NCBI GenBank assembly: GCA_903893865.1 | Contig: CAITNU010000066.1 | Location: 1,094 to 25,093 of the forward strand | Direction of reading: 5' to 3' | Length of the DNA stretch: 24,000 nucleotides | Source: an uncultured Candidatus Micrarchaeota archaeon | GTDB taxonomy: Archaea > Micrarchaeota > Micrarchaeia > Norongarragalinales > Norongarragalinaceae | Shown: one piece after another, positions 1 through 24,000 of the stretch | How positions within the stretch are numbered: position 1 is the stretch's first letter | Layout: every line of letters begins with the position of its first letter | Program-made: the position numbers and the translations under genes | The notes under the pieces: model-generated | Seen by the model: the letters and a program-made list of their open reading frames with translations, nothing else | What the model was told of the DNA's origin: nothing | The model's database searches: none

Positions 1-1315
1 GTTCGCGGCTCACGATCGCCGCGTGGCACGTCATTCCGCCAGCGTCAGTGACTATCGCGCTCGCGCGCTTCATTGCCGGCACGTAGTCGGGACTCGTCAT
101 TTCAGTGACGAGGATGTCGCCCTTCGTTATTTTTGCGAGCTGGTTTTTGTCGGTGACGAGTTTCACGACGCCGCTCGCGATTCCCGGGGAAGCGCCGAGT
201 CCCTTCAAAATCACTTTCGCATCCTTGGCTTCAGTCGCTTTCGCACCGCCCGCTTTGATTTCGACGTTCGTTGGCTTTGATTCCGAGGGCGGGATTGCGT
301 TTTTGCTTTCGCTTTTGCTTCCGTCTTTTCCTTTTATCGTCGTAATCGCTCGGCTTTGCGTGATATACACGCGCCCTCGCTCTATCGCCCACTCGATGTC
401 CTGCGGGTAAGCGTAATGCTTTTCAATCGCGCGGCCGAATTTCGCGATTTGCACTATGAAGTCGTCGCTCGTTTTTTGTTTTTCCTGAATCTCTTCCGGC
501 ACGTCCGCGTGATCTGTCTTGCCGTTCGGAAGGCGGATAATCATCATTTCCTGTTGCGCGATAAACTTGTCGGTAATGCGCAGCGTTTCCTTGTCAACGA
601 CGTAATTGTCTGGCGTAATTTGCCCGCTCACAATCGCTTCCCCGAGTCCGAAACCCGCTTCGATGATTATCTTCGAGCGATCGCCCGTGACGGGATCCGC
701 CGTAAACATTACTCCGCTGGACTCGCTTTGAATCATTTTCTGGATGACGGCGCTGAGTCCGACTTTCACGTGCTCGAAACCGTTTTCAACGCGGTAATAA
801 ATCGCCCTCGCCTCGAACAAGCTCGCCCAGCAACGCCGCACCGCATCAACAACTTGCTCCGCTCCCTTCATGTTGAGAAACGTGGCCTGCTGGCCCGCGA
901 AAGAAGCGTCGGGCAAATCTTCGGCAGTCGCGCTGCTGCGCACCGCAACGAGCATCTCCTGGTTTGCGCTCGGAATTCCCGTGACGCCGCACATTTTGTT
1001 ATAAGCGCGAACTACGTCCGAACGAATGTCCTGCGGAACCGGCGCGCGCTCGATCGCGCGCTTTATCTCGTCACTCGCTTTCTGCAGCGCTTCCGCGTTT
1101 TGCACGTCGAGGTTGCGCAGCTTGCCTTCGATGAACGACTCGAGATTATTCTCCTTGATCGCGCGGTAATAAGCGCCTACGCTTACGACGAAGCCCGGCG
1201 GAACCGGCAGTCCCGCGCGAGTCATTTCCCCGAGGTTCGCTCCTTTCCCGCCTGCTTGCGCGAGATTCTCGCGTCCGAGTTCGTCAAACCAGTAAATGTT
1301 TTTCATTTCAGCCAT
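1..1315 (-). CDS. ppsA: Phosphoenolpyruvate synthase (pyruvate, water dikinase), N-terminal ~438 aa; the 3' end runs off the window
   Basis: Absent from the ORF track because it has no in-window stop. My minus-strand translation from ATG 1315..1313 gives MAEMKNIYWFDELGRENLAQAGGKGANLGEMTRAGLPVPPGFVVS (PPDK_N/ATP-grasp N-terminus), RSSATAEDLPDASFAGQQATFLN, and the phospho-His swivel motif TDAGGMTCHAAIVSRE at the window edge. An AGAGGTG SD-like element (RC of 1326-1332) lies 10 nt upstream. The + ORF 356..1369 is its Arg-rich antisense shadow. Confidence 0.9.
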   Translation of the reverse strand, partial: MAEMKNIYWFDELGRENLAQAGGKGANLGEMTRAGLPVPPGFVVSVGAYYRAIKENNLESFIEGKLRNLDVQNAEALQKASDEIKRAIERAPVPQDIRSDVVRAYNKMCGVTGIPSANQEMLVAVRSSATAEDLPDASFAGQQATFLNMKGAEQVVDAVRRCWASLFEARAIYYRVENGFEHVKVGLSAVIQKMIQSESSGVMFTADPVTGDRSKIIIEAGFGLGEAIVSGQITPDNYVVDKETLRITDKFIAQQEMMIIRLPNGKTDHADVPEEIQEKQKTSDDFIVQIAKFGRAIEKHYAYPQDIEWAIERGRVYITQSRAITTIKGKDGSKSESKNAIPPSESKPTNVEIKAGGAKATEAKDAKVILKGLGASPGIASGVVKLVTDKNQLAKITKGDILVTEMTSPDYVPAMKRASAIVTDAGGMTCHAAIVSRE

Positions 1316-1449
1316 TTTCGCGAAACACCTCTTTTAACCGAAAAAAAATTATCGCCTCTCGGCGTTTGAATCTAGCCTAACAAAATAAGGGCGCCTTCTT
1401 TTTTAAGAGGGACTACGCCTTACCAAAAACGAGTATTAAAGCTTTTTTC

Positions 1450-1944
1450 TTAACGCGTTTTCTTCGAGTAAATCGAGAGCAACGGAGCGAAACCGAGTTT
1501 TTCGTGGAACGCGCGCGACTTCGCGTTGACTTCGAAAACGTCGAGCATGACTTCCTTTATTCCGCGGCGCCGGCACTCGCGCTCGAACTCGGCGTAAAGC
1601 GCTTTGCCCACGCCTTTCCCGCGGCGCGGCGCGTCAACGAAACTCCACGAAACCCAAGCGAAGCGCTCGCTCCACGGTCCGTAATCAACTCCGAACGGCG
1701 TTTTCCGCGAAACCTCAAAACACAAGAACCCGACGGGCTCGCCAGGCTCGCCAGCCTCGCCTTCGGCGACTAGAACTTCGCGCTTGCGAATTGCCGCGCG
1801 CGCCTTCCTGCGGCGTTCCGCCAGCATTTTCTTCGTCGCGGGTTTTTTTTCTATCGCGAGAATCTCGCGGATGCCGCGCACGACGAAATTCAAGTCACGC
1901 GGCTTCGCGAGCCGCAAGCGAACAGTAAACACCATTTTTTTCAT
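1450..1944 (-). CDS. GNAT-family N-acetyltransferase
   Basis: 164 aa. The acetyl-CoA binding motif region RRGKGVGKALYAEFERECRRRGIKEVMLDVFEVNAKSRAFHEKLGF is typical of GNAT motif A/B. Its start codon directly abuts the upstream Nudix stop (TGAATG on the minus strand). Confidence 0.8.
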   Translation of the reverse strand: MKKMVFTVRLRLAKPRDLNFVVRGIREILAIEKKPATKKMLAERRRKARAAIRKREVLVAEGEAGEPGEPVGFLCFEVSRKTPFGVDYGPWSERFAWVSWSFVDAPRRGKGVGKALYAEFERECRRRGIKEVMLDVFEVNAKSRAFHEKLGFAPLLSIYSKKTR

Positions 1945-2385
1945 TCAACTCTTGTTAAGAAGCGCTTCTGTTTTGCGCAGCATTTCCTTCGCGTTCTTGA
2001 AAGTCGCTTTCTCGATCGCCGCTTCGAGCGGAAGCCAGACGAAGCGCGAGTGCTCGGACGACAAGCGAACGCTCGCGCCGGCGGGCGCTTCGCCGAGGAA
2101 GAACACGACGGTTTTCGAAATCAACCGGTTTTTTTCTCGGAAAAAATAATGCAGCGTTTCGCGGAATCCGTCGATGAGGCGCGCGTCCGCCAAACCCGTT
2201 TCCTCGCGCAGTTCGCGAAGCGCGGCTTGCTTTTCGTTTTCACCGCTTTCGATTCCGCCTTTCACATAATCCCAGTGCCCGTCGTCCCCGTACTCGAGGA
2301 GTAAGTATTCGCGCCTGCCTTCGCGCGTCCTGAAAACGATTATTCCCGCGCTCTTGCGGAAATCGGTTTTAGTTTTACCAGCCAT
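1945..2385 (-). CDS. Nudix hydrolase
   Basis: 146 aa. It has a complete Nudix box GX5EX7REUXEEXGU, seen as GGIESGENEKQAALRELREETGL. Confidence 0.85.
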   Translation of the reverse strand: MAGKTKTDFRKSAGIIVFRTREGRREYLLLEYGDDGHWDYVKGGIESGENEKQAALRELREETGLADARLIDGFRETLHYFFREKNRLISKTVVFFLGEAPAGASVRLSSEHSRFVWLPLEAAIEKATFKNAKEMLRKTEALLNKS

Positions 2386-2394
2386 GATAAGCCC

Positions 2395-3174
2395 TTACTT
2401 TCTTGTGCTTTTACTTTTTTTTGTTTTCGCGAGCTCGCCGAACTCGGCAAACAACGCCTGCGCCTCGTCTTGAGCGATGACCGCGCGCTCGAGCACGCGC
2501 TTGAACGCTAGACTGACTTTCCGTTTATCCCTAATGCCCGCGGTTTTACTGACGACGTCGGAAAAAAGTTTCTCTAGCGCCCTCCTTTTTTCAGGGGAAG
2601 TGGCTTTATAGATTTCGACGATTTCAGCTGATTCGCTTTCGCCGCGGCGGAACTCGTAAAGCATTACGGCGACGGCGTGCGAGAGATTCATAACGGCGTA
2701 ATCGCCGCTCGTTGGAATGAAAGCGCAGAAATCGCACTCGCTTATCTCGTTTTGCGCTAGCCCGCTATCCTCGGGACCGAAGACGAGCGCGACCCTCTTG
2801 ACTCTCGCATTCTTGGCTTTGTGCGCGGCTTGCGCGGCGCTCACGCAGTTCTTGAACTCAGCGGCGCGAAAACGCGAGGGAACGCCGGTTGTCGCAATCA
2901 CCAAGTCAAACCCTTTAGTTGCGCCTGCAATTTCCTCGAACACGGATGCGCTCTCCGCGAGACGCCAAGCGTGCTTAGCGTACAACCGCGTCTGAAAACC
3001 CATTTTGCAGCGCGGCGAAACCAAGCGCAAGCCCGCGTTGAAGTTCGCGCAAGCGCGCGCGGCAGCGCCCACGTTGAGTTCGTGAATCGGGCGAACGAGA
3101 ACGCAAGTCAACTCCTGCGGTTCTGGAAGTTTCGGCTTGTTTTTCTGCGTTGTTTTCTTTTGCATCGCGTTCAA
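2395..3174 (-). CDS. SPOUT-class RNA 2'-O-methyltransferase (SpoU/TrmJ-like)
   Basis: 259 aa. The C-terminal SpoU knot region VALVFGPEDSGLAQNEISECDFCAFIPTSGDYAVMNLSHAVAVMLYEF and the overall size fit the TrmJ/TrmH family. The substrate cannot be assigned from sequence alone. Confidence 0.75.
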   Translation of the reverse strand: MNAMQKKTTQKNKPKLPEPQELTCVLVRPIHELNVGAAARACANFNAGLRLVSPRCKMGFQTRLYAKHAWRLAESASVFEEIAGATKGFDLVIATTGVPSRFRAAEFKNCVSAAQAAHKAKNARVKRVALVFGPEDSGLAQNEISECDFCAFIPTSGDYAVMNLSHAVAVMLYEFRRGESESAEIVEIYKATSPEKRRALEKLFSDVVSKTAGIRDKRKVSLAFKRVLERAVIAQDEAQALFAEFGELAKTKKSKSTRK

Positions 3175-3216
3175 CCGTGTGAAACCTTTTTTAACGCTCC
3201 GTGGATAACGCTTTTC

Positions 3217-4524
3217 GTGGTTAAAAGAATTCGTTTGAAAGGCTGCCGCAGCTTCCGCACAGAATTTATTATCATCGCAGTCTTCGCCTTGCTTTGCGCG
3301 AACGTGAGTTTCGCGAACGCTTCGCTTTCAAGCAGCGCGGCGCAAGAGAAAGCAGGCGCAGTTCTCGGCGACGACGCGGGAGACGCGAACTCGCTTTCGC
3401 AACCGATGGAAGTCGGCTCGGATTCGTATTGGGTTTTCTTTTTCTCTATTTACTCGCCGAAACGCCTCCTCGTCGCGGTAAGCGATTCAAGCGGCGCCGT
3501 CGTGACCGACGAAGACAAGCTTTATCGCGTGGGAAACGCAGTCTACGATTACGCGGTAACCCAAGAGTTTTTGAAGGCGCACGGCTGGGGATTCGACGCA
3601 GTCGAACCCCTACTTAGTTCCGCCGCAGGCGCGGTTTCCGACAACCAACGCAAACTCGCCGACTTTTCAGCGCAAACGCAAGGATTGTACCCGAAACTCG
3701 AGCCCTCGTTCTCTAAAATCGACGGAGCGCTCTCGCGCTTAAGCGACCAAGCGCTCGCGGCAGACAGCGCGGCGCGCGACGGAAGCACGCTTGAAACGCA
3801 GTTCGCTTCCGATTATTCTTCTTCTTCGCTCAACGCCGTCTTCAAGCAGTACAACGCTTCACTGCGCTCGCTAGAATCGCTTTTCAACGCGCACGACGCT
3901 TACATCAAGGAAATCAACGACTTCAGTTTCGCGCTCTACAAGGCGAACGTTTCCGCAACCGACGCTTCAAGCATACAAAAGAATTTGGACGTTCTGCGCG
4001 ACGATGGACTCACTGATTTGCGCAACAAGTTCGTCTCACAAAAACCCCAGCTGGAATTCGCGCGGCTGACAGCAAGCAGCGACAAGTGGGTTAACGACAG
4101 CATCGAATCGACGCTTTATCGCATAAACCGCCAAGCCGCCTTAGACGCGGTAAGCGAACTTTACGCTTCCGTCGAAGCTTTGCTTAAAAACGAGGACAAC
4201 GTCATCGCGTGCGGTGTTTCCTCGCAAACAATAGCGCAGTTGCGCAAGGATTGGAACGACGCGCGCTATTTCCTGTCGAAGGAAACCGCCGCGGGATTCG
4301 TGAAAGCGATTGAGAAGGCGGCGCTCGTCAAAACGGAATTCGCCGAGATAAAGCGGACGTACGACTACTGCGGAACAACTCCGACGACGTCCACCACTCC
4401 AAAAACGCAGTCTACGGATTATTCGCCGTTGGTAGCCGCGATTCTTATAATTGCTTTGGCGATAGCGGCTTACGCTTACTATCGAAAGAAGCAGGAAGAA
4501 CTCCAGGATTACGGCGGCCAGTAA
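3217..4524 (+). CDS. Hypothetical type I surface protein (signal peptide, largely helical ectodomain, Thr-rich stalk, C-terminal TM anchor)
   Basis: The track ORF 2821..4524 has a 5' part that overlaps the SPOUT gene on the other strand. Plausible starts are GTG 3217 or TTG 3235, giving VKRIRLKGCRSFRTEFIIIAVFALLCANVSFANA (signal peptide). The C-terminus is TTPTTSTTPKTQSTDYSPLVAAILIIALAIAAYAYYRKKQEE (stalk, TM, basic tail). I recognise no family. Confidence 0.6.
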   Translation: MVKRIRLKGCRSFRTEFIIIAVFALLCANVSFANASLSSSAAQEKAGAVLGDDAGDANSLSQPMEVGSDSYWVFFFSIYSPKRLLVAVSDSSGAVVTDEDKLYRVGNAVYDYAVTQEFLKAHGWGFDAVEPLLSSAAGAVSDNQRKLADFSAQTQGLYPKLEPSFSKIDGALSRLSDQALAADSAARDGSTLETQFASDYSSSSLNAVFKQYNASLRSLESLFNAHDAYIKEINDFSFALYKANVSATDASSIQKNLDVLRDDGLTDLRNKFVSQKPQLEFARLTASSDKWVNDSIESTLYRINRQAALDAVSELYASVEALLKNEDNVIACGVSSQTIAQLRKDWNDARYFLSKETAAGFVKAIEKAALVKTEFAEIKRTYDYCGTTPTTSTTPKTQSTDYSPLVAAILIIALAIAAYAYYRKKQEELQDYGGQ

Positions 4525-4543
4525 ACGCTTGCGGGCGCTTGGA

Positions 4544-4888
4544 ATGAATTTGAACAACCCGTTTTCGATTATAGTTTTTTTCGCCGCCGTTATAATTCTA
4601 TTTTTTATTTCTTCTGGTTGGTTGTTTTCTGACTGCGGTCCTTTTAGTATGATGCAAGACTGCAGACGCGGCCCGAGCCAGCAGGAAACGTGCTTGCAAC
4701 AACTGGCTATGGCAGCAAATTGTTACACCGTCAGCGCTAGCTGGAATCCGCTAGGCGAAGTTTCAGGAGAAGCCGTACCAAAATGCAGGGAAATCAAAAC
4801 CCCTATTGCCGCGTGCTCGAACAATTCTCCTCGAGGAAGTTACTCCACGCAAACCGAAAAATACTGTTGCGGACCGCAGCCAGCTTAG
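4544..4888 (+). CDS. Small Cys-rich secreted/anchored protein, paralog of the pilin at 7317..7637 but with a degenerate leader
   Basis: The start is probably ATG 4544 (MNLNNPFSIIVFFAAVIILFFISSGWLF), though the track gives TTG 4529. Its C-terminal domain shares C-x2-QLA-x3-CY-x4-SWNP(L/V)G, IAAC and a terminal YCCGxxP with ORF 7317..7637. Local GC is lower than in neighbouring genes. Confidence 0.6.
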   Translation: MNLNNPFSIIVFFAAVIILFFISSGWLFSDCGPFSMMQDCRRGPSQQETCLQQLAMAANCYTVSASWNPLGEVSGEAVPKCREIKTPIAACSNNSPRGSYSTQTEKYCCGPQPA

Positions 4889-4897
4889 AAAGCGCCT

Positions 4898-5446
4898 TCA
4901 AATTTTCAGAACATCGTAGCACTTGCGCACCGCAGCGTAATTCTTCGCCGCTACGACTTCGTTGAACCGGCGCTTGATGGCTTTCTCGATGCTCTCAAGC
5001 GTGACGAGCCCGCTCGCCTTCGCGAACGCGCCGAGAATAATAGTGTTCACGAAAGGCGCGCCCAACATTTCTCTAGCTATAGAATAAGCGTCAACCGTCA
5101 AAACACGCGTTCCCTTCGGCGCAGCGAAATCGCCAGCGGCGCGCTTCGTGGCGATGATTGCTATCGTTCCGTTCTTTGTTCCACCAGCGAACGCCGCGTC
5201 CGCCAGCGTCTCGTCGAGAACAAGCAGATAATCAGGCTCGCGCACTTCCTCGTGCAATCGCACGCGCTCGCCTTCTTTCGCGTCAGCGATTCTGCAGAAC
5301 GCCTTCACCGGCGCGCCGCTGCGCTCGGGACCGAACGCTGGAAACGATTGAGCGTTCTTCCCGTCGTTGAACGCTGCGTTCGCAAGAATTTCGCCGCTCG
5401 TCACCGCGCCTTGCCCGCCCCTGCCGTGAAAACGAATTTCAATCAT
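4898..5446 (-). CDS. porG: Pyruvate/2-oxoacid:ferredoxin oxidoreductase gamma subunit
   Basis: [53 protein letters not shown] is the canonical POR/VOR gamma N-terminus. I place the start at ATG 5446 (the homolog-like MIEIRFHG); the track's TTG 5497 adds 17 atypical residues. No alpha, beta or delta subunit genes lie adjacent. Confidence 0.8.
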
Positions 5447-5518
5447 TCTCAAAAACCAAACCAAACCGTCAGAAGTAAATGTTTTCGGCGGCGACAATTT
5501 TAATCCTTGCGTTGTCCG

Positions 5519-7030
5519 TCAAACGACGTCGAAGACGAGTTTGTCGATTTCGATTAACGGCATTTTCCTGATTTGCTCGAACGCGTCCCTAATCTTCTCA
5601 GCGCTGTCGGAGTAAAACGTCGCCACGTGCTGCTTTGCCTTCACTCTCGCGCCTTTCGCGACTTCGAGAACTATTCCCGCTTCCTTGTCGCTCGGCGCGC
5701 CGAGCACTCGCGCAACCCGAGAAAGCGTCTTGTTATCAACGTGCGCGACTACGCCGCTCTCGGCAGCAAACACTTTCTGCGAGTGCTGCGCGAGGCGCAC
5801 GTCGCTCGGCCGAACGCGCGAATCGCCTCCCTGCGCTTCGATGATTTCCCGAAACTTTTCAAGCGCTTTCCCGCTGGCGAGTTGCTGCCTCGCCACTCTA
5901 TAGCCTTCCTGACGCGTTATTCCTTTTACGGCAGCGAGAAGAACGCCGCTCAACGTGCACGCTTTCTCGATCAACGGCGGTTCTTCCTTTCCTTCGAGGA
6001 GTTCAAGCACGCGCCTCGCTTCAAGCGCTGGACCAACGCAATTCATCGCCGGCCCGCTCCCGTCAGTAATAACGCAAGAAACCTCCATGTCCAAATACTT
6101 TCCAAGCGCCTCGAACGCCTTCGCTAGATCGCGCGCTTCATCCACGCTCGCGATTTTCGCGCCGCGGCCGACTGGAATATCGAGCACGACGAACTTCGCG
6201 CCTTCAGCCTTTTTTTTCGCGAGAATGCTCGCGAGGAGAAGCGATTGCGGGTCCAAACGAAGCGGATTGCGGATTTTAATGAGCTTGTCGTCCGCAGCAG
6301 CAATATTCACGGCTCCGCCCCAAATCAAGCAGCCGCCGGTTTTGTTGATAACGCGTTCGGCTTCGCGCACGCTGAGATTCACGGGCGCGAATATTTCCAT
6401 CGCATCCGCGCTCCCGCAAGCGCTGCTAATAGCGCGAGTAGCCGTTTTAGGAATCGTCAACCCCAAGGAAGCGATTATGGGCACGACGAGCATGGACGAG
6501 CGGTCGCCAGCCACGCCGCCTATGCTGTGTTCGGACACGACGGGTTTGCGTTTGCATTTGAGCACTCCGCCGCTCGCGAGAATCGCTTTCGTGAGAAAAA
6601 CCGTTTCCTCCGTATTCAAACCCTTAGTGTAAACGCCGGCGATGAAGGCGGCGCTCTCGGCGGTGCTCAAGTGTTCCTCCATCAAATCGCCGATAATCGC
6701 CTTTATTTCGGCTTCCGCGAGCGTGCCGCCGTCGAGCTTCTTGTGAATGAAATCAAGCGAAGCCGGACGCCGAGCCAAATCCGTCTCGACATTTTGCCCG
6801 TCGCGCGCGCCGAGCGCGCGTGAGACTTCCGCGAACAAACCGATTTCACCTGGCGCGACGAGTTTTTTCGAGTAGTCCACCATTGCGACGACGGTCTTGC
6901 GTCCGACGGTTAAACGCACGCGATCCGAAACGTCGAAATCCAGTTGCCCGCCGTACTTCTCGTTCAACAATGCAACATTCAGCCCGGCTTCCACGTCGAT
7001 TATCTTCGCTTTAAGCTTTACCAAAACCAA
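5519..7030 (-). CDS. deoA: AMP phosphorylase (thymidine phosphorylase family with N-terminal extension)
   Basis: 503 aa, the same length class as archaeal AMP phosphorylase. The N-terminal extension LKAKIIDVEAGLNVALLNE...RVRLTVGRKTV parallels the archaeal enzyme. Core motifs are VSEHSIGGVAGDRSSMLVVPIIASLGLTIPKTATRAISSACGSADAME, CLIWGGAVNIAAADDKL and LASILAKK. The start is TTG. Confidence 0.85.
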   Translation of the reverse strand: MVLVKLKAKIIDVEAGLNVALLNEKYGGQLDFDVSDRVRLTVGRKTVVAMVDYSKKLVAPGEIGLFAEVSRALGARDGQNVETDLARRPASLDFIHKKLDGGTLAEAEIKAIIGDLMEEHLSTAESAAFIAGVYTKGLNTEETVFLTKAILASGGVLKCKRKPVVSEHSIGGVAGDRSSMLVVPIIASLGLTIPKTATRAISSACGSADAMEIFAPVNLSVREAERVINKTGGCLIWGGAVNIAAADDKLIKIRNPLRLDPQSLLLASILAKKKAEGAKFVVLDIPVGRGAKIASVDEARDLAKAFEALGKYLDMEVSCVITDGSGPAMNCVGPALEARRVLELLEGKEEPPLIEKACTLSGVLLAAVKGITRQEGYRVARQQLASGKALEKFREIIEAQGGDSRVRPSDVRLAQHSQKVFAAESGVVAHVDNKTLSRVARVLGAPSDKEAGIVLEVAKGARVKAKQHVATFYSDSAEKIRDAFEQIRKMPLIEIDKLVFDVV

Positions 7031-7098
7031 TCACCCGAGAAACTTACAACCACCAAATCCAGTTCCCGTTTTCGTTTTTCGCTTTCGTTTTTTCGCGT

Positions 7099-7260
7099 TT
7101 GTTTTTGAATAATCCCGCGGCGCTTATTAATTGTTTTTAAATCCCGTGCGAAACACTTCGATAAACCGAATTTTTCTTGTTTTTAACCGTTTTTCCGTTG
7201 TTTTTCAACGCCGCCGCCGTTACTGCCGTTAACCGTCATTACCAGCAACGTTTTTAAATC
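7099..7260. promoter_or_regulatory. Divergent intergenic region with five copies of a TTGTTTTTNA-type motif
   Basis: Copies: ttgtttttga 7099-7108, ttgtttttaa 7131-7140, ttgtttttaa 7177-7186, ttgtttttca 7198-7207 and acgtttttaa 7248-7257. The last copy overlaps a TATA-like TTTTTAAAT (7251-7259), about 58 nt upstream of the pilin ATG. A GGGAGG SD lies at 7301-7306, 10 nt before ATG 7317. Confidence 0.3.
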
Positions 7261-7316
7261 GCCTGCGATTAACCTTTTTTGATAGTTTTAATTGATTTTA
7301 GGGAGGCGGTGCTGTA

Positions 7317-7637
7317 ATGAAGAAAGGACAAGGAACTTTTGAATACATTCTGCTACTCGCAGGAATCCTGCTAATAGTAGTCCTCGCGATAGTCCTGCTT
7401 CGCGGAGGACTGTTCGGAGGCACCTCGAATACCGTTCAAGTTAATTCTTGCAGAAACCAGTTGGCGCAGTCCGGCTGCTACTATGCCAACGGCTCTTGGA
7501 ACCCAGTCGGTGCAGCCGCGCCTTCCATTGCCGCGTGCGCTCCCCTCTATACGGTTCAAGCGGGTAATTGTCCTGCGACTGCTGCAACTGGAGCGGCTAA
7601 TGGCACAGGATATTGCTGCGGTGCGGCACCAGTTTAG
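7317..7637 (+). CDS. Type IV pilin-like protein with class III signal peptide and Cys-rich C-terminal domain (candidate major pilin)
   Basis: MKKG|QGTFEYILLLAGILLIVVLAIVLL matches the archaeal class III signal pattern (basic residue, G/A at -1, Q at +1, E at +5, hydrophobic helix; QxSxExxxL type). It has a strong SD and is followed by a long T-tract. It shares the SWNPxG / IAAC / YCCG domain with 4544..4888. Confidence 0.8.
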   Translation: MKKGQGTFEYILLLAGILLIVVLAIVLLRGGLFGGTSNTVQVNSCRNQLAQSGCYYANGSWNPVGAAAPSIAACAPLYTVQAGNCPATAATGAANGTGYCCGAAPV

Positions 7638-7647
7638 GTAATTCCCG

Positions 7648-7680
7648 TTATTTTTTGTTTTTCTTTTTCCCTTTTCTTTT
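7648..7680 (+). terminator. Oligo-T archaeal-type terminator after the first pilin gene
   Basis: ttattttttgtttttctttttcccttttctttt lies immediately 3' of the stop at 7637. Runs of T are the known archaeal termination signal. Confidence 0.5.
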
Positions 7681-7802
7681 CAAAGCCTAGTCACCAGTGG
7701 GTTTTCCAACCGCTCGAAAAAGCTTTTTTAAGCGCGCGCGAATAGCCTTAATTGCCATTCAAAGTTTTCAAGGCGTTTTCGAAGCATTCCGAGGCGATTG
7801 TT

Positions 7803-7973
7803 TTGGACGACAAGGGACAGGCCGCAGTCGAATACATTCTCTTAGTAGCGTTAGGCTTGTTCCTCATGATAATCGCATTCACGCTCGCGTTCTACGTCAA
7901 ACAATTCACTGATGTAACGCTCAGCGACATTGCCGCGACTCGCAACGAAACCATTTCCATGCTATTCGGCTAA
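7803..7973 (+). CDS. Very small type IV pilin-like protein (class III signal peptide)
   Basis: ...DDKG|QAAVEYILLVALGLFLMIIAFTLAF. The track starts at TTG 7752. I prefer TTG 7803 because GAGG at 7791-7794 sits 8 nt upstream and the leader MDDKG then resembles MKKG of the first pilin. A TATA-like TTTTTTAAG lies at 7724-7732. Confidence 0.65.
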   Translation: MDDKGQAAVEYILLVALGLFLMIIAFTLAFYVKQFTDVTLSDIAATRNETISMLFG

Positions 7974-8003
7974 ACCGCGCGCATCCCCGCTCTTCTCCTC
8001 CGT

Positions 8004-8975
8004 TTGCTTTTAATTCAAACGCGCGCTACTTTTCCTATGCCTGAATCATTAGCCGGTTTAGCTTCGCTCGCGGTTCTCGCGCTCGCCTCGATTGCGGCGG
8101 CGCACCACGACTACCGCTCACGACGCATTCCCAACGCCATTCCTTGGCTCGCGCTCGCCTTCAGCCTCGCTTTCGCGCTGCTCGCTCGCGCGCCGCCGTT
8201 GTATTACGCGCTCGTTCTCGTCGCGTTCGCCTTCGCGCTATTGCTTTATTTCGTCGGCGCTTGGGCCGGGGGGGACGCAAAATTCTTTACCGCGTGCCTT
8301 GCGCTGCTTGCGCTCGCGCGATTCCCAACGCAAATCGCGGACGTGCTTTTGCTGCCTGCAGGCGTTTTCTTGCTCGCCGCGGCGCTTACGGCGCCTTTCG
8401 CGTTGTTTGCGAGGCGCGAGCGCGCGTGGCGAGAACGCCGCGTGCTCGCGGGCGCGTTTGTTGCGAGCGTGAAAGACGCTGTTGGCGGCGCGTTGCTTGC
8501 GGGCTTGGTGCACGCGCTCGGCGTAATCGCGTTTTCTTGGAGCCTTGACGGAATCGTTTCTTCGCTTGCTGCGGGGGCGGCAGGCGTTTTCGCTGCGTCG
8601 TTCGTGTTGCGCGCCGCGTTTTTCGCAGCGGGGCTCTTAAAAGAAAAAATTCCTTTGCAGCAAGTGCGCGAAGGAATCGTGCCGGCGCAAACTCTTTACT
8701 TGGACTCGAACGACGCGCTTCGCTCGTGGGGTTGGCGGGACTCGCTTCGTTCGGCACTGCACGGCGGAAAATCAAGTTTTAAGCCTCGCGGCAGGGTTTT
8801 GTGCGACGCGCGGCGCGCAGCGGGACTCACGGCGCTCGAAGCGCGGGAACTGAAAAAGGTTTTAAAGTCGCGCGGCGTTGGATTCTTGCTCGCGGCAGAT
8901 GCGCTGCCTTTCGCGCCGCAAGTCGGCGCAGCGGCTTTCGCGCTCGCGCTACTGCGTTTCGTTTCGCTGGTTTGA
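8004..8975 (+). CDS. Archaeal type IV prepilin/preflagellin peptidase (A24 aspartic peptidase; FlaK/PibD/EppA-like)
   Basis: The first catalytic Asp context is HHDYRSRRIPNAIPW, after TM1. The second catalytic Asp lies in GAWAGGDAKFF (GxGD type). The C-terminal LPFAPQVGAAAFALALL corresponds to the PFGP-type last helix. The protein is polytopic and Ala/Leu rich. An alternative start is ATG 8037. Confidence 0.85.
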   Translation: MLLIQTRATFPMPESLAGLASLAVLALASIAAAHHDYRSRRIPNAIPWLALAFSLAFALLARAPPLYYALVLVAFAFALLLYFVGAWAGGDAKFFTACLALLALARFPTQIADVLLLPAGVFLLAAALTAPFALFARRERAWRERRVLAGAFVASVKDAVGGALLAGLVHALGVIAFSWSLDGIVSSLAAGAAGVFAASFVLRAAFFAAGLLKEKIPLQQVREGIVPAQTLYLDSNDALRSWGWRDSLRSALHGGKSSFKPRGRVLCDARRAAGLTALEARELKKVLKSRGVGFLLAADALPFAPQVGAAAFALALLRFVSLV

Positions 8976-9025
8976 CGGTTTTTTCGATTTCAGTTTGGTT
9001 TCTTGATTTCGCGCGGGGGATAAAC

Positions 9026-9544
9026 TTGATTTTTTCGAGCGATGCAAAAAGAAAAGCGCAGTTGAGCGTCGAATTCTTTCTCGTCCTGTCGATAATAATC
9101 GCGTTCAGCATGATTTTGTACAACATTTCGCGAAACGAAGTCGCGAGAACAAAAGCGCTCGACGCGGCAGTGATTTCGAAAAGCTCGCTCGACTCGCTCA
9201 CGCAAGCGACCGATTTCGCGGCGTTGAGCGGCAACGGAAGCGCGTTGAACTTAAGCGTCTTCGTTCCGCCGGGAGCGTATTGTTTTTACTACAATACTAC
9301 GCGCAAAGCGTACTTTTGCATCATCGCGAACGTAACCCCGACAACTGCGGGGCAGGTCGGGCAACAATCGTCGGACCAGCAAATGCTTTACATCTACGGC
9401 GCACGCTCGGCTTCAACGCTCCCGAAAAACTTCGATACGCTTTGCGCTAGCACCATCCAGCAAGGCGGGTTGAGCGCGGGTTGGTGGGAGTTGCGCGCGC
9501 AAAGCAACGGCGATTACGTCAACGTCTCGTGCGCGCGCAGGTGA
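9026..9544 (+). CDS. Pilin-like protein with class III signal peptide
   Basis: The track ORF 8801..9544 overlaps the peptidase gene. The in-frame TTG 9026 is preceded by GGGGGA (9015-9020) and gives MIFSSDAKRKA|QLSVEFFLVLSIIIAFSMIL. The mature part has several N-x-S/T sequons and 4 Cys. Confidence 0.7.
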   Translation: MIFSSDAKRKAQLSVEFFLVLSIIIAFSMILYNISRNEVARTKALDAAVISKSSLDSLTQATDFAALSGNGSALNLSVFVPPGAYCFYYNTTRKAYFCIIANVTPTTAGQVGQQSSDQQMLYIYGARSASTLPKNFDTLCASTIQQGGLSAGWWELRAQSNGDYVNVSCARR

Positions 9545-9610
9545 ACAACGCGCCGCGAAAGCGCATGCGAGGCGTAAAATCGTTCAATCGTTTTCAAAAG
9601 GTGTTTTTCG

Positions 9611-10018
9611 TTGGTTTCGTTTTCCCGCGGCCAAGCAAGCATGGAATACGTTTTCATTCTATCCCTCGTTTTAGGCTTCGTTGTGGCGTTGATGATTACA
9701 GGCATACGCGAAAGCGAGTTGAACATGGCTACGGGCTCCGCCCGTGCTGCAGCCGTTTACTGGACTGCAGGCAATTCGTCGTTTTACTTGACTTCGCTTA
9801 ACCACATTCAATCTTGGCGCAGCGTCAACTTTTCGCCCGTGATTTACTCGTGGGCGGGCGGCACAAACAATGGAAGACTCCAACCGCTTCCAAGCGATTT
9901 GAAAAAGCAGATGATAACCGCGGTGCAAAAAACAGTGGCGCCCCTCGCGCCTACGCCGGCAACGTATTGTTTTCAATCAACTAATTTCGATTACTGCATC
10001 GTCGACTCGATACCGTGA
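9611..10018 (+). CDS. Pilin-like protein with class III signal peptide
   Basis: MVSFSRG|QASMEYVFILSLVLGFVVALMI. An AAGGTG SD at 9598-9603 lies 7 nt before TTG 9611. Confidence 0.75.
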   Translation: MVSFSRGQASMEYVFILSLVLGFVVALMITGIRESELNMATGSARAAAVYWTAGNSSFYLTSLNHIQSWRSVNFSPVIYSWAGGTNNGRLQPLPSDLKKQMITAVQKTVAPLAPTPATYCFQSTNFDYCIVDSIP

Positions 10019-10087
10019 AAAAACGCTGAAAAAAATCTGAACACGCCTAACACTCGAAAAACGAACGCTCGAAAATCGCTGAGAGGA

Positions 10088-10714
10088 TTGCCGCGCTTGC
10101 CAACGAAACAATTGAAAGCGAAAGCAAAACCGAACCACTTCAACAACGCTGCGGCGGCGCCGCAGCGCTTGCAACAGCTCCTGCAGGTTTTGCTTTTAAT
10201 CATGCTCGCATCCAGCGTGGCGCTCTCTTTTTCCGCGCCAGCTGCGGCGTGGCTCGCGCTCGCGATTTTCGCAATCGCCGCGTTCGCCGTCGCTTTGCGC
10301 TTGCCTGAAAGCGAACGCCGCGCAGGCCTCGCGCTCGCCGTCTTGCTTTTCGCTTTGTCCGCATTCTTCGTTTTCTTCGCCTCGCTCGGCGGCGAACTCT
10401 ACCAAAAAATTTTTCTCGTTCCGCTTTTCATCGCCGTTTTTCTCGCATTCTTCATCGCTGCTCGCCGCTTTCTCTTCTCCGCGCCAGCCAAAGCGCGCGT
10501 GCTCGCTTGCACTAAAAACTGGGTTGTAGTGCGCGTTGAACGCGGTTCGCTCGCGAGCGAAGCCGCGCCCGGAGTCTACGCAGCTCGCTGCGCAGAGCGC
10601 CGCGCGGGCAACGCGCGCAGTCTCAAGGAAGACGATTTGGTTCTCGTGCGGTTTCAAGCGAAAGGCTTGCTCGGACGACTCGGCGTTGGCGAACGCGAGG
10701 CGGTAATCGATTGA
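10088..10714 (+). CDS. Hypothetical membrane protein (about 4 TM helices plus a ~75 aa C-terminal beta-rich soluble domain)
   Basis: Hydrophobic segments include AAWLALAIFAIAAFAVAL, LALAVLLFALSAFFVFFASL and IFLVPLFIAVFLAFFIAA. The C-terminal region is KARVLACTKNWVVVRVERGSL...DDLVLVRFQAKG (OB/NfeD-like pattern, tentative). The start is uncertain (TTG 10088 or ATG 10202). The stop overlaps the next start (TTGA). Confidence 0.5.
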   Translation: MPRLPTKQLKAKAKPNHFNNAAAAPQRLQQLLQVLLLIMLASSVALSFSAPAAAWLALAIFAIAAFAVALRLPESERRAGLALAVLLFALSAFFVFFASLGGELYQKIFLVPLFIAVFLAFFIAARRFLFSAPAKARVLACTKNWVVVRVERGSLASEAAPGVYAARCAERRAGNARSLKEDDLVLVRFQAKGLLGRLGVGEREAVID

Positions 10715-11154
10715 ACCCCGCCAAAAATCAAGAACAAAAAAATCCGTTAAACGCCGCGAACCACCAACAACGGTTAGCGTTGTTTTGCGCCGCGCTATCG
10801 CTCGCGTGCCTAGCCGCAATCGCGTTATTCGTTCGCTCGACTCCGCCCATCGAAAGCGACGTCGCTCTTCTCAGCTCGCAGGACGAAGGCTCCTTCATCG
10901 CAGCAACAGGCAAACTCGCGGCGCCGCGTTACAGCGCGAGCAGCGGAAGCTTCAGCGGAATGCTCTGCCAAAGCGCCTGCATTTCCTTCTTCATCTCGCC
11001 GCAACTCGCTAACGAAATAACGAGCTCGAGAATCGATTTGCGAACACTGCGCTCCGGCGCGAGACTCCGAGTCGAAGGCATTTTACGCGAAGACGCGCGC
11101 GGACTGGAAATCGAAGTTGAAACGCCGAACGGACTCGAACTGCTATCGAGCTAA
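10711..11154 (+). CDS. Hypothetical N-terminally TM-anchored protein with OB-fold-like domain
   Basis: A TM helix LALFCAALSLACLAAIALFV follows a polar N-terminus. Next comes GSFIAATGKLAAPRYSASSGSFSGMLCQSACISFFI...LRSGARLRVEGILREDARGLEIEV, an alternating beta pattern typical of OB-fold barrels (tentative). The TTG start overlaps the previous stop by 4 nt. Confidence 0.5.
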   Translation: MNPAKNQEQKNPLNAANHQQRLALFCAALSLACLAAIALFVRSTPPIESDVALLSSQDEGSFIAATGKLAAPRYSASSGSFSGMLCQSACISFFISPQLANEITSSRIDLRTLRSGARLRVEGILREDARGLEIEVETPNGLELLSS

Positions 11155-11184
11155 CGCGTTCCGAACTAGCGCGTTCCGAGTTGA

Positions 11185-12522
11185 TTGTTTTTGGATTTCT
11201 TTGCAGTTCTTTTCGCTTTCTTCTCGGGCTTCGCCGCGGGCGTTTCCGGCGCGCTTCCGTTCGTGCACACGAACAACGTTCTAGCCGCGTTCGCATCCAT
11301 CGATTTTGGTGCGTTCAGCACGCCGATCGCAGCAAGCGTATTCGCAGTCGCGCTATCGTTTTCGCACCTCGCGTTCGAAACGATTCCCGCGCTGTTTCTC
11401 GCGCTGCCCGCTCAAAACCAGTCAGTTGTCGCGTTGCCAGCGCAGCGACTCGTCCTGCAAGGCCGCGCAGAACACGCGCTTTTTCTGATAAGCCGCTCGC
11501 TCTTCCTCGCGCTCCTCGCGAGCTTGTGCCTCGCGCCCCTAGCGCTTTTCGCGCTGCCAACGCTTTTCGCAGCAGCGAAACCGTTTTCCGCGCTAGCGTT
11601 GATTGCGATAGTCGCGCTCGCGGTAGCGCGCGAGCGGGGCGGCGAGCACGATGCGCGCGATGGGAGCGAAACGCTTGCTGGACGCGCCGAGCGCGCCGGG
11701 CTAGCGAGACGTGCGAAGCGCGTCGCGCTCGCAATCGGCGTTTTCGTTTTAAGCGGCGCGGTTGGCTTCGCGGCGCTAACGCTGCCCGTCTGCCGTCAGC
11801 CGTTGTTTCCGCTGCTTGCCGGACTTTTCGGCGTGCCTGCAGTGCTTTTTTCTTTCGGCGCGAAACCGGAGAAACTAAAAACCGAAGTGGATGACGGCGG
11901 AAACGCGTTTTCGTTGCAGGCGGCCAAGCCCGTTGATTGGCGGCTCGTGCTCGCGGGCGTTCTAGTCGGCGCGTTGAGCGTGCTTTTCCCCGCGCTCAGC
12001 CCCGCGTTGTTGTGCGGCGCGATCTTCTTTTTCCTCGAGTCCGACGCGGAAGCGTTTCTCGAAGCCAGCAGCGCGCTCGTTGCAGCAAAAATGTTTTTCG
12101 ATTTCGCGGGCGTGTTCGCAATAGGCAAAGCGCGTTCGGGCGCGGCCGCGTTCGCGCTCGAAGCGTTCGCTTCGCAACGCGCTGCGGCGTCGCTCGCGGA
12201 CTACGCGCTCGTTTGCGTCGCAGCGCTCGCCGCGCTCGCGCTCGGACTCGCGCTGCTGTTGGCGTTGCGCAAGCGCTTCGCCGCGTTTTTCCTGCGCGTT
12301 TCCGGAAACGCTTTTTCCGCTTCGCTCTTGGTTTTAGTAGCGCTCGGCTCGCTTGCGTTTTCCGGTTGGGGCGGACTCCTCGTTCTCGCTGCGGCAGGCG
12401 CAGCCGGCTGCGTCGCGCCGTTGCTTGGATTGAAGCGGAGTTACGCTATGGGCGCGTTGTTCGTTCCGTCGATTTTGTTCTCTCTCGGCGCCACGGGCGG
12501 CGTTGCGCAGTTGTTTTATTAA
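11185..12522 (+). CDS. Polytopic membrane protein, TctA/DUF112-like (tentative)
   Basis: 445 aa, about 10-12 TM helices. The N-terminal GFAAGVSGALPFVHTNNVLAAF resembles the G..G..PG(I/V)H.N motif of archaeal DUF112/TctA-family proteins. A second-half echo LAGVLVGALSVLFPALSPALL suggests an internal repeat. It is not T2SSF/FlaJ-like, having no ~100 aa helical cytoplasmic domains. Confidence 0.5.
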   Translation: MFLDFFAVLFAFFSGFAAGVSGALPFVHTNNVLAAFASIDFGAFSTPIAASVFAVALSFSHLAFETIPALFLALPAQNQSVVALPAQRLVLQGRAEHALFLISRSLFLALLASLCLAPLALFALPTLFAAAKPFSALALIAIVALAVARERGGEHDARDGSETLAGRAERAGLARRAKRVALAIGVFVLSGAVGFAALTLPVCRQPLFPLLAGLFGVPAVLFSFGAKPEKLKTEVDDGGNAFSLQAAKPVDWRLVLAGVLVGALSVLFPALSPALLCGAIFFFLESDAEAFLEASSALVAAKMFFDFAGVFAIGKARSGAAAFALEAFASQRAAASLADYALVCVAALAALALGLALLLALRKRFAAFFLRVSGNAFSASLLVLVALGSLAFSGWGGLLVLAAAGAAGCVAPLLGLKRSYAMGALFVPSILFSLGATGGVAQLFY

Positions 12523-12569
12523 TCAGCGCGGTAACGCAGTAGGCGGTTTTACGCAATAGGCGATTCTGC

Positions 12570-13055
12570 TTGACTGAATTGACGAAAGAAAAAAATGGGA
12601 AACACAAGGCTCAGGTTTCCGTCGAACTCTTCCTAGGCATGACGTTCTTCCTGTTAGTGCTTTACTGGATGAACCACTTCGTCGCGACTCAACGCGACGC
12701 AAGCACCACGCTCGTCGACCAGGAAAAACTCGTTGCCGCCTCGCTCGCGCAAATAGCGAACTCGGTTTGCGCGTCGAACACTTCCGTTGATTACGTTCTG
12801 CCTTGCATTTACCTTGAAGGACGCGACGTGAATTACTCGCTTGGCGCGGGCGGCGATAACGTCATTCGCATTATTCCCGAACGGGCGGGCGCGCTTTCGG
12901 CGCAGCAGGCCGCGTTATGCAATTTTTCTGCTGTAGCCGTGAAGGCGCGCTGCGTGACCGCAAACGGCGAAAAAAATGCGGGAATTGTTTGCGTGAACGC
13001 TTCCTCAGAAGGAGGCGTCCGGCGCGTTGGCGTTTCAAGCGGAGAGTGCGAATAA
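12570..13055 (+). CDS. Pilin-like protein with class III signal peptide
   Basis: MTELTKEKNGKHKA|QVSVELFLGMTFFLLVLYWM. The mature domain has 7 Cys. It is the first of four translationally coupled genes. Confidence 0.7.
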   Translation: MTELTKEKNGKHKAQVSVELFLGMTFFLLVLYWMNHFVATQRDASTTLVDQEKLVAASLAQIANSVCASNTSVDYVLPCIYLEGRDVNYSLGAGGDNVIRIIPERAGALSAQQAALCNFSAVAVKARCVTANGEKNAGIVCVNASSEGGVRRVGVSSGECE

Positions 13056-13492
13056 TGGTTTTACGACAAACGGAAAGACGAAACGAAAAGCGCGGGGCCG
13101 CTCGGCGGGCGCAGTTGTTGAGCGTTGATTTTCTCGTCGCAGTCTCGATTCTCGCGGTGTGCGTGGGCGCGATTATGCAGTTCAACGAATTCTCGCATTC
13201 GCGCGCCGAACTCGCGGCGTTTCTCGCGAACAACAAGGCGGAATCGATAGCCGCACTCATTCACGATGAAGGTTTTCAAGCGGTTCCGCCAAACACTGAA
13301 TACTGCGCCCGCCACGTGTTTTTAGAAGGCGGCGTGCAGCAAATCCAGGAAGTATTTGGCGATTGCTCCGGTTTTTCTTGCAGCAGCCGCGGTGTTTTCT
13401 CCGCGAGACGCCTCGAATCCTGCGTTCCTTCGCCTACCGCAACGCCAGTGCCTTCGCCCGTCGCATGCGTTTTGGAGGTTAGAGCTTGTTAA
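13055..13492 (+). CDS. Pilin-like protein (variant class III signal peptide)
   Basis: ATG 13055 overlaps the preceding TAA (TAATG). The product begins MVLRQTERRNEKRGAARRA|QLLSVDFLVAVSILAVCVGAI. The track ORF 12917.. is a 5' over-extension into the previous gene. Confidence 0.6.
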   Translation: MVLRQTERRNEKRGAARRAQLLSVDFLVAVSILAVCVGAIMQFNEFSHSRAELAAFLANNKAESIAALIHDEGFQAVPPNTEYCARHVFLEGGVQQIQEVFGDCSGFSCSSRGVFSARRLESCVPSPTATPVPSPVACVLEVRAC

Positions 13493-13929
13493 CGCCGCTG
13501 AAGCGATTTGCAATCAAGCGCAGTCGCGCGTTCATCTTCACTATCGACGCGCTTTTCGCTCTCGCGCTCGTTTCAACGCTCGTCACGCTGTTCGCTTTCG
13601 CTTACCTCCCGCCCGCCAGAAACGAAAAATTTTTCGAGCTCGAACAACTCGGCTTCGACTCGCTCGCGCTCGAATACAACGAAACGAATTCAGTACAGCT
13701 CAGCAACGCTGAATTCTTTGCTTTGACTAGATTTCAACGCTTCGGCAACGCGAGCGACGCGGAAAACGCGGGCGCGAACACCATCGCGAGAGCGCGGTTT
13801 TACCACTACCCGTCGTTGTGCAATTGCGAGGCGTTTCCCTGTATTACGTCACGGGACGACGGAAACCTATCTGCCAGCGATCTCGGTTCTAGCAACGAAA
13901 ACTATTCTGAAGTTTGGGTGACGCCCTAA
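13486..13929 (+). CDS. Pilin-like protein (RA|F-type class III signal peptide)
   Basis: MLTPLKRFAIKRSRA|FIFTIDALFALALVSTLVTLFAF. The TTG start overlaps the previous gene by 7 nt. Confidence 0.6.
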   Translation: MLTPLKRFAIKRSRAFIFTIDALFALALVSTLVTLFAFAYLPPARNEKFFELEQLGFDSLALEYNETNSVQLSNAEFFALTRFQRFGNASDAENAGANTIARARFYHYPSLCNCEAFPCITSRDDGNLSASDLGSSNENYSEVWVTP

Positions 13930-14496
13930 ATGTTTTCAAAAATTTCTTTTCCAAAAACGTTTTCGCGCAAACGCGCGTTCACGTCAACGCTAATCGCGGT
14001 CCTCGCAATCGTCTTCATCAGCGGCATCGCGGCGGTGCTAATCGCTTCGTCGGCCCAGCAGCGCGCGCTCCTCTCGTCCTTCGAATCGCGCAAAGTAGCC
14101 AACCACTTCGCAAACTCGGTTTCGTTCCTCAACGCTTCCTTCCGCGACGCTTTGCTCGACTACGAATTCGCGAGCACGGGGTGCGGTGGCTCAGGAGCGC
14201 CGAACTTTGAGGATTTAAGCGACGGCTATCTGTCGGCGGCGGCGCGCGAACTCAATTCAAGCGGGGTATACACGAGCTACTCGAATCTGGTCACTCAAAC
14301 TAGCGAACCTGATGAAGTAATGCCGGGGTTCGATGAGGCATTCGTCACTAATGCGACGTTCGACTTATTCGTCAATTATGGCAGTGCAAGAAAAAACGAG
14401 TCCGTCTTCCTCGAACAAAGAATAGACGTGAACAACACGGGCGCAGGCGAGTGGACGGCGAACGTCAGCGGATTCGAAATAACGGTTACGTGCTAA
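13930..14496 (+). CDS. Pilin-like protein (RA|F-type class III signal peptide)
   Basis: MFSKISFPKTFSRKRA|FTSTLIAVLAIVFISGIAAVLIA. The ATG immediately follows the previous stop (TAAATG). Confidence 0.6.
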   Translation: MFSKISFPKTFSRKRAFTSTLIAVLAIVFISGIAAVLIASSAQQRALLSSFESRKVANHFANSVSFLNASFRDALLDYEFASTGCGGSGAPNFEDLSDGYLSAAARELNSSGVYTSYSNLVTQTSEPDEVMPGFDEAFVTNATFDLFVNYGSARKNESVFLEQRIDVNNTGAGEWTANVSGFEITVTC

Positions 14497-14704
14497 TGCG
14501 TTTTATTGCGCCGAACCCCACGTTTTCGCGTTTCCTTTTCTGCAGCGCGGTTTCGGAATCGTTTGGAAGCGCGGGCTTGGGAATCGCTTTTAAATGAGCG
14601 TGCGCTTAAAATTTAAGGGTTAAAACGGAAGCACGCCTAAGTAAACTAAAGGTGTTTTTACGGACTCGTTCAAATCGGTTGTCGCGCTTGCGGGCTTAAT
14701 AGTC

Positions 14705-15256
14705 GTGCTAATGCTCGCCTACTCGATCCTGCCAAAACCAGAAACGAAAACAACCAGCAACGACGCCTACACGCTGTTGTTGAACGACTTGGCGCAGCAA
14801 GGCATCGCTCGAGACGAGATTCAAATCTTCAACTTTACTGGCAGCGGCGGCGTGTGGACTACGGACGTAATCGTAACGCGCGCGCCGCACTCGAAATGCC
14901 CGACTTCTGAAAAACGCTCTTACTCCGACGTTCTTTCGTTCAAGTACCGGCCAGAACAATTAATCAAAGACTGTGCCGAGCGCTCGCCGATTGTGCTGCG
15001 CGAAGAAGCGATAATCGATTCGGGCGTTATCCCGCAAACAGCCGGCGCGGATTACGCGTGCGCTTTCTCCGCCGAGGAAATCGCGCACTACGACAACGAC
15101 GAGGCGCTCGCTTACTGCCCGCTAGTTTCGTCCGCCGACCTCTTGTCTTTCGCCCAAGACGTTCCAACCGGGTCGTGGGCAATCCAGTGGAACAAGAACG
15201 ACGCGACGATTTTCGTCGCCTTGGATGCGTACGGAAACGTGCTGAAAACATCTTAA
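14705..15256 (+). CDS. Hypothetical N-terminally anchored extracytoplasmic protein
   Basis: 183 aa from GVG-free canonical start GTG 14705. The hydrophobic helix continues upstream of this start in the same frame (..FKSVVALAGLIVVLMLAYSIL), so the real start may be non-canonical near 14660 (see findings). I recognise no family. Confidence 0.5.
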   Translation: MLMLAYSILPKPETKTTSNDAYTLLLNDLAQQGIARDEIQIFNFTGSGGVWTTDVIVTRAPHSKCPTSEKRSYSDVLSFKYRPEQLIKDCAERSPIVLREEAIIDSGVIPQTAGADYACAFSAEEIAHYDNDEALAYCPLVSSADLLSFAQDVPTGSWAIQWNKNDATIFVALDAYGNVLKTS

Positions 15257-15327
15257 CCGCTTGCCAGCTCGCCATCAATTCTCCAAAACGTTTTACTCAG
15301 CCGCGCCGCCGTGTCCAAGCAACCGAC

Positions 15328-15339
15328 TTTTTAATTTAA
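15328..15339 (+). promoter_or_regulatory. TATA-like box upstream of RuBisCO
   Basis: TTTTTAATTTAA is centred about 25-33 nt upstream of GTG 15357 / ATG 15366. This spacing fits a leaderless or near-leaderless archaeal transcript. Confidence 0.35.
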
Positions 15340-15356
15340 CTTGCGTAGGCTAAACA

Positions 15357-16661
15357 GTGGTTTTAATGGGTTTCGTCCGCCTCGGCTGCAAGCCAAACGA
15401 AAACGACTTGGTCGCGGAATACTACTTCGAGCCGGCGCGAGGCGTTACGCCGAAATACGCTTGCGAACAACTCGCCGCGGAAAGCTCTATCGGAACGTGG
15501 ACGGCAATCGCGACTCTCAAACCGCGAACTGCAGCGCGCCTCGCACCAAAAATTTTTCACCTCAAACGGCGCGGCGCGGGCTTCGTCGCGCGCATCGCTT
15601 ACCCAGACGAGCTTTTCGAAGCGGGTAGCGCGCCGCAGTTGATGAGCGCGATAGCCGGAAACGTTTTCGGCATGCGCGTGGTCGATTCGCTTCGCCTGAA
15701 CGATTTTACTTTGACGAAAACGCTGATCAACGCCTTCAAGGGCCCGCAACTCGGCATTTCAGGAGTCCGTAAAATGCTTCGCGTTCCGCGCCGCCCATTG
15801 TGTGGCACGATAATCAAACCGAAAGTCGGCTTGAACGAGCGAGAACACGCCGGCGTTGCTTACGATTGCTGGGTTAACGGACTCGACCTCGTGAAAGACG
15901 ATGAGAATCTCACGAGCATGCGATTCAATAATTTCGAGAAACGGCTCGCAGCCACGCTTGAAGCAATGGACCGCGCACAAAGCGAAACTGGCGAACGCAA
16001 GCTGTACGTCTGCAACGTCTCTGCGGAAACGAACGAGATGCTGCGCCGCGCACAACTCGTGAAAGACAACGGCGGAAACGTGACGATGATCGATATCCTC
16101 ACGTGCGGATGGAGCGCGTTGCAAACGCTGCGCGACGCGAACCTGCGGCTCGTTATTCACGCGCACCGCGCGGGGCACGCTGCGCTCACGCGCAACCCGC
16201 GCCACGGAATCAGCATGCTCGCCATCGCAAAACTCTCTCGCCTAATCGGAGTCGACTCGCTGCACGTCGGCGCGATTTACGGGAAAATGGAAGGCAACGC
16301 AAGCGAAGTCCTCGAACTCGTAAAAGAAATTCAGAGCCCGCGAGTTGCGAAAGACGAAGCGCAAGGCGCGCTCGAGCAAAACTGGTTCGGGCTCGCGCCT
16401 GTTTTCGCCGTCGCGAGCGGCGGATTGCACCCAGGCGTGCTCCCGCAAGTCGTTGCCGCGATGGGCAACGACGTGTTTCTTCAGGCGGGAGGCGGAGTCA
16501 GTGGGCATCCGGACGGCGTCGCTGCAGGCGCGAGGGCAACCCGACAGGCCATTGATGCCGTAAGCGCTGGAGTTCCTTTGCGTGAATACGCTTTTGAGCA
16601 CGTCGAGTTAAAGCGCGCGCTGGAAAAGTGGGAAACAACCTCGCCTAAGAGCGGGAAATAA
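15357..16661 (+). CDS. rbcL: Ribulose-1,5-bisphosphate carboxylase/oxygenase large subunit, archaeal form III type
   Basis: All catalytic motifs are present: GNVFGM, GTIIKPKVGL, DLVKDDENL (the carbamylated Lys and the metal ligands), IHAHRAGHAALTR, DSLHVGA..GKMEG, VASGGLHPG and QAGGGVSGHP. No small-subunit gene is present. The length (~431-434 aa) fits form III. An alternative start is ATG 15366. Confidence 0.9.
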   Translation: MVLMGFVRLGCKPNENDLVAEYYFEPARGVTPKYACEQLAAESSIGTWTAIATLKPRTAARLAPKIFHLKRRGAGFVARIAYPDELFEAGSAPQLMSAIAGNVFGMRVVDSLRLNDFTLTKTLINAFKGPQLGISGVRKMLRVPRRPLCGTIIKPKVGLNEREHAGVAYDCWVNGLDLVKDDENLTSMRFNNFEKRLAATLEAMDRAQSETGERKLYVCNVSAETNEMLRRAQLVKDNGGNVTMIDILTCGWSALQTLRDANLRLVIHAHRAGHAALTRNPRHGISMLAIAKLSRLIGVDSLHVGAIYGKMEGNASEVLELVKEIQSPRVAKDEAQGALEQNWFGLAPVFAVASGGLHPGVLPQVVAAMGNDVFLQAGGGVSGHPDGVAAGARATRQAIDAVSAGVPLREYAFEHVELKRALEKWETTSPKSGK

Positions 16662-16666
16662 GCGAG

Positions 16667-16676
16667 TATTATATAC
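16667..16676 (+). promoter_or_regulatory. TATA-like box, about 27 nt before ATG 16699 (leaderless-type spacing)
   Basis: TATTATATAC is centred near 16672. No SD-like element lies between it and the ATG. Confidence 0.35.
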
Positions 16677-16698
16677 TAATTTGATACGAATTTAGTTT

Positions 16699-18309
16699 AT
16701 GGCCAGACTGAGATGTATTGTATTTTTTGTTGTTTTCATTTTACTATACTCTGTTAATTTTATTCGCGCTGAAAGTTTTGGTCCTCTGCATCCAACGTTT
16801 TTGAATTATTTCGGCAGCCCAATTTCAACTTACGGATCGCCTTCAAACTCGATTGATAATGCTATATTTGACCAATCGACATATTGGCGTTTTATAGGCG
16901 AAGGAAACTATGGCGCTGATTTTTCTTTGCCCATTCAACAAGGTGTTCCTAATTGTATAACTATTTATACAGTAAGTTCTGGTAATAAAGAAATTTTTTT
17001 AAAAACTAATTCTGAAAATTATGTTTTTGTTTATTCTGTTGAACCTGGTAACGGCGAGCTATTCCACTCAGGCTCACTGTGTGGCTCAAATTATCTTCAA
17101 CAAGATAATTCAATAATAGTTAGCGTTCGTTTAAATGAACGAGGCGCTACTCACTACCTTCACGACGTCGCCATTTCTTATACGGTATTCGCTCCATCTC
17201 CAAGCCCATCACCCAGTCCAAATCCAGCACCTAGCTCAAGTCCGTCATCTAATCCGTCGCCGTCTGCAGACGCTTCAACGACTCCGACTCCAATTGCGAG
17301 CGCGGCACCAACGCCGACAGTGACTGCAACGCCTACGGAAACGCCGTCTATAACGCCAACTCCGACGTCCAGTGCCACGCCGACTGCAAGTGCGAGCGCG
17401 ACAACGAGCGCAAGCGCAACGCCTTGCGCTACTCCTTCGGCAACGATTACGCCGACGACGACTGCAACGCCAACGGTTTGGGTGACGCTAACGCCTATGC
17501 CCTCACTGGCTTCGCTTACGACGTCGCCTTGCGCGACTCCGCGCGCCTCGCCTTCAGCTTTCGCTGCGTCTCGCGTCGCTGTGGACATTCGTTGCGCGAA
17601 CGAGTTTGAAATCGGAACGCAGCGCGTCGTCGTTTTCGTGGACGGTTCGCCAGCGCACGGCGTCTTGTGGCTCGACGACGGCGCGGGAAGCAGGTTCGAA
17701 CGCTTTCTGGAAACGGACGGTTCGACGCAATTCTTTTTCTCTACGCCAGGCGAGTGGACGCTCGGCTTCGCCGACGCAACGAAAAAAGTTCGCGTGAAAG
17801 AGAAAAACGTTTTCGCTGCACCAACTCTCGCGGAATTAAGCGGCTCAAAAGGAGGAGCGAACGGAGCGGGAGGCGCGGGAACGGGCGCATCAAACGCGTT
17901 GACCGGATTCTTCAACTGGGGCGTGAGTCCCGAGTGGATTGCCGTAGCGGTGCTGTTCTTAGCGCTCGCGGGCGTCGCGTACTATCGCATTTATTATTCC
18001 GCGTCAAGACTCCGCAAATCGTTCGACGGAAAAAGAGTGCGCTTGGAATTAAGCGCCGGGCGAGGCGATTTGAACGGCGTGATTTTAGTCGATTACGCGC
18101 CCGAGGAAGCGGTCGCCGCCTCGTTTTCCGAAAAACCGAGCGTTAGCGAAACTGTTACGGGAAAAGTGTTCAAGTGGCGGCGCGAAACGCTGGCCGCGGG
18201 AGAAGCGTGGGTAATCGAATACGATTTGCGCGAAGTTGACGGCGAGCGGCTGAAGAAAGCGGAAGCTTTCTGCGATTCCGGCGGCAAGCGCTTGAACCTA
18301 TTTTCTTGA
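16699..18309 (+). CDS. Large surface protein: signal peptide, AT-rich-encoded N-terminal domain, Pro/Ser/Thr linker, beta-rich domain, TM helix, ~100 aa cytoplasmic tail domain
   Basis: The signal peptide is MARLRCIVFFVVFILLYSVNFIRAES. The linker runs PSPSPSPSPNPAPSS...TPTVTATPTETPSITPTPTSS. The TM helix is WIAVAVLFLALAGVAYYRIYY, followed by SRLRKSFDGKR. I recognise no family. Confidence 0.7.
   Translation: MARLRCIVFFVVFILLYSVNFIRAESFGPLHPTFLNYFGSPISTYGSPSNSIDNAIFDQSTYWRFIGEGNYGADFSLPIQQGVPNCITIYTVSSGNKEIFLKTNSENYVFVYSVEPGNGELFHSGSLCGSNYLQQDNSIIVSVRLNERGATHYLHDVAISYTVFAPSPSPSPSPNPAPSSSPSSNPSPSADASTTPTPIASAAPTPTVTATPTETPSITPTPTSSATPTASASATTSASATPCATPSATITPTTTATPTVWVTLTPMPSLASLTTSPCATPRASPSAFAASRVAVDIRCANEFEIGTQRVVVFVDGSPAHGVLWLDDGAGSRFERFLETDGSTQFFFSTPGEWTLGFADATKKVRVKEKNVFAAPTLAELSGSKGGANGAGGAGTGASNALTGFFNWGVSPEWIAVAVLFLALAGVAYYRIYYSASRLRKSFDGKRVRLELSAGRGDLNGVILVDYAPEEAVAASFSEKPSVSETVTGKVFKWRRETLAAGEAWVIEYDLREVDGERLKKAEAFCDSGGKRLNLFS
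17191..17559 (+). repeat. Low-complexity Pro/Ser/Thr/Ala linker-coding region
   Basis: There are ~120 codons of reiterated (P/A)(S/T) units (gcaacgcc/acgccgac-type repeats). This region generates the spurious antisense ORF 17178..17915. Confidence 0.8.
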
Positions 18310-18432
18310 AAAGCGCTTTGCGCGAACCGCTGTGAGCGGGGACGGGCAGGCGTAAACTGCGAGCGCGCGGCGATCGTGCGTAGAGCGCGGGTTTTTTATT
18401 TAAGCTACGGGTAACGAGTTCAGGTGATTGAA

Positions 18433-19557
18433 TTGAACCGTTTAGCCGTCGTTTTCGCCTTCGTTGCTTTGACTATTGTTTTCGCCGGATGCGTCCAGGA
18501 AAAACAGTGGCCCGCTTCGCCAACGCCGTTCGTTGCAAGCGTTACGCCGAGCACTGCGGCTTCGCTTACGCCGACTCCGACTGCTACAAGAACGCCAACG
18601 CCTACAGCGACTGCGCAAACACCGACGCCTTCGCCGAGCCCTTCACCAGCGCCTTCGACTACCGCGCCGTCCTGCATTTTGACTGCAACCCCTAACTCGT
18701 TCGTCGGCCCAATAACTAACGTAGTTTTGGCTGCTGCATTCAAAAACCTGCCTTCGAGCGCAACTACGGCCACGCTTAAGTGCTTCAGCGGCGACGTCGG
18801 CCAAAGCGTCTCAATCGGTTCGCAAGGCGGCGCGTTCCGCTCTTGCGTTTACCCGCTCGCGCCGTTAGGCGGAACGACTTACGAAGCCAGCGCGAACGCG
18901 GGAGGCGCTTCTTGCACGGCGTCGCTCACGAACGGATACAACGCGTCGGCCGCACCGATTATTTCGAGCGTTGCGGCAACTGCGAGCACAAACAACGCGA
19001 CGATTACGTGGACCACTGATGTGGCGAGCGACGGCAAAGTAGAGTATGGCTTGAATGCGTCTTACGGTTTGAACTCGACTTTGAATTCATCGTTGTTGAC
19101 GAGTCACGTGGTTGTGTTGACGGGGCTCGCTGCTTCAACAACGTTTTACTACCGCGTTTGGAGTTGCAATTCGTTGAACGTTTGCGCCTCCGCCACGAGT
19201 TCCACCGGCGTTTTTAGTACTACTGCGCCGTCGCCGACTCCGACTTGGTCTTTTACGGCGCTGCCTTCGAGTTTTACCGCAACTTTGAATGCAGGCAATA
19301 ACTGGAATACGACGCAATCCATTACTTTCTTGAACACGGGAAACCAGGCGTTGAGCGGAATAGTTTGCTCCGTTAATGACACTTCAATTGCTTCCGCACC
19401 GTCTTGCCCGTCGACGTTGGTTGTGAACGGTTCGTTCGCCGCGGGGTTCACTATTCAAAACACTACGAGTATCAACGGCATTTACGGCTTGACGCTTACT
19501 TTCCAAGCAACGAATGCGACTGCGCAGACCTCCTCAGGCACAGTAACAATAACGTGA
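18433..19557 (+). CDS. Secreted/lipobox-type surface protein with Pro/Thr linker and fibronectin type III-like domain
   Basis: An AGGTGA SD at 18422-18427 lies 5 nt before TTG 18433, giving MNRLAVVFAFVALTIVFAGC (lipobox-like FAGC). The track uses GTG 18424, which sits inside the SD. The Fn3-like signature is APIISSVAATASTNNATITWTTDVASDGKVEYGLNASYGLNSTLNSSLLTSHVVVLTGLAASTTFYYRVWS. There are many N-x-S/T sequons. Confidence 0.7.
   Translation: MNRLAVVFAFVALTIVFAGCVQEKQWPASPTPFVASVTPSTAASLTPTPTATRTPTPTATAQTPTPSPSPSPAPSTTAPSCILTATPNSFVGPITNVVLAAAFKNLPSSATTATLKCFSGDVGQSVSIGSQGGAFRSCVYPLAPLGGTTYEASANAGGASCTASLTNGYNASAAPIISSVAATASTNNATITWTTDVASDGKVEYGLNASYGLNSTLNSSLLTSHVVVLTGLAASTTFYYRVWSCNSLNVCASATSSTGVFSTTAPSPTPTWSFTALPSSFTATLNAGNNWNTTQSITFLNTGNQALSGIVCSVNDTSIASAPSCPSTLVVNGSFAAGFTIQNTTSINGIYGLTLTFQATNATAQTSSGTVTIT
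18515..18672 (+). repeat. Low-complexity Pro/Thr/Ser linker-coding region
   Basis: It encodes ASPTPFVASVTPSTAASLTPTPTATRTPTPTATAQTPTPSPSPSPAPSTTAPS and produces the antisense artefact ORF 18420..18773. Confidence 0.8.
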
Positions 19558-19636
19558 ACTGCCGAGTTGTTTTCAAGCGCAGCTGGCGAAATACCGACGA
19601 GAACATTAAAGTTGTCATCTAATTTTTCGGCGTGTT

Positions 19637-20197
19637 TTATTCTTCGTGCCTTGCGGGCGGCTTCGTGAACAAATAGTACTTCGCTTCGCCTTCCAGCTCG
19701 TGAATGATGCGCTCGACGATCAAATCCTCGATGTGGCGCAAGTGCGGAACGCGGCCGCGCACGTCCTCAAAAGACTCGAACTTCTTGCGGTCGCGCGCCT
19801 CGAGAATCGCGGCCAAATGCTTTTTCCCAACGCTCGGAATGTGCTCGAGAGTGTGCGCGCGAATGTTGATCGCGCCAGCTCGGTTGAAAAAGTCAACGAA
19901 AAACGCTTCGCGCTCCTTAACCATCTTCTTGATTACGAGCCTGGCCTCGTTTTGCGCGCTCGACGTCAAATCGCGCCACTGCACGCGTCCCTTCACGTGG
20001 TCGATTTTTTCTCTTTCCCCGCCGCCGATGTAAACGCGTTCCTCCGCCTTGAGTTTCGCCTCTGGCTTCGGCACGACTTCAAGCAGCGTAAAAAAAGTTT
20101 CGCCGACGATTTGCGCGACGGGCTCGCGCTGCGCTTCGCCTGATTTCCCGTAAGGCAAGTAGTCTAACACTAGCGCGTACTCTTCCCGCCGCTCCAT
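19637..20197 (-). CDS. DUF655-family protein (predicted OB-fold + helix-hairpin-helix nucleic-acid-binding protein, COG1491-like)
   Basis: EEYALVLDYLPYGK...EPVAQIVGETFFTLLEVVPK...ERVYIGGGEREKIDHVKGR...FVDFFNRAGAINIRAHTLEHIPSVGKKHLAAILEAR...FESFEDV. It sits in the conserved archaeal position downstream of rpl21e-rpoF. Confidence 0.8.
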   Translation of the reverse strand: MERREEYALVLDYLPYGKSGEAQREPVAQIVGETFFTLLEVVPKPEAKLKAEERVYIGGGEREKIDHVKGRVQWRDLTSSAQNEARLVIKKMVKEREAFFVDFFNRAGAINIRAHTLEHIPSVGKKHLAAILEARDRKKFESFEDVRGRVPHLRHIEDLIVERIIHELEGEAKYYLFTKPPARHEE

Positions 20198-20343
20198 TTT
20201 CCTTCAACCCGTCCTTCAACAGCTTCAGCCAACCCTTTTAATCCGTTTTTTCCAGTAAGTGTTTGTTCAACCGCATTAAAAAAAGCTTTGAGAGGACACT
20301 AAAACTCGGGTTTCACGCTTTCGCGCTTTCCCAGCAGCGCGCC

Positions 20344-20709
20344 TCACTTTTTCGGCGAGTACTCCTTGATTATCTTCAAAACCTGCTTCGCTTGCTCGGG
20401 CGTAGCGCCGCTCTTCTCGCCGCCCGCAAGAATCGCGCGCACCTCGTTTTCAAAACGAGGCATGTTGTTCAAGAGGCTCGCGATTTGCGTTTCGCTCAAG
20501 AAACCGAGGCCCGCGAGTTCCTTTGCCATCTCGCGTCCGTCCTTTTCGCCGAGAGCGGCGAATTCCTCGAAGTAAGCGAGCGTATTCTGCTGTTCGTAGC
20601 CGAGCGGTCCATCCTTCCTCCGCTTTTCGAGGAGAGCGCGCGCTTCAGGCAACGCGATTATTTTTTCTTCCTTGGCGTCCATTCCGAAACCACCGCTAGC
20701 CGTTTGCAT
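20344..20709 (-). CDS. rpoF: DNA-directed RNA polymerase subunit F (Rpo4)
   Basis: ~112-121 aa. ALPEARALLEKRRKDGPLGYEQQNTLAYFEEFA...LSETQIASLLNNMP is RpoF/Rpo4-like. It is in the conserved L21e-RpoF-DUF655 gene order. An alternative start is ATG 20682 (MDAKEEK). Confidence 0.8.
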   Translation of the reverse strand: MQTASGGFGMDAKEEKIIALPEARALLEKRRKDGPLGYEQQNTLAYFEEFAALGEKDGREMAKELAGLGFLSETQIASLLNNMPRFENEVRAILAGGEKSGATPEQAKQVLKIIKEYSPKK

Positions 20710-20724
20710 TTCGTCTTGTGCAGC

Positions 20725-21003
20725 TTACGCCGGCGTCAAGTGCGCGTTCGCCACAACGAGTTTCTTCGTTTTTCCGCCGTCCTTGAAGACGATTTCAAAG
20801 CACGAACCGCGCTTCGCCGCTACCGAACCGATTTTGTTGTTGAAGCGCAGCGTGTTCGGCTTGCCCGCTTGAACGCTCGGGTTCACGCGAATGCGCACGC
20901 GCGCTCCCACGGCGTACGAACGCAATCTCGCTGCCGCGCTTAAACGTCCTAGAGAACGCACGTTCCTGCTGCGTTTGACTATTCCGCCGTGACTCTTCTT
21001 CAT
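20725..21003 (-). CDS. rpl21e: 50S ribosomal protein L21e
   Basis: 92 aa: MKKSHGGIVKRSRNVRS...YAVGARVRIRVNPSVQAGKPNTLRFNNKIGSVAAKRGSCFEIVFKDGGKTKKLVVANAHL. This has the L21e SH3-like core pattern (P..F.G..G.V...RG..Y.V......K.). Confidence 0.9.
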   Translation of the reverse strand: MKKSHGGIVKRSRNVRSLGRLSAAARLRSYAVGARVRIRVNPSVQAGKPNTLRFNNKIGSVAAKRGSCFEIVFKDGGKTKKLVVANAHLTPA

Positions 21004-21230
21004 TCGAAAAAACCCCAGAAAATCCGCGCGCGACGCAATAAACCCGCGGGATTGAGGTTAGTATAGGAAAAACGGCTTATATAAACGTTTTTAAACCCCA
21101 ACATGCGAAACATTTATAAATCAATGCGAAAAGCGGGTTTAAAAAGGGAAGGCACGGCGTGGAGCGTTGCGGAGTGTCACGAGGAGTCGCGGCGAAGCGC
21201 GACGCATCTGCGCTAGGCGGGTGATTGCGT

Positions 21231-21533
21231 ATGGCGAGAAAGAGATACCGGGTTAACACGAATTTTAAAGTCGAGAATATCGTCGCGAGCGCGAACTTGG
21301 ACGTGGAACTCGATTTGTTCAACATAGCGATGAAAGTCGACAACGTCGAGTACGAACCGGAACAGTTTCCCGGCGCCATAATGCGCTTGAAGGACATGGG
21401 AACTACGCTGCTCTTATTCAAGAACGGTAAAGTCATTTGCAGCGGCGCCAAAAGCGAAAAGCAAATCGGGAGAAGCGTCAAGCGAGCCGCCGAGCTCCTC
21501 CGCAACTACATGAAGCCGCACCCGAAAGAGTGA
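21231..21533 (+). CDS. Single-repeat (half-size) TATA-box-binding-protein-like protein
   Basis: 100 aa: MARKRYRVNTNFKVENIVASANLDVELDLFNIAMKVDNVEYEPEQFPGAIMRLKDMGTTLLLFKNGKVICSGAKSEKQIGRSVKRAAELLRNY. This is one complete TBP repeat (ENIVAS..LDL..EYEPEQFPG...LLF.SGK.VC(S/T)GAKS). A stop at 21222-21224 lies upstream in frame, and a stop plus T-tract lies downstream. GGGTGAT SD at 21219-21225. Confidence 0.8.
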   Translation: MARKRYRVNTNFKVENIVASANLDVELDLFNIAMKVDNVEYEPEQFPGAIMRLKDMGTTLLLFKNGKVICSGAKSEKQIGRSVKRAAELLRNYMKPHPKE

Positions 21534-21558
21534 AAACGCCGTTTAGCGTAAAGCGAGC

Positions 21559-21568
21559 TTTTTTTTAA
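21559..21568 (+). promoter_or_regulatory. T-tract / TATA-like element between the TBP-like gene and the SLT gene
   Basis: gagCTTTTTTTTAAGcc may act as an oligo-T terminator for 21231..21533. It is also centred ~27 nt before ATG 21591 (leaderless-type spacing). A similar AGCTTTTTTAAGC occurs at 7721-7733. Confidence 0.35.
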
Positions 21569-21590
21569 GCCGTAAAGCATAGTAGTACTT

Positions 21591-22430
21591 ATGAAAACAA
21601 ACCGCCCGCATTTTTTGGTTCCCGCAATCGCATTATTTTTATTTCTGGCTTTTTTAGTTTCGCGCGTTAGCGCCGCTTTGCCCGCCTGCTCCGACGACTC
21701 GGTTTGCGTGTATTCAGGCCAAACGGCGATGGATTATCTCGCCCAACTCGAAAAAGAACCCGCAGTAGTTTCTGAAGAAGCAGCTTCAACCGCGCTGACA
21801 ACAGTCCGCGAAATAACTAGCTCGATGCCGGAGTCTACAATCGATTCGAAGCAATTCGAAACACTATATAACGGACGCTGGTGCAAGGGACTCGAAGACA
21901 ACAGCATCGAACCATACGAGATTGCTTCCGGCCAGCCCCAACTCTCGTGGGAACAAGTAATAGTGATGGTTTCCAAGAAGACGGGCGTAAAACCACAATA
22001 CTTGTGCACGTTGCTTTGGATGGAAAGTCGCGGAGACGCTTACGACGTTGGACTCGACGGCGAGTGCGGCGCTTTTCAAACAATGCCTCAATACTACCAG
22101 AATTACGAGGATTATTGCTCATCCTATCGAAGTTCTTATGCTTTCGTGGGCAAGACGTGCGAGCGCGACAAGTGGGGCAATTATCCTTTCAACGCCTACC
22201 CCAAGGCCGAACTCCATTACGACGACTCTTCAAACTGCTTCCACCCGCTGAATTCGGCGACAGCCGGCGCGATGGAGTTAGCAGCAAAACTCAAGGAAGC
22301 TGGCGGCGACGTGCGCGAGGCATTCCGCAGATACAACGGTTCGGGACCTGCCGCGGTAGCTTACGCCGACAAGGCGTACAACCATCTGCAAAACATTGTT
22401 AACGACGCGCCAGTCGCGCTAGTGGGATGA
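21591..22430 (+). CDS. Secreted lytic transglycosylase-like protein (SLT / GH23-type domain)
   Basis: The signal peptide is MKTNRPHFLVPAIALFLFLAFLVSRVSAA. The SLT motifs are LLWMESRGDAYDVGLDGECGAFQTMPQYY (the catalytic E-S and a GLMQ-like GAFQ), AGAMELAAKL, and FRRYNGSGPAAVAYA (AYNAG-like). GC is lower than in flanking genes. Confidence 0.65.
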   Translation: MKTNRPHFLVPAIALFLFLAFLVSRVSAALPACSDDSVCVYSGQTAMDYLAQLEKEPAVVSEEAASTALTTVREITSSMPESTIDSKQFETLYNGRWCKGLEDNSIEPYEIASGQPQLSWEQVIVMVSKKTGVKPQYLCTLLWMESRGDAYDVGLDGECGAFQTMPQYYQNYEDYCSSYRSSYAFVGKTCERDKWGNYPFNAYPKAELHYDDSSNCFHPLNSATAGAMELAAKLKEAGGDVREAFRRYNGSGPAAVAYADKAYNHLQNIVNDAPVALVG

Positions 22431-22476
22431 AAACGTTGCTCTTAGTCGAGCGCGTTTCTGAATTAAGGAGATTTTC

Positions 22477-23034
22477 ATGACACTCAAAATAGTCGGTTTC
22501 GCGGGAAGCTTGCGGACGGCGTCCTACAACAAGAAACTCTTGCGCGTTGCAGCTGCGAAAGCGAACGCGCTCGGCGTTGCGTTCGAGGAAATCGATTTGA
22601 GCGGCGTTCCGCTCTACAACGAGGACGTTGAACGTGTGGGTTTTCCAGTCGCAGTCCAAAAAATGCGCGAAGCAATTGCCGCAGCCGACGGCGTAATCGT
22701 TGCGACTCCCGAATACAATTACTCGGTTTCCTGCGTGACCAAAAACGCGATCGACTGGGCTTCGCGCAACCCGAACGTTTTCACGGGAAAAACAGTCGCA
22801 ATCATGGGCGCTTCCGCCGGCGGTTTCGCGACTGTCCGCGCGCAAGCCGCTATTCGCCCGATTCTCGCGAGCGTAGATGCGTTAGTCCTGCCAACGCCCG
22901 AAGTGCGCGTTTCGAAAGCTGGTGACGCGTTCGACGCCGACGGGGCGCTGAAGGACGCGGCGCTCGACGGCGCCGTCGGAAAACTCGTTGCGCGACTGGT
23001 TTCCGAAATTCAGATTCGCAAAGCCGGAAAATGA
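22477..23034 (+). CDS. NAD(P)H-dependent FMN reductase family oxidoreductase
   Basis: KIVGFAGSLRTASYNKKLL...ADGVIVATPEYNYSVSCVTKNAIDWASR is the FMN_red signature. An AAGGAG SD at 22465-22470 lies 6 nt before the ATG. Confidence 0.8.
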   Translation: MTLKIVGFAGSLRTASYNKKLLRVAAAKANALGVAFEEIDLSGVPLYNEDVERVGFPVAVQKMREAIAAADGVIVATPEYNYSVSCVTKNAIDWASRNPNVFTGKTVAIMGASAGGFATVRAQAAIRPILASVDALVLPTPEVRVSKAGDAFDADGALKDAALDGAVGKLVARLVSEIQIRKAGK

Positions 23035-23112
23035 GCGGAACGAGTCGGCGAGGGCAAGCGTTATATTTCTAGTTCGCGTTTCTTTTCACGGGATGCTTAG
23101 AGGTGGTTTGTT

Positions 23113-23352
23113 TTGGCTAAGAAAGTGATTGTTTACTCCACGCCGACGTGCCCGTACTGCCACATGGCTAAAGACTATTTGAAGGAAAACAAAATCGCGT
23201 TTAAGGATATCGACGTTTCCGACGACAGCGCTGCGGCGCAGGCGATGATTGACAAGAGCGGGCAAATGGGCGTGCCGGTAATCGACATCGACGGCAGAAT
23301 AATAATCGGCTTCGACAGGGAAGCGCTCGCCGCAGCCCTCGGATTGAAATGA
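23113..23352 (+). CDS. Glutaredoxin-like protein (NrdH/YruB-type)
   Basis: 79 aa: KVIVYSTPTCPYCHMAKDYLKENKIAFKDIDV...GQMGVPVIDIDGRIIIGF. It has the CPYC active site and a thioredoxin fold. A GAGGTGG SD at 23100-23106 lies 6 nt before TTG 23113. Confidence 0.85.
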   Translation: MAKKVIVYSTPTCPYCHMAKDYLKENKIAFKDIDVSDDSAAAQAMIDKSGQMGVPVIDIDGRIIIGFDREALAAALGLK

Positions 23353-23424
23353 ATTGCAACGTTTTTCGCGGCGGATGCGTTCTGCACGGCGTTATTTTCT
23401 TTTAGTTAACCAACGGTAATTGTT

Positions 23425-24000
23425 TTGTCAAGCTTGAATATTGCGGTTTTAGGCGAAGACGCGCAAGCGCGAGCTGCGGCGGCAGCGCAAATCGCGAAAA
23501 AAAGCACGGTAGACGATTTAGGCTTTTACCACACCGTATTCCAAGGAAAAATCGTTAACGTCGTAGAAAGCGCTGCTTACCCGCAAAAACCAAGCGCGCT
23601 CCTGCAAGCGATAACCCTCGCTGACTGGAGCGTCGTAGTGGCGCAGCGCGCTTCGCCCAGCCTCGGCGAAATAATCGTTGCTCTCGACTTCCTGCAAGCG
23701 AAAGCGGTTTTCGCGAGCGACTCGCTCGACTTCGCACCGCTTCTAGCGAACACGCGCAATTTGCGCGAAAGCAAAACGTTTGCGGATTTCAACGAAGCCA
23801 AAAATTTTCTTTTAACGCAGGAAAGCGCGGCTTCAAGCGAAGGAAGCGCGGTAACGCTAGTCGACCACTGCTTCGAAGTCAAAGGCGTGGGCACTATAGC
23901 GCTCGGCTTCGTCGCGCGCGGAACGGCGCGAGTGCACGACGAATTCGTTTGCCACCCGTCCGGCAAGCGAATGCAAGTGCGCAGCATTCAAATGAACGAC
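23425..24000 (+). CDS. EF-Tu/SelB-like protein with degenerate G domain (partial; continues past the window end)
   Basis: Absent from the track because it has no in-window stop. My translation from TTG 23425/23434 is (MSS)LNIAVLGEDAQARAAAAAQIAKKSTVDDLGFYHTVFQGKIVNVVES...VTLVDHCFEVKGVGTIALGFVARGTARVHDEFVCHPSGKRMQVRSIQMND. The last part is a typical EF-Tu domain 2 beta-barrel. The P-loop GxxxxGK(S/T) is absent. Confidence 0.5.
   Translation, partial: MSSLNIAVLGEDAQARAAAAAQIAKKSTVDDLGFYHTVFQGKIVNVVESAAYPQKPSALLQAITLADWSVVVAQRASPSLGEIIVALDFLQAKAVFASDSLDFAPLLANTRNLRESKTFADFNEAKNFLLTQESAASSEGSAVTLVDHCFEVKGVGTIALGFVARGTARVHDEFVCHPSGKRMQVRSIQMND

Follow-up and report, generated by a model that had tools for sequence, protein, structure and literature searches.

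The window analysed here, a stretch of 24,000 nucleotides from a tiny, uncultured and symbiotic Micrarchaeota archaeon, encodes two small Cys-rich proteins about 3 kb apart, and raises the question whether they share a common domain and whether both of them are pilins. We describe the gene that belongs to a pilus locus, then the domain common to both proteins, and finally the way in which the second protein is likely to be exposed on the cell.

The pilin gene and its locus

The gene at 7317..7637 (+ strand) encodes a type IV pilin of 106 amino acids, as indicated by a PF04021 match, 38 homologues and an AF2 model. Its product starts with a class III signal, followed by a hydrophobic alpha1-N helix and then, after a hinge rich in Gly, by the Cys-rich head. 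The textbook class III signal that the original prediction had ascribed to this copy is supported by the Pfam family Class_IIIsignal (PF04021), which matches residues 2-26 with 32.4 bits at a cut-off of 23.7. In the AF2 model residues 5-28 and 33-52 form helices, and conservation across the 38 homologues exceeds 90% in the first 30 residues. The Shine-Dalgarno-like element GGGAGG is present as anticipated, lying by direct sequence reading at 7301..7306 (+), 11 nt 5' of the ATG. The oligo-T tract was also found: directly after the stop codon a T-rich sequence (7638..7690, +) contains runs of T7, T5, T5, T4 and T4 and may act as an archaeal oligo-T terminator, a function that we infer from the sequence.

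The gene for an A24 prepilin peptidase, which is predicted to process the 7317 pilin, lies 370 nt downstream of the pilin gene (8004..8975, +; PF01478, 35.9 bits, cut-off 26.5). The genome carries a second PF01478 copy and hence two A24 peptidases, together with four T2SSE-family ATPases (PF00437) and a T2SSF-family platform protein on contig C71, so that peptidase, assembly ATPase and platform of an archaeal type IV pilus are all encoded. By these sequence features the 7317 gene encodes a canonical class III pilin, next to its putative prepilin peptidase. Judging from its family membership, the prepilin would be cut at the predicted cleavage site after Gly4 by the neighbouring A24 peptidase and polymerised by an ATPase and TadC-like machinery whose genes lie in other parts of the genome, which would place the invariant hydrophobic helix in the core of the filament and the Cys-rich head on its outside. 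A short head-less pilin gene is located at 7752-7973, and its product, instead of the 7317 product, could be the major subunit.

Archaeal class III pilins (PF04021 / UPF0333) include EpdE of Methanococcus maripaludis, PilA of Haloferax volcanii, Aap/Ups of Sulfolobus and Iho670 of Ignicoccus. The 7317 protein resembles them in its short basic leader ending with Gly, in Gln+1 and Glu+5 and in its hydrophobic N-terminal helix, and its locus resembles theirs in the adjacent A24 peptidase and the cluster of minor-pilin-like genes. It differs from them in its head of about 70 residues, which matches nothing in Pfam, among PDB sequences or by Foldseek; the heads of solved archaeal pilins are, to our knowledge, larger, beta-rich and Cys-poor. 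Also unlike these pilins, the 4544 protein discussed below and the C50 paralogue have no class III signal at all.

The Cys-rich head domain

The head of the 7317 pilin (7416..7634, +; alignments A1 and A2) comprises about 73 amino acids with six Cys and the motifs C..L...CY, G.WN..G and a C-terminal CCG..P. The pilin tract that codes for it, 308 nt in length, is near-identical in two genomes that differ elsewhere by about 12-15%. The second protein, a paralogue of 114 amino acids (4544..4888, +), was recognised by its match to the head HMM and has no Pfam match. It is built of an N-terminal hydrophobic helix, a linker of 22 residues with two extra Cys and the head domain at 4658..4885 (+), which was assigned by an AF2 head-only model and by pN/pS against an orthologue.

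The proposed paralogy over the C-terminal, Cys-rich ~70 residues is borne out by two comparisons. BLASTP of the two products as a single comparison gave E=6e-8. An independent head HMM, built from the 38 pilin homologues while the 4544 protein and its orthologue were left out, scored the 4544 C-terminus with 41.9 bits, and 2000 shuffles of this C-terminus scored against the same HMM reached a maximum of only 14.3 (mean -1.1, SD 2.2). The six Cys of the 7317 product align with six in the 4544 product, in agreement with the claim of at least six conserved Cys. Other details of the prediction need revision. The C...CY motif is indeed common to both proteins, but its spacing is off by one residue between them. 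The "conserved IAAC" precedes the third conserved Cys in the 7317 product but the fourth in the 4544 product, and the column is unconserved in the family. The two paralogues are both real, but the genome contains three copies of the domain, which score 57-68 bits (59 bits for the 7317 pilin head) in an own-genome search with the A2 HMM, derived from an alignment that includes these three sequences.

No match of the head domain was found in Pfam or NCBIfam, and searching its profile against PDB sequences gave nothing credible. AF2 modelled the 4544 head alone with a pLDDT of 89.1 and a pTM of 0.72, and a Foldseek search of the head model against the PDB returned no match at E<=10. The absence of the domain from these collections of known families agrees with its supposed novelty. 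In the literature type IV pili are reported generally for Micrarchaeota and nothing was found on the head domain, while public records call the pilin members only class III signal peptide-containing proteins. Of the disulfide-knotted head suggested in the original prediction, what the sequences establish is an even number of Cys in 88 of 89 distinct heads, by which the head is probably extracytoplasmic and disulfide-bonded. Where the fifth Cys has been lost, one of the two middle Cys is missing as well. The head is a module of about 70 residues, composed of a helix and a small sheet, with two to four predicted disulfides.

A similar arrangement is seen in bacterial type IVa pilins (PilA/PilE), where alpha1-C likewise lies against a small sheet and Cys hold the very C-terminus in place. 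The position of the CCG..P motif may be analogous to the disulfide-bonded C-terminal D-region of PilA/PilE. However, the head has three Cys pairs instead of one and is about half the size of the bacterial domain, and no sequence or fold match between the head and bacterial type IVa pilins was detected.

The N-terminus of the 4544 product

The 4544 gene starts 20 nt after the gene of a predicted surface protein of 435 amino acids (3217..4524, +), and the pilus operon is about 3 kb away. The 435-aa protein, which begins with a signal, continues in a Thr-rich stalk and ends with a transmembrane anchor, is the large surface-anchored neighbour described before; it has seven homologues, and synteny is kept with or without the downstream head gene. 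The Shine-Dalgarno sequence of the 4544 gene is weak, and the linker between helix and head is longer than in the pilin (15-22 residues versus 11). The lack of the Q+1/E+5 signature noted for this copy holds true: PF04021 was not found on the product at E<=0.1, and there is neither a basic residue with Gly/Ala at -2/-1 nor Gln+1 nor Glu+5. An in-frame upstream extension of the ORF with a class III motif was not found either.

A syntenic orthologue, P0040, occurs in a sister genome with identical synteny, and the class III motif was also not found at its N-terminus. The two proteins are 58% identical, compared with 82-94% for the neighbouring proteins, and the nucleotide alignment of the two loci breaks over positions 4515-4742. 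The divergence is located in the N-terminal half (pS 0.84, pN 0.46; 21 of 57 aligned residues identical), whereas the head half is constrained (pS 0.29, pN 0.05, pN/pS 0.18). The 4544 helix therefore lacks the conservation of a filament core, for which the pilin helices with their more than 90% provide the reference. The original prediction had interpreted this N-terminus as a degenerate pilin leader. In the absence of a class III site, with an N-terminus that diverges fast between syntenic orthologues and with relatives that use unrelated anchors, this interpretation does not hold.

Because the 4544 product has a hydrophobic N-terminal helix without class III site, it would be exported by the general route and not be acted on by the prepilin peptidase. 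Most likely it remains membrane-bound as a signal-anchored protein of N-in/C-out topology, with the N-terminus left uncleaved as anchor and the pilin head exposed on the cell surface. This gene type was found only in these two genomes, and in both the ORF is intact and the six core Cys are all present. In relatives the slot is empty or contains a helix-only ORF of 65 amino acids although the whole pilus operon is retained, and the gene is therefore dispensable. Compared for homology with the 4544 N-terminus, the helix-only ORF (L069 slot) gave E=1e-4 with P0002 but E=52 with P0040, and transmembrane composition may account for the resemblance.

The 4544 product might instead be a soluble mini-protein, secreted after cleavage by signal peptidase I, which would set the pilin head free to act as lectin, competitor or matrix component. 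Its hydrophobic core can be taken to comprise 16 residues with small ones after it (I-S-S|G), and an even number of Cys would suit an exported protein. We nevertheless regard this as unlikely, since the hydrophobic stretch of P0040 extends over about 20 residues and offers no small -3/-1 pair, and related architectures are clearly membrane-anchored.

A role within the filament system, as a minor pilin or a base pilin whose leader has degenerated, appears quite improbable as well. Such a subunit would be processed by an A24 peptidase, or remain uncleaved in the membrane and anchor the filament as terminal subunit. The pilin-like order of N-terminal hydrophobic helix, linker and head, the short distance to the pilus operon, the proximity of the 4544 head to the pilin heads of neighbouring lineages and the presence of two A24 peptidases would all fit this explanation. 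The missing processing signature and PF04021 match argue against it, as does the helix, which varies more than any other part of the gene while filament-core helices are nearly invariant. Moreover, relatives lacking the gene keep the entire pilus operon, and the sister architectures are polytopic anchors, which cannot enter a filament. That 4544 arose by partial duplication of a pilin gene and is now decaying, or that the similarity is a compositional chance match of Cys-rich sequence, as the weak Shine-Dalgarno, patchy distribution and long branch in the head tree might suggest, is hardly credible and largely refuted already by the head score far above all shuffles, the ORF and core Cys kept intact in both genomes, the low pN/pS of the head half and the AF2 fold with a pLDDT of 89.

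A probable surface module on filament and membrane

Uncleaved membrane display of a pilin head, as we favour for the 4544 product, has parallels in the family. Among 1.84 billion representative proteins the head domain occurs in 44 clusters. Of the other sampled genomes in this order, 19 of 35 yielded the domain, against none of 265 from other orders of the phylum. It defines a family spread across the order. Four architectures were observed: short pilins, the body of pilin-lectin fusions, a position behind one transmembrane helix, and the end of membrane proteins with four to five helices. The non-pilin anchors amount to about 13 polytopic and about five single-pass representatives. The third copy in the genome studied here, on another contig (L049:1075-1737), carries the head at the end of a five-helix membrane protein, from which it would likewise be displayed; the Lys-rich loops place this head outside.

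Long class III proteins (L020, L061, L064) continue after the head with a Ser-Pro linker and LamG or BNR modules. Modular type IV pilins are known from Streptococcus sanguinis (PilB/PilC), and the relatives with head, Ser-Pro linker and LamG lectin or BNR module are similarly built; the head therefore corresponds to the pilin module of modular pilins. Unlike these, the 7317 and 4544 proteins are minimal forms without an added module, and 4544 reverses the modular pattern in that the pilin body is there but the pilin signal is missing.

At least two changes of anchor type are required by the starred branches of the head tree, in which the 4544 head forms a long branch next to pilin heads of neighbouring lineages. 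A recent duplication of the adjacent pilin as source of 4544 was considered and rejected, the own pilin ranking only 16th for its head with 32% identity. By this tree, transfers of the domain between pilin and non-pilin anchors have occurred on two or more occasions. In another genome no link of membrane-anchored copies to a pilus locus was found, their neighbours being housekeeping genes, namely those for GINS, eIF2-alpha and lipoyl synthase. Since the same genome that encodes the pilin has the domain twice more on ordinary membrane anchors, the head appears to be a lineage-specific surface module and not a pilus part only. Taken together, we propose as the probable explanation that the head is a disulfide-stabilised extracellular domain of about 70 residues confined to one Micrarchaeota order, which serves mainly as pilin body and is also displayed from the membrane. 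Its most likely use would be as a recognition or adhesion surface that the cell presents on the pilus for long range and on the membrane for short range.

A further step, that the head recognises itself or a host ligand and that the membrane copies (4544 and the polytopic C50 protein) dock own or sibling pili or bind the same host ligand, is doubtful. If it were true, one domain would serve these episymbionts in capture at long range as well as in tight apposition of cells, and the near-identical pilin head tract together with the swapped 5' half of 4544 would represent surface alleles exchanged through recombination.

Micrarchaeota, like other DPANN archaea, rely on contact with other cells, for which pili are the foremost candidates. 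Our analysis defines the outer domain of one order's pilin as a compact, confidently modelled, disulfide-rich fold without PDB relative by sequence or Foldseek, and finds the same domain in predicted direct membrane display and at the base of lectin-carrying modular pilins. The family is lineage-restricted and the reach of the finding is therefore moderate, not broad. Within this lineage, the 70-aa head is a concrete, expressible object for structural work and ligand screens, and its filament-borne and membrane-borne forms offer a natural comparison for symbiont attachment.

Homology of the two cysteine-rich heads

The pilin gene (7317..7637, plus strand, 106 aa) and its paralogue (4544..4888, plus strand, 114 aa) were both confirmed as ORFs at these positions. 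BLASTP aligned their products with E=6e-8, the hydrophobic helices falling within the alignment. Since these helices bias the result, a head HMM was built from 38 aligned database pilin homologues that were trimmed past the helix, with the 4544 protein and its orthologue left out. Against this independent HMM the C-terminus of the 4544 product reached 41.9 bits, whereas 2000 shuffled versions of it averaged -1.1 and peaked at 14.3. These scores establish the homology of the two C-terminal Cys-rich domains (∼70 residues, here called the head) and bear out the kinship that was originally predicted for this region. Six Cys are aligned between the two products, and the family consensus comprises C-x3-L-x5/6-C-[YF] and G-x-W-[ND]-x2-G, with two Cys in the middle part and C-C-G-x2-P at the C-terminus. 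The IAAC motif, which had been taken as conserved, is a coincidence, being located before the third Cys of the pilin but before the fourth Cys of the paralogue.

The source genome is a Micrarchaeota (DPANN) MAG of 1.0 Mb with a completeness of 78%. In the window, PEP/pyruvate dikinase-like, NUDIX and SpoU genes are followed by the gene for a predicted surface protein of 435 aa, the 4544 gene, an oxidoreductase gamma subunit and an AMP phosphorylase gene on the opposite strand, the 7317 pilin, a short pilin-like ORF without head, the A24 prepilin peptidase (8004..8975, plus strand), a series of class III signal proteins with membrane proteins in between, and a form III RuBisCO. The Shine-Dalgarno sequence and T-rich tract described for the pilin gene can be read in the sequence. 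The 4544 gene starts 20 nt past the stop codon of its upstream gene, and the inspected upstream sequence holds no Shine-Dalgarno sequence comparable to that of 7317.

Distribution, fold and anchors of the head

A search of 1.84 billion cluster representatives with a profile of heads only yielded 44 proteins (E≤1e-3); all matches bearing a source name derive from Candidatus Micrarchaeota and are labelled 'hypothetical', and for some of the pilins in the family the database entry reads 'class III signal peptide-containing protein'. Among 301 sampled genomes of the phylum, the 265 belonging to other orders all lacked the head, whereas 19 of 35 further genomes from the window's order possessed it. 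Some genomes show a local expansion of the family: genome G001 has seven head-profile matches overall, and two polytopic head-domain genes stand there in tandem (L055 806-2112).

The class III signal (PF04021) was the sole Pfam match on the pilin, leaving the head without a match, NCBIfam gave no match, and a profile search of PDB sequences with the head reached E=0.14 at best. AlphaFold2 returned a confident model from the head-only alignment (pLDDT 89.1, pTM 0.72), in which a single helix, an extension of alpha1 in the pilins, is followed by short strands; Foldseek retrieved zero PDB chains at E≤10 with this model. An even number of Cys is found in 88 of 89 distinct heads, among them 58 with six, 20 with four and 9 with eight Cys. 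This agrees with a pairing of all Cys outside the cell. In heads with four Cys, the CC pair is reduced to its second residue and one middle Cys is missing as well.

The head occurs in four architectures. The first is that of short pilins (100-130 aa), frequently present as tandem copies, and in the second, a long class III protein continues past the head with a Ser-Pro linker and then a LamG lectin or BNR module. Among proteins of the latter type, that at L020 3832-5268 has a full head match and that at L061 1375-3141 a partial or variant one; in both, a Ser-Pro-rich linker leads from the head to a LamG lectin domain. In L064 1-1749, a partial or variant head match precedes such a linker and BNR/sortilin-like repeats. 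The third architecture joins the head to a single N-terminal hydrophobic helix without class III site (the 4544 product P0002, its syntenic orthologue P0040, P0069, P0071, P0073 and two G001 ORFs). Membrane proteins of 190-240 aa with a C-terminal head and mostly three to five predicted helices form the fourth, with about 13 representatives. The source genome holds exactly three head copies, the third being a protein of 220 aa with five helices on contig C50 (L049:1075-1737), whose head is predicted to lie outside on account of Lys-rich loops. Directly upstream lies an IF-2B-family gene (L049 71-1054), a candidate ribose-1,5-bisphosphate isomerase of AMP salvage. On its well-supported branches, the maximum-likelihood tree of 90 heads requires that the anchor type changed at least twice. 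The head is a real, lineage-specific and undescribed pilin head domain that is reused on non-pilin anchors.

Divergence and possible exchange of head genes

P0040, encoded in a sister genome with identical synteny, is the sole close relative of the 4544 product. The pair shares 58% identity, compared to 82-94% for neighbouring proteins, and the nucleotide alignment with L053 2785-2978 is lost over window positions 4515-4742 between flanks of ∼87% identity. Residues 1-66, comprising helix, linker and the first helix of the head, show pS 0.84, pN 0.46 and pN/pS 0.55, and residues 67-114 pS 0.29, pN 0.05 and pN/pS 0.18. According to this codon analysis, the head half is subject to purifying selection, while the anchor half either evolves very fast or was replaced via recombination; the 5' half looks like a swapped cassette. 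The pilins show the reverse pattern, with >90% conservation in the first 30 residues across the family.

In more distant relatives that retain the entire block together with its pilus operon, the slot between the surface-protein and oxidoreductase genes is empty (L068 7257-7269) or holds a 65-aa ORF with one hydrophobic helix and no head (L069 9303-9500, and L070). The site 3' of the surface-protein gene thus varies in its content of small membrane proteins. The 4544 head is nearest to pilin heads of these neighbouring lineages (35-44% identity), while the pilin of its own genome ranks 16th-18th (32-34%); the 4544 gene therefore split off from a pilin head long ago and is no fresh duplicate.

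Between the source genome and L001 of a sister MAG, window positions 7383-7690, which cover the head-coding part and the terminator tract of the pilin gene, show 1 base difference over about 308 nt, while the flanking sequences and the first 66 nt of the gene share 83-93% identity. The pilin head allele may therefore have recombined recently; that so near-identical a tract arose as an assembly artefact seems unlikely.

Pilin status and proposed display of the head

Family matches, context and models support the 7317 product as a class III prepilin. It shows the testable characteristics of archaeal type IV pilins, its predicted processing peptidase is encoded next to it, and other parts of the genome encode a platform protein as well as assembly ATPases. 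Four ATPase genes of the T2SSE family and another A24 peptidase gene are located outside the window (contigs C71, C11, C10, C73 and C47), and on C71 an ATPase, a T2SSF platform and an additional small pilin gene lie together. Between pilin and peptidase, a class III-like ORF of 73 aa without head (7752-7973) encodes an alternative candidate for the major pilus subunit in place of the 7317 product; a small ORF of 56 aa takes the equivalent position in L068. The 4544 product has neither the class III signal nor the conserved core helix of pilins and is therefore not termed a pilin, although it bears a pilin body.

The same lines of evidence support the head as an exported, Cys-paired domain compatible with display on a filament, because it also bears lectin modules in the modular pilins. 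We propose that the 7317 prepilin is cut after Gly4 and then polymerised, while the 4544 and C50 proteins would show the same head on the cell membrane, although the 4544 helix may be a cleaved Sec signal rather than an anchor. The head could provide a recognition or adhesion surface at two ranges. In functional terms its closest analogue is found in bacterial type IVa pilins, whose C-terminal region is disulfide-tied; no relation in fold or sequence to this region was detected. The head represents a variation within the known archaeal type IV pilins, and its reach is moderate.

Follow-up and report, generated by a model that had tools for sequence, protein, structure and literature searches.

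Within the window analysed here, a 24 kb stretch of DNA, a co-directional set of 13 genes (7317-15256) encodes eight proteins with class III (prepilin) leaders and one A24 prepilin peptidase. I read this locus as the portion of an Epd-like type IV pilus (T4P) system that supplies pilins, prepilin peptidase and accessory proteins, in a Candidatus Micrarchaeota archaeon, one of the tiny symbiotic archaea of the DPANN; the assignment follows the names carried by the nearest proteins and loci. The favoured reading, to which I would give an even chance, is that the pilus is fused to a nucleic-acid-uptake module. DPANN pili are usually treated as host-attachment organelles, which speaks against this reading. 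The real interest of this locus lies in a built-in gene pair of the kinds required for Methanococcus DNA uptake.

Layout of the locus and its pilin-like genes

All genes between 7317 and 14496 lie on one strand, as the preliminary description of this DNA had stated; it is the plus strand, and locus comparison extends the conserved cluster by one gene (g13) to 15256. The features are listed below, with a slash marking the cut in each leader:

7250..7306, + strand: putative promoter and ribosome-binding region of g1, with a TATA-like A/T-rich box TTTTTAAAT at 7250-7258
7301-7306, + strand: putative g1 ribosome-binding GGGAGG, ~10 nt 5' of the ATG, picked by eye from the sequence
7317..7637, + strand: g1, probable major pilin, 106 aa, leader MKKG/QGTFEY, Cys-rich C-terminal domain
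7803..7973, + strand: g2, very short pilin, 56 aa, leader MDDKG/QAAVEY
8037..8975, + strand: g3, A24 aspartic prepilin peptidase (PF01478), long form, 312 aa
9026..9544, + strand: g4, pilin-like protein, leader ...KRKA/QLSVEFF
9611..10018, + strand: g5, pilin-like protein, leader MVSFSRG/QASMEY
10088..10714, + strand: g6, membrane protein with 4 TM helices (hydropathy) and a C-terminal domain of ~70 aa
10711..11154, + strand: g7, one N-terminal TM helix and an OB fold (Pfam, AF2, Foldseek)
11185..12522, + strand: g8, polytopic permease of the TctA/DUF112 family (PF01970), 445 aa, ~11 TM helices
12570..13055, + strand: g9, minor-pilin-like protein, leader ...KHKA/QVSVELF
13055..13492, + strand: g10, minor-pilin-like protein, leader ...ARRA/QLLSVDF
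13486..13929, + strand: g11, minor-pilin-like protein, leader ...RSRA/FIFTIDA
13930..14496, + strand: g12, largest minor-pilin-like protein, leader ...RKRA/FTSTLIA
14654..15256, + strand: g13, signal-anchored protein, ~190 aa, invariant Cys and Trp, last gene of the cluster

Likely starts were chosen by orthologue comparison for g2 (7803), g3 (8037), g4 (9026) and g10 (13055); the mechanical ORF start of g2 would be 7752, while its orthologues (55-56 aa) begin at the Met equivalent to 7803. The first canonical start codon of g13 is at 14705, inside the interval given. At the left edge of the window lies a PEP synthase/PPDK gene on the minus strand, and genes for two nucleotide-salvage enzymes, AMP phosphorylase and form III RuBisCO, flank the locus. 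The cluster is colinear in about 20 related loci, and the order g1-g13 recurs in 15 genome loci and at least 14 metagenome loci.

The eight class III leaders reported previously stood up well to comparison with background: a crude motif finder gave 26 matches among 6952 ORFs from 67 unrelated archaeal loci, and for this locus 0.23 matches were expected and eight observed (Poisson P about 2e-10). Alignment showed each of the eight to be conserved within its own orthologue family, with the cut at a [KR][GA]/Q or [KR][GA]/F site. When the leader proteins were searched against PF04021, agreement was partial, with g1 above the cut-off of 23.7 (E 8e-8, 32.4 bits), g2 and g5 below threshold (g5 at 18.9 bits, g2 with an additional weak TadE match), and no Pfam match at all for the remaining five, g4 and g9-g12.

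Six of the eight pilin families carry Gln at +1. It is combined with Glu at +5 in every member of the g1 (34/34), g2 (34/34) and g9 (40/40) families and in 10/11 of the g4 family, while the g5 family has Gln at +1 and an acidic residue at +5 in 21/21 (E in 19, D in 2). The g10 family shows Gln at +1 and Asp at +6 in 24/24, Asp at +6 is found in 22/25 members of the g11 family, and an acidic residue (D/E) at +4 to +7 occurs in 0/24 of the g12 family. Orthologues of g1 were found in L001, L004, L007, L012 (four paralogues), L014 and many metagenome loci; the g4 family is kept in at least eight loci, the g5 family is conserved across related loci, the g10 family spans 15 genome loci as well as metagenome loci, and the g11 and g12 families are likewise conserved. 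The g9-g12 proteins are small (mature length ~110-180 aa), and 77 family members searched against Pfam returned PF04021 and a few DUFs, nothing else, and specifically no solute-binding domain. Only the g8 family is better conserved than that of g13, which was found in 15 genome loci with E values as low as 1e-84; g13 is a Cys-rich exported protein matching no Pfam family in any of 15 members.

The A24 peptidase, g3, was likewise confirmed. It matches PF01478 (E 1.1e-8, 35.9 bits, cut-off 26.5), both Asp motifs align to FlaK (PDB 3S0X), and 8/8 orthologues keep D25 and D80. Hydropathy indicates at least seven hydrophobic segments, and the orthologues in L012 and L086 also match Arc_PepC (PF06819) above threshold.

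Whereabouts of the motor genes

The preliminary description had found neither an assembly ATPase nor a platform protein in the 24 kb, and this holds: no substantial ORF of the window matches T2SSE or T2SSF in Pfam, and no credible gene contains a Walker A motif. It had also considered that one of the embedded membrane proteins might be a divergent T2SSF protein, and g6, g7 and g8 gave no match to PF00482, for which the true T2SSF genes of L012 and L086, as positive controls, scored 1e-25 to 7e-15. One interpretation is that the filament or surface structure is truly motor-less and non-canonical, with neither a FlaI/PilB ATPase nor a FlaJ/PilC platform to assemble its class III proteins. This would fit the lack of motor genes in the window and several related loci (L007, L087 and L108) without T2SSE or T2SSF in up to 9.5 kb of upstream sequence, but the relatives speak strongly against it. 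In four of them (L012, L086, L091 and L130), the orthologous cluster is contiguous with one T2SSE gene (E 4e-48 to 8e-50) and a pair of T2SSF genes, which sit immediately upstream of it on the same strand, and a T2SSF gene adjoins pilin genes on eight truncated contigs (L084, L092, L093, L094, L100, L101, L104 and L105). In the window's lineage, an AMP phosphorylase gene occupies the place of the motor genes.

The premise behind the motor-less interpretation, that known systems including Epd encode the motor within the pilin operon or beside it, also fails for Epd itself: M. maripaludis JJ has ~200 kb between its epd pilin/eppA locus (754-762 kb) and epdJKL (967-970 kb) (PMC10133366, Table 1). 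Genes for major pilins typically stand alone in this clade (PMC4858521). T4P motors have been reported in Micrarchaeota genomes, and Micrarchaeon Mia14 is reported to have a Methanococci-type T4P (PMC5498576). A motor-less system is therefore very improbable. Very likely this is a canonical T4P with a displaced motor, whose genes, to judge from the relatives, would have moved out of the locus and be encoded elsewhere in this genome. Of the two earlier suggestions, a pilin depot with its motor far away was thus essentially right for this genome, and a non-canonical filament system without a motor was not supported. In the scheme of Makarova et al. 2016, the system would fall in 'clade 1', the Methanococci type.

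The OB-fold/TctA-like pair and its possible cargo

Three uncharacterised membrane proteins had been noted in the middle of the operon, a label that still suits g6, which has no Pfam or NCBIfam match and is optional in the cluster, being present only in L003, L004, L012, L085, L089, L091 and L105 among the loci compared. It does not suit the other two, and this OB-fold/TctA-like pair is the most informative feature of the locus, missed until now. The g7 family matches PF01336 in 9/15 members (best E 3.5e-13) and PF13742 in 7/15, its profile retrieves AspRS/AsnRS OB domains from the PDB, and the AF2 model (pLDDT 85) places a helix at 13-42 before a beta-barrel for which Foldseek returned AspRS/LysRS OB domains (E about 1e-5, probability 1.0). 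The predicted fold belongs to the nucleic-acid-binding (anticodon-binding) class; oligosaccharides and proteins are further ligands that an OB fold can have. An N-terminus rich in K/R, together with a conserved pair of Cys residues, indicates that the domain probably faces outwards.

The g8 protein matches PF01970 (TctA), a secondary-transporter family for small carboxylates, over residues 9-422 of 445 (E 3.6e-23), and relatives were found in 80 archaeal genomes. Its AF2 model is all-helical (pLDDT 81, pTM 0.82); it matched nothing in the PDB significantly, T2SSF-like structures included, and showed no obvious kinship to known DNA channels. No partner gene for TctB (PF07331) or TctC/Bug (PF03401) is present in the window. 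In the Micrarchaeota loci compared, the block g7-g8-g9-g10-g11-g12-g13 is invariant, with g9 directly after g8 in every locus of sufficient length, and it stays intact even in loci whose peptidase and major pilin genes are not next to it (L006, L008, L009, L010 and L017). A class III gene cluster beside TctA is absent from 65 TctA-like loci of other archaea, and in one Altiarchaeota locus (L055) an OB+TctA pair lies 3.4 kb from a pilin-like gene cluster. Together, g7, g8 and g9-g13 probably form one functional module with the pilus.

Natural transformation of M. maripaludis needs two adjacent genes. The annotation of MMJJ_13020 is a nucleic-acid-binding OB-fold protein with a single TM helix, and that of MMJJ_13030 is a member of the TctA family with 11 TM helices; in Methanoculleus thermophilus, too, a TctA-like homologue is essential (PMC10133366). 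The likeness of g7/g8 to this pair in Pfam families, architecture and adjacency suggests that the two correspond, and nucleic acid is accordingly a credible cargo, if one that falls just short of an even chance. Under the favoured reading, g3 would cut the leaders of the prepilin-like proteins, ATPase and platform proteins from elsewhere in the genome would build g1/g2 into a pilus, and g9-g12 would prime or tip it. The filament would catch extracellular nucleic acid and bring it to the cell surface, where the outward OB domain of g7 would bind it and pass it on, intact or already broken down, to be imported by the g8 permease. For a cell that is probably unable to synthesise nucleotides, the chief benefit may be to scavenge them, gene transfer being a side effect; this rationale is drawn because Mia14 lacks purine and pyrimidine biosynthesis, the two salvage enzymes flank the locus, and AMP phosphorylase genes lie at most 10 kb from TctA-like genes in 11 loci of two distant lineages. 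Neither a ComEC competence domain nor a nuclease is present at the locus.

The module could instead join a host-attachment pilus to a bindosome-like solute importer, with g8 as a TctA-type secondary transporter for a small host metabolite, and with g9-g12, perhaps together with g7 and g13, as class III-anchored binding or accessory subunits that replace TctB and TctC, as in the Sulfolobus bindosome. The full-length TctA match, the missing TctB and TctC, the constant adjoining of g9-g12 to g8 and the unrelated neighbours of TctA-like genes in other archaea would all fit, as would the reliance of DPANN on host metabolites and the pili-like host connections described for them. I nevertheless consider an importer unlikely, roughly half as probable as uptake of nucleic acid: g9-g12 are small and devoid of solute-binding domains, their Gln at +1, acidic residue at +5/+6 and single member without one are the signature of a filament-forming minor pilin set, the OB fold of g7 is of the nucleic-acid-binding type, and Methanococcus DNA uptake needs a gene pair with these two family annotations.

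A role of the OB-fold and TctA-like proteins in the pilus class itself, as structural or biogenesis parts (e.g. a membrane anchor, or a minor-pilin assembly or glycosylation factor), appears more doubtful still. There would then be no cargo pathway, and the Methanococcus transformation defect would be secondary to a pilus defect, which may be entertained because the transformation study left the piliation of the mutants unexamined; the position of g7 and g8 amid the pilin genes in about 20 loci points the same way. Against this, canonical loci of clade 1 type (L121 and L129) have the ATPase, two T2SSF genes and the peptidase without the pair, the Methanococcus pair is far from both epd loci and was not reported in earlier pilus-gene deletion work, and TctA-like genes are widespread in archaea without pilin neighbours.

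Comparison with known systems

Among transporters, g8 resembles the TctA of TctABC over its full length, while the window is without TctB and TctC; archaeal TctA-like proteins lack both and have 11 rather than 12 TM helices (PMC10133366). The Sulfolobus bindosome (Bas) also places class III peptides on proteins that serve a membrane transporter and form no long filament, but its substrates are large ABC-transporter sugar-binding proteins, whereas Pfam finds no binding-protein domains in g9-g12, and it has its own BasE/BasF motor.

The likeness to bacterial competence (ComG/Pil pseudopilus, ComEA and ComEC) is one of functional analogy, not homology. On the uptake reading, both would combine a type IV filament bearing a minor-pilin set with a DNA-binding protein anchored in the membrane outside the cytoplasm and with a polytopic membrane protein, and ComEC starts with an OB-fold domain (DUF4131) that one g7 relative matches weakly (E 0.009). 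The locus differs in lacking the ComEC competence and metallo-beta-lactamase domains and the ComEA helix-hairpin-helix, and in that g8 belongs to a secondary-transporter family. As four distinct, co-conserved and adjacent pilin-like genes, g9-g12 recall the minor pilin tip sets GspH/I/J/K, FimU/PilV/W/X and ComGD-G: g9-g11 keep an acidic residue near the mature N-terminus and the largest, g12, does not, just as GspK and PilX lack the residue found in GspH/I/J and FimU/PilV/W. Sequence similarity to these sets is not detectable, and the acidic residue of g10 and g11 is at +6, not +5.

MMJJ_13020/13030 and SAMN04488571_104187 (the TctA-like protein of M. thermophilus) make up a candidate archaeal DNA transporter. 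Compared by annotation, the Methanococcus pair shares with g7/g8 the families, the adjacency, the T4P connection and the architecture (TM helix plus OB fold; permease with ~11 TM helices), but is not reported beside pilin genes and sits at a third locus, separate from those of epd.

The closest relative in kind is the Epd system of M. maripaludis. It differs in that no DUF2341 adhesins or FleN/MinD gene were seen in the locus here, and in that the operon here has the OB/TctA-like pair built in, along with g13 and four more pilin-like genes. Both systems have leaders cut before Gln (KG/Q, RA/Q), and all five EppA substrates listed have Gln at +1 (PMC4371748, Table 1). Both have a dedicated long-form A24 peptidase within the pilin locus, several minor pilins, a motor that can be encoded apart from that locus, and one ATPase with two TadC/T2SSF paralogues (EpdL; EpdJ/K), seen here in the relatives; in M. 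maripaludis, the Epd pili are required for natural transformation.

Gene content of the cluster and its flanks

The window is archaeal and belongs to Candidatus Micrarchaeota (DPANN), as its nearest protein relatives and nearest genomic loci were all labelled Micrarchaeota. Its 13 closely spaced genes, g1 to g13 (7317-15256, all on the + strand), constitute a pilus operon resembling that of the type IV-like Epd pili of Methanococcus maripaludis, and represent a new variant with a built-in OB-fold/TctA-like module and its own set of minor pilins. The preliminary description was right to place all of these genes on one strand, but let the cluster end at 14496 and thereby missed one further gene, g13; some start codons were also corrected.

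Genes of the window (coordinates, strand, product)
Crossing the left window edge, - strand: PEP synthase/PPDK gene, upstream of the cluster
Upstream of the cluster, - strand: POR gamma-type subunit, SpoU methylase, NUDIX protein and GNAT acetyltransferase
5519-7030, - strand: AMP phosphorylase, upstream of the cluster
Within the cluster, + strand: g6, four TM helices and a small C-terminal domain, no family, present in a minority of related loci
10711-11154, + strand: g7, one TM helix at the N-terminus, then an OB fold
11185-12522, + strand: g8, TctA/DUF112 permease (PF01970, E 3.6e-23, residues 9-422 of 445)
15357-16661, + strand: form III RuBisCO, downstream of the cluster
16699-18309 and 18424-19557, + strand: two large exported or membrane proteins, directly after RuBisCO
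Downstream of the RuBisCO region: DUF655, SLT-domain protein, FMN reductase and glutaredoxin

The start of g13, a Cys-rich protein, is unusual: at 14643-14707 there was no ATG, GTG or TTG start upstream of 14705, while the in-frame sequence from 14654 (VFTDSFKSVVALAGLIVV...) matched the signal-anchor helix of the orthologues. A non-canonical start codon (GTT or ATA), a sequencing error and an N-terminally truncated protein are all possible. Outside the cluster, a 119-aa ORF (4529-4888, +) with the N-terminus MRA/LGMNLNNPFSIIVFFAAVIILFFI was also flagged by the crude class III motif finder; it had no family match and could be a signal anchor instead of a prepilin. An ORF at 356-1369 (+) was rejected as a gene, since it overlaps the genuine PEP synthase/PPDK gene on the opposite strand. 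One of the two large proteins following RuBisCO belongs to no family and the other has only a Pur_ac_phosph_N (purple-acid-phosphatase N-terminal, FN3-like) domain, and homologues of neither were found in any related locus. Lytic transglycosylase (SLT) domains cleave peptidoglycan, and the presence of such a domain in an archaeal protein (21591-22430, +) may bear on how the cell interacts with neighbours that are bacteria or possess pseudomurein. The window contained no tRNA genes, and none of the ten locus proteins scanned had an NCBIfam match.

Pilin leaders, prepilin peptidase and the position of the motor

Eight products of the cluster had been described as carrying class III leaders, and all eight proved real by conservation at family level and by motif enrichment, the criterion being a basic residue, G or A at -1 and then a hydrophobic stretch of ~20 aa. 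A simple motif finder, which gave 26 hits among the 6952 ORFs of the 67 unrelated archaeal loci used for calibration, predicted 0.23 chance hits for the locus against the eight observed (P about 2e-10), and genome and metagenome loci alike showed each leader to be conserved within its orthologous family. The pattern [KR][GA]/Q-x-x-x-E (slash, cleavage site) was found in 34/34 sequences of the pilin g1 (probably the major one), 34/34 of the second pilin g2, 40/40 of the minor-pilin-like g9 and 10/11 of the pilin-like g4, while pilin-like g5 had Q at +1 in 21/21 and an acidic residue at +5 in all 21 (E in 19, D in two). The remaining minor-pilin-like families showed [KR][GA]/Q...D(+6) in g10 (24/24), [KR][GA]/F...D(+6) in g11 (22/25) and [KR][GA]/F with no acidic residue in g12 (24/24), so that six of the eight families have Gln at +1. 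The Pfam class III family PF04021 scored above threshold for g1 only and below it for g2 and g5, and the other five gave no Pfam match. The A24 peptidase reported earlier was likewise confirmed: g3 matched PF01478 above threshold (35.9 bits) and aligned with FlaK (PDB 3S0X) over both Asp motifs, its catalytic D25 and D80 being invariant in 8 orthologues. It is 312 aa long with at least seven hydrophobic segments, and its orthologues match Arc_PepC.

The preliminary description also noted the lack of a motor, and for the window itself this holds: Pfam detected neither a T2SSE (assembly ATPase, PF00437) nor a T2SSF (platform protein, PF00482) domain anywhere in the 24 kb. Walker A motifs were dismissed, as none lay in a credible gene and all fell in short or spurious frames. 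The locus was then compared with 80 archaeal loci from a genome scan with TctA-like proteins and 50 from a metagenome scan with the peptidase family, whose genes were tagged by HMMs built from each window gene. The gene order g1(xn)-g2-g3-g4-g5-(g6)-g7-g8-g9-g10-g11-g12-g13 recurred in 22 loci, a count that includes the window and a few likely duplicates. In four related loci (L012, L086 on a 281-kb contig, L091 and L130), one T2SSE ATPase gene and two T2SSF genes lay immediately upstream of the cluster on the same strand (E 3e-43 to 8e-50 and 1e-25 to 7e-15, respectively), and a T2SSF gene adjoined the pilin genes on eight truncated contigs (L084, L092, L093, L094, L100, L101, L104 and L105). 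This position is occupied by AMP phosphorylase in the window and in L004 and L083, the two loci closest to it, and by other genes in L001, L007, L087 and L108.

As motor genes head the orthologous operons of relatives, the system has a canonical motor. Judged by gene order, the window locus is therefore in all probability a canonical type IV pilus whose operon was split in its lineage, with the motor encoded elsewhere. The two options previously offered, a pilin depot served by a distant motor or a non-canonical system, thus fare differently: the split operon stands, while a filament that works with no motor at all, which the bare window might suggest, is very unlikely given the ATPase and platform genes of the four complete operons and the T2SSF genes on the eight contigs. 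The premise that known archaeal systems, Epd included, keep their motor in or next to the pilin operon was mistaken. In M. maripaludis JJ, the epd pilin/eppA locus is found at 754-762 kb and epdJ/K/L at 967-970 kb (PMC10133366, Table 1), and major pilins of clade 1 are typically stand-alone genes (PMC4858521). The absence flagged in the window is hence ordinary operon splitting, already documented for Epd pili.

Some related loci showed further peculiarities. In L040 (24-728) and L096 (167-967), which probably stem from one population, the gene order is rearranged: g13 precedes g1 rather than closing the cluster. In L001 (1226-8104), g2 is separated from the peptidase by four tandem paralogues of a ~230-aa secreted protein and by a NosD-like surface protein of 1321 aa, and these may be adhesins carried by the pilus operon. 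In L010 (2-3490), a gene for a LamG-like (Laminin_G_3) protein precedes one for a T2SSF-domain protein of unusual length (726 aa), the pair lying ~6 kb upstream of a stand-alone g7-g13 module; LamG-like proteins were also linked to pilus loci in the paper on the micrarchaeon Mia14 (PMC5498576). A SecD/SecF-type protein of 560-650 aa, judged by sequence motifs, is encoded directly upstream of the TctA-like gene in L015, L016, L022, L025, L030 and L065 (Aenigmatarchaeota or unclassified archaea), and SecD/SecF genes are found ~5 kb upstream of the cluster in the micrarchaeal locus L007 (664-3305).

The OB-fold/TctA-like pair

The middle of the cluster had been assigned to three uncharacterised membrane proteins, a label that fits g6, which has no family, but not g7 and g8, which are an OB-fold and a TctA protein. 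None of the three matched PF00482, which gives no sign of a divergent T2SSF protein among them. For g8, this candidate was ruled out by the full-length TctA match and the lack of any T2SSF-like fold match; g6 was rejected both as TctB and as T2SSF, as it matched neither and occurs in a minority of loci only. Orthologues of g8 matched PF01970 with E-values of 1e-19 to 3e-27, and its AlphaFold model is an all-helical, transporter-like bundle (pLDDT 81, pTM 0.82) for which the PDB offered no significant match and which matched no T2SSF protein. None of the window genes gave a TctB or TctC/Bug domain match.

The g7 gene ends 31 nt before the start of g8. Members of its family matched PF01336 in 9/15 cases (best E 3.5e-13) and PF13742 in 7/15, while DUF4131 gave a single weak match (E 0.009) among the 15 relatives. 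The family profile found AspRS/AsnRS anticodon-binding domains in the PDB, and the g7 model (pLDDT 85) matched OB domains of the AspRS/AsnRS type in Foldseek (E about 1e-5, probability 1.0). Judging by the K/R-rich N-terminus and by two conserved Cys residues within the barrel, the OB domain probably faces outwards. A search with the g7-family profile matched only Micrarchaeota and Altiarchaeales proteins. An exhaustive HMM search gave 3681 matches among 1.84 billion representative proteins; the best of these were proteins of 300-1500 aa with 3-9 tandem OB copies, and all ten that were looked up are unnamed.

A similar pair of genes is known from natural transformation. In M. maripaludis, a transposon screen and subsequent in-frame deletions revealed two neighbouring genes that, like the Epd pili, are each indispensable for this process. 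One, MMJJ_13020, carries the annotation of an OB-fold nucleic-acid-binding protein with a single TM helix, and the other, MMJJ_13030, that of a TctA family protein with 11 TM helices (PMC10133366). A TctA-like homologue is also essential for transformation in Methanoculleus thermophilus, and the authors proposed the TctA-like protein as the missing archaeal DNA transporter (PMC10133366). The g7/g8 pair resembles MMJJ_13020/MMJJ_13030 in families, architecture and adjacency, a likeness at the level of annotation and description. At 26-30% identity, TctA-like proteins of Methanomicrobiales genera other than Methanoculleus could be aligned with g8 from end to end. The 14 matches of a profile search with 13 diverse archaeal TctA-like proteins included none from Methanococcus, the word index being swamped by Ala/Leu-rich sequences.

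Within Micrarchaeota, the g7-g8-g9-g10-g11-g12-g13 block is invariant, and it is kept also at loci where it does not adjoin the peptidase and major pilins (L006, L008, L009, L010 and L017). Two further loci, L121 and L129, have the ATPase, two T2SSF genes and the peptidase but not the OB/TctA block, which marks the latter as an addition to an Epd-like operon. Across 65 TctA-like loci of Aenigmatarchaeota, Woesearchaeota, Archaeoglobi, Methanomicrobiales, Thermoplasmata and Halobacteria, none showed a class III gene cluster adjoining TctA. An OB-fold/TctA-like pair outside Micrarchaeota was found in the Altiarchaeota locus L055 (4913-12649), with a convergent cluster of three class III proteins 3.4-6 kb from it; one of the three is 525 aa long and has repeated Cys-rich motifs. 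Searches of Makarova et al. 2016 and the Mia14 paper turned up no mention of TctA, DUF112 or the OB-fold, and a literature search found no paper linking TctA-like genes to pilin operons. OB-fold and TctA types hard-wired into a pilus operon with four minor pilins, in a distant lineage, provide independent support from genomic context that the pair works physically with the pilus.

A possible route for nucleic-acid uptake and comparison with known systems

AMP phosphorylase and form III RuBisCO are two enzymes of the archaeal AMP/nucleotide-salvage route, and they bracket the cluster at 5519-7030 (-) and 15357-16661 (+). Of 82 loci, 5 from Micrarchaeota and 6 from Methanomicrobiales had AMP phosphorylase less than 10 kb from a TctA-like gene, a count uncorrected for kinship or inherited synteny. 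Such proximity is suggestive, being far above expectation for a single-copy gene in a count that ignores shared ancestry. Loci with salvage genes flanking or close by were the window, L004, L005, L008, L010, L017 and L083, and, in Methanomicrobiales, L028, L035, L039, L052, L057 and L074. Mia14 has no purine or pyrimidine biosynthesis (PMC5498576), and this gap, together with the salvage-gene flanks and the proximity of AMP phosphorylase, provides a physiological rationale for nucleic-acid uptake.

It is conceivable, though somewhat doubtful, that this single micrarchaeal operon is a complete nucleic-acid-uptake machine, comprising an Epd-like pilus, a four-member minor-pilin tip set, an outward-facing OB-fold DNA receptor and a TctA-like permease as functional counterpart of ComEC, by which DPANN archaea feed mainly on environmental or host DNA and RNA. 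In the mechanism favoured here, by analogy with the ComG pseudopilus with ComEA and ComEC, g3 would process the eight prepilins and a motor encoded elsewhere would polymerise g1/g2. The g9-g12 proteins would act like a four-member minor-pilin set, three with an acidic residue and the largest, g12, with none, the comparison being with GspH/I/J plus GspK and FimU/PilV/W plus PilX. The filament would capture nucleic acid, the outward OB domain of g7 would bind it and g8 would import it or its degradation products. Against DNA import by g8 speak the TctA family, which comprises small-molecule secondary transporters, and a model with no hint of a DNA pore.

A metabolite transporter g8 served by g9-g12 in a bindosome-like arrangement would fit the close adjacency of g8 and g9, but appears rather unlikely, as 77 scanned members of the g4, g5 and g9-g12 families contained no SBP family and the N-terminal pattern of g9-g12 is pilin-like. 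With no binding-protein domain, g9-g12 were ruled out as solute-binding proteins. It is still more improbable that the OB/TctA pair is a component of pilus biogenesis, a reading that stands because the piliation of the Methanococcus mutants was not examined in the transformation study.

Archaea are not known to possess a counterpart of ComEC; the sole candidate is the TctA-like permease with its OB-fold partner, put forward from knock-out phenotypes in two methanogens (PMC10133366). The locus supports this proposed archaeal DNA-uptake pathway and adds g9-g13 as further candidate components, testable in the genetically tractable Methanococcus. If nucleic-acid uptake by the operon is real, TctA-like proteins would add to the DNA or oligonucleotide translocases a second class of independent evolutionary origin, and genome-reduced DPANN archaea unable to make nucleotides would have a concrete acquisition route, paralleling the conserved competence machinery of the Patescibacteria, their counterparts among bacteria.

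The likeness to ComG, ComEA and ComEC is one of analogy only, as Pfam detected neither PF03772, the competence domain of ComEC, nor the helix-hairpin-helix domain of ComEA in any locus protein. ComEC itself starts with an OB domain (DUF4131), to which one g7 relative gave the weak match noted above. In comparison with TctABC, the window has only the PF01970 permease g8 and neither TctB nor the periplasmic binding protein TctC. In Epd, cleavage occurs before Gln in all five EppA substrates listed (PMC4371748), as in six of the eight pilin families of the window. Where Epd has EpdL and EpdJ/K, the relatives of the window likewise have one ATPase and two platform paralogues, and the long EppA-type peptidase finds its counterpart in the long-form g3, with the Arc_PepC domain in its orthologues. 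Mia14 was reported to have Methanococci-type type IV pili with key components common to many Micrarchaeota (PMC5498576). Together, cleavage site, gene content, peptidase and the Mia14 report point to an Epd-like system, possibly of clade 1.

Follow-up and report, generated by a model that had tools for sequence, protein, structure and literature searches.

What role might three genes for membrane proteins, one of them resembling a tricarboxylate transporter, play in the middle of an archaeal pilin gene series? The question is raised by a locus in a 24,000-nucleotide stretch of DNA (the window) from an uncultured Candidatus Micrarchaeota archaeon. The original prediction for this locus saw in the three genes either a novel platform or secretion component or a transporter co-regulated with the surface structure.

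The operon and its three embedded genes

Three consecutive plus-strand genes do interrupt the pilin series at the predicted place, 3' of a gene for an A24 prepilin peptidase. Their products are called P1, P2 and P3 after genes 1, 2 and 3, and the families of P2 and P3 together are referred to as the pair. Other archaeal loci are numbered with the prefix L. The cluster is arranged as follows.

7317-7637, plus strand: pilin A, 106 aa, likely major-type; PF04021 (Class III signal peptide), E 8e-8
7803-7973, plus strand: short pilin B; class-III-type N-terminus ...DDKGQAAVEYILLVALGLF, read from the sequence
8004-8975, plus strand: prepilin (class III signal) peptidase, A24 family; PF01478, E 1.1e-8, and a weak Arc_PepC match
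9026-9544, plus strand: pilin-like protein C; N-terminus ...KRKAQLSVEFFLVLSIIIAF
9611-10018, plus strand: pilin D; PF04021, E 0.0014
10088-10714, plus strand: gene 1 (P1); four transmembrane helices and a C-terminal beta domain of ~70 aa
10711-11154, plus strand: gene 2 (P2); N-terminal membrane anchor and predicted OB-fold domain of the nucleic-acid-binding type
11185-12522, plus strand: gene 3 (P3); polytopic membrane protein, TctA family (PF01970), archaeal short type
12570-13055, plus strand: pilin-like protein E; N-terminus ...KHKAQVSVELFLGMTFFLLVLY
13055-13492, plus strand: pilin-like protein F; N-terminus MVLRQTERRNEKRGAARRAQLLSVDFLVAVSILAV
13486-13929, plus strand: pilin-like protein G; N-terminus ...KRSRAFIFTIDALFALALVSTLVTLF; family G in 8 loci
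13930-14496, plus strand: pilin-like protein H; N-terminus ...RKRAFTSTLIAVLAIVFISGIAAVLI; family H in 7 loci
14705-15256, plus strand: gene I, conserved, at the end of the cluster, ~200 nt 3' of H

The PF04021 matches identify two of these genes (A and D) as class III signal pilins, and six more have an N-terminal [KR]-[GA]-[QF]...E/D pattern with a hydrophobic helix. Such pilins and the A24 peptidase are components of an archaeal type IV pilus (TFF). A family profile scan of the ORFs found no T2SSE ATPase or T2SSF platform gene within the 24-kb window.

The surrounding genes recur in related loci. Family A, present in tandem copies in some of them, is found in nine loci, always on the same strand and upstream of TctA. 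Family B is found in 11; in the window its ORF is open from 7752, and the TTG at 7803 is the likely start. Orthologues of the peptidase occupy the same position in eight loci. Pilin-like protein C, for which a TTG at 8972 that overlaps the peptidase stop is an alternative start, has a homologue in L001 (8820-9269). Family D (10 loci) has a median offset of -1.3 kb from TctA and lies directly 5' of the OB gene where gene 1 is missing. On the 3' side of TctA, orthologues of E are present in L001, L006, L009, L012 and L074, and family F, whose ATG at 13055 overlaps the stop of E, is found downstream of TctA in eight loci. Family I follows H in all six of its loci; searches of Pfam and NCBIfam gave no matches for gene I.

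All three embedded ORFs are real genes, as judged by a full-length family match for P3, a 53-member family for P2 and diverse homologues of gene 1. The resemblance of the third protein to TctA/DUF112 is borne out. P3 matches PF01970 with an E-value of 3.6e-23 (82.3 bits against a cut-off of 28.9) over profile positions 1-422 of 423, and its motif pair is family-wide (G-x-x-P-[GF]-x-H-x-N and L-L-P-[GA]-x-x-P-A). A crude Kyte-Doolittle scan finds ~12 hydrophobic segments, an approximate count that agrees with the 11-12 helices of TctA and with the ~10-12 predicted earlier. Relatives of P3 form 1070 representative clusters at E <= 1e-3 and, among the matches listed, are mostly 380-450 aa; bacterial TctA is ~500 aa. 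Neither TctB nor TctC was found near gene 3 among the window ORFs scanned, and no solved structures of TctA relatives are detectable by sequence. The 30-nt gap described between genes 2 and 3 depends on the start chosen: it is correct for a start at 11185, whereas public gene calls begin at 11191, which gives 36 nt and a protein of 443 aa (P0001).

The proposed coupling of genes 1 and 2 was confirmed. Within aTTGA, the start codon of gene 2 (TTG, 10711-10713) runs into the gene 1 stop codon (TGA, 10712-10714), and the homologues P0013 and P0014 share the resulting N-terminus. P2 has one hydrophobic helix in a hydrophobicity scan. By itself it matches PF01336 with an E-value of 0.01, under threshold. 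However, P2 fits the profile of its family, 41 of whose 53 members match PF01336 (best 5e-11), and an orthologue with 35% identity at the same position in L001 scores 28.7 bits against a cut-off of 27. Searched against the PDB, the family profile matches OB domains of RPA32, YgiW, STN1, AspRS and the YhaM type; YgiW, a periplasmic OB protein, is among the best matches. Two of the 53 members also match DUF4131, the ComEC N-terminal domain family, weakly (E 0.003). The OB prediction for P2 is well supported at the level of the family only. An AF2 model from a three-sequence alignment (pLDDT 38) is unusable. An outward topology is suggested by a single feature, the short lysine-rich N-terminus, and a crude positive-inside scan of the anchor (15-residue window) is ambiguous.

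The original prediction also saw an OB-like domain in gene 1, which is weakly supported as a model-based label. Gene 1, which may start at 10097 rather than 10088 (the homologue P0015 begins MPTKQ), has four hydrophobic segments in a hydrophobicity scan, and its AF2 model, at a pLDDT of 58, has four helices and ~5 strands. Foldseek matches of this low-confidence model to S1/OB domains are weak (all E >= 0.06), and a PDB profile search with the beta domain was empty. Common origin of this domain and the OB domain of gene 2 as diverged copies was rejected (profile-profile probability 1%, with 13 columns aligned). The suggested NfeD check gave no PF01957 match for the trio; for gene 1 and its homologues the search extended to E <= 1-5, as did a search for TctB, also without a match. 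Gene 1 has no Pfam family assignment, and a single homologue (P0018) matches DUF2101 weakly (E 0.05).

Homologues of gene 1 range from 27 to 98% identity; a search of 5.8 billion proteins gave only four clusters. Their position is always the same, between pilin D and the OB gene, in the window, L004, L005, L006, L013 and L074. About half of the Micrarchaeota lineages lack the gene, as do all other loci examined. Judged by this distribution, it is a narrow, lineage-restricted accessory.

Conserved pairing and embedding in pilus operons

A genome scan with a 20-sequence P3 alignment produced at least 568 species-level genome matches, the best 80 of which are almost all from DPANN archaea. In 44 of 86 archaeal loci, the gene immediately upstream of the TctA-like gene (-25 to +40 nt) is an OB gene, and in nine others an OB gene is on the same strand no more than 4.2 kb away. 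One Thermoplasmatota locus and two of GC-rich euryarchaeal type are among those with the pair. The window has the same arrangement: a one-helix protein of the PF01336 type (at the family level) is encoded by a co-oriented gene immediately 5' of gene 3.

The original prediction was to be abandoned if its trio did not keep company with pilin or peptidase genes elsewhere, and the outcome is divided. All Micrarchaeota-type loci (the window, L001, L004-L009, L012, L013 and L074) have these genes beside the pair, in the order pilins, A24 peptidase, pilins, P1 where present, OB, TctA, pilins. They represent ~9 lineages, with 32-64% TctA identity to the window. In other loci, mostly DPANN, the pair stands alone: it is not beside pilus genes in ~75 of the 86, and its neighbors outside Micrarchaeota are housekeeping genes such as LonB and PolD. 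Among the loci recovered, the pair is within a pilin/peptidase operon only in those of the Micrarchaeota type. In a non-Micrarchaeota locus (L058), a pilus cluster and the pair are 4 kb apart; because one case in roughly 70 loci is about what chance would give, we did not count it as independent support.

Two of the syntenic loci carry pilus ATPase and/or platform genes contiguous with the operon. In L009, genes for a T2SSE ATPase (E 7e-48) and a T2SSF protein (E 1e-19) are directly upstream, and L074 has two T2SSF genes. Because ordinary T2SSF genes, and in L009 also T2SSE, are beside the same operon, the suggestion of a new kind of platform or secretion component for the trio lacks support.

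Proposed role in DNA uptake and its rivals

An OB and TctA-like pair is already known from methanogen transformation. In Methanococcus maripaludis, a transposon screen found MMJJ_13020, a single-helix OB-fold protein, and the adjoining MMJJ_13030, annotated 'TctA family' and with 11 helices. Both genes are essential for natural transformation, both deletions were complemented, and type IV-like pili are indispensable too (PMC10133366). A TctA-like homologue is likewise essential for transformation of Methanoculleus thermophilus (PMC10133366). Our search for later literature on the archaeal pair gave nothing past this 2022/2023 study.

Our best explanation is that the window operon is a pilus-coupled DNA-uptake module, a reading that we judge about equally likely to be right or wrong. 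P2 and P3 would represent, in Micrarchaeota, a two-gene module that is widespread among archaea: a single-helix anchored OB-fold protein and, coupled to it in translation, a TctA-like permease that is short and lacks TctB/TctC partners. The methanogen module is needed genetically for natural transformation along with type IV-like pili, and here it would be built into the pilus operon itself. A pilus made of the surrounding pilins, processed by the A24 peptidase, may capture extracellular DNA. At the surface of the membrane, the OB-fold protein could then accept this DNA, with a role like that of ComEA or of the ComEC OB domain, and the TctA-like protein could provide or energize the path across the membrane, as hypothesized by Fonseca et al. 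2023. Gene 1 would be an optional, lineage-specific membrane accessory.

Several observations weigh against uptake of DNA. The OB domain of the P2 family is acidic on average, with a mean net charge of -3.2 over the C-terminal 90 aa and a positive charge in 10 of 53 members. The periplasmic protein YgiW is among the best PDB matches of the family, and P2 by itself scores under the PF01336 threshold. Outside Micrarchaeota, pilus genes are not beside the pair, with the one exception noted above. In addition, TctA proteins are secondary transporters of small anions, related to the TRAP DctM-type elevator transporters, and a TctA/DctM-type fold is not obviously suited to threading a polymer.

A bolder form of the DNA-uptake reading is a self-contained archaeal competence machine. 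It would combine a system-1/Epd-type pilus, a tethered OB DNA receptor and a TctA-fold conduit as the counterpart of ComEC, by which DPANN archaea would import DNA for nucleotides and genes. We hold this form only tentatively and would sooner doubt than assert it. Were it true, an exapted secondary-transporter fold would be the DNA translocator long sought in archaea, and host-dependent DPANN archaea would import DNA as a source of nucleotides as well as of genes.

An alternative that we consider unlikely is that the OB, TctA-like and gene 1 proteins serve assembly, anchoring, modification or dynamics of the pilus. The methanogen defect would in that case follow from faulty pili, and it could indeed be indirect, because the piliation of the OB and TctA mutants was not reported (PMC10133366). 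The genes lie amid a compact pilin operon in which ORFs overlap or almost touch, the gene order is kept across Micrarchaeota, and descriptions of TFF system 1 include several uncharacterized accessory proteins. However, in most loci the pair is beside housekeeping genes such as LonB or PolD, in M. maripaludis it is apart from the epd genes (PMC10133366), and the syntenic loci already have standard T2SSF (and, in L009, T2SSE). The main text of the census of archaeal pilus systems by Makarova et al. 2016 does not mention TctA, tricarboxylate, permease or OB-fold, and that of bioRxiv 10.64898/2026.04.22.720090 does not mention TctA, tricarboxylate or OB-fold. The claim that a TctA-like permease is new to type IV pilus-like systems agrees with the main text of both, but the pair had been known from M. 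maripaludis transformation.

The other original suggestion, a transporter co-regulated with the surface structure, is a live rival. In its bindosome-like form, which we regard as improbable, the pilin-like proteins would make a short surface structure, the OB protein would replace TctC and gene 1 would replace TctB. The import substrate would be a small molecule, such as carboxylates, nucleotides or oligonucleotides, taken from the host or the surroundings. P3 is a genuine, full-length TctA-family member, the gene order (four-helix protein, tethered binding-type domain, TctA) mimics a tripartite TTT system, and the Sulfolobus bindosome is a known precedent. Both the match to periplasmic YgiW and the acidity of the OB domain also suit this reading. 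Genes flanking the operon encode a member of the AMP/nucleoside-phosphorylase family and a form III-like RuBisCO, and AMP/nucleoside phosphorylase and form III RuBisCO are two signature enzymes of archaeal nucleotide salvage. However, genes 1 and 2 have no similarity to TctB and TctC/Bug, respectively, and gene 1 is missing from many loci with the pair. Small-molecule import also poorly explains why two methanogens lose plasmid transformation completely (PMC10133366).

A conventional tricarboxylate transporter, or unrelated membrane genes that entered the pilin cluster at random, would have only the Pfam family name in favor and is very improbable given the translational coupling, the absence of TctB and TctC nearby, the mostly short archaeal relatives among the matches listed and an insertion point and gene order that are the same in ~9 Micrarchaeota lineages with 32-64% TctA identity to the window.

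To our knowledge, archaea have no ComEC, and the OB and TctA-like pair is the only candidate for carrying DNA across the membrane in archaeal transformation. The tie between pilus and pair in methanogens comes from phenotypes alone. The presence of the pair inside a pilus operon across a DPANN lineage adds independent comparative-genomic support for a functional tie. It also nominates Micrarchaeota, which have reduced genomes and depend on hosts, as likely DNA scavengers, and it flags gene 1 as a lineage-specific third component. Micrarchaeota are, as far as we know, not genetically tractable, and the compact operon is suited to co-folding, co-purification and heterologous work.

Comparison with known systems

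The closest known system is the methanogen pair. As drawn from published annotation, architecture and gene order (PMC10133366), P2 and P3 agree with MMJJ_13020/13030 in Pfam family names, architecture, adjacency and order, and in having no TctB/TctC. The pairs of both organisms are tied to type IV-like pili, in M. maripaludis functionally, within the same organism. However, the M. maripaludis pair is away from the epd pilus loci, whereas the window pair is inside the pilin/peptidase operon, and gene 1 is an extra of the window lineage.

TTT systems are tripartite, with a binding protein, a small four-helix subunit and a large subunit. P3 matches TctA from end to end, and the upstream four-helix protein and extracytoplasmic-type binding domain superficially resemble tctC-tctB-tctA. 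In contrast to TctABC, the window shows no similarity to TctB (PF07331) or TctC/Bug (PF03401), the partner is a tethered OB fold, the P3 relatives (among the matches listed) are mostly shorter than the bacterial protein, and the context is pilus genes rather than carboxylate metabolism.

The bindosome of Sulfolobus (Bas) is a pilus-like machinery that serves substrate-binding proteins and transporters. Common to both is a pilus-like assembly genetically coupled to substrate uptake via a membrane transporter, uptake being a putative role in the window. In the bindosome, the binding proteins themselves have class III signal peptides and supply ABC transporters, whereas in the window an ordinary anchor holds the binding-type protein and the transporter resembles TctA.

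Archaeal TFF system 1, to which the Methanococcales Epd pilus belongs, has been reported from Methanococcales and from DPANN, and a pilus system of the Methanococci group is reported in the Micrarchaeota genome Mia14. Diverse pilins and an A24 peptidase are common to this system and the window, and two platform genes, its stated hallmark, are present in the syntenic locus L074. We infer that the window operon is a TFF system 1.

With bacterial competence (comG-type genes, ComEA and ComEC), the window shares a logic: major and minor pilins that form a type IV pilus-like filament and are served by a prepilin peptidase, a DNA receptor anchored in the membrane and a polytopic conduit through it, the last two being putative roles in the window. 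ComEC itself carries an OB fold. Pfam searches with P1-P3 gave no matches to the ComEC Competence domain or the ComEA HhH domain, and the window system would be an analogous solution to that of bacteria, not a homologous one.

The pilus gene cluster and its flanks

Pilin genes, a prepilin peptidase gene and three further genes (genes 1 to 3) form a single dense cluster on the + strand, from ~7.3 to 15.3 kb of the window. Spacing within the cluster ranges from overlapping reading frames to a few tens of bases. The window is of archaeal origin. Public proteins identical or nearly identical to its products carry the label Candidatus Micrarchaeota.

Genes of the cluster, in order (positions in the window)
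7317-7637, +, pilin (PF04021, E 8e-8)
7803-7973, +, pilin
8004-8975, +, A24 prepilin peptidase (PF01478, E 1e-8)
9026-9544, +, pilin-like gene
9611-10018, +, pilin-like gene
10088-10714, +, gene 1
10711-11154, +, gene 2 (OB gene)
11185-12522, +, gene 3 (TctA-like gene)
12570-13055, +, pilin-like gene
13055-13492, +, pilin-like gene
13486-13929, +, pilin-like gene
13930-14496, +, pilin-like gene
14705-15256, +, conserved terminal gene (gene I)

The three embedded reading frames are present as originally predicted, and so is the overlap of genes 1 and 2, in which the TTG start of gene 2 and the TGA stop of gene 1 lie within aTTGA (10710-10714). The gap between genes 2 and 3 is 30-36 nt, since either of two TTG codons may start gene 3. 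Because other assemblies encode conserved counterparts of all three proteins, these are real genes and not chance reading frames. Neither a T2SSE ATPase gene nor a T2SSF platform gene was found in the 24-kb window.

The cluster is bracketed by a gene of the thymidine/AMP-phosphorylase family (5519-7030, -) and a RuBisCO large-subunit gene (15357-16661, +), the two enzymes by which the archaeal AMP (nucleotide salvage) pathway is recognized. RuBisCO also directly follows gene I in the close relative L006, and does not do so in more distant Micrarchaeota loci. These flanking salvage enzymes hint at a theme of DNA or nucleotide scavenging, although the arrangement is not conserved. A few kilobases downstream of the cluster is a gene for a helix-hairpin-helix protein of the DUF655 family (19637-20197, -; PF04919, E 2e-60). 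A 279-aa reading frame (21591-22430, +) weakly matches the SLT domain of lytic transglycosylases (PF01464, E 1e-6, with no single stretch passing alone), which, if real, would be unusual for an archaeon.

Families of the three embedded genes

Gene 3 matches the TctA family profile from end to end (82 bits, against a cut-off of 28.9), which bears out the original assignment, and its product has ~12 hydrophobic segments. A full-library HMMER search returned 1070 representative clusters of relatives, mostly of 380-450 aa among the matches listed, and a scan of one genome per species returned at least 568 relatives. The best 80 of these are nearly all from DPANN archaea (Micr-, Woese-, Pace-, Nano- and Aenigmarchaeota), with one from Thermoplasmatota; cluster names also include Parvarchaeota, Thermoplasmata and a Methanobacteriota MAG. 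Neither TctB nor TctC was found in the window.

Residues ~150-178 of gene 3 (window 11630-11720) form a highly charged insertion of ~30 residues, ERGGEHDARDGSETLAGRAERAGLARRAKR, that is missing from most homologues and cuts most HMMER alignments into two stretches. Short TctA-like genes of the archaeal type also occur at 33-35% GC in MAGs labelled Dehalococcoidales (L011) and Alphaproteobacteria (L081), the former with an OB gene as well. Both are probably misbinned DPANN contigs.

The gene 2 product has a single N-terminal helix. Among the 53 members of its family that were aligned, PF01336 is matched by 41 and PF13742, a related family, by 23; the orthologue in L001, 35% identical to gene 2, exceeds Pfam's own PF01336 threshold. 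Compared with the PDB, the family profile matches the OB domains of RPA32, STN1, AspRS, the PolD small subunit, YhaM and periplasmic YgiW. On average, the OB domain of the family is acidic.

Gene 1 is far rarer, with just four clusters among 5.8 billion proteins. Its product combines four helices with a beta-rich tail (~70 residues); all four helices, as well as a C-terminal motif around G-V-Y-A, are kept in homologues. Neither Pfam nor NCBIfam has a family that matches gene 1, and one homologue gives a weak match to DUF2101 (E 0.05). The AF2 model (pLDDT 58) has weak Foldseek matches (E 0.06-0.5), all of them OB/S1-type barrels; the profile of gene 1 shows no similarity to that of the OB family of gene 2. 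Gene 1 resembles TctB in position and in its four helices, a likeness with no sequence support, and we treat it as a membrane accessory specific to its lineage.

Pairing of OB and TctA-like genes, and the pilus operon

Reading frames were called in 86 loci that carry relatives of gene 3, and iterative profiles were made from each gene of the window cluster. The gene 2 family is present in 55 of these loci. In 44, the OB gene immediately precedes the TctA-like gene in the same orientation (gap -25 to +40 nt), and in nine more it lies 0.2-4.2 kb upstream. The gene abutting the TctA-like gene in L070 (Thermoplasmatota), L002 and L003 encodes a single-helix protein with at least one OB-like domain (E 2.5e-10, 6.8e-5 and 1.3e-3, respectively, with the OB profile in a five-sequence test). 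All three loci are of non-DPANN type, and L002 and L003 are GC-rich with MC1 or HTH_10 neighbors. Because the pairing recurs across loci that include non-DPANN types, the predicted tethered OB protein and short TctA-like protein constitute a broad two-gene archaeal module.

In every Micrarchaeota-type locus (the window, L001, L004/5/6, L007, L008, L009, L012, L013 and L074), the pair sits inside the pilus operon, whose gene order does not vary: pilins A/B, A24 peptidase, pilins C/E and D, gene 1 where present, OB gene, TctA-like gene, pilins E, F, G and H, and gene I. These loci represent about nine distinct lineages, with TctA identities to the window of 32-64% and GC contents of 47-61%. Gene 1 is confined to the window, L004/5/6, L013 and L074, invariably placed after pilin D and before the OB gene. 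It is absent from L001, L007, L008 and L009; L012 was left out of this count because its contig begins inside the OB gene. Ahead of the operon in L009 are genes for a T2SSE ATPase (E 7e-48) and a T2SSF platform protein; in L074, two T2SSF genes precede it. The unusual pilus-operon context noted originally is borne out, and the idea that the trio supplies a platform or secretion component is unsupported, since these syntenic loci have T2SSF platform genes. Archaeal TFF system 1, which includes the Methanococcales Epd pilus and occurs in DPANN, is described as being marked by two platform genes; earlier, a Methanococci-group pilus system was reported for the genome of a Micrarchaeota isolate.

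Other genes accompany individual operons. In L013, a Yip1-domain membrane protein (815-1396; PF04893, E 4e-17) is set among upstream copies of pilin A. Upstream of the peptidase in L001 (1226-8104) are four paralogous genes in tandem for secreted proteins rich in Cys and Trp (~230 aa), one of them broken by a stretch of N, along with a gene for a 1321-aa surface protein that weakly matches NosD.

The other ~70 loci have the pair outside a pilus context, with housekeeping genes (such as LonB and PolD large subunit) recurring beside it. Loci of Woese-, Pace- and Nanoarchaeota type very often have a gene for a 615-690-aa membrane protein next to the pair, usually divergently oriented (L010, L014, L015, L023, L026, L027, L030, L034, L036, L039 and ~18 more). 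This protein is archaeal LonB protease in one example by Pfam and in two more by reading the sequence. The PolD large-subunit gene recurs on the opposite side of the pair. In L058, a non-Micrarchaeota DPANN locus, the pair (924-2507) lies ~4 kb from a full pilus cluster (6541-12499) with six class-III-type pilin genes, a T2SSE ATPase gene (E 3e-35) and the beginning of what may be a platform gene; three cysteine-rich secreted proteins are encoded between them on the opposite strand. No other of these ~70 loci has a pilus cluster this close, and as an independent pilus link, this single case is about what chance proximity gives.

A candidate role in DNA uptake

The original interpretation missed a published link to archaeal transformation. 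In Methanococcus maripaludis, two adjacent genes encoding an OB and a TctA-like protein (MMJJ_13020/MMJJ_13030) are each essential for natural transformation, as established by transposon hits, clean deletions and complementation (Fonseca et al. 2023, PMC10133366). A TctA-like homologue in Methanoculleus thermophilus is likewise essential. Type IV-like (Epd) pili are needed as well; piliation of the M. maripaludis mutants was not reported. The same authors note that archaea lack TctB/C, and suggest that the DNA transporter still missing in archaea is the TctA-like protein (PMC10133366). We found no later literature on the archaeal pair.

The best-supported reading is that genes 2 and 3, with the pilus, are a candidate pilus-coupled DNA-uptake module. 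DNA would be captured by the pilus and taken over at the membrane by the tethered OB protein, presumably facing outward and binding DNA; the TctA-like protein, as a putative conduit, would supply or energize passage. For this reading, family membership, OB-TctA pairing, the lack of TctB/C in the window and operon embedding are our own observations, and the Micrarchaeota pair is presumably orthologous to the methanogen genes. Caveats are the TctA fold, which is one of secondary transporters of small anions, the acidic OB domain and the unreported piliation of the mutants.

The unreported piliation and the operon context would favor a rival in which the pair is an accessory for pilus assembly or function; the many pairs outside a pilus context speak against it. 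Membership of the TctA family would favor a second rival, a bindosome-like nutrient importer with the OB protein in place of TctC; the need for the methanogen pair in transformation speaks against it. A standard tricarboxylate transporter, or insertion by chance, is effectively excluded.

In a 2016 census of archaeal type IV pilus systems (Makarova et al. 2016), the main text has no mention of TctA, tricarboxylate, permease or OB-fold; that of a 2026 preprint (bioRxiv 10.64898/2026.04.22.720090) has none of TctA, tricarboxylate or OB-fold. The need for pair and pili in transformation comes from methanogens, and in M. maripaludis the pair lies apart from the epd loci (PMC10133366). In Micrarchaeota, by contrast, this known candidate DNA-uptake pair is built into the type IV pilus operon itself, together with an extra lineage-specific component.

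Follow-up and report, generated by a model that had tools for sequence, protein, structure and literature searches.

The window analysed here is a 24,000-nt stretch of DNA from a metagenome-assembled Micrarchaeota genome of 102 contigs and 1.0 Mb that is 78% complete. The product of the open reading frame at 16699-18309 is a type I single-pass surface protein, which comprises from the N- to the C-terminus a signal peptide, a predicted head similar to carbohydrate-binding modules (CBMs), a stalk rich in Pro, Ser and Thr, an Ig-like domain, a transmembrane (TM) helix and a cytoplasmic β-sandwich (Table 1). Structural features expected of a type I membrane receptor are found, namely a signal-like leader, one helix in the AF2 model, a cluster of Arg and Lys residues and a folded C-terminal domain of 100 aa, and the AF2 model agrees with the receptor-like topology that had been proposed in a sequence-only reading of this DNA. 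By the positive-inside rule, the C-terminus would be cytoplasmic. Equivalent leader peptides are present in the orthologs. A TATA-like element, TATTATATA, is found at about 16667-16675, roughly 25–30 nt 5' of the ATG, which suggests a probable archaeal promoter giving rise to a leaderless or short-leader mRNA. Synteny with the RuBisCO gene on the left is kept in two other species of the genus (G003 and G004), and the surface-protein gene on the right is syntenic in 8 of the 8 relatives examined.

Table 1. Features of the receptor gene and its neighbours, in window coordinates.
Feature	Position	Strand	Basis
Form III RuBisCO, conserved left flank of the AT-rich slot	15357..16661	+	Pfam
AT-rich spacer, 37 nt, following the RuBisCO stop	16662..16698	+	read from sequence
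Signal peptide, 24 aa; basic N-terminus, hydrophobic core, cleavage-like site between IRA and ES	16699..16770	+	translation
Head module type A, predicted β jelly-roll of 141 aa, GC3 0.26	16771..17193	+	AF2, Foldseek
Stalk rich in P/S/T/A, ~129 aa	17194..17580	+	translation, codon table, change-point, repeat scans
Ig-like β-sandwich, membrane-proximal, first conserved domain of the body	17581..17799	+	AF2, alignment A2
Gly/Ala-rich disordered tether	17845..17919	+	pLDDT <50, model residues 95-119
Single TM helix, then R/K-rich stretch	17929..18000	+	AF2 helix, model residues 123-146; sequence
C-terminal β-sandwich, ~100 aa, predicted cytoplasmic	18007..18303	+	AF2 pLDDT 87-98; invariant columns in A2
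Downstream surface protein, FN3 / purple-acid-phosphatase-N-like domain with P/T linker	18424..19557	+	Pfam

The body of the receptor, consisting of the Ig-like domain, the TM helix and the cytoplasmic domain, represents a single-copy, syntenic family across Micrarchaeota with normal GC content. Its most conserved part is the C-terminal β-sandwich, which was matched in 52 of the 301 genomes of the phylum. Profile searches of Pfam, NCBIfam and the PDB returned nothing for either the body or the whole protein. The matches obtained with the full-length protein in a homology search were mostly to the low-complexity linker, with one true homolog, P0002, which was found again with the body as query and is the ortholog from G004, a species of the same genus. 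Within the genus the bodies share 57–65% identity, as compared to 85–89% for DUF655. When 16 orthologs were modeled with AF2, pLDDT values exceeded 90 across the Ig-like domain. Foldseek searches with the Ig-like and cytoplasmic domains gave generic β-sandwich matches only, and the cytoplasmic part matched no family model in Pfam or NCBIfam, so that no signalling or effector domain was recognised.

The head was modeled with AF2 from 7 orthologous sequences (pLDDT 84, pTM 0.82), and comparison of the model with the PDB by Foldseek retrieved CBM4, CBM22, CBM29, CBM61 and CBM6 as well as APC10 and domain III of Cry toxins, with TM scores of 0.5–0.58 and E values from 2.5e-5 to 3e-4. The head is thus predicted to adopt a galactose-binding-domain-like or CBM-like β jelly-roll. 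At the sequence level there was no match to a Pfam or NCBIfam family or to a PDB profile at E <= 1. The alignment of the heads (A1) contains 15 invariant columns, among them H7, P8, W39, F41, Q110 and D132. Only 8 matches were found among 1.84 billion representative proteins, and no closer relative was present in that collection or in viral or metagenome contigs; single-protein queries with the head found nothing in the IMG/VR viral contigs, those with head or body found nothing in the JGI metagenome contigs, and a protein homology search restricted to the head returned no matches. This head, which we term type A, was found only in family f1, where it occurs in 7 of 26 genomes from 4 genera, always in single copy and always on this receptor, and in none of the 275 other genomes of the class. 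None of the source genus's four other species, whose genomes are 68–82% complete, yielded this head. Searches of the source assembly by tblastn and blastn (the latter with a word size of 7) revealed no second copy of the head, so that paralogous copies within the assembly were rejected.

Among all 351 open reading frames of at least 300 aa in the genome, the strongest intragenic change-point in third-position GC content (GC3) is found in the receptor gene (z = -8.1; left 0.26, right 0.62). The sequence-only reading had described the first ~490 nt of the gene as far more AT-rich than its body, on the basis of counts made by hand in three 60-nt lines (22/60, 10/60 and 33/60 GC) that proved exact on recount. 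The step is real and extreme: GC amounts to 35.8% in 16699-17190 (35.0% in 16662-17190) and to 58.7% in the remainder of the reading frame (17191-18309), with 54.9% for the whole window. In 200-nt windows, values of 0.335–0.385 extend across 16600-17199 and are flanked on either side by values of 0.58–0.645. The block is the third-lowest GC spot of the assembly, and its lowest 500-nt window (0.34) is among the lowest 16 of 38,362 windows genome-wide. GC3 is 0.256 over codons 1-164, 0.50 in the linker, 0.635 in the body and 0.60–0.72 in the adjoining genes. Since the contrast sits at silent sites, it is not explained by amino-acid composition alone. Other patches of low GC3 in the genome fall in surface proteins and ORFans. 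The left edge of the block lies immediately 3' of the RuBisCO stop codon. The right edge had been placed at the start of the linker, near 17191, whereas the change-point falls at codon ~199 (nt ~17296) and the composition shifts gradually over ~100 nt within the stalk, from ~17240 to ~17300. Pro codons change from CCA to CCG near codon 182 and ACG dominates among Thr codons from codon ~200, so that the first ~35 codons of the linker are part of the AT-rich half.

Syntenic orthologs of the receptor share the body and carry unrelated N-terminal heads. In three species of the source genus (G002, G003 and G004) an orthologous, syntenic body bears a Cys/Trp-rich head (type B), and homology between these proteins and the one described here resumes only within the P/S/T stalk or beyond it. 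On the tree of the bodies at least 9 head types are represented, and type A alone requires 3–5 changes. The occurrence of unrelated heads on a shared body, with the break in the stalk, shows that module swapping at the linker is real for this family, and to that extent the domain shuffling proposed earlier, with the linker as its junction, is borne out. AT-richness as the sign of an acquired head is the part of that proposal that was not supported. In three other genera of the family the orthologous body likewise carries type A, and for every A-type ortholog the divergence of the head equals that of the body, with head/body identities of 44.8/43.0, 35.6/38.6 and 35.4/33.5%, where phylogenetic incongruence would point to import. 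In the body tree the genus forms a clade with support of 100/100, and its sister is the A-headed G007 (81/87). The branching order within the genus is left unsettled by this tree; the AU test does not reject a monophyletic grouping of the B-headed species (p-AU 0.37), which fits a single replacement of A by B in these three. The assembly of the closest relative, G001, whose DUF655 is 97% identical, breaks inside the receptor gene, and the 5' part of the gene was not found. Given the presence of type A in three other genera, its divergence matching that of the body and the low GC3 that it shares with its orthologs, the head looks like the ancestral, vertically inherited type and not like a recent import, contrary to the earlier interpretation of it as acquired or swapped in. 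Alternatively, the source lineage may have regained an A head from an unsampled congener.

The compositional break is not peculiar to the source genome. GC3 change-points were located in or beside the stalk, at differing positions, in G002, G004, G007, G015 and G006, and in G013 within the region of the head; GC3 is 0.28–0.40 to the left of these change-points and 0.53–0.73 to the right, whether the head is of type A, B or C. The A heads of G007, G015 and G006, which are 30–45% identical at the amino-acid level, have GC3 values of 0.25–0.32, and the B and C heads are also low. The closest pair of heads (L011 and L012) is 65% identical and the others differ by ~55–65% of their residues. Over such a divergence, the transient signal of an import should have ameliorated, and low GC3 is here common to orthologous heads that diverged anciently. 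The sequence-only reading had itself named a shared composition in orthologs as grounds for preferring an ancient to a swapped module, and this is largely what is seen, since in sister genera the heads are low in GC3 irrespective of type. In genus g7 the A heads have a GC3 of 0.66–0.75 and there is no AT-rich slot, which indicates that the protein sequence of the head does not demand AT-rich codons. In those genomes that have an AT-rich slot, AT-richness extends to the gene 5' of the receptor; depending on the species, this position holds a DUF2298-like gene, an unrelated 384-aa reading frame or nothing. Assemblies break in or beside the receptor gene in G001, G003 and G007.

We consider the AT-rich block to be a long-maintained variable island with its right edge inside the stalk, in which the resident head is ancestral and the AT bias is a property of the slot, and assign to this reading a probability of about 0.55. 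The slot would extend from the RuBisCO stop codon to the interior of the stalk and, at its right end, would contain the promoter, the signal peptide, the head and the first third of the stalk. The different upstream genes and unrelated heads that it holds among relatives indicate that heads are exchanged over evolutionary time with the stalk as the junction zone. Its silent-site AT-richness would then have been kept for long in this clade of genera and would not be the scar of one transfer. As for the cause of the bias, we infer that slot alleles are most likely too diverged to recombine with those of relatives, so that the slot would escape GC-biased gene conversion or selection; the slot may also be replenished from an AT-rich flexible gene pool. 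By either route its silent sites would lie near the AT-biased mutational equilibrium, and the conserved, recombining body would be kept at the GC content typical of the genome. GC-biased gene conversion has been argued for bacteria; we know of no demonstration of it in DPANN archaea. Two observations run counter to this argument. Head and body co-diverge equally in the A-headed lineages, so that the head is not obviously the faster-evolving part, which weakens the notion that it is AT-rich because it is hypervariable, and the trend between conservation and GC3 among the genes of the window is weak (rho 0.58, p 0.10, n = 9). Bacterial genes that recombine have a higher GC3, regardless of any selection on codons (Lassalle et al. 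2015, PMC4450053).

The earlier interpretation, in which recombination at the linker recently brought in the head and its promoter from a donor rich in AT and the two have not yet ameliorated, would account for the sharpness and extremity of the GC3 step, and the departure of the block from the rest of the genome (GC 0.35 against 0.53; GC3 0.26 against a median of 0.64) is of the kind left by import, as is the different head at the syntenic site of G002, G003 and G004. Also in its favor are the failure to find this head in the genus's four other species or a paralogue of it in the genome, the varying content of the slot within the genus and the unsettled branching there. We nevertheless regard it as decidedly unlikely in view of the orthologous body that carries type A in three sister genera, with head divergence equal to that of the body, and of the equally low GC3 of heads so far diverged. 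The switch is graded over ~100 nt and forms no step, and no relative was found in viral or JGI metagenome contigs. Site-specific insertion was rejected, as the window contains no tRNA, no repeats flank 16662-17300, the slot has no integrase-like reading frame and the stalk is free of exact repeats, tandem or otherwise. If instead heads together with the upstream gene were repeatedly redrawn, like for like, from an AT-rich mobile or pan-genome pool of co-occurring Micrarchaeota, the slot would always be young and the head type old. This would explain why the entire slot is AT-rich in several genera, unrelated upstream genes included, why head types are scattered over the body tree, and why the assemblies of three species break at the gene, as expected where strains differ; it is also in keeping with the nature of the other low-GC3 patches of the genome. 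Head/body identity ratios close to 1 in every A-type comparison with the source genome are unexpected if heads move independently, however, and no donor pool was encountered in viral contigs, metagenome contigs or the 1.84 billion representative proteins, which makes this explanation an unlikely one.

Selection acting on the message appears improbable. It was considered that AT-rich rare codons over the signal peptide and head could slow translation or reduce mRNA structure, and thereby aid Sec export and the folding of a β-rich ectodomain; the block indeed begins at the 5' end and spans the exported distal domain, and the pattern is kept in several orthologs. At ~600 nt, however, it is well beyond the length of known 5' ramps, whose effects are far shorter, and in relatives it reaches upstream into a separate gene. 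The Ig-like domain, which is equally extracellular, has a GC3 of 0.6–0.78, the homologous heads of g7 are GC-rich at silent sites, and by a crude heuristic the reading frames of the genome with a signal-peptide-like start have a GC3 of 0.606, as compared to 0.615 for the rest, which also disposes of the idea that all secreted proteins of this organism are AT-rich. The fragmented and incomplete state of the genome could be taken to suggest an assembly or binning chimera that joined an AT-rich fragment to the gene, and hypermutation of a target by a diversity-generating retroelement (DGR) was considered as well. Both are hardly credible given an unbroken reading frame and a head, stalk and body layout with co-diverging halves that was assembled independently in six other genomes (G007, G015, G006, G010, G024 and G025). 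A DGR was rejected because no match to RVT_1 was obtained in the 78% complete assembly in a search whose positive controls worked, and no second, template-repeat-like copy of the head DNA is present there; furthermore, the head is N-terminal and does not have a C-type lectin fold.

Intragenic GC steps are usually read as recent horizontal transfer. Here the step is kept from genus to genus and the divergence of the head parallels that of the body, so that composition alone misdates the event. If the AT bias does arise because the slot is shut out of recombination or gene conversion, tests of GC-biased gene conversion in archaea would have in this locus a natural control within a single gene. 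The receptor itself belongs to an undescribed, class-wide, single-copy family, in which the membrane and cytoplasmic half is conserved and the distal head can be exchanged; it probably makes contact by binding a ligand or glycan, kept at a distance from the cell by a stalk that may be glycosylated, and is probably coupled to a partner in the cytoplasm. Micrarchaeota and other DPANN archaea are host-attached and their contact molecules are largely uncharacterised, and the family, which can be expressed and tested, offers a tangible candidate for the recognition of hosts or substrates. More speculatively, and in our judgment rather unlikely, the slot between RuBisCO and stalk could be a long-lived, recombination-cold host-recognition locus, in which the heads (the jelly-roll, the Cys/Trp-rich type and at least 7 others) determine the host cell or glycan to which the episymbiont binds, alleles outlast speciation under balancing or frequency-dependent selection, stable AT-richness is the footprint of this history and the coding stalk serves as a built-in recombination joint.

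The known domains to which the head is most readily compared are the CBMs retrieved by Foldseek, whose fold it is predicted to share. The galactose-binding-domain-like jelly-roll also occurs in APC10/Doc1 and in Cry-toxin domain III. Like the head, many CBMs are terminal modules on a low-complexity linker; unlike them, it has no relationship detectable by Pfam, NCBIfam or PDB profiles, and it has no catalytic domain beside it, the protein that carries it being anchored in the membrane and equipped with a cytoplasmic domain. The DGR targets of DPANN and CPR organisms resemble the receptor in that a surface protein from a DPANN archaeon displays a variable domain, here putatively ligand-binding, whereas the variable part of DGR targets is a C-terminal C-type lectin fold, that of the receptor is an N-terminal predicted jelly-roll, and neither the reverse transcriptase nor the template repeat of such systems was found in the assembly. 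The slot may also be compared to the flexible, AT-rich "metagenomic islands" of prokaryote pangenomes, which code for structures of the cell surface and vary among closely related strains. In common with these, the slot is richer in AT than the core, codes for exposed surface parts, differs in content among congeners, is flanked by conserved genes and tends to interrupt assemblies. In the source genome it differs from them in that it spans only ~600 nt and contains no separate gene, one of its boundaries lies inside a coding sequence, that of the receptor stalk, so that the gene itself is mosaic, it is devoid of mobility genes, tRNAs and repeats, and its resident head co-diverges vertically with the body. 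In Nanoarchaeota, single-cell genomics identified hypothetical cell-surface proteins as the fastest-diversifying, with the highest densities of non-synonymous SNPs (PMC6142677). The receptor is likewise an uncharacterised exported protein of a DPANN archaeon with a small genome and evolves faster than its housekeeping neighbours, although it belongs to another phylum and another protein family, and in place of a high SNP density its variation takes the form of whole-module replacement accompanied by a compositional break at silent sites.

The product of ORF 16699–18309, which we term the receptor, consists of a signal peptide, a distal N-terminal module (the head), a P/S/T stalk, and a body made up of an Ig-like domain, a TM helix and a cytoplasmic β-sandwich. 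The AT/GC break within this gene is real and extreme, and the three 60-nt GC counts by which the sequence-only reading had flagged it proved exact on recount. The GC content is 35% over positions 16662–17190, 58.7% in the remainder of the ORF and 54.9% in the entire window. The contrast is located at silent sites, with GC3 of 0.256 for codons 1–164, 0.50 for the linker and 0.635 for the body; adjoining genes have GC3 of 0.60–0.72. In the window's own assembly (G000; 1.0 Mb, 102 contigs, 53.2% GC, the window lying on contig C66), which has ~39 patches below 40% GC when scanned in 400-nt windows, only two spots are lower than this one, and it is among the lowest 16 of 38,362 500-nt windows. Of all ORFs of at least 300 aa (n=351), none has an intragenic GC3 change-point as strong as that of the receptor gene (z = −8.1). 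The break had been placed at the first linker codon (~17191); it does fall in the linker, but the change-point is at codon ~199 (nt ~17296), inside the stalk. Around codon 182 Pro codon use shifts from CCA to CCG, and from codon ~200 the Thr codon ACG prevails, so that the switch is graded, over ~100 nt within the stalk. The AT-rich block has its left edge directly 3′ of the RuBisCO stop and takes in a 37-nt spacer that contains a TATA-like element. The next-strongest change-points of the assembly are in giant surface-protein ORFs, and module-level compositional mosaicism is thus a trait of this organism's large surface proteins. The two spots of lowest GC are possibly foreign or mobile DNA.

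Coordinates of features at the receptor locus, in relatives and elsewhere in the window's assembly
Feature	Location	Description
Downstream exported protein	window 18424–19557	377 aa; P/T linker, FN3 / purple-acid-phosphatase-N-like domain
Headless ortholog	L015 (G042:C3:45874–49545)	~270 aa; signal peptide, then Ig-like domain, TM helix, cytoplasmic domain; no head or stalk
DUF2298-like gene	L001:2090–3943 (G004); also L046 (G015), L047 (G006), L048 (G013)	617 aa, multi-TM; directly 5′ of receptor
Unrelated ORF 5′ of receptor	L049:107–1267 (G002); L051:777–1928, minus strand (G003)	384–387 aa; AT-rich, no family match
Giant surface-protein ORFs	C86:1731–8411, C60:25917–36719, C91:1–4212, C95:2410–8124 (G000)	1404–3601 aa; |z| 5.6–7.9
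Low-GC spot	C34:~500–1200 (G000)	187-aa membrane ORF, GC3 0.26
Low-GC spot	C38:8850–10900 (G000)	ORFs of 234 and 453 aa, GC3 0.29–0.35

The receptor, of 536 aa, had no match in Pfam or NCBIfam. An AF2 model from an alignment of seven orthologous heads gave a confident β jelly-roll (pLDDT 84, pTM 0.82), whose top fold matches in the PDB, at TM 0.5–0.58, were CBM22, CBM4, CBM61, CBM29, CBM6 and other galactose-binding-domain-like domains; a sequence-level comparison of the head with the PDB gave no match. The model of the body (sixteen orthologs, pLDDT 86) runs from an Ig-like sandwich through a Gly-rich, disordered tether and a single long helix to a second β-sandwich of ~100 aa, and Foldseek with the two sandwiches returned generic sandwich matches only. 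Taken with this model, an R/K cluster after the helix agrees with the receptor-like topology proposed earlier, in which head, stalk and Ig-like domain would lie outside and the second sandwich inside. The CBM-like head and its long stalk point to binding of glycans or of a host envelope. In another DPANN symbiont the fastest-diversifying genes are those of surface proteins (PMC6142677).

The receptor belongs to an undescribed family. Its body occurs as a single copy in 32 of 61 relatives and, in a phylum-wide sample of 301 genomes, in 52; the open frames that encode it are ~280 to 1036 aa long. One ortholog has neither head nor stalk, so the body can exist alone. In the window the gene is accompanied by form III RuBisCO, DUF655, a TctA-like permease and an SLT-like protein; in closer relatives the syntenic order is RuBisCO, a variable slot (extending into the receptor stalk), receptor, FN3-like surface protein and DUF655. 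The window's neighbouring genes, along with the name of the sole database homolog, assign the genome to Micrarchaeota, order Norongarragalinales. The exported protein downstream is co-conserved with the receptor in 8/8 relatives examined, and the two may act together.

The N-terminal parts of the receptors are unrelated across lineages, with at least nine head types distinguished. The jelly-roll head of the window (type A) is confined to its own family, where it occurs in 7 of 26 genomes and in four genera, always in single copy and always on the receptor; it was found in none of a further 275 genomes from the same class. When 1.84 billion representative proteins were searched exhaustively with HMMER, 8 matched. 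The head was N-terminal in all six that were retrieved, five of them full-length with the same TM-plus-cytoplasmic C-terminal architecture and the sixth a 137-aa fragment. In three species of the window's genus (G002, G003 and G004) the orthologous body bears a Cys/Trp-rich head (type B) instead, and their homology to the window receptor restarts in or past the stalk. Module replacement with a stalk junction is therefore real, and at the level of the family the proposed head shuffling at the linker holds.

The further proposal, that the window's own AT-rich head was swapped in, is not supported. Type-A heads sit on orthologous bodies in the genera g3, g4 and g7, a low head GC3 recurs in orthologs from sister genera, and in every comparison with the window receptor head and body are equally diverged (identities of 44.8 vs 43.0% for G007, 35.6 vs 38.6% for G015 and 35.4 vs 33.5% for G006). 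In the body tree the genus forms a clade (100/100) with the A-headed G007 as sister (81/87). A tree constrained to unite the three B-headed species is worse by 2.1 log-likelihood units (p-AU 0.37); a single A-to-B change is therefore enough, and the evidence points to replacement in these congeners and not in the window's genome. The head of the closest relative, G001, was looked for and not found, its gene being broken within; as the body tree gives no firm branching order inside the genus either, the window lineage could possibly have re-acquired its type-A head from an unsampled congener.

The low GC3 is shared by orthologs with A and B heads alike (G002, G004, G007, G015 and G006; 0.28–0.39 on the left, 0.53–0.73 on the right), with change-points at differing positions in or beside the stalk, and by G013 with a type-C head (0.40 and 0.63), where the change-point precedes the end of the head region by ~70 codons. 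In genus g7, which lacks an AT-rich slot, type-A heads have GC3 of 0.66–0.75. AT-richness is thus neither demanded by the head protein nor peculiar to a single head type; it is a property of the RuBisCO-to-stalk slot in one clade of genera. Where the mosaic is present in relatives, the gene 5′ of the receptor is also AT-rich, and it differs between them: four species have a DUF2298-like membrane protein, G002 and G003 have an unrelated ORF that represents a third state of the slot within one genus, and the window's genome has none. No DUF2298-like gene was found between 16661 and 16699 or elsewhere in the 78%-complete assembly. The Pfam match of this gene is weak (E 1e-5, below cut-off); DUF2298 resembles GT-C-type glycosyltransferases, so the protein might glycosylate the stalk. 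With 55–70% protein divergence among the orthologs that share the low-GC3 left part, silent sites are saturated. The signal of a one-off import should have ameliorated by now, which means that GC3 must have been kept low. This retention largely bears out the alternative that the sequence-only reading had itself named, an ancient rather than a swapped module.

Several other origins of the break were set aside. An assembly chimera is unlikely: the reading frame is unbroken, and six other genomes independently yielded an identical architecture whose halves co-diverge. Neither a reverse transcriptase nor a second copy of the head DNA in the assembly was found that would indicate a DGR, and the window shows no tRNA, no repeats flanking the block and no exact repeats in the stalk, as would be expected for site-specific integration. 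A 5′ translational ramp or export-linked codon selection is at odds with the pattern because the block is ~600 nt long and reaches into upstream genes in relatives, because the extracellular Ig-like domain is GC-normal, and because g7 heads are GC-rich. Separately, assemblies of relatives break at this gene (G003 contigs C27 and C40 in the stalk, G001 contig C139 in the body, G007 contig C8 ~100 nt upstream), as strain heterogeneity or low-complexity sequence would produce.

Most likely, flexibility at this locus is confined to the slot, its contents being replaced over long times through breakpoints scattered along the low-complexity stalk. Between replacements, diverged slot alleles would be unable to recombine with relatives and so would miss a recombination-linked force, of whatever kind, that holds core genes GC-rich, drifting toward an AT-biased mutational equilibrium. 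In bacteria, GC3 is higher in recombining genes independently of codon selection (PMC4450053). Recurrent import into the slot from a flexible, AT-rich gene pool competes closely with this reading and is favored by the placement of other low-GC3 stretches of the assembly in surface proteins and ORFans. Neither the equal divergence of head and body nor the weak local trend between conservation and GC3 (rho 0.58, p 0.10) decides between drift and import. A compositional island edge kept within a coding stalk is an uncommon form of the well-known AT-rich flexible island.
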